32,000 nt of DNA from Planctopirus limnophila DSM 3776 (GTDB lineage: Bacteria; Planctomycetota; Planctomycetia; Planctomycetales; Planctomycetaceae): the NCBI RefSeq assembly GCF_000092105.1, contig NC_014148.1, forward strand, positions 4,020,001-4,052,000, written 5' to 3'. A program made the position numbers and the translations under genes. The notes below the pieces were generated by a model. That model saw only the letters and a program-made list of their open reading frames with translations, was not told the origin of the DNA and did no database searches. How positions within the stretch are numbered: the first letter of the stretch is position 1; the number at the start of each line of letters is the position of its first letter. Of this stretch, positions 1 through 32,000 are shown in pieces.

Positions 1-272
1 TCTTTCTGTCGAATTTGCGTTGTGCGATCAAACCTGCTTCAACACGACATGAAAGTTATGGTAATCAAAGCCAGCAGGAAAAGACCATAATCCTTTGAAT
101 TTGGCTCGCATTTCATCGCGAAGACCGACCATCTTGTTTATGTTCAAACGGTACTTTTCAGGAGATGAGGCAGCATAGAATCACTGCTCTTTGATCCAAT
201 CGCATTGTGTCTTCGTAGTGCCCCTGCCTCAGAGAGCCGTCTTCCAACTCGACAATTCATCATGGAATCTCC

Positions 273-1571
273 ATGTCCGATGACCTTGAACCAGCCAGTT
301 CTCAGTTCGCCCAGCCAGTTCCAGGTGATATGGCAACTCCTGCTATTCAACCGGTAGGGCCGCCTCTTTCCTTGACGGATTTTCTCGATGAGGAATCTGC
401 TCCGCCGGTGGTCGATACTTCCTTAGTCAGCAATGACGAAAGTCTGCCGGCATTTGTCCGTTCACGACAGTCACTTGGCCCTGGTCTTGGCGAAGCCGTT
501 GGCTGGACGGCTGGTGTCTTCGGCAGTCACCTTCTCTTGAGCATTGGGCTGGTCTTAGTCATCTCCATCGTCTCTGCAATTTATCTCGTCAGCACAGAGG
601 GTATTAAAGACCCTAAGCAACTGGAACAACGGCTCGCCATGGGCTCGATGGGAAATACCATTCTCGTCTGTGGTGAGCAGTGGTTGATGGTCGGTCTGAC
701 CATCGTGGCTGTCTGGCTGCGCATGGGGAAACAAACCACCCGGCAACTCAACCTCGATCTGCCGCACCCCTACCAGCTGTTGATCGTCACCTGCCTGGTG
801 CTCCCTCTGGGTGGCATCGCCGATCTCAGTTATCGACTCGCTTCGATCCCGTGGGATTTTCTCAAGAATCAAAGCGACTTATTTGCCCAACTCGACCAAG
901 TGAATATGGTCGAGCAAATGCAGAAAATGACAGCTTCGATCCCTTTGCCACTGTTGATTCTGGCAATTTCGGTATCACCTGCCATCAGTGAAGAGCTGGT
1001 TTTCCGAGGCCTGTTAGTCCGTGGTTTACTGGCCCGCTGGGGTGTCTTGTGGACAATGCTGATCTCGTCGTTCCTGTTCGCCTTGATCCATTTTCATCCA
1101 CTGCATGTCATGGCTGTCTTTCCAATTGGCATGGCACTCTTCTGGATCTACTACACCACGCGCAACTTCTGGTTGCCCATGTGGCTGCATCTGCTCAACA
1201 ACCTCTGCTCGATCCTGGTGATGCGCTGGCAGGGAAGTCTCGAAGAGGTGCTCGAAAACGCCGAGACCATGCAATTGGTAGTACAGTCTGGCATTGCACT
1301 GCTGGGAACTTCGATCGCTCTGTGGCTGCTCCATAAAAACCGAACCCGGTATGTGAACACCACGGGAGAAGAATGGAATCCTCCCGCAGCTCCCATGTCG
1401 TCGCCTCCAGTTCAACTCGGTTTTCAACGCCAGGTGAATGTCGTGGGAATTCCTGTATTTGTGATTGGTGCAGCTCTTACCGCTTTGTTGCTCTTCGCTC
1501 AGGTCAGTTCGATGATCGAGCCACTTGACGAAACGAAAGCTGGCATTAGTGATCCTGCTCTTGCACCATGA
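273..1571 (+). CDS. CPBP-family intramembrane glutamic endopeptidase (CAAX protease / Abi-like), polytopic membrane protein
   Basis: 432-aa ORF with ATG at 273. The three CPBP signature motifs sit in hydrophobic context: SEELVFRG (EExxxR), SSFLFALIHF (FxxxH) and WLHLLNN (HxxxN). The N-terminal ~70 aa are Pro/Ser-rich and non-hydrophobic, and there is an extra C-terminal TM helix. Confidence 0.8.
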   Translation: MSDDLEPASSQFAQPVPGDMATPAIQPVGPPLSLTDFLDEESAPPVVDTSLVSNDESLPAFVRSRQSLGPGLGEAVGWTAGVFGSHLLLSIGLVLVISIVSAIYLVSTEGIKDPKQLEQRLAMGSMGNTILVCGEQWLMVGLTIVAVWLRMGKQTTRQLNLDLPHPYQLLIVTCLVLPLGGIADLSYRLASIPWDFLKNQSDLFAQLDQVNMVEQMQKMTASIPLPLLILAISVSPAISEELVFRGLLVRGLLARWGVLWTMLISSFLFALIHFHPLHVMAVFPIGMALFWIYYTTRNFWLPMWLHLLNNLCSILVMRWQGSLEEVLENAETMQLVVQSGIALLGTSIALWLLHKNRTRYVNTTGEEWNPPAAPMSSPPVQLGFQRQVNVVGIPVFVIGAALTALLLFAQVSSMIEPLDETKAGISDPALAP

Positions 1572-1628
1572 GTGCACACTGCCTCACGTTTCGCTCACGA
1601 TGATCCCGCACTCCACGGCGAATTCTGC

Positions 1629-2714
1629 ATGCTCACGACTTCTCCATCCGGTATGGATATCGAAGAGATCATCACGATCATCAGTCGGTGGGCGCAAGCT
1701 GGAATTGTCCGCGAGTTTCCCTCGTTTTTGCCACAGGTTCTGCAGCAACCCTCGAAGATCAGTTCCCCGCGTGAACTCTGGCCTGTCTTCTACGGCTGCT
1801 ATGACTGGCACTCGGCAGTCCACAGCCACTGGGCACTCGCGCGCTACGTGCGCTGGCTTCCCTCTCACCCGCAAGCGACATCCTGGATCGAAACGCTGCA
1901 ACATCAGATCACACCATCCGGGATGGCAGGTGAATTCGCCTTCTTTACTCGATCCAACTGGCCCAGTTTCGAAAGGCCCTATGGCTGGGCCTGGTATCTG
2001 ACACTTTGCAGCGAACTGGCCTCTCATCCCGAGCCAGCCTTGCAAAACCTCTACCAGTATTTACAACCACTCGAACAGATCTTGAGAGGTCGCTTTCGGG
2101 ATTGGCTGGAATCTCTTGATCGCCCGATACGTACTGGGGAACACAATCAGACTGCCTTCAGCCTCGGAATGATTTACGACTACTCAAAGGGCATGGGGGA
2201 TGATGCTCTGCGCATGCTCATCAAACGGAAATCATTATCCTGGCATGCTCGCGATACCCATCTCCCCTGGGCATTAGAACCGTCGGCTCACGATTTTCTC
2301 TCGCCTTCACTGGCCGTTGCGGATCTCCTGAGCCGCACGATCGATGATCCCGAGGAGTTCAGCCAGTGGCTGCGAAACGCCTTTCCTCAGTGGTATGACA
2401 ATTCAGCCACATTGCTCGCATGGCCCACGGTTGAATCCCTGGATCGCATCGATGGGAAAAACGCCCATTGGGATGGTCTGGCATTCAGCCGGGCCTGGAT
2501 GTTGCTGCGGATTGCTCAGCGACTTCCCCACGACCACCACCTCAAACCGGCATTCATCGAGGCCAGTCATCAGCAGGGAAGACGCGGACTGAATTCCCTG
2601 ACCAGTGACAGCTACATGACAACCCACTGGGTGGGAAGTTTTGCCGCTTACTGGCTTTCATTCCACCTCAGCCATGATCCACACTCTGACAAACCTTCTT
2701 CCAGCATTGCCTGA
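1629..2714 (+). CDS. DUF2891-like soluble protein of unknown function
   Basis: The ORF opens with GTG at 1572, directly abutting the upstream stop. ATG at 1629 (MLTTSPSG) or 1653 (MDIEE) is the more plausible start. The product is helical and Trp/His-rich. FYGCYDWHSAVHSHWALARY resembles, from memory, the DWHS..H.HW core of DUF2891. The family assignment is not verified. Confidence 0.6.
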   Translation: MLTTSPSGMDIEEIITIISRWAQAGIVREFPSFLPQVLQQPSKISSPRELWPVFYGCYDWHSAVHSHWALARYVRWLPSHPQATSWIETLQHQITPSGMAGEFAFFTRSNWPSFERPYGWAWYLTLCSELASHPEPALQNLYQYLQPLEQILRGRFRDWLESLDRPIRTGEHNQTAFSLGMIYDYSKGMGDDALRMLIKRKSLSWHARDTHLPWALEPSAHDFLSPSLAVADLLSRTIDDPEEFSQWLRNAFPQWYDNSATLLAWPTVESLDRIDGKNAHWDGLAFSRAWMLLRIAQRLPHDHHLKPAFIEASHQQGRRGLNSLTSDSYMTTHWVGSFAAYWLSFHLSHDPHSDKPSSSIA

Positions 2715-2723
2715 GCCCGATCT

Positions 2724-4517
2724 TCAAGTGGCGGGCTTGGCCAAAGGCTCGGTTTTCGTCAGGAAGGTCGATTCCAGCTCCACAATGCGGCTGAGTGAGG
2801 CCAGATTCGCAGTGTCCTCCATCAACTTCAAATTGGCCGAGAGTGCGACAGTTTCGAGCCAGTATTTCAGTCGTTCGAGTTTGACGACATCCAGCTCTTT
2901 CTGCTCGCTCTCTTTCGAAAGCTGCTTGATTGTCGCGAGTTCCTTTTTCATTTCGGCGTAGCGCGGATGCTCGATAATCACTTGCCGCACAGCATCGGCC
3001 TCTTCGGAAATCAAACGAGCCGTCTCGGGATGCCAGGGGCTTGCCATCACTGGCCAACGTTTCTTCACAGCCGCACCAATCTCCCGCTTGATGCTCGATA
3101 CCGTCGTCCGTCGGCGGCGGACTTCCGAGTCTGTCCGTGCCTTCTCGTCACGCTTGTGACGAATCGCTTTTTCGACATCGTCCGCACGATCAGTCCCTGT
3201 GAGCAAGAACTCCCGGCTCAGCCCTTCAATCACCGACTTCTCAACGACTGTCGCATGCTTCAGCAACTCATCAACCGGTGAGTTTGGTGTCAGTAAGCCA
3301 TCCTGACCTTTAGTTTTGGAAGCGTGTCGCAGAAAAATGTCAGTGGTGCGCACAGGAATGTCGATGGTGCGTGCTGTCAGCACCGTATAGGCATGCGCTT
3401 CCAGAAACGAGGTACGGCCGTCCTGATCATAATCAGGGCTCGTTACCGATTGACCCGTTCTCGATTCCCCACAGAGAGCTTCAAAGAAGTAAGACGAATA
3501 CTCTCGATAATCGGCCTCGTTGATGTTCGGCGTACAGCCAGCCGCCACACGATCAGGAACTGTCGAGAAGAACCCGCACCGGGGATGCTCTGCCAGACCA
3601 TGGGCAGGGTTCCCCTTCTTGAAAATAAAGTTCCCAAAGCCACCGCTGTAGCATTGCACCATGACGGCCACCACCGGCACATCGGGCGAAAGCTCATCCA
3701 GTTTCTCAGTCCACTCCGTGACTGACATATCCGTACTTTTCCACAGATGCATAATGTTATTAGCAAAAGCTGGCTTGCGATTTCCTCCGTCGGGACGCTG
3801 CCGATCCGCCGGACGTGGTTCACGCTCTGAATCGGCCACAGTTTTGGAACTGTCTGAAACAGATTCCTTATTGCTGGTCTCTGCCTCGCTAACAGTCTCT
3901 GGTTTGGCTGAATCTTCGGGTTTGCTGGACTCATCCGATTTGGATTCGGAACTGTCAGATGGCTCCATCCGGGTTGGTCGTGCCGCCGCTGGAGAGCCCG
4001 TGCCTGGTTCATTGCCAGAGCGTGGGAATGGGCCTCGTGAAGATGTCGATTCCCCGCGAGCTTTCCCGCCATGGCCAGTGAAATACACAATCAGGCGGTC
4101 GCCACCGGCCAGTTGTGCACGAAAGTCCTTCAAAGTGTTCTCGATTGTCGTCGGATCAGCCGCTCCATCCACGACAGGGAGCAGGCTGGTGCGATAATCG
4201 AAGTTCACCCCGGTGGCGGGGCCAATGAGATCCGCCAGCAGCATTCGGAGATCTTCAGGGTCTCGCTGAGCATCGAACTGCAGATCGGTCTGCGCATCAC
4301 CACCATCCGAGAAGAGAATCTTCTGGTGGATCTCTGAGATTTTCAGCCGCTCAAGCACACGCTGAAGATAGCGAACGTTGTTTTCGAGAGAAATCTGATT
4401 GCTCTCAGGCCGGGGGCCGCCGCCAATGGTCAGCAGATGATCGCTCGCCCAGAGTGTCCCCCCTGCCAGCATTGACAAGGAGATCATAACAGCCGCAGTC
4501 AAAGATGTTCGAAGCAT
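2724..4517 (-). CDS. Secreted clan-CD (legumain C13 / caspase-fold) peptidase-like protein with a low-complexity insert and a C-terminal coiled-coil region
   Basis: ATG at 4517 gives MLRTSLTAAVMISLSMLAGGTLWA, a signal peptide. The longer ORF reaching 4571 has no signal peptide. A His-Cys dyad context is visible: DRLIVYFTGHGG and VPVVAVMVQCYSGGFGNF. A ~98-aa Ser/Glu/Asp/Pro/Lys-rich segment lies between the two. The last ~190 aa are Lys/Glu/Arg-rich with heptad-like spacing. Confidence 0.65.
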   Translation of the reverse strand: MLRTSLTAAVMISLSMLAGGTLWASDHLLTIGGGPRPESNQISLENNVRYLQRVLERLKISEIHQKILFSDGGDAQTDLQFDAQRDPEDLRMLLADLIGPATGVNFDYRTSLLPVVDGAADPTTIENTLKDFRAQLAGGDRLIVYFTGHGGKARGESTSSRGPFPRSGNEPGTGSPAAARPTRMEPSDSSESKSDESSKPEDSAKPETVSEAETSNKESVSDSSKTVADSEREPRPADRQRPDGGNRKPAFANNIMHLWKSTDMSVTEWTEKLDELSPDVPVVAVMVQCYSGGFGNFIFKKGNPAHGLAEHPRCGFFSTVPDRVAAGCTPNINEADYREYSSYFFEALCGESRTGQSVTSPDYDQDGRTSFLEAHAYTVLTARTIDIPVRTTDIFLRHASKTKGQDGLLTPNSPVDELLKHATVVEKSVIEGLSREFLLTGTDRADDVEKAIRHKRDEKARTDSEVRRRRTTVSSIKREIGAAVKKRWPVMASPWHPETARLISEEADAVRQVIIEHPRYAEMKKELATIKQLSKESEQKELDVVKLERLKYWLETVALSANLKLMEDTANLASLSRIVELESTFLTKTEPLAKPAT

Positions 4518-4728
4518 GACAATCCCATCCCGACAAGATCTGTCCGATGACTCGGCGAGCCCCCGAATCATGAAGACCTGATGAACTCATTTTCAAATTG
4601 TGATCAAGACCAACGGGTCAGTACAGAAAAAAGCATCTCGAGCGCGCACATTTCAGAAAGTGCTCGTCCATCTCATCAAGGAACGGGAGAGAGATCGACC
4701 CACATGTCAGATACCGAGCCACGACTCC

Positions 4729-5910
4729 TTATGGTTTATCGGATGATTTATCTGTAACCGCTTCAGACTCAGGTTCCTTCTCGACCGGCAGTTCAACTCC
4801 AGGAAAATCCTTCTTCAACTGCTCTTCGAGTGCCTGACCCCGTGCGTTAATCGAGATCACTTCGAAATTCCGCCCGATCAGAATCATGCGGGGAATCGAG
4901 TTGATCGAATAGTAACGGGCATTGGGTGAACCTTCCCCCTCCTGATGATCATGGACAATCGTCCAAGGGAGCGGCTTTTTCTCCAGAAATTGATCGAGGG
5001 CTTTGCGGTTGGAATCCACACTGATCCCAACAATTTCAAACCCATGGGGATGATAAGTCTCATAGAATTTCGTCATGCGGGGAAACTCAGCCACACAAGG
5101 GCCGCACCATGTCGCCCAGAAGTCGACCAGCACGACTTTCCCTTTGTAAGCCGCCCAGTCGAAGGACTCGCCCGTGATCGTTTTTTCGGCAGTCAGCACC
5201 ATTTCCTGGCCTGGCAACTGCAAACGACGCAACACCCCTTCAGCCGACGCCAGGAGTCTTTCGGCTTTAGGATCGGTCACCGTTTTCAAATCGGCGACAT
5301 AACCTTCCAGTAGCTCAGCAGCGGCCTTCTGTTGAGCAGGCAAGGCTGAATTTGCCAGTTGCACAATCGTAGCCATCACGCCCATCTTCTCACTGAACGA
5401 GGCCTCATCCAGCAATTTCTGATGATCCTTTAACTTCGCAATCGTGCGGTCCAGCGGCGTCCCGGGTTTCGACAACTCCACCTCTAAACACTTCAGTCTG
5501 GCGATGCGGTAAAGTGATTTGTCTTCCTGAGCCTGCAGGCCGCTGATCAACTCCTCCAGCTTCTCCTCCGATCTCGCACTTTTAAGGCTGATCAGGCCCA
5601 ATAGAATCTGAACTCTGGCCAATACCAGGGCTCGTTGATCCACTTCAGTCACAGCCTTCCCAGAAAGTTCTTCAGCCTGAACCAGTAAACCTGCCAGTTG
5701 CTCAACACGCTCACTGGGCTTCAGCGTCGCCACCTTCGCCCGACTCCCCAGTGATTGCAACTGCTTCTGCATGTCGGCAATCGATTCAGGCACGGTCTTC
5801 TGATCTGTGCTCTGTTGATCAGGAGCCGTATCCTGTCCATACATCACGGGACAAACAGCATAAGAAAGTAATGCCATAACACTCAAGAGCCGCCACATTT
5901 TTGATAACAT
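4729..5910 (-). CDS. TlpA-family thiol:disulfide oxidoreductase (thioredoxin fold) with a long N-terminal helical domain, secreted
   Basis: 393-aa ORF with ATG at 5910 and signal peptide MLSKMWRLLSVMALLSYAVCPVMYG. The C-terminal domain carries VVLVDFWATWCGPCVAEFP (WCGPC redox motif) and GFEIVGISVD, typical of TlpA/ResA/redoxin proteins. Confidence 0.85.
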   Translation of the reverse strand: MLSKMWRLLSVMALLSYAVCPVMYGQDTAPDQQSTDQKTVPESIADMQKQLQSLGSRAKVATLKPSERVEQLAGLLVQAEELSGKAVTEVDQRALVLARVQILLGLISLKSARSEEKLEELISGLQAQEDKSLYRIARLKCLEVELSKPGTPLDRTIAKLKDHQKLLDEASFSEKMGVMATIVQLANSALPAQQKAAAELLEGYVADLKTVTDPKAERLLASAEGVLRRLQLPGQEMVLTAEKTITGESFDWAAYKGKVVLVDFWATWCGPCVAEFPRMTKFYETYHPHGFEIVGISVDSNRKALDQFLEKKPLPWTIVHDHQEGEGSPNARYYSINSIPRMILIGRNFEVISINARGQALEEQLKKDFPGVELPVEKEPESEAVTDKSSDKP

Positions 5911-6093
5911 AACTACTTAGTCCATTTCATTTGATAGAGCAGACACAATGTCACCGGGAATCGATTTCAAGGAAAAACCACAACGGCCTCTAAAGGCCAG
6001 ATTGCTTACTAATACAGCAATGACTATCGTTTATACAACATCCGAATAAACTATAAATGACGAATCTCACAGATATCTATTTTTCATCACAAG

Positions 6094-6267
6094 CTAATTG
6101 ACCGGCATCAATTCATCCGAAAGAGGCTGGCCATCTTCTGATGTCCTGGCCTGCTGATCCTGGGGATGCGGGCCATCCTCAGGTGGCGCCAGGAACCAGA
6201 AACTGCTCAGCCAAAGGACGAAGATCAGTCCGAACACAATGTAGAGAGGCTTAATAGAAATCCGCAT
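6094..6267 (-). CDS. Small (57 aa) single-pass membrane protein, hypothetical
   Basis: Hand translation of the minus strand gives ATG(6267) MRISIKPLYIVFGLIFVLWLSSFWFLAPPEDGPHPQDQQARTSEDGQPLSDELMPVN, with TAG at 6096-6094. It has one clear TM helix plus an acidic tail. It lies 61 nt downstream of the DUF1559 gene on the same strand, with a GGAG ~12 nt upstream. It falls below the 60-aa cutoff of the ORF track. Confidence 0.4.
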   Translation of the reverse strand: MRISIKPLYIVFGLIFVLWLSSFWFLAPPEDGPHPQDQQARTSEDGQPLSDELMPVN

Positions 6268-6328
6268 AGTCCACTGTGGCTCCGCACCAATTCCTCAGGC
6301 CATCGAGATAACGACTTATGAGTTGAAC

Positions 6329-7357
6329 CTAGTATTCACCCACGACATCAGCATCACCAATCCCGGACAACGACTGCCTGAGTATTACCTGATCCATATT
6401 GATACTGAACGGCCTGACCGAGCCATCAGCCAGAGCGAACATCGCCATTCCGGGATGTGCGCTGGCGAAGCGGTAGAGCAAAGTCTGGCCCGATCCTGCG
6501 TAATAATTATTGGCAACAGTGCCGAAGCACATTGGCATCGAGTTGGTGCCCATCCAGGCAGAGGACTGGTACAGGATTTCGTTCCGCCAATCTCCGCGCA
6601 CCTCTCCAAATAGTAGCGTGTTGGTGGTGCCATCGGTGATGTCACGCAGCTTGGTCTTGCTACGTCGAAAAAAGACACCTTTGTACTTATCGAGCGTGGG
6701 GGCTTCGATAAAGCCTGCCCAGCCAGCGACTCCCGCATAACTGGTACGACCCAGATTTCGAGCAGGTTGCCCGCCCAGCGTCGATGCCACGGGCGTGCCA
6801 TTGGCCACAAAGGTCGCGGCAGTTCCGCTGGTGCTGCGAAAGGTAATGAGGGCGGTATTCACCTGTAACGTCGAATCGTAAGGATTAGGAGTGCTCGAGG
6901 GGCAGATGAGAATTGGCAAGCGGGTGAACGCCGCTGTGCGGGTCGTGGCCTCGTTAGTCCAGAATGTCTGCGTGGTCGTGCTGACATCGGGATCGATCTG
7001 ATTGCGGTTAATCGTGTTATAAACTGCGCCCTGATCAAAGAAGGGGAGCATGTGAGGAAACGGCCCTGTCCGTGAACCGGTAATCCCCGTGGCTGAGATA
7101 ATATTCCCTGAAGGTTCCGTACCAGCGGCGTTGTACCCGGGGGGCAGATAGCCAAAAGTTTCTTCGAAGTTGAATGCCGCCAGGGCAATCTGTTTGAGTT
7201 TGTTCTGGCACTGTGCCCTGCGGGCTGCTTCGCGGGCCTGCTGCACAGCGGGTAACAGCAAAGAAATCAGCATGGCAATGATGGCGACCACCACGAGCAA
7301 TTCGACAAGCGTAAACCCTCGGCGAATAACGCGAGCCTGATGGCAAACTCGATGCAT
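6329..7357 (-). CDS. DUF1559 domain protein with prepilin-type N-terminal cleavage/methylation motif (planctomycetal type IV pilin-like / pseudopilin-like)
   Basis: ATG at 7357 (MHRVCHQARVIRRGFTLVELLVVVAIIAMLISLLLPAVQQAREAARRAQCQNKLKQIALA) reproduces the hallmark GFTLVELLVV...LLPAVQ.AREAARR..C.N.LKQ N-terminus. The C-terminus FASAHPGMAMFALADGSVRPFS is typical of DUF1559. An AAGGGGA purine tract lies just upstream of the ATG. Confidence 0.9.
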   Translation of the reverse strand: MHRVCHQARVIRRGFTLVELLVVVAIIAMLISLLLPAVQQAREAARRAQCQNKLKQIALAAFNFEETFGYLPPGYNAAGTEPSGNIISATGITGSRTGPFPHMLPFFDQGAVYNTINRNQIDPDVSTTTQTFWTNEATTRTAAFTRLPILICPSSTPNPYDSTLQVNTALITFRSTSGTAATFVANGTPVASTLGGQPARNLGRTSYAGVAGWAGFIEAPTLDKYKGVFFRRSKTKLRDITDGTTNTLLFGEVRGDWRNEILYQSSAWMGTNSMPMCFGTVANNYYAGSGQTLLYRFASAHPGMAMFALADGSVRPFSINMDQVILRQSLSGIGDADVVGEY

Positions 7358-8015
7358 CTTGATCCCCTTGAGATTTTGAAGCCCTTGCAAACTCTGCTCT
7401 CCTGGTGGCACGAAACGACCCGGCAGAGCCTTTGCGAATTTGACAAACGAATAACCAGATGAATTCGACGGGGAGCGCAAAGGTGTGATACAGCCACTTG
7501 AAGATTCCAACAATCGGGTGGTCTGCTATTTGCTGTCAGAATTTCAAGAACTGTAGTCTCCGTTATGGTTCGCCCGGTAAAAAAAACTCCAGGACTCCCC
7601 ACAAGGCCGTTTCTCACAATCTTTGCCGTGCAATGCAGCCTTTTCTTGCTTGAAAAAGAGTCCGCTCAATCGGGTTACGAGAGGCTCTCCCGAAACCTGT
7701 TATGGAATTCCAACTTATTGCTCGCCAAACCAACTCTCAGAAAGACAACTCGATGTCCCGCTTGAGAAATCTGCTGATGACCCCTTCAAAACACGCCAAA
7801 AACCGTCATCCGTCGAATTTCCACCGAATCGGGAATTGAAATCACGACTTGATGGGTTATATATTTATCTTTTGAGAATAACCACTGCCTGAACCGCAGC
7901 ATTGCTTCATCAAGGTGAAATCAGCTCTTGCCTTATGGGGCGAGTCATAAAATCGACTTCTCTCCGTGCACTCCAGCCCTCGGCATGCCCTCCCAATGCA
8001 CTCCAGAGTTCGAAG

Positions 8016-8960
8016 ATGAATCAGTCTCCCTCGCCAACACCTGCCAGCAGCGGTCCGAATCAGCAGCCGTTTTCCTCGCATTTCATGTCGAAATACGTTC
8101 AGCCGGCGGTCTCTGATCGTGACTTCAGAAATGTCGAATACCGCCTCCATAACCGCAGATCTGTGGCCCTCTATCGCTGCTCTCGGGATTTCGCCACACC
8201 TTCGACTCCCAAGCCCGATTTCATGCTCAGGCTGCATCTCAATAAGTTCCCCGCACAGCATGAGGTCAACTACGGCGGTGGCTGGCTGAAACGCATGCCC
8301 GATTCCTATGTTCTCGCACCACCAAACGTCGATTCCCGTGTTCGCGGGAACCTCCAGAACCATTTCACCAGCCTCATTCTGGTCTTCCCCGAAACAGAAC
8401 TCCGGCAAGTCGCCGGGGAGCTTCTTGACGCTGAGGGTAAACACCTATGGCAACCACCATCGAAAGAACTCCACGATACATCGATCTCAACGTTGATGAG
8501 GCAACTGTGGGAGTCTTCCTGCAGTTCGGCACCGGCCGAATCTGTGTTGATCGAGGGGACATTTATTTCTCTTGTGGGTCGCCTGTTACTCTCCGGACAG
8601 CAGAAACGACTGGCCATTCCCAAATATGAAAGCAGTGCTTCGCTCATCACCAGCAAAGCTCTGAACTACATGCAGGATCGTCTCAGCGAAAAACTGACGC
8701 TGGAAGAGATTGCCAAGGCTGCCGGGGTCAGCCGCTCGTACCTCATTCGCGTCTTCGCTCAAGCGACAGGTAAAAGTGTGCACGCCCGCCTGATTGAACT
8801 TCGTATCGAGCGAGCCAAACAGCTCCTGATTCAGTATGGCCGCAATATGACTCTCGACCAGGTGGCTTTAGCCTGCGGATTCTGGGATGGCACGCATCTG
8901 ACTCGCTCATTTTTTGAGCATGTAGGCATTACTCCCCAGCAGTTCCGCGAGAACTCGTGA
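8016..8960 (+). CDS. AraC-family transcriptional regulator
   Basis: The C-terminal ~100 aa form a double HTH: LTLEEIAKAAGVSRSYLIRVFAQATGKSVHARLIELRIERAKQLLIQYGRNMTLDQVALACGFWDGTHLTRSFFEHVGITPQQFR. The start is uncertain: TTG 7902, ATG 7935, ATG 8016 or ATG 8085. ATG 8016 gives a family-typical ~314 aa. Confidence 0.8.
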   Translation: MNQSPSPTPASSGPNQQPFSSHFMSKYVQPAVSDRDFRNVEYRLHNRRSVALYRCSRDFATPSTPKPDFMLRLHLNKFPAQHEVNYGGGWLKRMPDSYVLAPPNVDSRVRGNLQNHFTSLILVFPETELRQVAGELLDAEGKHLWQPPSKELHDTSISTLMRQLWESSCSSAPAESVLIEGTFISLVGRLLLSGQQKRLAIPKYESSASLITSKALNYMQDRLSEKLTLEEIAKAAGVSRSYLIRVFAQATGKSVHARLIELRIERAKQLLIQYGRNMTLDQVALACGFWDGTHLTRSFFEHVGITPQQFRENS

Positions 8961-9112
8961 TCGCTTTGGTCCTGCCAGAAGTTTCACAACATCGAAATTT
9001 TCTTGCCTTCAGAAAGTTCTCACACCCGGAGTTTCTTTTCGGATTCAAGAGTCAAGCAGCGATCCCTGTGACATGCATAGTGCTGCTCCGAGCAAGCATG
9101 CTGGAATGACTC

Positions 9113-10279
9113 TCAACGGTCCATCCACTTCTGGATCGCCAGCTTCAATTTCTGTTCGACCCGCTCCTTCAGTGCCACAAAGTAGTGGGCATCTTCTGTG
9201 AGGCCTGCTGTGCTGGCAAACCGAATCAGTGGATCGAGCAGCCATAACTCGGTGGGAGAAAGCTCTGGTTTCAATGTCCCAGCCTCTAGTTGCGACTGGA
9301 TCCATTTCAAACTCGAAGGGACATGCTCGCGGGGCCCTTGAGCAATCTTTAAAGCCTCTTCGTAGATCTCTTCGAAAGATTCGTCTGGCCTGTAGGCCCT
9401 GAGTGCTCTCCCCACAGCCACCACATGCCGGGCCAGTTCACGAACTTCCACCCACTCCTCTTCGGGATAGATCTCTCGAATCTTCAGCAAATGGAACGTC
9501 CCATCCGCATCAATGGCTTTGATCTGCCCCAGCAGATTCCCCCACAGATTCACCAGAGCCTTATCGAACTCTGCCCGGACAGCCGGTGCCGATTCGGCAA
9601 CTTCGAACCAGCCTCCCAGATTCGTCAGTACTTCGGCACACCAGCGGCGATGTGCCAGATCTCCACCGGCTAGAATTGTGCGACCAGCCGGGCCGCAATG
9701 ATAGATCGCCTCGGCACCTGTCCCTTCCCGATGGCCCGTCTGCATCGTCACACCACGCAGCAGCTTGCCCACAATCTGGCCCATGGCACCACTCCACAGA
9801 TCGGGCAAACGACCGTAGAGCATCGACTCTTCCAGCAGTTCCACCAGAAACCGCCGCACGCGCTCGTGGTAAATCCCGTTACTGCACAGCACCAGAATGG
9901 GCAAGCGGCTCACGGCCACATCCAATCGTGATGTTTCCGCCAGTCGCTCGAGAAGTTGGACATACTCCTGCATCACCACCAGCAGTTGATCGGTCTGCGT
10001 GCAGACCAGCAGAATCTCAGGAATCCACTGCTGCTCCACACACTTTTGCAGTTCGGGCCGACAGACCTCATCGACCGTCAACGGATAGGTCGTACCATCC
10101 GCAGCGAATGCGAGAATCCCTCCGGCTCCCCACGATGCACTTCGCGTCGCTCCCTTTCTCTGGATGAACTGCACGCTTCCATCCAGCCGGCAAAGCCCGC
10201 GTGTGAGATGATAAAAGTAAGCCGCTCCCAGAGCACCCACAGGGAGAATGCCAATGTTCGCCCGGCTTGAGCCCGTCAT
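9113..10279 (-). CDS. Ketopantoate-reductase (ApbA/PanE)-family-like NAD(P)-dependent oxidoreductase, function unknown
   Basis: 388-aa ORF with ATG at 10279. It has a Rossmann-like N-terminus (NIGILPVGALGAAYFYHL), an internal LVLCSNGI, an FDKALVNLWGNLLGQ segment (cf. W.Kl..N...N of PanE) and SLKWIQSQLEAGTLKPELSPTELWLLDPLIRFA (cf. S...D...gr.tE.d). These are eye-level resemblances only. It is longer than typical PanE. Confidence 0.45.
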   Translation of the reverse strand: MTGSSRANIGILPVGALGAAYFYHLTRGLCRLDGSVQFIQRKGATRSASWGAGGILAFAADGTTYPLTVDEVCRPELQKCVEQQWIPEILLVCTQTDQLLVVMQEYVQLLERLAETSRLDVAVSRLPILVLCSNGIYHERVRRFLVELLEESMLYGRLPDLWSGAMGQIVGKLLRGVTMQTGHREGTGAEAIYHCGPAGRTILAGGDLAHRRWCAEVLTNLGGWFEVAESAPAVRAEFDKALVNLWGNLLGQIKAIDADGTFHLLKIREIYPEEEWVEVRELARHVVAVGRALRAYRPDESFEEIYEEALKIAQGPREHVPSSLKWIQSQLEAGTLKPELSPTELWLLDPLIRFASTAGLTEDAHYFVALKERVEQKLKLAIQKWMDR

Positions 10280-10689
10280 GACAGCTCCTGCATTTGAGCG
10301 AGGGCATCGCGTGTGGCAGCAGGATAGGCCGTCTTGAGAATCAGCATCGCTGGTCGGCCGCGTTCGGCTGTCGAAGCATAGGCGTATTCGATGTTGATAT
10401 CGGCCGCCGCGAGGGCTTCACCCACCGTCGCCAGATTGCCGACGCCGTCAGTCATTTCGAGAACGACGACTTCCGCTTCCACAACGGGCAAACCGGCACC
10501 CGTCAGCGCTTCTCTCGTCGCGGTCGGGTTGTCGGTCACCAGCCGCACCATCCCCTGCTCGACGTTATCAATCACACTGAAGGCTCGTATGTGAATGTTC
10601 CTGCCAGCCAGTAACCGGCCCACCTGTCCCAGTCTTCCGGGCTGATTTTCAATGGCAATACTGAGTTGCCTTTGGATATCGACCTGCAT
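10276..10689 (-). CDS. ACT domain-containing protein (tandem ACT-like small-molecule-binding modules)
   Basis: ATG at 10689 (MQVDIQRQLSIAIENQPGRLGQVGRLLAGRNIHIRAFSVID) is preceded by AAGGTG. A second repeat follows (VVVLEMTDGVGNLATVGEALAAADINIEYAYAS). Its stop overlaps the start of the downstream gene as ATGA (10276-10279). Confidence 0.7.
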   Translation of the reverse strand: MQVDIQRQLSIAIENQPGRLGQVGRLLAGRNIHIRAFSVIDNVEQGMVRLVTDNPTATREALTGAGLPVVEAEVVVLEMTDGVGNLATVGEALAAADINIEYAYASTAERGRPAMLILKTAYPAATRDALAQMQELS

Positions 10690-11010
10690 GATTACGCACC
10701 TTCGCCAGCACACGCGTCGCCCGACATCATCTGCGGGACATTGTTCACTTTGCCGACTGATTCTACTCACTCCCATCGTTGATCAACAGCCACTCATCGT
10801 CGCCCCTTGCCAACAAAACTGTGAACTTATCATCTGGCGAACTGACCTTTTTCACAGTATTGTCCATGTGGAATTGTCCATGCAGTATTGTCCACGCAGT
10901 ATCTTCATCCAGAGGCCGCCACGCACTCACCTGTTTTCGTGTTTGCAATTCCTTGCCACGCAGTCATCCCTCCGCATTTACGCTCAATACTTGCCCACCC
11001 GGAAATACTG

Positions 11011-13884
11011 ATGAGAACTCCCACGCTGGCTATCTGCATATCCGCACTTCATATGCTGGGCCTTTGCCTCCCGATCCTGGACTTGAGCCCTGAGCTTGAG
11101 GCCAGCGATCCTCCGCGACCTTCCACGGCCACAGCAAATGCCGACTGGCTGTTGAATCCGGCTCCCTATCGCAGCCAGATCCAGACAGTTCCGCCTGTCG
11201 ATCCCCTTCAAACCGAGGCCCATCCACCCACCGAAATTCGCCTTTCCAACGGACTGGCCGAACGTGTCTGGCTGGTCTCACCTCAAGTGGCCACCACCAG
11301 CCTGAAGCTCCTCTCCACGGGCGAAGAGTATGTGCGGGCTGTGGGGCCGGAAGCTCGCCTCACCATCGATGGCCAGAGTTATCCCATCGGCGGATTAACG
11401 GGCCAGCCCGTCAAGAATTACCTCAAACGAGAATGGCTTTCTCAACTGAAACCACTACCAGCCAGCTACACCTTCGTCGCTTATCAGACAGGCCCGATCG
11501 AGGAGCGATTTGCCTGGAAGAAGCGGCCCGAATGGATGCCCCGCGACCTCCCATGGCCTCCTCCGGGTCAACACCTCACACTGCAATTCGCACCACCAGC
11601 CATGCCACTACAGATAGAAACTGGCAAAGTCCTCTTTCAAGAACGTTTTGGCGAGAACTCCCCCGCTTCCAAAATCGATGCCGGTTGGAAACCGACGGTC
11701 AGTACCAAACATCCGCGCACGTCGTACCACAATGAAGGCAAAGCCGGCGAGCTGATGGCTCTGCCCGATACCTGCGTCTATCTCGAACGCGCATGGCCCA
11801 CAGAAGCTGCCAGCGTTGAACTGACCATCGACTGTGGCGACGACAGCCAAGCCAACTCCTGGGGCCCCGGCCTCGCCTGGAAGTTCCCAGAAGGAACCAT
11901 CAGCCTCGTCGCCAGACCACACAGCCAGCAGTTTGAATTCTATGGTCTCCAGGGGGGCGAGCAGTTGCTGGGTCAGTTCGATCGCACTCAGGCGATCACC
12001 TTACGACTCTCTCTCCAGCAAAACGAGGTTGTGTGCGAAGCAGCTCAAAAGGGGGCCTCGTTTCAATCACTGGCTCGTATCCCCGTCACTTCTCATCCAC
12101 AGACATTGCGAATCGGAAAGATCGGCAAACATGGCGACGGTAAAGACTATCCGACGGCCCGCGGCGAACCATATCGCAGCCACTTGCACGAAGTGATTCT
12201 CCGCGCAAAACCCACTTCGTTAGCGAAACCAGCTCTTGCCGATCTTCCCCAGGTGGAGATGCATTACGAGATCTACGACGGACTGCCTCTTTTTTCCAAG
12301 TGGATGGTGGTCAACAACACGACCTCACGCCCGGTGGTGATCGATCAATTTGTTTCCGAAGAGTTGCGTCTGGTCGAAGTCGAATCGAGTGTCGAAGATG
12401 CCACACTCACCGAGCGCTACAATCTGCATGTTGAAAGTGAGTATGCCTTCCACGCCATGGATGCCGCCCATGCCTGCGAAGCGGGTGTCCGCATTCAAAC
12501 CGATCCCGATTATCCCACTCAGGTAAACTATCGCAAACAGACGCGCTGCCTGCTTGAAGCCTCTCCTCTTCTAGGCCCAGGGATTCACTTACCTCCCGGC
12601 CAACGCTTCAACACTTACCGCGTTTATGAATTGCTGCTCGATTCAACCGATCGCGAGCGACGCGGCCTGGCTCAACGCCGGATGTATCGCACCCTCGCAC
12701 CTTGGGTTACCGAAAACCCACTCATGTTCCACAAAGTTCAAAGCGATCCGACATCAATCCGCGAAGCCATCACCCAATGTGCCGATACAGGCTTCGAGAT
12801 GATCATCATGTCGTTTGGCTCCGGGGTGAACCTCGAAAACTCGAATGCCGCCTACCGCCAGAAGTATCGCCAACTCGCCGATGACGCCCGCCAGAAAGGC
12901 ATTGCTTTAGGTGGCTATACACTCACCGGTTCGCGCAGTGCCGGAACACCCGCAGACAACACTCAAGGGGCTCCGGCAGCTTTCGGAGTCATGCCTTGCC
13001 TGGGCTCGGCCTGGGGACGCGATTATCTCCAGCGGGTCAAAGATTTTCTCTTTGATGCCGGCCTGAGTGTCCTCGAAAACGACGGGCCTTACCCGGGCGA
13101 TCTTTGTCATGCCACCTCACACCCGCATCATCATGGTTTGGCCGATTCGCAATGGGTGCAGTGGGAAGCACAGTCAGATCTGTACCGCTGGTGCAGAAGA
13201 CAAGGCATCTATGTCAATCAGCCCGACTGGTACTTCCTGAATGGTGGCAACAAAACGGGCATGGGTTACCGCGAAACCAACTGGTCGCTTCCACGAGCCG
13301 AGCAGGAAATCATTGAACGTCAAAACATTTATGATGGCACGTGGACGAAAACGCAGTCGATGGGCTGGATGTTCGTACCACTCAGCCAGTATCACGGCGG
13401 TGGTGCAGCGGCCACCATTGAACCACTGGCTGAACATCTCGACCATTACGAAGCCAGACTCGCCAATCTGATCGGCTCAGGAACTCAAGCCTGCTATCGC
13501 GGTCCCAGACTTTACGACACGCAGGCCACGCGTGAGGTTGTCTGCAAATGGACACGCTTCTTTAAAGATCATCGTGAAGTCCTCGGCGGCGATCTCATTC
13601 ATCTCCGGCGAGCCAATGGCCGCGACTGGGATGGCTGGATGACGGTGAATCCGGCAGGTCGTGAACGAGGCCTGGCCTTTTTCTATAACCCGCTCGAAAC
13701 AGAAGTTCGCCAGACCATACAGCTCCCCGTCTACTACACCGGTCTCACAGCGAAGGCCCGTGTCACGATGGAAAAAGGCTCGTCACAGGTCATGCCCATC
13801 AGCACTGAACATCAGCTTGCATTTGAACTGGCAATTCCCCCACGCAGCAGAACCTGGGTGCTGCTCGAAGAGGCTGTTGAATAA
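11011..13884 (+). CDS. Large secreted protein of unknown function (~957 aa); the C-terminal half could be a TIM-barrel hydrolase-like domain
   Basis: ATG at 11011 gives MRTPTLAICISALHMLGLCLPIL, a signal peptide. The longer ORF from 10888 has no such feature. The C-terminal half alternates hydrophobic strands with helices (GFEMIIMSFGSG, GIALGGYTL, LSVLENDGPYPGD) and has a His cluster, CHATSHPHHHGLADSQW. I do not recognise a family. Confidence 0.6.
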   Translation: MRTPTLAICISALHMLGLCLPILDLSPELEASDPPRPSTATANADWLLNPAPYRSQIQTVPPVDPLQTEAHPPTEIRLSNGLAERVWLVSPQVATTSLKLLSTGEEYVRAVGPEARLTIDGQSYPIGGLTGQPVKNYLKREWLSQLKPLPASYTFVAYQTGPIEERFAWKKRPEWMPRDLPWPPPGQHLTLQFAPPAMPLQIETGKVLFQERFGENSPASKIDAGWKPTVSTKHPRTSYHNEGKAGELMALPDTCVYLERAWPTEAASVELTIDCGDDSQANSWGPGLAWKFPEGTISLVARPHSQQFEFYGLQGGEQLLGQFDRTQAITLRLSLQQNEVVCEAAQKGASFQSLARIPVTSHPQTLRIGKIGKHGDGKDYPTARGEPYRSHLHEVILRAKPTSLAKPALADLPQVEMHYEIYDGLPLFSKWMVVNNTTSRPVVIDQFVSEELRLVEVESSVEDATLTERYNLHVESEYAFHAMDAAHACEAGVRIQTDPDYPTQVNYRKQTRCLLEASPLLGPGIHLPPGQRFNTYRVYELLLDSTDRERRGLAQRRMYRTLAPWVTENPLMFHKVQSDPTSIREAITQCADTGFEMIIMSFGSGVNLENSNAAYRQKYRQLADDARQKGIALGGYTLTGSRSAGTPADNTQGAPAAFGVMPCLGSAWGRDYLQRVKDFLFDAGLSVLENDGPYPGDLCHATSHPHHHGLADSQWVQWEAQSDLYRWCRRQGIYVNQPDWYFLNGGNKTGMGYRETNWSLPRAEQEIIERQNIYDGTWTKTQSMGWMFVPLSQYHGGGAAATIEPLAEHLDHYEARLANLIGSGTQACYRGPRLYDTQATREVVCKWTRFFKDHREVLGGDLIHLRRANGRDWDGWMTVNPAGRERGLAFFYNPLETEVRQTIQLPVYYTGLTAKARVTMEKGSSQVMPISTEHQLAFELAIPPRSRTWVLLEEAVE

Positions 13885-13891
13885 GCGAGGT

Positions 13892-14965
13892 CTAAACATG
13901 CAGGTGCAACCTCTGCTGACCATAGGTTTCTCCCTGCCAGTACCAGTGAGCCAGATGTCGCAACTTGCCCGGTTCTTCCGGCAATTCAATGAACAGAAAT
14001 GGATCAGCCGTGATGATCACCGCTGGAGTTGTGAGCAATGGCAGAAGCTTCGCGAGAAGCATGACAGGCATGACCAGTCCACCTGGTGCTAATCCTGCCA
14101 GAAATGTCGGCGTATAAGCTTTCGCAAAATTTTCGAGTGTCAGAAGTGCTTCGGCCCCGGTTTCCATCGATTGCCCCAGTCGGGTGGTATGCTCAGGAAT
14201 CTTCGTGAACGAACAGCCATACCGGCACTGCTCGATTTCGGCTTTGGCCATCGCCCGCAAACGTTGCCGCGCATCTCGACGAGCGATCTGCCACGACTTT
14301 TTGATCCCATTCAGCATGTTCTCCACAATGGTGGCAACAGCCTGGACAGCGGCCCACGACATGAGGGGAATTGCCAGCACACCCGCCACCAGCTTGAACA
14401 GCCAGCCGTACCTTAGAGCCTGCTTCTGAGCCGACTGGATCCGCTTCTGCGCTTCGAGTTGAACTTCTTCAGCCGTGACAGGGATGGGAAGCCCGTCCTG
14501 ATTGACTCGATCGCTGAAGAGTGGCACGCCAAACCAGACGGTGGAATCCGGATGCTGCTGGTAAGCCCGTGTGACAGCATCCATCACCAGAGCCGGAGGA
14601 TTATCAGGAATCTGCGAAGGATTGCGTACCATTGTCATCACCAGATCCGAATGCCCCTGGATCCATAGCGATTTTTCGATCAGGTGCACAATCCGATACT
14701 CTTCGACCAACTGGGGGTTTCGAGAGAGGACATGGTTTACAAATTGAGGATCACGAATCTGCTTTCGATTGCCGCGTAGCGCCAATGCGACGGCCAGTGT
14801 CTGAATGGCATCCGCCTTCAATATGGTGAGTGGCTGCCGCAAAAATGCCTGCAAACCAAAAGAGGAAACATCATCCAGCCAATCGGCTGTGACCCACTCT
14901 GGCCGGTTGGATACCACCTGTCCCTGCGAACGACGAGCCTTACGACGTGCGAGTTGCTGTGCCAT
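13892..14965 (-). CDS. Hypothetical protein with two predicted TM segments
   Basis: 357-aa ORF with ATG at 14965 and a basic N-terminus (MAQQLARRKARRSQG). Hydrophobic segments are GWLFKLVAGVLAIPLMSWAAVQAVATIV and LAGLAPGGLVMPVMLLAKLLPLLTTPAVII. No recognisable motif. Its stop is only 7 nt from the convergent upstream gene's stop. Confidence 0.55.
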   Translation of the reverse strand: MAQQLARRKARRSQGQVVSNRPEWVTADWLDDVSSFGLQAFLRQPLTILKADAIQTLAVALALRGNRKQIRDPQFVNHVLSRNPQLVEEYRIVHLIEKSLWIQGHSDLVMTMVRNPSQIPDNPPALVMDAVTRAYQQHPDSTVWFGVPLFSDRVNQDGLPIPVTAEEVQLEAQKRIQSAQKQALRYGWLFKLVAGVLAIPLMSWAAVQAVATIVENMLNGIKKSWQIARRDARQRLRAMAKAEIEQCRYGCSFTKIPEHTTRLGQSMETGAEALLTLENFAKAYTPTFLAGLAPGGLVMPVMLLAKLLPLLTTPAVIITADPFLFIELPEEPGKLRHLAHWYWQGETYGQQRLHLHV

Positions 14966-15125
14966 ACCAAGCCCTTATCAGATGGTCACGAGGGATGCGA
15001 AAGCATTGATAGGAAGTGAAGACTTCAGACAGACAGGAGCGAACAGAGCGGACTTTGGTTGCCGCTACTTACTTCTCTCCATACAGGATGAGTGACGACG
15101 AAAAAATTGTCTAAGAAAATCTTCC

Positions 15126-15172
15126 AAAAATAAAAACTCAGGGCAGAACGACTGGTGCCGTCTGCCCTGAGT
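15126..15172 (-). terminator. Rho-independent terminator downstream of the halogenase-like gene
   Basis: A perfect 12-bp inverted repeat, actcagggcaga (15136-15147) / tctgccctgagt (15161-15172), has a 13-nt loop. On the minus strand it is followed immediately by TTTTATTTTT (complement of 15126-15135). It starts 38 nt after the stop at 15211. Confidence 0.8.
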
Positions 15173-15210
15173 TCAAAAATCAATGTTTGGGAAAAACGAT
15201 TCCTTGCGAA

Positions 15211-16464
15211 TCAGGCGACCACGGGTTGGGCAGCCATTTCCTCGAGCATTGAATCGACTTTATCGAGTGTTAGATCCAGTTCAGCGCGGAAGAGATCGCC
15301 CATCAGCAGATCCGTAATATCGTCCTTGGTTTCCGGATACTTCATGATCAGCTTGCCAAAGTTCATACCCTTATAATAGGCCAGCACCAGCTTTCTCATC
15401 CGCTCCATGCCTAGCACATACTCGGGCTCCCAGGCACCGAGTGTCGTACGGGTTAAATCATTGGTGACCAAGCCCTGATGGACGGCATCAGCCGCCAGTT
15501 CACCCGATTTCACGGCCAGCAACACACCGGAAGAATAGAGCGGATCGAGAAAACCATAGGCATCACCAATCAGCACCCACCCCTGCCCTGCTGCCTGCTT
15601 TGCCCGATAGGAATATTCCTTGGCAGCCCGATACTGATCACATCGCTCGGCACCCTCCAATCGAACTTTCACACCCGGGCAGTGATCCACCTCTTCCTGG
15701 AAGAGTTCTCCCAGGTCTTTTGTGCGCTGCTTGTTAAAAAGATGCGAGAAATCTGCGACAACACCCACACTGGTAATGTTGTCGTGCAGCGGGATGTACC
15801 AGAACCAGCCTTTCTTACCTTCTGTCTGAATGACAGAGGTTGCACCGCCATTCTCACCCTCATCTCGCCAGGCATTTTTGTAGTAGGTCCAGACGGCGGC
15901 TTTTTTCAGTTCGCTATCCCATGTCCTCAATTGCAGGCGATCGAGCAGCACTGAGCTTTGGCCACTCCCATCAATCACCACCTGGGCTCGCACCTGACGC
16001 TCTTCACCGGTCGCCTCATTTTTGACGCGTACTCCCACGCATCGATCGTCTTCAAAGATCGCTTCCAGCACACGATGATTCTCATGAACCTGCACGCCCG
16101 CCTCGCGAGCGTGATCCAGCAGCATCAGATCAAAATCGGCTCTGCGCACCTGCCATGTCTGCGAAGATTCGACGGGCTTGTACTGTGTAAAGAAAAATGG
16201 AGCCGAGACTTTGCCCGTATCACTCACAAACTGCACGCTGTATTTCTTAACGAAGTGGCTGTCTTTCAGTCGCTCGAGCAGCCCCGTGCGTGCAAAAACT
16301 CCATAGGTGCAGGGAATCAGCGATTCCCCGATATGGAATCGCGGAAAAACTTCCCGCTCGAACAACTGCACGCGATGACCAGCCTGCGCCAGAAGTGTCG
16401 CCGCTGTTGCACCCGCCGGGCCACCACCAATCACAATCACTTCAGGATCAAGGCTCTGGATCAT
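15211..16464 (-). CDS. FAD-dependent oxidoreductase of the flavin-dependent halogenase type (PltA/CmlS/PrnA-like signatures)
   Basis: 417-aa ORF with ATG at 16464. Signatures seen: GxGxxG (VIGGGPAG), FPRFHIGESLIP, Lys73/Lys74 in FVKKYSVQF, an exact WxWxIP motif (GWFWYIPL) and GDAYGFLDPLYSSGV. Confidence 0.75.
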   Translation of the reverse strand: MIQSLDPEVIVIGGGPAGATAATLLAQAGHRVQLFEREVFPRFHIGESLIPCTYGVFARTGLLERLKDSHFVKKYSVQFVSDTGKVSAPFFFTQYKPVESSQTWQVRRADFDLMLLDHAREAGVQVHENHRVLEAIFEDDRCVGVRVKNEATGEERQVRAQVVIDGSGQSSVLLDRLQLRTWDSELKKAAVWTYYKNAWRDEGENGGATSVIQTEGKKGWFWYIPLHDNITSVGVVADFSHLFNKQRTKDLGELFQEEVDHCPGVKVRLEGAERCDQYRAAKEYSYRAKQAAGQGWVLIGDAYGFLDPLYSSGVLLAVKSGELAADAVHQGLVTNDLTRTTLGAWEPEYVLGMERMRKLVLAYYKGMNFGKLIMKYPETKDDITDLLMGDLFRAELDLTLDKVDSMLEEMAAQPVVA

Positions 16465-16523
16465 CGCAGACCACCATCCAACAGAAGATCAAAACTTATT
16501 CACAGACCTTGTCAGCCAAAGTC

Positions 16524-16563
16524 GCCGACAATTAACAATTGTTTCAACAAGTATTTTGTCGGC
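16524..16563. repeat. Inverted repeat (8-bp arms, 24-nt spacer) in the divergent halogenase/Nudix intergenic region
   Basis: gccgacaa (16524-16531) and ttgtcggc (16556-16563) are exact reverse complements. The spacer contains the palindrome acaattgt. The element lies 60-100 nt upstream of the halogenase-like start. Its function is not established. Confidence 0.4.
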
Positions 16564-16781
16564 AACTCCCCCGATCGGCAAGAGGAAACTTTTTCATGAC
16601 TGATTGCCATGTTAGCCAGACTTGTCATAAAATTACGCAACTCCATTTATAATAAACACTTACGAAACCAAAATAACTTTTGTGCTGTGAACGAGGCCAG
16701 CACTTCCCATCGCGACAGAACCGCTACAATCCGCTGCAGCAACTCAAACATCCACAGAGCTCGATCTACAGAAAGCCGTTC

Positions 16782-17318
16782 ATGGAACACGCTCACTCCA
16801 CAGAAGAACTCTTTGATGTGGTCAACGAGGCTGACGAAGTGATCGACGTCTTGCCCAGATCAGTCGTCCATGCCCGTAAGCTCTGGCATCGCGCGGTTCA
16901 TGTCCTGGTCTTTAACTCAGCGGGCGAACTGCTGATTCATCAGCGGTCAGCACAAAAAGATGAGGAGCCACTCACCTGGAACTCCTCCTGCTCAGGCCAT
17001 GTCTCGGCAGGAGAAGATTACGACCTGGCCGCCAGACGTGAACTTCAGGAAGAGCTAGGGCTCGACACACCCATCGAAACGATCGGACAGCTCCCAGCCT
17101 CGCCCAAACTCGCTTACGAACACACACGAGTTTATCGCACGGTCACCGACCAGCCACCTGTCTTCGATCCCGGCGAAATTGCACAGGGCTGCTATCGCAC
17201 TCTCCCCGAAATCATGGCCGACGTCGCTGCCCGGCCATCAGTCTATTCCCAGCCATTTCGCACGATTCTCGCGTGGTACCAGGCAGAGCACCTCAACAAA
17301 CCATCGCCAAAGATTTAG
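16782..17318 (+). CDS. Nudix-family hydrolase, IDI-like (COG1443-type) subfamily
   Basis: ATG at 16782 (MEHAHSTEELFDVV). Nudix box: GHVSAGEDYDLAARRELQEELGL. The segment WHRAVHVLVFNSAGELLIHQRSAQKDEEPLTWNSSCSGHV parallels E. coli Idi [40 protein letters not shown] (from memory). Confidence 0.75.
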   Translation: MEHAHSTEELFDVVNEADEVIDVLPRSVVHARKLWHRAVHVLVFNSAGELLIHQRSAQKDEEPLTWNSSCSGHVSAGEDYDLAARRELQEELGLDTPIETIGQLPASPKLAYEHTRVYRTVTDQPPVFDPGEIAQGCYRTLPEIMADVAARPSVYSQPFRTILAWYQAEHLNKPSPKI

Positions 17319-17356
17319 TGCTTTTGATCGATGCCTAACGCAACGCAAAGGTCCCG

Positions 17357-18583
17357 TTAGTCCTCTTCAGCCACAGCGACCGAACTCCCGGCTGCCTCGT
17401 GTGTGCGCTCACTCACAGCCGTCGGGTCGAGGGTCAATCGCTTGAGCACAATCGTCGCATACGAACCACGCGGCAACTCAAAGTCACACGTCACTTTGTA
17501 TCGACCTGCATACTGCTCATCACTGGCCATCGCCATCTGCAGATTATGTGGCACAATGAGCGCCGGCCTTTCTCCCTTGGAGAAGAAACTGTCCCGCGGA
17601 TACTTCACCCGCAGTTCGCGTAACTCAATCCCCAGTTCCCGCAGAACATTCTCATAATGCGCTTCGAGAGCCGATCCTTCCAGATCAATCCGTGCGGAAG
17701 GCAAAGGGAGTTTGACTCGTGACAGTTCGTCCTGCTCTTCCATCGTCAACGACGTGCAGAAGGCGACCTGCTGAGCCGAAAGACCCACTTCGTAAACCCG
17801 CTCATGCCAGACCTTACTGCGAATCAATTCTGCCAGAATATGATTCCACAAATAGCTCTGGTAAGCCGACAGAAACAACCCTCGCAAATCGACACGAATG
17901 AGTGCGAAAGCATTCTTGAAGTTAGTGGGATGATCACACAGGTAAGTCACAATACTGCGACGCGACGACTGGGCCAGCTTGGCTTTGCAATCGACCCAGT
18001 TGCCCCAGTTGTCGCGAAGAATACGCTTTTCTTCGCGATCATCAGGCCGATCATGCGGATTCGGTTCGGCCAGTGCCAGCCATAACGCTCGCTCGTAATT
18101 CCCTGCGCACCAAGGCTGAGCAATAAACTCCCGCGACGCACCGAGCGAGCCAAATCGCTGATCATCAAAATAATTCGGCAGCCGATCGACCAGCAGCGAT
18201 TCCCGCAGATTCACATACTTTTGAGCCACATTCCGAGGCAGATCGCGAATGACAATGTGAAAGCGATTGCCGGAAATATCGGTCGGGCCAAAGTGCTGCT
18301 TCGTCTGCCCCTGATAAACCAGCGTAAAGTTCTGCTGATTCAAATCCCGCCTAGGACCACGACTGATCGTCACATATTGCTGGGTAATCGCATGACGATC
18401 TTTGAGACCACCATAACTGATGTGCTCTCGCTTGATTTTCCATCGGCGCAAAATCGCTTCGATGGCTTCGGGAGTTCCCAGCGATGTCTTCGTAAGTTTA
18501 TAGACGGCATAATTACCGCCCTGAATCTCAAACTCACTCAGTTCTTCAACCTGGAAATCTTCGGGGAGGCACTTCAATTTCAT
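17357..18583 (-). CDS. truD: tRNA pseudouridine(13) synthase TruD
   Basis: ATG at 18583 (MKLKCLPEDFQVEE). TruD signatures seen: PEDF.V.E, GGLKDRHAITQQ (catalytic Asp context), LPNYFDDQRFGS, and the C-terminal LPRGSYATIVLKRL. Confidence 0.85.
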   Translation of the reverse strand: MKLKCLPEDFQVEELSEFEIQGGNYAVYKLTKTSLGTPEAIEAILRRWKIKREHISYGGLKDRHAITQQYVTISRGPRRDLNQQNFTLVYQGQTKQHFGPTDISGNRFHIVIRDLPRNVAQKYVNLRESLLVDRLPNYFDDQRFGSLGASREFIAQPWCAGNYERALWLALAEPNPHDRPDDREEKRILRDNWGNWVDCKAKLAQSSRRSIVTYLCDHPTNFKNAFALIRVDLRGLFLSAYQSYLWNHILAELIRSKVWHERVYEVGLSAQQVAFCTSLTMEEQDELSRVKLPLPSARIDLEGSALEAHYENVLRELGIELRELRVKYPRDSFFSKGERPALIVPHNLQMAMASDEQYAGRYKVTCDFELPRGSYATIVLKRLTLDPTAVSERTHEAAGSSVAVAEED

Positions 18584-18754
18584 GCGTGCAGCCACAGCTG
18601 GAGTGGGCAAAAGCGTCGTTGGTTCCAATGAACGACAACAGTATAACGACCGCATTGACCACAAGCTATGGGTGTACGGAAAACCACATTTTTCGCAACC
18701 AGCAACGGACTTTCTGGCGTCAACAATCCTCGTATCTATTATCCAGATAGAGGG

Positions 18755-19525
18755 TTATGGCTTAGACGACTCTGTGGTCTCTGTGGTTGCCGGCTGTGGA
18801 TCCGCTGAAGGTTTTGCCGATTCCGGCGTCAGAACCTTGGCAGAAATGATCCCATCGAGCTTCGGAAACTCCTTCGACAGATAAGTATCGCCCAGCTTCT
18901 CAATCAGTGGCTGCTGTGGAAATTCGCCATACTCCGGGTTGATCTGATCAACGTATTCCATCCCTTTGGTCACAATGCCAAAGGGACTGAAGCCCATCGA
19001 GTCCAGCCGGCTGTTATCAGCAAAATTGATAAACAACTGCGACGTGCGAGTATTGGGCCCCGATGTCGCAAACGTGACCGTTCCTCGGCCATTTGTTTGC
19101 TTAACGGGGTCATCCCGCAGTGGAGCAGCATTCCATTTGGCATGCACCTGAGGATCAGCCGCAATCCCGAACTGAGCCACGAATCCAGGGACCACTCGGA
19201 AGAATTTCGCGTTGTCGTAGAAACCACTCTTCACGAGTGTGTAAAACCGATCAGCCCCGCGCGGAGCCCAGTCGCGATGCACTTCCACGACGACATCGCC
19301 ATTGGTTGTCGTTAGGAGCACTTCAAACAGATCCGGTGCCCGCTCATCATCCGGTGTTAACGGCTCAGCATTCGCACCTTCGAGAGCCGGTGCGACGGGA
19401 GCCTTCGCATCCTTCATCACTGGTGAAGAATCACAGGCCAGTCCAGAACCCAGCAGTACAAAACTGAGAATTGTCCAAACGGTTTGACGCATCAAAACCG
19501 GGTGATTGCGAGTCATTCGAAGCAT
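18755..19525 (-). CDS. Secreted cyclophilin-type peptidyl-prolyl cis-trans isomerase
   Basis: 256-aa ORF with ATG at 19525. The signal peptide ends in LLGSGLAC, so it may be a lipoprotein. Cyclophilin core: FYDNAKFFRVVPGFVAQFG, GTVTFATSGPNTRTSQLFINF. Confidence 0.85.
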   Translation of the reverse strand: MLRMTRNHPVLMRQTVWTILSFVLLGSGLACDSSPVMKDAKAPVAPALEGANAEPLTPDDERAPDLFEVLLTTTNGDVVVEVHRDWAPRGADRFYTLVKSGFYDNAKFFRVVPGFVAQFGIAADPQVHAKWNAAPLRDDPVKQTNGRGTVTFATSGPNTRTSQLFINFADNSRLDSMGFSPFGIVTKGMEYVDQINPEYGEFPQQPLIEKLGDTYLSKEFPKLDGIISAKVLTPESAKPSADPQPATTETTESSKP

Positions 19526-19640
19526 GGCGATACATCTCTTGATCTAAGGAAATCACCACTCCCTGGCGATCTGCCGTCCATGAATCGTCACTCACGCTGC
19601 AACAACATCTATCAAGTATCAACGGCGTACAAATCAGTTT

Positions 19641-20930
19641 TTACGCCTTATACTCCGAGAAAATCAGCGAAACGTTCTGACCACCAAATCCAAAGCTGTT
19701 CGACAACGCCCGGCGAACTTTCCGCTCACGAGCAGCATTCGGAATGTAATCCAGATCACAATCGGGATCAGGAGTGGTGTAGTTAATCGTCGGTGGTACC
19801 ACACCATCGCGAATCGACAGCAGGCAGGTAATTGCCTCCACACTCCCGGCGGCAGCAATCAAATGACCCATCATGCTCTTAATGCTCGAAACCGGGATCT
19901 TGTAGGACTGCTCACCAAAGGTCTGCTTAATGGCCAGCGTCTCGACCTTGTCATTCACTTCAGTGCTGGTGCCGTGAGCATTAATGTAGTCAATCTCATC
20001 GGTATTCAGCCCGGCATCCTGCAATGCCATCTTCATGCAGGCAATGGCTCCCCGCCCTTCTGGATGAATATCTGTAATCCGGTAGGCATCGGCCGTTGAA
20101 CCATAACCCACGACTTCACCGTAGATGTGGGCCCCACGCTTCTTGGCATGTTCCAGTTCTTCCAGAATCAGAATGCCGGCACCTTCGCCCAGCACGAATC
20201 CATCACGATCCTTATCAAACGGCCGCGAAGCTGTCTGTGGGCTGCTGTTGCGAGTCGAAAGAGCTGTCAGCAGGTTAAAGCCGGTCACTCCAAAGGGATG
20301 GATCATGCTGTGAGCACCACCCGAAATCATCGCATCGGCATCACCCCGGCGGATAATTTCTGTCGCTTCACCAATCGCCTGGCTCGAAGCAGCACATGCC
20401 GTCAGGCAATTCAGATTCGGCCCCTGAGCATTAAACACCGCAGCCAGATGTCCGGCTGTCATGTTCGGCTCCTGCTCCATTTCTTTCTGGGGATGCATGC
20501 GGGCCAATCCTTCCCGCGTAAAGACTTCCAGATCGACTTCTCCCGTCGCGGTGTTCTGGGCCTGAGCAATAATGCTCATGATCATCAGAAAATCCTGCTG
20601 CCCTTCGCCGGCACCCAGGTAAACTCCCAGACGACCCGGATCGAGATCACTGTCCGATAAACCCGAATCATCGTAAGCCTGTCGGGCTGCACCCAGTGCG
20701 TAATGAATGTTCTTGCCGCTGAACTGGAACGGCGTCGTGTCAGCAACATAATTTTCGAGCTTGAAGCCCTTCACTTCACCAGCAAAAGTCGTCGGGAATC
20801 GACTGGCATCGAAATGCGTAATCGTGCTGATGCCGCACTTGGCTTCCTGCTGGGCCTTCCACATCTCCTCAATCGAGTTACCAATGGGAGTAATGGCACC
20901 AATACCTGTAATGACTACTCGACGTCGCAT
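19641..20930 (-). CDS. fabF: Beta-ketoacyl-ACP synthase II
   Basis: ATG at 20930 (MRRRVVITGIGAITPIG) is preceded by GAGG. The Cys-His-His triad contexts are present: NCLTACAASSQAIG, INAHGTSTEVND, KSMMGHLIAAAG. Confidence 0.9.
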   Translation of the reverse strand: MRRRVVITGIGAITPIGNSIEEMWKAQQEAKCGISTITHFDASRFPTTFAGEVKGFKLENYVADTTPFQFSGKNIHYALGAARQAYDDSGLSDSDLDPGRLGVYLGAGEGQQDFLMIMSIIAQAQNTATGEVDLEVFTREGLARMHPQKEMEQEPNMTAGHLAAVFNAQGPNLNCLTACAASSQAIGEATEIIRRGDADAMISGGAHSMIHPFGVTGFNLLTALSTRNSSPQTASRPFDKDRDGFVLGEGAGILILEELEHAKKRGAHIYGEVVGYGSTADAYRITDIHPEGRGAIACMKMALQDAGLNTDEIDYINAHGTSTEVNDKVETLAIKQTFGEQSYKIPVSSIKSMMGHLIAAAGSVEAITCLLSIRDGVVPPTINYTTPDPDCDLDYIPNAARERKVRRALSNSFGFGGQNVSLIFSEYKA

Positions 20931-21145
20931 ATCGAAAACCTCAGGTGAACTTATCTGCCAGCAAGCTGACAAAACGATCCATTCAAATTTTATGGAGACT
21001 CTTAAGTGTCATACGCAATCGTCGAGTCTGCTGTTGATGCCAGCTTGTCATCTCGGGTGACTGGCAATATCTGGTCACTGGTGAAATGAAAAGTTCGATT
21101 CACAACGCTGGGTTCACCAGAAACTTACGCCACAGGCCCGGAACC

Positions 21146-21634
21146 TCACGCTACAGGCAAAGTGGGGTCACCCGTCTTCCCCACGTCCAGTATTCCGCGC
21201 AAGAGTTCAAAAACAAAACTTTTCTGATCCACACGCACACTGCCGCTCTGCTCGGAATTCACATGTGCAAACAGAATCTCGCCTTCGGCCACCAGTCGAT
21301 CACCGACTTTGGCAGTCGCGGAAACCATGCCACCTTCGGCATTCGCTTCTTCAAGAGTCGTCCGGTAAGTCAGCGTCTCACCAGGCGTGACGTAGCTGTG
21401 GAAGGTCATTCGCGGCACTTTGGCCAGAACAACCACCTTCGAAAACTGATGAGATTCTCCCAGCAGAATGCCACCCGTCTGCGCCAGACCCTCGAGGATC
21501 AACGAGTGAGGCATGACCGGGAAACCCGGAAAGTGATCGTGGAGATGCTCCTCCGCCAGACTCACATTCTTGATCGAAACAGCTTGCTTGCCGCTTTCAA
21601 ACTCGACAAAGCGATCAACCCACATCCAACGCAT
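21146..21634 (-). CDS. FabZ/FabA-like hotdog-fold 3-hydroxyacyl-ACP dehydratase (copy 2)
   Basis: ATG at 21634 (MRWMWVDRFVEFESG) aligns with the N-terminus of the paralog at 23815 (MRFQLIDRITSL). Active-site context: HDHFPGFPVMPHSLILEGLAQTGG (His and Glu present). An alternative TTG start lies at 21676. Confidence 0.8.
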   Translation of the reverse strand: MRWMWVDRFVEFESGKQAVSIKNVSLAEEHLHDHFPGFPVMPHSLILEGLAQTGGILLGESHQFSKVVVLAKVPRMTFHSYVTPGETLTYRTTLEEANAEGGMVSATAKVGDRLVAEGEILFAHVNSEQSGSVRVDQKSFVFELLRGILDVGKTGDPTLPVA

Positions 21635-21810
21635 GGCAATCTCGAGAAACGAATAGGGGAAGCTACGACAAGGCAAAGCCCCTTCCGCATGCGAGAAGCT
21701 CCCCAGCCATGCATGCGGAAGGTGTTGCTGTTCGTTCCCATGACCCTCGGAACTCTCACCGGAATCGATCAGACGACATCCGATCGACTACGAGAGATCA
21801 ACTCCGAAAA

Positions 21811-22197
21811 TCAGGACAATTTACTCTCAAGAAAATTCACGATCATCTTCACTGTCAGAAGATCGGTCAGCTTCTCAACCTTAGGATCCTTGGCAAATGA
21901 GTCAATATCTGCGTGTGGCATTTTGGCTTTCAACTCAGCCACACCGGCGGGAGTCAAGACACCATTGGCCACGAAGTTCGGATCAGCGGCTGTCACGTTC
22001 TCGGGCAAAAGTTCCGATCGGGGAATCTTGATCCCGAAAGCCTTCTCCAGCCGGAACAGAATGTCGAGAATATCAATCGACTCGGCACCCAGATCGCCAA
22101 ACAGCGTCGAAGATTCTTTCACTTCGTCGTCATCAACTCCCAGGGCGTCGCACAGCGTTTCCCGGACCTTTTCGAAAATCTCATCGCGCGATGGCAT
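21811..22197 (-). CDS. Acyl carrier protein, atypically long (128 aa)
   Basis: ATG at 22197 is preceded by a strong AAGGAG. The phosphopantetheine site context is FGDLGAESIDILDILFRLEKAFGI (Ser40; Glu replaces the usual Asp). About 40-45 extra residues lie between helix II/III and the terminal helix TVKMIVNFLESKL. The in-frame TTG extension to 22395 is Cys/Arg-rich and looks non-coding. Confidence 0.8.
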   Translation of the reverse strand: MPSRDEIFEKVRETLCDALGVDDDEVKESSTLFGDLGAESIDILDILFRLEKAFGIKIPRSELLPENVTAADPNFVANGVLTPAGVAELKAKMPHADIDSFAKDPKVEKLTDLLTVKMIVNFLESKLS

Positions 22198-22395
22198 CCA
22201 CTCACTCCTTGAGCAGCACGTTACGAGTTGACTTCTCTCGAACAATACCGCTTGTCGCGTCCGTATCTTGCAGTCGCTCACAGATCTTGGCATTTCGGAC
22301 GGACTTCTGCCAGATCGAACCCACGTCAGCGCTGCTGAAAACTTATCTTCAACACCCCTCGAAACTATCGTCAAGGAGCAACACCAACCCCGCAA

Positions 22396-23151
22396 TCAAC
22401 CCATACCACCCAGAGTCAAGCCGCCATCAACCTTCAAAGTTTGACCTGTAATATAACTGGCTTCATTCGAAACCAGAAAATGAACGGCGAAGGCAATATC
22501 GTCTGGTTGACCCAACCTCTTGCAGGGAATCGCTTTTTTAATCGTTTCACCGGCTGCGTTCACCACAGCCACCGTCATATCAGTCTCAATGAACCCAGGC
22601 GCCACGCAGTTCACAGTCACATTCCGCTTCGCCAGCTCAACAGCCATACACCGGCTGAACCCCTCAATGCCGGCCTTGCTGGCAGCATAATTGGCCTGAC
22701 CTGGATTCGAAAAATCTGCGGAAACGCTCGACATGTTCACAATCCGACCATACCGGGCCGACATCATCGGTCGCGTCACTGCCTGGCAGAAATTGAACAC
22801 GCTGGTCAGATTCGTATCAATCACCGCCTGCCACTGTTCAATTGTCATTGTGGCCAGCAGTCCATCTCGAATAATGCCGGCATTGTTGACGAGGATGTCA
22901 ACCTTACCCCACTTCTCGATCACCTGTTCAACCACCTGATCACAAGCCGCTTTGTTGGCCACATCACACTTCAAAGCCCAGCTTTCATGACCTGAAGCCT
23001 CTAACTCCTCGACAATCGCCAAAGCTGGAGCCTCACTCGACTGATACACAAAGGCCACCTTGGCTCCGGCGCGGGCCAGCTTCAGCACAATCGCCTTACC
23101 AATCCCTCGGCTGCCACCTGTCACCAGTGCGACGCGTCCAGTCAAATCCAT
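22396..23151 (-). CDS. fabG: 3-oxoacyl-ACP reductase (SDR family)
   Basis: 251-aa ORF with ATG at 23151 preceded by GAGGAA. Motifs: TGGSRGIGKAI, NNAGI, and a Ser...YAASKAG catalytic triad context. Confidence 0.9.
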   Translation of the reverse strand: MDLTGRVALVTGGSRGIGKAIVLKLARAGAKVAFVYQSSEAPALAIVEELEASGHESWALKCDVANKAACDQVVEQVIEKWGKVDILVNNAGIIRDGLLATMTIEQWQAVIDTNLTSVFNFCQAVTRPMMSARYGRIVNMSSVSADFSNPGQANYAASKAGIEGFSRCMAVELAKRNVTVNCVAPGFIETDMTVAVVNAAGETIKKAIPCKRLGQPDDIAFAVHFLVSNEASYITGQTLKVDGGLTLGGMG

Positions 23152-23311
23152 GCTTCATTCCTCGTCTTAAGTTCTTCAATCTGCAGCCGTACAATGCGAT
23201 GCAGATCGATCAATTGATTTTCAGAGTGCTCAAGCCTATTGGATGCCTCAGATTCACTGAGTCGCTTTTTCCAGTCACAACTGCACGGCAATTCAATCCT
23301 GCGAATTCAAC

Positions 23312-23815
23312 TCACGACGCCAACTCCTGCCCGGCAGGAGCTGCAGACCACAACGTGGGAAACAATTGTCTTAACCACACGATTCGAGCCTCATCACTGG
23401 CTCGCGCCGAAGGATCACGATCTGCCACATTAAACTGTGTCAGCACAATTCGGGCACTGACTGCCGATTCCTGCGTGCTGGCCAGCACGCCAGACCCGGC
23501 AAACTCCCAATGCTGTGGACCGATCTTTTTCACCTTCATCGAAAGCTGCAGTTGATCGCCCGGTGCCACAAACGCATTGTATTTCAGAGCCCTGGTTTCC
23601 TTCAGCAGAATCGTGCTGCAAGAAAAGTCGGTACTGGCACGCATCAGCCACGCGCCGGTCTGAGTCAATGCCTCCAGCATGAAAACCCCAGGCAGCACCG
23701 GAAAACCCGGAAAATGATCCGCCAGGTATTCCTCGGCAATACTCACGTTCTTGACCGCCGTAATCGACTCGTTGGGCACGAGACTCGTAATGCGATCAAT
23801 CAACTGAAAACGCAT
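23312..23815 (-). CDS. FabZ/FabA-like hotdog-fold 3-hydroxyacyl-ACP dehydratase (copy 1)
   Basis: 167-aa ORF with ATG at 23815. Active-site context: ADHFPGFPVLPGVFMLEALTQTGAWL (His and Glu). It lacks the PHRYPFLLVD N-terminal motif of housekeeping FabZ. Confidence 0.8.
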   Translation of the reverse strand: MRFQLIDRITSLVPNESITAVKNVSIAEEYLADHFPGFPVLPGVFMLEALTQTGAWLMRASTDFSCSTILLKETRALKYNAFVAPGDQLQLSMKVKKIGPQHWEFAGSGVLASTQESAVSARIVLTQFNVADRDPSARASDEARIVWLRQLFPTLWSAAPAGQELAS

Positions 23816-24146
23816 AGTGTTTCATTATCCGGGGATGGTTGATAACAGAACGACTTCTCCGGCCACTCGATGCTGCACCACTTGCTTGCAGATTCGAGCT
23901 CAGTATCCCCACAGATTTCCTGGAGATCACCCGAGTTGTAAAGCCAGCAAAACCAGCATGATAGGGTCTGAGCAACTCTGCCTCAACCCTTCTCGCCACA
24001 AAATATGAACACATGTTCACGCACCTGCAAGATCTGCGAACTCTCGACCTTCGACGCCCGAGGATGCGACTCTGGGTTGCCATGACCTGACAGATGATCA
24101 CCAAACGGCCCGTAAGCCGCGTGACCCGGGACAAAAGTCCTCGCTT

Positions 24147-25670
24147 TCAAGCCATAAACCGTGACCCCATCGCCAACCACATCAGTGCAGCACTCACCAG
24201 AATCACCACACCCAAACTGCTCCACGGAACGGATCTGGCTCCAATCGGCAACCCGGTAAAGACCAGTACTAGCCACCGAAAAAAGCCCACCCAGACCAAT
24301 AAACTCGAAGTCAGCACCAAAATAGCTCCAGGCAAAAGCGACAGTGAACCCAGTTCCACACGATCATCGGGCCCTATGCTCACCTGCCAGAGCGACAACA
24401 ATGGCTGTGTGTCAATCAGCCAGCCGGGCCAGGGGCTACTCAACAGGAACAGACATACGCCGCCGGTGACTGCCAGCACCCCACTGGGGCAAACGGAAAA
24501 CAGGCCTTCCCACTCTTCAACATACTGCAACCGACGACCAGTGCGGAATGCCTCACCCACCCCCCATACCATCAGTCCATAGCCCAGCACCAGCACTGTC
24601 AGTTGCCGGGACATACCCTCCCAACGTTCCACTTGAGCCTCGACCGGGACCTGCTCCAGCAAACATAACGACCAGACCCACCAACCCGTCCCGGCCATCA
24701 AAATCGTGGCCACCCATCGACTCCACTCCTCCTGCTTCAAAATCATCAAACCCGCTGCCAAGGCTGTCCAACCTCCGATCAGCGACCAGGCCAGCGCCTC
24801 CATCGAGACTGGCAGAGCATCGGCTGCGATTCCGGGCGTATTTCTCGGCGCCAACCAGCTCAGCACCCAGAGTCCGCACAGCCAGCGAACGAGTTGATGG
24901 CCGCTGAGCACTCCGTGGAGGGATCTCCTGGCGGTCTCGCCAACATTCGGTGAGAGTCTGCATGGGCTCAACATCGCTGCCAGATCCAGCCACAGAAAAT
25001 GACCAGGGATCAGGCAGAGCCTTCCAGCACAACCGGCCACCATCAGTACCCAGCCTACCTGCCCCCAAGACTCTCCCTGCCAGCCTGCGACGGGGTTTGA
25101 CATCGACGTCAATCGGCTCTCCTGCTGATTCATGAGCAGCAACCAACCCGTCCAGACAAAGACCGCCGTCGTGCCCTGCCATAACATCAACATGCCTTTG
25201 AGCCGACTTTGAATCGCCACACGACGGGATTGATCTTCAGCAGCCTCGCAGCGAATGAATTTCAACGAAGTGAGCTGAATCAACTCCCACGCCAGCAAAG
25301 CCCCGGCCAGATGCGGCGCGCTCAGCATCACGACTCCCAGCCCCATCGTCAGCAGGAGCCACCAATCCCAGGCATCTATCTCGTCAGTATCTGTGGCTTT
25401 GAACCAATACGAAAGAGCACTGGCACCCAATACCAAGCCACTACCGGCTGTAAGGCAGATCAAGATCCCCTTCGTGAGCGGGTGGGGCATTGCTGCCTGG
25501 CTCCACACTCCGGGCCAGCCTTGAGCTCCCTGACTCACTACTCCTGCCAGCCACGCCAGCAAAGAGAAAGGCCAGCGCCTGGCCTCTGGAAAAACCAGAA
25601 TTCCGACCATCGCCAGGACAATCCACACTCCTCCCGCCAGATTCCAGTTCATCGTGACAGGAAATGTCAT
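24147..25670 (-). CDS. Diverged antiporter-like (NuoN/NuoM/MrpD-type) polytopic membrane protein
   Basis: Long hydrophobic ORF. The start is ATG 25670 or GTG 25703. Residual motifs: LLAWELIQLTS, GRLCLIPGHFLWLD (cf. K..PFH.W.PD), ILKQEEWSRWVA (cf. Q.D.KR.LAYS). About 7% Trp by hand count. Confidence 0.6.
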   Translation of the reverse strand: MTFPVTMNWNLAGGVWIVLAMVGILVFPEARRWPFSLLAWLAGVVSQGAQGWPGVWSQAAMPHPLTKGILICLTAGSGLVLGASALSYWFKATDTDEIDAWDWWLLLTMGLGVVMLSAPHLAGALLAWELIQLTSLKFIRCEAAEDQSRRVAIQSRLKGMLMLWQGTTAVFVWTGWLLLMNQQESRLTSMSNPVAGWQGESWGQVGWVLMVAGCAGRLCLIPGHFLWLDLAAMLSPCRLSPNVGETARRSLHGVLSGHQLVRWLCGLWVLSWLAPRNTPGIAADALPVSMEALAWSLIGGWTALAAGLMILKQEEWSRWVATILMAGTGWWVWSLCLLEQVPVEAQVERWEGMSRQLTVLVLGYGLMVWGVGEAFRTGRRLQYVEEWEGLFSVCPSGVLAVTGGVCLFLLSSPWPGWLIDTQPLLSLWQVSIGPDDRVELGSLSLLPGAILVLTSSLLVWVGFFRWLVLVFTGLPIGARSVPWSSLGVVILVSAALMWLAMGSRFMA

Positions 25671-25721
25671 TCGCCCTCTTCTCTCAACAAAACCCACAAT
25701 CACTTAAAGCAGGTTCATCCA

Positions 25722-27344
25722 TCAACACTCGATCAGCCAGATCAATCCCACGCTGGTTAATGCCGCCATCGTCATCGCTAAGAAGGTCCCCAGCGACAAA
25801 TCATTGACTCGATCGACACGGATTGCTTGTGGTTGACCCAGGTTGATCCCCTTCGCTTCCAGTTCTGGTAAAGCCGGGATTCTTGCCCTTCCCCAGAGCA
25901 GCTTCAACACCAGATTCAGCAGCGTCGAAATCAGAATCATCCAGCTCACCAACACACCAGCTACCCACCATGTGGACTCATTCATCAGTAAACCAGACAG
26001 TTGCCACATCCCCACACCGATTGCTCCCGGAACTCCCCCAGCCAGCAACCAACCGGCGACCCCCAGCATCTGCGACCAGCGCGGAATTTTTTGCGATAAC
26101 CCACCCCAGGCATCCAGTTCCCGGCCCACATACTGCCTCTCCAGATGGTGCAGGAGCAACAGCATGACAGCCCCGCTCAACAGCGAACCCAGCACCAGGA
26201 GAGCTGCCACATCACCGACAGTATCACCACCCGCCCCAATACATCGGGCAACCATTCCCAATTGCTGCACTGCCAGCACTGTATAGCCCACAATCTTCCG
26301 CAGATCACTCTGAGAAATCGCCAGACACGCCATCCAGAGAGCACCACACAAAGCCACACCACCCCACCAACCCGGCAATCCCTGCCCATGACCGGCAAAT
26401 AAAGGGACCAGCACAGTCGATACATACCAGAGGCTGCTCATCGCCAACCCGCTGGTCAGTAAGATGGTGAGTGGCAAAGATTGACCTGTAACCAGCGATC
26501 CCCACCAGCCATGCATCGGGAATAATCCGGCACGAATCCAGAGGCCCAGCCCTAATAGAAACAGAACCATGCCCGAAGTTGTCGACCACACTCGCGATGA
26601 CATTTCATTCTGCTGACTCCACAGCGCGATCTGGCTGATCAGTTCACTCCAGCGATACTCCGCCGGTGGTGCCACTGGCACAAGATCAGCCTTCAGCGGA
26701 GAAGAAATCGCCGACAGCAGCAGCATCGCGAGCATCAGGCATACACTCGCCACCCCCTGCCAGATCAACGTCGCTGTCAGTTCACTCTTCGACTCTCTTC
26801 CGGAAACAGCCACAGCCCGACCGGCTGAATCGTTACGAGCCACCTTATGCTCGATCATCAACCCCCACAGCCCCACCAGCCAGCCCACATCGAAAGAGAA
26901 CAGACTCCATCTCCAGTCCGTGGCCAGCCAGCTCCCGGTCCAGCATGTCTGCACAAAAAAAATCACCAGCCAGCGGTCTTCATAAAAATCATCGCCCCTC
27001 TCCCACTTCGGTAGAGAACGCTGCTTCGAAAAAATCTTCTCCGTCGAGCTGATCAAAGCCACCAGCAACGACAGCACAAAGACCATCAGCCAGGAGAAAT
27101 CATCGCTCGATATCAAACGGCTCAACTCGCCAGAGCCACTGAACCCAGAACCATGCCACCACGGAGCCCACAGCAATGCCACAAACCACAGACTCACGTT
27201 GAACCACGGGAGCAGAGGCAATATACACCGCACACCCCCTGCTGAGGCTGGCCAGACCTTTGTTACCAGCAGGATAAGTATCCCCACAAGTGGCAGCAGG
27301 CTGGCTAAAAGTGCCATCAGCAATAGCCATTCTGGCACGATCAT
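25722..27344 (-). CDS. Diverged antiporter-like (NuoM/NuoN/MrpD-type) polytopic membrane protein
   Basis: 540-aa ORF with ATG at 27344. Residual motifs: IRAGLFPMHGWWGSLVTGQSLPLTILL (cf. K..PFH.WLPDA..GAPTP.S) and AISQSDLRKIVGYTVLAVQQLG (cf. Q.D.KR.LAYSS..H.G). Confidence 0.65.
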   Translation of the reverse strand: MIVPEWLLLMALLASLLPLVGILILLVTKVWPASAGGVRCILPLLPWFNVSLWFVALLWAPWWHGSGFSGSGELSRLISSDDFSWLMVFVLSLLVALISSTEKIFSKQRSLPKWERGDDFYEDRWLVIFFVQTCWTGSWLATDWRWSLFSFDVGWLVGLWGLMIEHKVARNDSAGRAVAVSGRESKSELTATLIWQGVASVCLMLAMLLLSAISSPLKADLVPVAPPAEYRWSELISQIALWSQQNEMSSRVWSTTSGMVLFLLGLGLWIRAGLFPMHGWWGSLVTGQSLPLTILLTSGLAMSSLWYVSTVLVPLFAGHGQGLPGWWGGVALCGALWMACLAISQSDLRKIVGYTVLAVQQLGMVARCIGAGGDTVGDVAALLVLGSLLSGAVMLLLLHHLERQYVGRELDAWGGLSQKIPRWSQMLGVAGWLLAGGVPGAIGVGMWQLSGLLMNESTWWVAGVLVSWMILISTLLNLVLKLLWGRARIPALPELEAKGINLGQPQAIRVDRVNDLSLGTFLAMTMAALTSVGLIWLIEC

Positions 27345-27383
27345 TCCTTTGTCACAGCAGGTGGCAGCCAGCAGTCCTCAAAC

Positions 27384-29660
27384 TCAACGTCTCACAAACA
27401 ATAGCAGCCATAAACTGGCAGTCAGCACCAGCATGGTCATGTAAAGCGACAGTTGGCCAGTGTGCAACCCTCTGAGCCACATTCCAGCCTGTACTCCCAG
27501 CGAGCCGACCCGTTGCCAGCAACCATCAATGACCAACCAATCACCCAGTCGCACCAGTTGGGCGATCCCTCGCACCGGGAGATGGATTCCCCAGAAGAAC
27601 AACTTCTCCACCAGCAGATGGTCTCGCCCCAGTTCCAGAAATGGCTTCATGATCTCTCCGCAGGTTCGCCATGCGAGCTTAGGGACGGTTCCGCTTCCTA
27701 AAAGGATGGCCAGTAGACCCCCTGTCAGTACCGTGCTCGCAATCAGCAGATGTCCCACACGCCACGGAACTTGACCGTGTTCGATGAAGGAGAGGAAGAA
27801 TTCCCCAGGGACTGCGAGCAAAATGTAAACCCCCATCAGGAAACAGCTCGCCACGAAAAGGGCCCATCCTCCAGAACTTGACCCACGCTCAACCTCTCGG
27901 GTGGCAGGCCACAGGAGACCCATTGTCAGCCACAGCATGCCCAGCAGGATTGCCATTTGCTGCCAGAGCTTGACTCCTTCCAGATCGATGGGCAGCCAGG
28001 CCAGACTCAACCACCCCACGCCCATCCACCATCGATTCTGTCCAACGGGACTGATCAGCCACCATGCTCCCAGCACCCAGCCTGACAGCCACGAATATCG
28101 AGACCACACTTCACTCCAGTCGATCTCCGTGAATGATAAATCGGCGACACCTCCCTCACCCGCCTGACCAGCCAGTTGAAAAAACTGAAAAACTGCCAGG
28201 CTCAACAAAGTGGCAAGCAACAAAGTGCATCGACCAGAATCGGACCACTGCTCGTTCCAGCCAGCGTTTTTCCAACCAGCGCTATTCTGAGGCCCCTGAA
28301 TTCCACTGAGATTCTGTTCAAGCACTCCGGCCCGACCCGGCACACGATCAATTCTGGCTTCATCCGCAGGTACAGCCAGCACTCTTCCAGAAAGAAACAT
28401 CCAGCCGCACAAAACCACCGATATCGAACTAAGTTGTGATGCCAACTCCCGCCCCGCTGAACCTCCCGCCAGCGAAGCCTGAGCCATCAAAGGCCAGCTG
28501 CGCTCCAGCAGCAACACACCCGCACCAGCACTCAACACAGCCACTGCCAATGCCAGTCGGGAAGGGGCTCGTTCCGCCACCTTGGTCCCACGTTCCCCTG
28601 CAGGCAATTCCGCGATCGCCCCGGCAGACAACATCGCCGGAAACAAAAACAGCTTCGGTAAACACCCCAAAAACCAGCAGAGAATTCCCATCTCCAGCAG
28701 CCCAAACTCATAACTCCCCGGCAGCGCGACCTTCACCCTCTCCAGATCTTCAAACCCATGAATGCGAAATCCCTGCACCAGCAGCATGGCAGCGACCAGC
28801 AGCAGCAAATCTCCCGGCAACTGATGCAATAGCCATCTCTGCAGCGAGATCAGCACTCGTGGAATCGATGTGGTTCGATCTCCCCATGCGAACTGATAGA
28901 GCAACACAGCCAAGGTGATCAGATGGGCTCCCACAATCAGCAACACCAGCGGGCTGGCCATCGCCAGCAGCACCAGCCCCAGCAAACCGACGGAAACACC
29001 CAGGGCAGCCATCTTGCCAGGAATCTCTCCGGCGACGGCTGTCGGAACCTGTGCCATGTCGGCACTGGCTGCATTCTCAGAACGGGTCAGGCCCCGGTAT
29101 CGAGCCCCATGCTCTCCGATCATCAATGCCAGGCCTACTCCACAAAGTATGGCCAGAATCGCCATTCGAAGAGGGCTGATTTCCAGAAATCTGACTGCGT
29201 GACTGGAGTTGCCGTCTTCAATCCTCACTTCTCCAGATTCGACCATCGGCAAGACGCGAGAAACCACCCTCCAGACTTCGTTCGAAATCTCTAGAGAAGT
29301 CTCATTGGCAGCAATGAATTGAGCTGGATTTCGGTCCCATCCACCCTCCCACACGGCACTCGCCAGAGCCAGCACACCGGTGATGAACCAGACCAGCAGA
29401 CTTCCCCTCCAGACCCAACTCAGGCTGTAAGACACGTCCCCCTCAGAAGTCGCGTGCTGTGTCACCTGCTGGAAGCCTGGAGCCAGCACGTCCCCACCGT
29501 TTTCCACGCGCAGAGTCATTTCCTCACGCCGCTGCAGACGGCGATTGGCAGAAATCGTCGGCTTCGCAGGCAACAACGCCAGCATGACTACCCAACAGAG
29601 GGGAATCGCCAGCAGAGTGAGACAGATCATCCCTGAAATCGACGGCACGACCACTGACAA
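27384..29660 (-). CDS. Diverged NuoL/MrpA-like polytopic membrane protein (~750 aa)
   Basis: The ORF opens with TTG 29660, just after AGGAGGGG. GTG 29654 and ATG 29630 are alternative starts. Residual motifs: LPKLFLFPAML...APSRLALAVAVLSAGAGVLLLER (cf. K.[32 protein letters not shown]..R). The C-terminal LGDWLVIDGCWQRVGSL..WLRGLHTGQLSLYMTMLVL resembles the NuoL C-terminal element. Confidence 0.65.
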   Translation of the reverse strand: MSVVVPSISGMICLTLLAIPLCWVVMLALLPAKPTISANRRLQRREEMTLRVENGGDVLAPGFQQVTQHATSEGDVSYSLSWVWRGSLLVWFITGVLALASAVWEGGWDRNPAQFIAANETSLEISNEVWRVVSRVLPMVESGEVRIEDGNSSHAVRFLEISPLRMAILAILCGVGLALMIGEHGARYRGLTRSENAASADMAQVPTAVAGEIPGKMAALGVSVGLLGLVLLAMASPLVLLIVGAHLITLAVLLYQFAWGDRTTSIPRVLISLQRWLLHQLPGDLLLLVAAMLLVQGFRIHGFEDLERVKVALPGSYEFGLLEMGILCWFLGCLPKLFLFPAMLSAGAIAELPAGERGTKVAERAPSRLALAVAVLSAGAGVLLLERSWPLMAQASLAGGSAGRELASQLSSISVVLCGWMFLSGRVLAVPADEARIDRVPGRAGVLEQNLSGIQGPQNSAGWKNAGWNEQWSDSGRCTLLLATLLSLAVFQFFQLAGQAGEGGVADLSFTEIDWSEVWSRYSWLSGWVLGAWWLISPVGQNRWWMGVGWLSLAWLPIDLEGVKLWQQMAILLGMLWLTMGLLWPATREVERGSSSGGWALFVASCFLMGVYILLAVPGEFFLSFIEHGQVPWRVGHLLIASTVLTGGLLAILLGSGTVPKLAWRTCGEIMKPFLELGRDHLLVEKLFFWGIHLPVRGIAQLVRLGDWLVIDGCWQRVGSLGVQAGMWLRGLHTGQLSLYMTMLVLTASLWLLLFVRR

Positions 29661-29684
29661 TCCCCTCCTGTCCGGAAACCGGGC

Positions 29685-30056
29685 CTACTGGAACGCAGCT
29701 CGATCAGCCAGCCGAGCGGCTCCTTCCTGAGCCACTGACTCTTCGTACTGTAAAGCCTGCTGCTGGTATAGGCCGCGATCAGTTTCTTCGGGTTCTGCGG
29801 AGGTTCCTGCGAGCTGATCCCCAGGGGATACTTTCGAAACACTCCAAGCCCGCAGGATCATCAGCCAACCCAGACACAGCAAAACGCCCGACAGGAGCCC
29901 CCTCCCATCCGGATGGGCCGCAGGCCGGCTGAGCATCAGGATTGTCATTCCCAGAAATGCCACCGCGAGACTGCTGACCTGCTCTGAAAATCTTCCAGCC
30001 AACCCACGGGAAAGTCCCACACAAATCATGACCAGACCGGCACTTCCCATCAGCAT
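29685..30056 (-). CDS. Small membrane protein (123 aa, 2-3 TM helices plus acidic/Gln-rich tail) in the NuoK position
   Basis: ATG at 30056 is preceded by GGAGGAG at ~6-nt spacing. It overlaps the upstream stop as ATGCTGA. The longer frame to 30152 would overlap the upstream gene by ~100 nt. Hydrophobic segments: MLMGSAGLVMICVGLSRGLAG, VSSLAVAFLGMTILML, LLSGVLLCLGWLMILRAW. Confidence 0.55.
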   Translation of the reverse strand: MLMGSAGLVMICVGLSRGLAGRFSEQVSSLAVAFLGMTILMLSRPAAHPDGRGLLSGVLLCLGWLMILRAWSVSKVSPGDQLAGTSAEPEETDRGLYQQQALQYEESVAQEGAARLADRAAFQ

Positions 30057-30784
30057 GGCAACTCCTCCGCCTCGGCCATCCCTGCCGAAGATCGCCCGGA
30101 CTTCCAGACAATGCCCACTCCAATCATCAGGAGTAACAGCCCGGCTGGCCATTCTTCATCCATGCGAAACCCGCTCTGTTCGATAGCGGGCGAATTTTCA
30201 TGCATACGACCATCTGCCGAAATCATGAGGGCCGAAAACAACAGGATCGCTGCCGCCAGAGCACTGATCGTCATACGAAATCGCACCAGAATCGCAGGAG
30301 ATTTCACTAGGTTCATTGAGCCCTGGGCAACTGCCGATGGAGCGTGCGATGCAACCGGAAAAAACTGCGGAGTGTTAGCAGAGACGATGTACAGCACCAT
30401 CGTACCTGCCAAAGCCATCACTCCACTTTCCCAAACTTTTCCTTCCAGAAGTGTCCCTAAGGCGGCACAGATCATTCCCCCCGCCAGAAACAACAAACTG
30501 ACGATTCTCGATCGAGGGGAGGCACAGCGATACGTCGCCCACGCACCCACCAGTGCCACAGTGGCGAACCAGCACAGATCAGCCGGGCGGGAAATCTCGA
30601 ATGTGGAGCTTTGACCTTTAGTCAGCTCCCAAAGTATGGCCATAAGTCCCATGACGACGACCACACATCCCAGAGAACTCACCACCAGCCGACGTGACCA
30701 ACTGGCAGCTCCCCACGCCAGCCCGACGACCACTGGCCAGAAGAGCTCGACTTGTTCCGTGATGTTCAAAGCCAACGAGATCAT
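30050..30784 (-). CDS. Polytopic membrane protein (244 aa) in the NuoJ position
   Basis: ATG at 30784. There are about 6-7 hydrophobic helices. The segment SRIVSLLFLAGGMICAALGTLLEGKVWESGVMALAGTMVLYIV loosely resembles the NuoJ core (..saL.L...f...A.l.llL.a.FlA..q..VYaGAimVLf). This is a weak assignment. Confidence 0.5.
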   Translation of the reverse strand: MISLALNITEQVELFWPVVVGLAWGAASWSRRLVVSSLGCVVVVMGLMAILWELTKGQSSTFEISRPADLCWFATVALVGAWATYRCASPRSRIVSLLFLAGGMICAALGTLLEGKVWESGVMALAGTMVLYIVSANTPQFFPVASHAPSAVAQGSMNLVKSPAILVRFRMTISALAAAILLFSALMISADGRMHENSPAIEQSGFRMDEEWPAGLLLLMIGVGIVWKSGRSSAGMAEAEELPC

Positions 30785-30908
30785 CTTTCCGCCCGGACTT
30801 CTTTCGAAAGAACCTGATTCCGTTTACCCAGTCTTTTCCAGACTGTGATCTCGATCTGAGAAAAAACCATCGCGCACTCTCTGCAACAAATTCACCCTGA
30901 TAAAAAAC

Positions 30909-31778
30909 TCAGAGGGGCCCTTCAGGAGCAGGCCCACCGCGCCGCCAGGCTTCTGCGGCTTGAGCACACGCTGCGATTCTTTGCCGGACGAGTTCAATCA
31001 GTTCGGCATCCTGTTGCTTGCTGTAAGCGGCAATCTCCTCGGGCAGAATGGGCTTCCCAAAGACGACACGCACCCGCCGGGGACGCAACATCAGTTTGCC
31101 TCGTGGCAGAGCGAGATTGGCTCCCGCAATCCCTGCAGGATAAACAGGGACTTTCCCGCGTCGCATCAGGGCCAGAAAACCTGGTTTCAGTGGCCCCATT
31201 TCTCCATCGACCGATCGTGTCCCCTCAGGAAAAATTCCCACTAGAAACCCCTGTTCGAGACGGTGCTGCATTTCCCTCAGGCTTCCCGCACGAGCCGCAT
31301 CTCGATCAATCGGCACCACATAAACCTTCCTTAAGAAGGCTCCCAGAAACCGCTTTTCAAACAAGGTGCTGCGCGCCAGATAGGTGACGGGCCGACTAAA
31401 CGCCAGTGGTAACAGCAAAGGATCGAGCATGCTCTGATGATTGCTCAAGATCAGCCCACCCTCTAAGTTATTGAACTGCTCCGATCCACTCACCCGGTAA
31501 CCCATCCAGGGGTAGAACACCATTCGGAAGACCATCTGGCAATAAAACCAGACCCGATGCCGCTGAACTCCAAGCGGCAACCCGGGAGGTGGAACAGGTT
31601 GTGGTTCAGCAACTTGTTGGCATGGCGCAGAAACAGCCGCCGGTTCGTTCGCCCCCGCTGCTACAGAGGCTGCTGGCTCATGATTGACCACATCGTTAGG
31701 AGTGGTCGAGGGAAGACCGGTATTGTCCACGCTCACGTCTTTCTTCGTCGATTCTGGCAAATAAACTAGGCTGGCCAT
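30909..31778 (-). CDS. 1-acyl-sn-glycerol-3-phosphate (lysophospholipid) acyltransferase family protein (PlsC-like)
   Basis: Motifs seen: HX4D (LSNHQSMLDP), VTYLARSTLF, and FPEGTRS (GIFPEGTRSVDG). The start is ATG 31778 or GTG 31811. The N-terminal ~90 aa are Pro/Ala/Val-rich and precede a hydrophobic segment. Confidence 0.8.
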   Translation of the reverse strand: MASLVYLPESTKKDVSVDNTGLPSTTPNDVVNHEPAASVAAGANEPAAVSAPCQQVAEPQPVPPPGLPLGVQRHRVWFYCQMVFRMVFYPWMGYRVSGSEQFNNLEGGLILSNHQSMLDPLLLPLAFSRPVTYLARSTLFEKRFLGAFLRKVYVVPIDRDAARAGSLREMQHRLEQGFLVGIFPEGTRSVDGEMGPLKPGFLALMRRGKVPVYPAGIAGANLALPRGKLMLRPRRVRVVFGKPILPEEIAAYSKQQDAELIELVRQRIAACAQAAEAWRRGGPAPEGPL

Positions 31779-32000
31779 CAATCTCAAGTGGAAAACATGC
31801 TGTCCAACCACCGAGAATCAATTCGCCAGAACAGTAACAGAACTCGGGTTGTGTCGAAATCCCTTTGGATTCATAGTCTCAGGACAACGGCATTCATTTC
31901 TCGCAGGCAGAATTGGCAATTCCCACTGGCCCGGCAATCATGCTCTATTCACCCATCGAATCGCAGCCATCGAACTTCAAGAGGCAGACCGGTATGTCTT

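What the first reader, a model, noticed from the sequence alone, without database searches (positions are those of the whole stretch)
24147..30784. Stand-alone, strongly diverged nuoJ-K-L-M-N-like membrane module with no peripheral-arm genes
Five consecutive minus-strand genes encode only polytopic membrane proteins of 244, 123, ~750, 540 and ~510 aa. That is the size order of NuoJ, K, L, M and N. By eye, the three large proteins keep degraded antiporter-like (PF00361-type) signatures. The 540-aa protein has IRAGLFPMHGWW (cf. K..PFH.WLPDA) and AISQSDLRKIVGYTVL (cf. Q.D.KR.LAYSS). The ~510-aa protein has LLAWELIQLTS, GRLCLIPGHFLWLD and ILKQEEWSRWVA. The ~750-aa protein has LPKLFLFPAML...APSRLALAVAVLSAGAGVLLLER and a C-terminus, LGDWLVIDGCWQRVGSL...LRGLHTGQLSLYMTMLVL, like the NuoL/Nqo12 D..IDG.VN...LR.LQTG...Y element. 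Canonical Lys/His positions are substituted (K->R, H->M or absent). The genes are tightly packed, with a 7-nt ATGCTGA overlap and gaps of 18-54 nt. The flanks are lipid-metabolism genes, not nuoA-I. This looks like a repurposed, probably redox-uncoupled paralog of the complex I / Mrp membrane arm rather than respiratory complex I.
Basis: partly seen in the sequence, partly recalled or inferred. Interest (0 to 1): 0.8.

Follow-up and report, generated by a model that had tools for sequence, protein, structure and literature searches.

The report
Cryptic third complex-I membrane-arm paralog
Planctopirus limnophila has two ordinary complex I gene sets elsewhere and, here, a stand-alone, fast-evolving five-gene membrane module whose three large proteins are very diverged copies of the proton-pumping subunits NuoL, NuoM and NuoN that have lost most of the pumping residues.

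Summary
Five tightly packed minus-strand genes (Plim_3129 to Plim_3125 of Planctopirus limnophila DSM 3776) encode only polytopic membrane proteins.

Homology to NuoL/M/N:
- The 540-aa protein is NuoM-like (hhalign E 1e-16; its ortholog passes Pfam PF00361).
- The 507-aa protein is NuoN-like, with moderate support (E 1e-4 to 1e-3, colinear over more than 350 columns).
- The 756/758-aa protein has a NuoL-type C-terminus, with a lateral amphipathic helix and a last TM (E 1.5e-10 to a NuoL fragment). Its core is weakly antiporter-like (E 5e-5).
- The two small proteins match NuoJ, NuoK or anything else in no test. Only their position and TM number fit.

The TM7 Lys is Arg in both the M-like and N-like proteins. 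The TM8 and TM12 charges are gone.

No nuoA-I genes lie within 10 kb. The genome has two canonical, essential nuoJKLMN sets elsewhere.

The family is confined to Planctopirus-like Planctomycetaceae. It evolves about 10-20 times faster than its FAS-II neighbours but stays under purifying selection (dN/dS 0.23-0.34).

Most likely it is a redox-uncoupled, non-pumping derivative of the complex I distal arm, kept for its architecture. Its function is unknown, and the link to lipid genes is unproven. Both structure predictions failed.

The parts
30050..30784 (-). Gene 1 (Plim_3129), 244 aa. About 6 TM segments. It sits in the nuoJ position but has no detectable family.
   Evidence: ORF. Hydropathy. 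Conserved in all orthologous loci, 38% identical in L001. No hit in Pfam, NCBIfam, PDB or hhalign. dN/dS 0.23.
29685..30056 (-). Gene 2 (Plim_3128), 123 aa. Three TM segments plus a roughly 50-aa acidic tail. Its start overlaps the stop of gene 1 (ATGCTGA). It sits in the nuoK position, but no homology is detectable and there are no TM glutamates.
   Evidence: No hit. dN/dS 0.34.
27384..29660 (-). Gene 3 (Plim_3127), 758 aa (annotated as 756 aa from the GTG at 29654). NuoL-like, with about 15-16 TM segments. The N-terminal 210 residues are variable. The core is weakly antiporter-like, with His246 at the TM5 Glu position and Lys336 at the TM7 Lys position.
   Evidence: hhalign of the core against an extended antiporter profile: probability 68%, E 4.7e-5, against 0.41 for the reversed control. 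Register shown. Identity to Plim_3127.
27387..27692 (-). C-terminal element of gene 3 (residues about 657-758). A roughly 78-residue amphipathic segment followed by a terminal TM, matching the NuoL lateral helix HL plus TM16. This is the best-conserved part of the protein.
   Evidence: Exhaustive search of 1.84 billion proteins hits the NuoL fragment P0027 at E 6.6e-4. P0027 matches TIGR01974 at 1e-34. hhalign probability 96.9%, E 1.5e-10. The top PDB hits are the C-termini of NdhF 6hum_F and Nqo12 4he8_L. Hydrophobic moment. 54% identity to L001, against 41% for the whole protein.
25722..27344 (-). Gene 4 (Plim_3126), 540 aa. NuoM-like antiporter-type subunit. TM7 Lys is Arg271, TM8 Lys is Met302, TM12 Glu is Met446, and Asp152 lies at or near the TM5 Glu position.
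   Evidence: TIGR01972 E 1.6e-8. PDB NdhD 6tjv_D 6.9e-12. hhalign against a NuoM profile: probability 98.8%, E 1.3e-16, better than against N or L. The L001 ortholog passes the PF00361 gathering score. Residues.
24147..25670 (-). Gene 5 (Plim_3125), 507 aa (the ORF extends to a GTG at 25703). NuoN-like antiporter-type subunit. The TM5 Glu129 is retained, TM7 Lys is Arg217, and the TM12 Lys is Leu427.
   Evidence: hhalign against NuoL P0018: E 6e-5. Against a NuoN profile: E 1e-3, colinear 13-414 to 12-387. Against an L/M/N profile: probability 57%, E 1e-4, with the reversed control at 0.4. All non-family hits listed (E 0.1-0.2) carry PF00361. Residues.

Best explanation
This is a cryptic third copy of the distal membrane arm of respiratory complex I. 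It arose by en-bloc duplication of a nuo(JK)LMN segment in an ancestor of Planctopirus-like Planctomycetaceae and has since diverged very fast.

Shown:
- Genes 3, 4 and 5 are homologs of NuoL, NuoM and NuoN, in that order.
- Gene 3 keeps the NuoL-specific lateral helix and last TM, which in complex I clamp L, M and N together.
- The block has no Q-module, N-module, NuoH or NuoA partner nearby.
- The genome has two canonical, essential nuoJKLMN sets elsewhere.
- The proton-relay residues are dismantled. TM7 Lys is Arg in the M-like and N-like proteins. The TM8 and TM12 Lys/Glu are hydrophobic or not conserved. Gene 3 keeps only the TM7 Lys.
- The genes are intact and under purifying selection, but evolve about 10-20 times faster than their neighbours.

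Inferred:
- The five proteins assemble into an L-M-N-type elongated membrane complex held together by the lateral helix.
- The TM5 acid and TM7 Arg form fixed salt bridges rather than proton-transfer pairs. The complex therefore no longer pumps protons by the canonical mechanism and is not driven by quinone chemistry.
- What selection keeps is the architecture (a scaffold or an altered, non-canonical transport role), not the pump.
- The two small proteins are either the unrecognisable descendants of NuoJ and NuoK or recruited unrelated subunits.
For: Homology:
- D540.
- E507.
- C758 C-terminus.
- C758 core.
- Each large protein is closest to its positional counterpart (M better than N or L for gene 4, N better than L or M for gene 5, an L-only C-terminus for gene 3). 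This points to an en-bloc origin from nuo rather than from mrp.

Stand-alone status. Two canonical essential sets elsewhere: PMC10632474 supplement.

Residue losses: they are conserved in both lineages, while all 16 canonical L/M/N sequences keep the TM5 Glu, the TM7 Lys and the TM12 Lys/Glu. The role of these residues in proton translocation is established knowledge (PMC9271201).

Selection: dN/dS 0.23-0.34, against 0.005-0.054 for the FAS genes and TruD. The module is 35-41% identical to L001, while the flanks are 77-95% identical. The C-terminal clamp is the best-conserved part of gene 3.

Rarity: only 6 hits in 1.84 billion representative proteins. Three loci were found in the genome and metagenome scans.
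Against: - No structure could be obtained. Both AF2 models were unusable (pLDDT 32 and 39), so the fold, the assembly and the position of the substituted residues in the membrane are inferred from alignments only.
- Support for gene 5 and for the core of gene 3 is moderate (E 1e-3 to 5e-5 from shallow profiles).
- The two small proteins have no demonstrated relation to NuoJ or NuoK.
- Arg and His substitutions do not exclude some other ion or substrate pathway.
- No expression, essentiality or interaction data for Plim_3125-3129 were found.
Confidence: 0.6

Rival explanations
1. It is an active, stand-alone secondary transporter (an Mrp-like cation/proton antiporter, or a carrier of another ion or substrate) that uses a non-canonical set of polar residues.
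For: Antiporter-like subunits work without a redox module in Mrp. The TM5 acid is retained in genes 4 and 5, the TM7 Lys in gene 3, and the TM7 His in genes 4 and 5. The genes are under purifying selection.
Against: The TM8 and TM12 charges, invariant in all 16 canonical sequences, are hydrophobic in both the M-like and N-like proteins. The TM7 Lys is replaced by non-titratable Arg. There is no similarity to MrpB, C, E, F or G, and no MrpA-type C-terminal domain. The fast evolution is atypical of a tuned ion pathway.
Confidence: 0.2
2. It is an alternative distal arm that docks onto the NuoH/NuoA/Q-module of one of the two canonical complexes I. That would give a low-stoichiometry or non-pumping isoform, in the way cyanobacterial NDH-1 swaps NdhD and NdhF variants.
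For: The gene order mirrors nuoJKLMN. The genome already keeps two canonical sets, which shows a tendency to multiply this module.
Against: The NuoJ and NuoK positions show no homology, and the E-channel glutamates are absent. The interface subunit would have to fit a slowly evolving partner while itself evolving 10-20 times faster. No peripheral-arm genes are co-located.
Confidence: 0.1
3. It is a decaying duplicate with no remaining function.
For: dN/dS is 5-20 times higher than in the neighbours. Catalytic residues are lost. The distribution is very narrow.
Against: All five ORFs are intact and colinear in lineages that have diverged to 35-41% identity. dN/dS is well below 1 in every gene. 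Islands such as the C-terminal clamp and the TM7 P.H.W motif stay conserved.
Confidence: 0.07

Closest known systems
Distal membrane arm of respiratory complex I (NuoL, NuoM, NuoN; Nqo12-14; ND5, ND4, ND2), preceded by NuoJ and NuoK
   Same: Gene order is small, small, L-like, M-like, N-like. The M-like and N-like proteins align over TM5-TM12 with the P.H.W (TM7) and Q.D.(K)R motifs. The L-like protein ends with a lateral amphipathic helix plus one TM, as NuoL does.
   Different: There are no nuoA-I genes. Scores lie far below the NCBIfam family cut-offs (33.7 bits against 263.8). TM7 Lys is Arg, and the TM8 and TM12 charges are lost. There is no detectable NuoJ or NuoK homology. The module evolves 10-20 times faster than its neighbouring genes. 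The distribution is restricted to one clade.
Mrp (CPA3) multisubunit cation/proton antiporter
   Same: It is a stand-alone, redox-independent membrane complex built from antiporter-like subunits plus small TM subunits. MrpD-type models are weak hits of gene 4 (TIGR00944, 2.5e-7).
   Different: Mrp has two antiporter-like subunits, not three. MrpA continues beyond the lateral helix and TM16 into an MrpB-like domain (from general knowledge, not tested here). Mrp keeps the Lys and Glu relay. No match to MrpB, C, E, F or G was found. Gene 4 scores better with NuoM than with MrpD.
Accessory uses of antiporter-like subunits: cyanobacterial NdhD3/F3-CupA and DabB-DabA / MpsAB CO2-uptake modules
   Same: These are PF00361 proteins detached from, or swapped within, complex I and put to another use.
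   Different: Those systems come with a soluble partner (CupA, or DabA/MpsB), and from general knowledge they keep the charged relay residues. No such partner gene lies here, where the neighbours are acyltransferase and FAS-II genes.

Membership tests
Antiporter-like subunits (Pfam PF00361 Proton_antipo_M) | Significant match to the family profile | tested here: met
   Gene 4: the L001 ortholog scores 43.9 bits against a gathering score of 21.5. The window protein gives E 1.3e-16 by hhalign and 6.9e-12 to NdhD in the PDB. Gene 5: E 1e-4 to 6e-5 by hhalign, with reversed controls at 0.4. Gene 3 core: E 4.7e-5. The window proteins themselves give no Pfam hit.
Antiporter-like subunits (Pfam PF00361 Proton_antipo_M) | Conserved charged relay: TM5 Glu, TM7 Lys, TM8 Lys/His, TM12 Lys/Glu | tested here: not met
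   In a 25-sequence alignment, TM7 is Arg in genes 4 and 5. TM8 is Met/Leu in gene 4 and Arg/Ala in gene 5. TM12 is Met/Ile/Leu in gene 4 and Leu/Ala in gene 5. The TM5 Glu is kept only in gene 5, with Asp152 in gene 4. Gene 3 has His246, Lys336 and Val373 at the TM5, TM7 and TM8 positions, from a weak alignment.
Antiporter-like subunits (Pfam PF00361 Proton_antipo_M) | 14-TM core fold with broken helices TM7 and TM12 | tested here: inconclusive
   The AF2 models had pLDDT 32 and 39. Foldseek's top hit was E. coli NuoN, but with TM-score 0.2 and E 0.1. Hydropathy gives about 14-16 TM segments.
NuoL / NdhF / Nqo12 (TIGR01974) | C-terminal extension: a long lateral amphipathic helix followed by TM16 at the very C-terminus | tested here: met
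NuoL / NdhF / Nqo12 (TIGR01974) | Score above the curated family cut-off, and the N-terminal PF00662 domain | tested here: not met
   No NCBIfam or Pfam hit at E up to 10 for gene 3 or its L001 ortholog.
NuoM (TIGR01972) | Score above the curated cut-off (263.8 bits) | tested here: not met
   33.7 bits.
NuoJ (PF00499) | Profile similarity of the 244-aa protein to NuoJ | tested here: not met
   No hit in Pfam, NCBIfam or the PDB profile search. hhalign against a 4-sequence NuoJ profile gives E 0.25.
NuoK (PF00420) | Profile similarity, three TM segments, and glutamates in TM2 and TM3 | tested here: not met
   Three TM segments are present. hhalign gives E 0.46 and there is no PDB or Pfam hit. 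No acidic residue lies in any TM segment.
Respiratory complex I operon (nuoA-N) | Co-location with nuoA-I, that is the Q-module, the N-module, NuoH and NuoA | tested here: not met
   None within 10 kb on either side in L001 or L002. Canonical sets lie at Plim_0266-0271 and Plim_3864-3870.
Mrp antiporter (CPA3) | MrpA with a C-terminal MrpB-like domain, MrpC, and MrpE/F/G small subunits | tested here: not met
   Gene 3 ends at the TM16 equivalent. The small proteins hit no Mrp chain in the PDB.

The most novel reading that the evidence does not exclude
This is a natural 'dead pump'. The L-M-N arm of complex I, clamp helix included, has been kept after losing its proton relay because the elongated, membrane-embedded architecture is itself useful. 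It could act as a scaffold or membrane-organising complex, possibly working with the co-oriented, similarly fast-evolving PlsC-type acyltransferase next to it and with the adjacent fatty-acid synthesis genes. That would be the first non-bioenergetic role for this ancient module.
Probability: 0.25. Interest if true: 0.8.

Novelty: new variant of a known kind. Interest (0 to 1): 0.55.

Why it matters
Antiporter-like subunits are known as ion-translocating parts of complex I, of membrane-bound hydrogenases, of Mrp and of CO2-uptake systems.

Here a complete L-M-N set stands alone. It keeps the NuoL clamp helix but has replaced the invariant TM7 Lys by Arg and deleted the TM8 and TM12 charges, and it is still maintained by selection. 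That makes it a natural mutagenesis experiment on which features of the arm are structural and which are catalytic. It is also a candidate for a non-bioenergetic use of the module.

It further shows that standard annotation (Pfam, NCBIfam, paralog clustering) misses such copies. All five genes are 'hypothetical proteins', and they were not grouped with the two canonical nuo sets.

The limits are a very narrow distribution (one genus-level clade) and an unknown function. It may turn out to be a lineage-specific curiosity.

Tried and rejected
- Direct Pfam and NCBIfam scans of the five window proteins: only gene 4 gave sub-threshold NuoM/MrpD hits.
- Full-length PDB profile searches for genes 1, 2, 3 and 5, and for the core of gene 3: nothing relevant.
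- hhalign among the three large proteins: no signal with these shallow profiles.
- AF2 of gene 3 with 4 near-identical sequences: pLDDT 32.
- AF2 of gene 5 with 12 sequences including canonical PF00361 proteins: pLDDT 39. Foldseek on that model put E. coli NuoN first, but at TM-score 0.2, so I do not use it.
- Orthologs from the fetched loci could not be handed to AF2 or to the exhaustive search.
- Genome and metagenome scans found only three more loci, all Planctopirus-like.
- Anti-phage defence models (PADLOC): none.
- Rfam: none.
- Repeats: nothing beyond short chance matches.
- Promoter-like and terminator-like sites: no more than expected by chance.
- Literature: no paper names Plim_3124-3129. 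The TraDIS supplement as stored does not contain Plim_3125-3130. A proteomics supplement has none of them either.
- Aryl-polyene-type cluster: considered because of the ApeI-like Pfam hits in the flanks. Rejected as an explanation because FabF and FabG pass the housekeeping equivalog cut-offs and are 98-99% conserved.
- Horizontal transfer as the cause of the divergence: considered and rejected. dS is similar in the module and its flanks, and the rate ratio is the same at both divergence depths.
Full report
**Where the window comes from**

The 758-aa and 507-aa products are identical to Plim_3127 and Plim_3125 of Planctopirus limnophila DSM 3776. A published table gives Plim_3124 coordinates of 4043312-4043815, which match the FabZ-like gene at window positions 23312-23815. 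The window is therefore genome positions 4020001-4052000. The five genes are Plim_3129 to Plim_3125, and in the source names seen here the three large ones are 'hypothetical proteins'.

**The observation**

There are five consecutive minus-strand ORFs at 30050-30784, 29685-30056, 27384-29660, 25722-27344 and 24147-25670.

- The start of gene 2 overlaps the stop of gene 1 in ATGCTGA, with a GGAGG box upstream.
- The longer 155-aa and 518-aa reading frames are not conserved in orthologs.
- All five products are polytopic by hydropathy: about 6, 3, 15-16, about 14 and about 13-14 TM segments.
- Upstream lies a PlsC-type acyltransferase. Downstream lie FabZ-like, FabG, a 128-aa ACP, FabZ-like and FabF, then a cyclophilin and TruD.

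So the description and the coordinates are correct.

**Related loci**

The family is extremely rare.

- A word-indexed search of 5.8 billion proteins found only four relatives of gene 4.
- An exhaustive HMMER search of 1.84 billion representatives with gene 3 found six hits. Four belong to the family itself.
- Scans of 185,579 species genomes and of JGI metagenomes found three loci.

The loci are a 'Planctomyces sp.' MAG (about 90% identical), P. hydrillae (about 85%), one metagenome contig (about 85%) and a Logan contig, L001. In L001 all five genes are present in the same order but are only 35-41% identical. A member of the L001-type cluster is annotated 'Planctomyces sp.'.

**Homology of the three large proteins**

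Gene 4 (540 aa) is NuoM-like.
- TIGR01972 (NuoM) gives E 1.6e-8, followed by a series of NuoM, MrpD, NuoN and HyfF models. All are far below the family cut-offs.
- Its family profile hits NdhD, NuoM and ND4 chains in the PDB, down to E 6.9e-12.
- The L001 ortholog passes the Pfam PF00361 gathering score.
- hhalign against a small NuoM/MrpD profile gives probability 98.8% and E 1.3e-16. That is better than against NuoN (2e-6) or NuoL (6e-6).

Gene 5 (507 aa) is NuoN-like, with moderate support.
- There are no direct hits.
- In the 5.8-billion-protein database, all six non-family hits listed for its family profile are NuoL-type PF00361 proteins, at E 0.1-0.2. Five of the six share one length and score.
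- hhalign gives E 6e-5 against one of these hits.
- hhalign gives E 1e-3 against a NuoN profile, colinear over 355 columns (13-414 against 12-387).
- hhalign gives E 1e-4 against a combined L/M/N profile.
- The controls are clean: unrelated complex I membrane subunits give E 0.09-0.5, and the reversed sequence gives E 0.4.

Gene 3 (758 aa) is NuoL-like, mainly through its C-terminus.
- The whole protein gives nothing.
- Its last roughly 100 residues, searched alone, put NdhF (6hum_F) and Nqo12 (4he8_L) first in the PDB, and a chloroplast NdhF (7eu3_F) fifth. Each match lies at the extreme C-terminus of the subject.
- The exhaustive search recovered a 227-aa fragment, P0027, at E 6.6e-4 for the whole library.
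- P0027 is a bona fide NuoL C-terminus (TIGR01974, E 1e-34).
- P0027 aligns to the gene 3 C-terminus with hhalign probability 96.9% and E 1.5e-10.
- Residues about 657-735 are amphipathic, at least as much as the HL helix of E. coli NuoL, and they are followed by a terminal TM.
- The core (residues about 223-388) aligns to TM5-TM8 of an extended antiporter profile at E 4.7e-5. The reversed control gives 0.41.

Each protein is thus closest to the subunit whose position it occupies. That argues for en-bloc descent from nuoLMN rather than from mrp.

**The two small proteins**

No test relates the 244-aa and 123-aa proteins to NuoJ, to NuoK, or to any Mrp, MBH or NDH small subunit. The tests were Pfam, NCBIfam, PDB profiles and hhalign against small NuoJ and NuoK profiles.

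Gene 2 has three TM segments, as NuoK does, but no acidic residue in any of them. Given the evolutionary rate described below, descent from NuoJ and NuoK is possible but not shown.

**Key residues**

I aligned 16 canonical L/M/N sequences with the gene 4 and gene 5 families using MAFFT (an independent 12-sequence alignment is). The canonical sequences are invariant for the TM5 Glu, the TM7 Lys and a charged TM12 residue. The role of this pattern in proton translocation is established (PMC9271201).

| Position | Gene 4 (M-like) | Gene 5 (N-like) |
|---|---|---|
| TM5 Glu | Asp152 at or near the position | Glu129 |
| TM7 Lys | Arg271 | Arg217 |
| TM7 His | His278 | His224 |
| TM8 Lys | Met302 (Leu in L001) | Arg249 (Ala in L001) |
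| TM11 His | Ser387 (Ala in L001) | Leu, Met or Phe |
| TM12 Glu/Lys | Met446 (Ile or Leu in orthologs) | Leu427 (Ala in L001) |

The TM7 Arg is present in every ortholog of both families. In gene 3, a weak alignment puts His246, Lys336, Met343 and Val373 at the TM5 Glu, TM7 Lys, TM7 His and TM8 His positions.

**Stand-alone status**

No nuoA-I genes lie within 10 kb on either side in L001 or L002. The upstream neighbours are the acyltransferase and a divergent exbB-exbD pair.

The TraDIS study of P. limnophila lists two canonical sets: Plim_0266-0271 and Plim_3864-3870 (NuoH, J, K, L, M, N, with NuoI at Plim_3865). They are grouped pairwise as paralogs, and all are scored essential (PMC10632474 supplement). 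The listed nuo paralog groups are pairs of the two canonical sets only, so Plim_3125-3129 were not grouped with them.

**Evolutionary rate**

Against P. hydrillae, dS is similar across the region (0.07-0.31), but dN/dS differs sharply:
- the five genes: 0.23-0.34;
- the acyltransferase: 0.21;
- FabZ-like, FabG, ACP, FabF, the cyclophilin and TruD: 0.005-0.067.

Against L001, the flanking proteins are 77-95% identical while the five proteins are 35-41% identical. The module has therefore evolved about 10-20 times faster than its neighbours at both divergence depths. That fits vertical descent with relaxed constraint, and it explains how a lineage-restricted duplicate can look so remote.

The module is not decaying. 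All ORFs are intact in every lineage, and islands remain conserved: the C-terminal clamp (54% identity), the TM7 P.H.W motif and the Q.D motif.

**Mechanism**

Shown: the proteins are L-, M- and N-like, a NuoL-type clamp is present, no redox module is nearby, the relay is dismantled, and selection is purifying but relaxed.

Inferred: the proteins assemble like the distal arm of complex I. The acid-Arg pairs are structural salt bridges. The complex neither pumps protons canonically nor couples to quinone chemistry. Selection is acting on the architecture or on some non-canonical activity.

The neighbouring lipid genes are suggestive, but they are shared only within a clade whose flanks are 77-95% identical. 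FabF and FabG also look like housekeeping genes. The association is therefore weak evidence.

The rivals are an active Mrp-like transporter, an alternative arm for canonical complex I, and a functionless remnant. They are weighed in the report sections.

**What failed**

Both structure predictions were unusable, so fold and assembly rest on sequence evidence alone. No expression or essentiality data for these five genes could be retrieved.

**Verdict**

This is a real, unannotated and strongly diverged third paralog of the complex I distal membrane arm. It is a new variant of a known kind. It is interesting as a natural 'dead-pump' experiment and as a case of annotation blindness, but its distribution is narrow and its function is unknown.

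Noticed in passing
window 30909-31811 (-), Plim_3130: A PlsC/LPLAT-type acyltransferase lies directly upstream of the module in the same orientation. It shares the module's raised dN/dS (0.21, against 0.005-0.07 for the other neighbours). It is 78% identical to its L001 counterpart, and its N-terminal roughly 85 residues do not align at all. It may belong functionally with the five genes.
   Followed up: partly
window 19641-23815 (-), Plim_3120-3124 region: This is a FAS-II block: FabZ-like, FabG, a 128-aa ACP, FabZ-like and FabF. In the ACP, the phosphopantetheine-binding match covers only about the first 62 residues, leaving a C-terminal extension of about 60 aa. Both dehydratases score below the FabZ equivalog cut-off, and their orthologs in L001 and L002 carry ApeI-like Pfam hits. 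All are 98-99% identical to their P. hydrillae counterparts. Plim_3124 is scored 'unclear' for essentiality in TraDIS.
   Followed up: partly
window 15211-16464 (-): A flavin-dependent halogenase-like protein. Its best NCBIfam model is CmlS (E 5e-71, far below the cut-off), and it has Trp_halogenase Pfam hits. It is conserved next to the NUDIX and TruD genes in L001 and L002.
   Followed up: no
window 10888-13884 (+), 2724-4571 (-), 9113-10279 (-), 13892-14965 (-): Four large ORFs of 998, 615, 388 and 357 aa have no Pfam hit at E up to 1e-4. The last three also have no NCBIfam hit at E up to 1e-5. They were not examined further.
   Followed up: no
window 24001-31000: The + strand has a strong positive AT skew (0.11-0.30) and a negative GC skew (down to -0.30) across the module, more than in the flanks. 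This may simply reflect minus-strand genes rich in hydrophobic codons, which was not tested. GC content is only slightly higher than in the neighbours, 0.55-0.58 against 0.51-0.55.
   Followed up: no
beyond the window: L002 317-1714, L001 3498-5491: A divergently oriented exbB-exbD (MotA/TolQ-type proton channel) pair sits directly upstream of the acyltransferase in both lineages. These are Plim_3131 and Plim_3133 in P. limnophila.
   Followed up: no
P0026 (125-aa protein from a 1.1-kb Logan contig): A short protein or fragment matches the C-terminal clamp region of gene 3 (E 2.7e-6) better than the canonical NuoL fragment does. It gives only weak NdhF hits. It may come from a further, more distant member of this diverged family.
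   Followed up: partly
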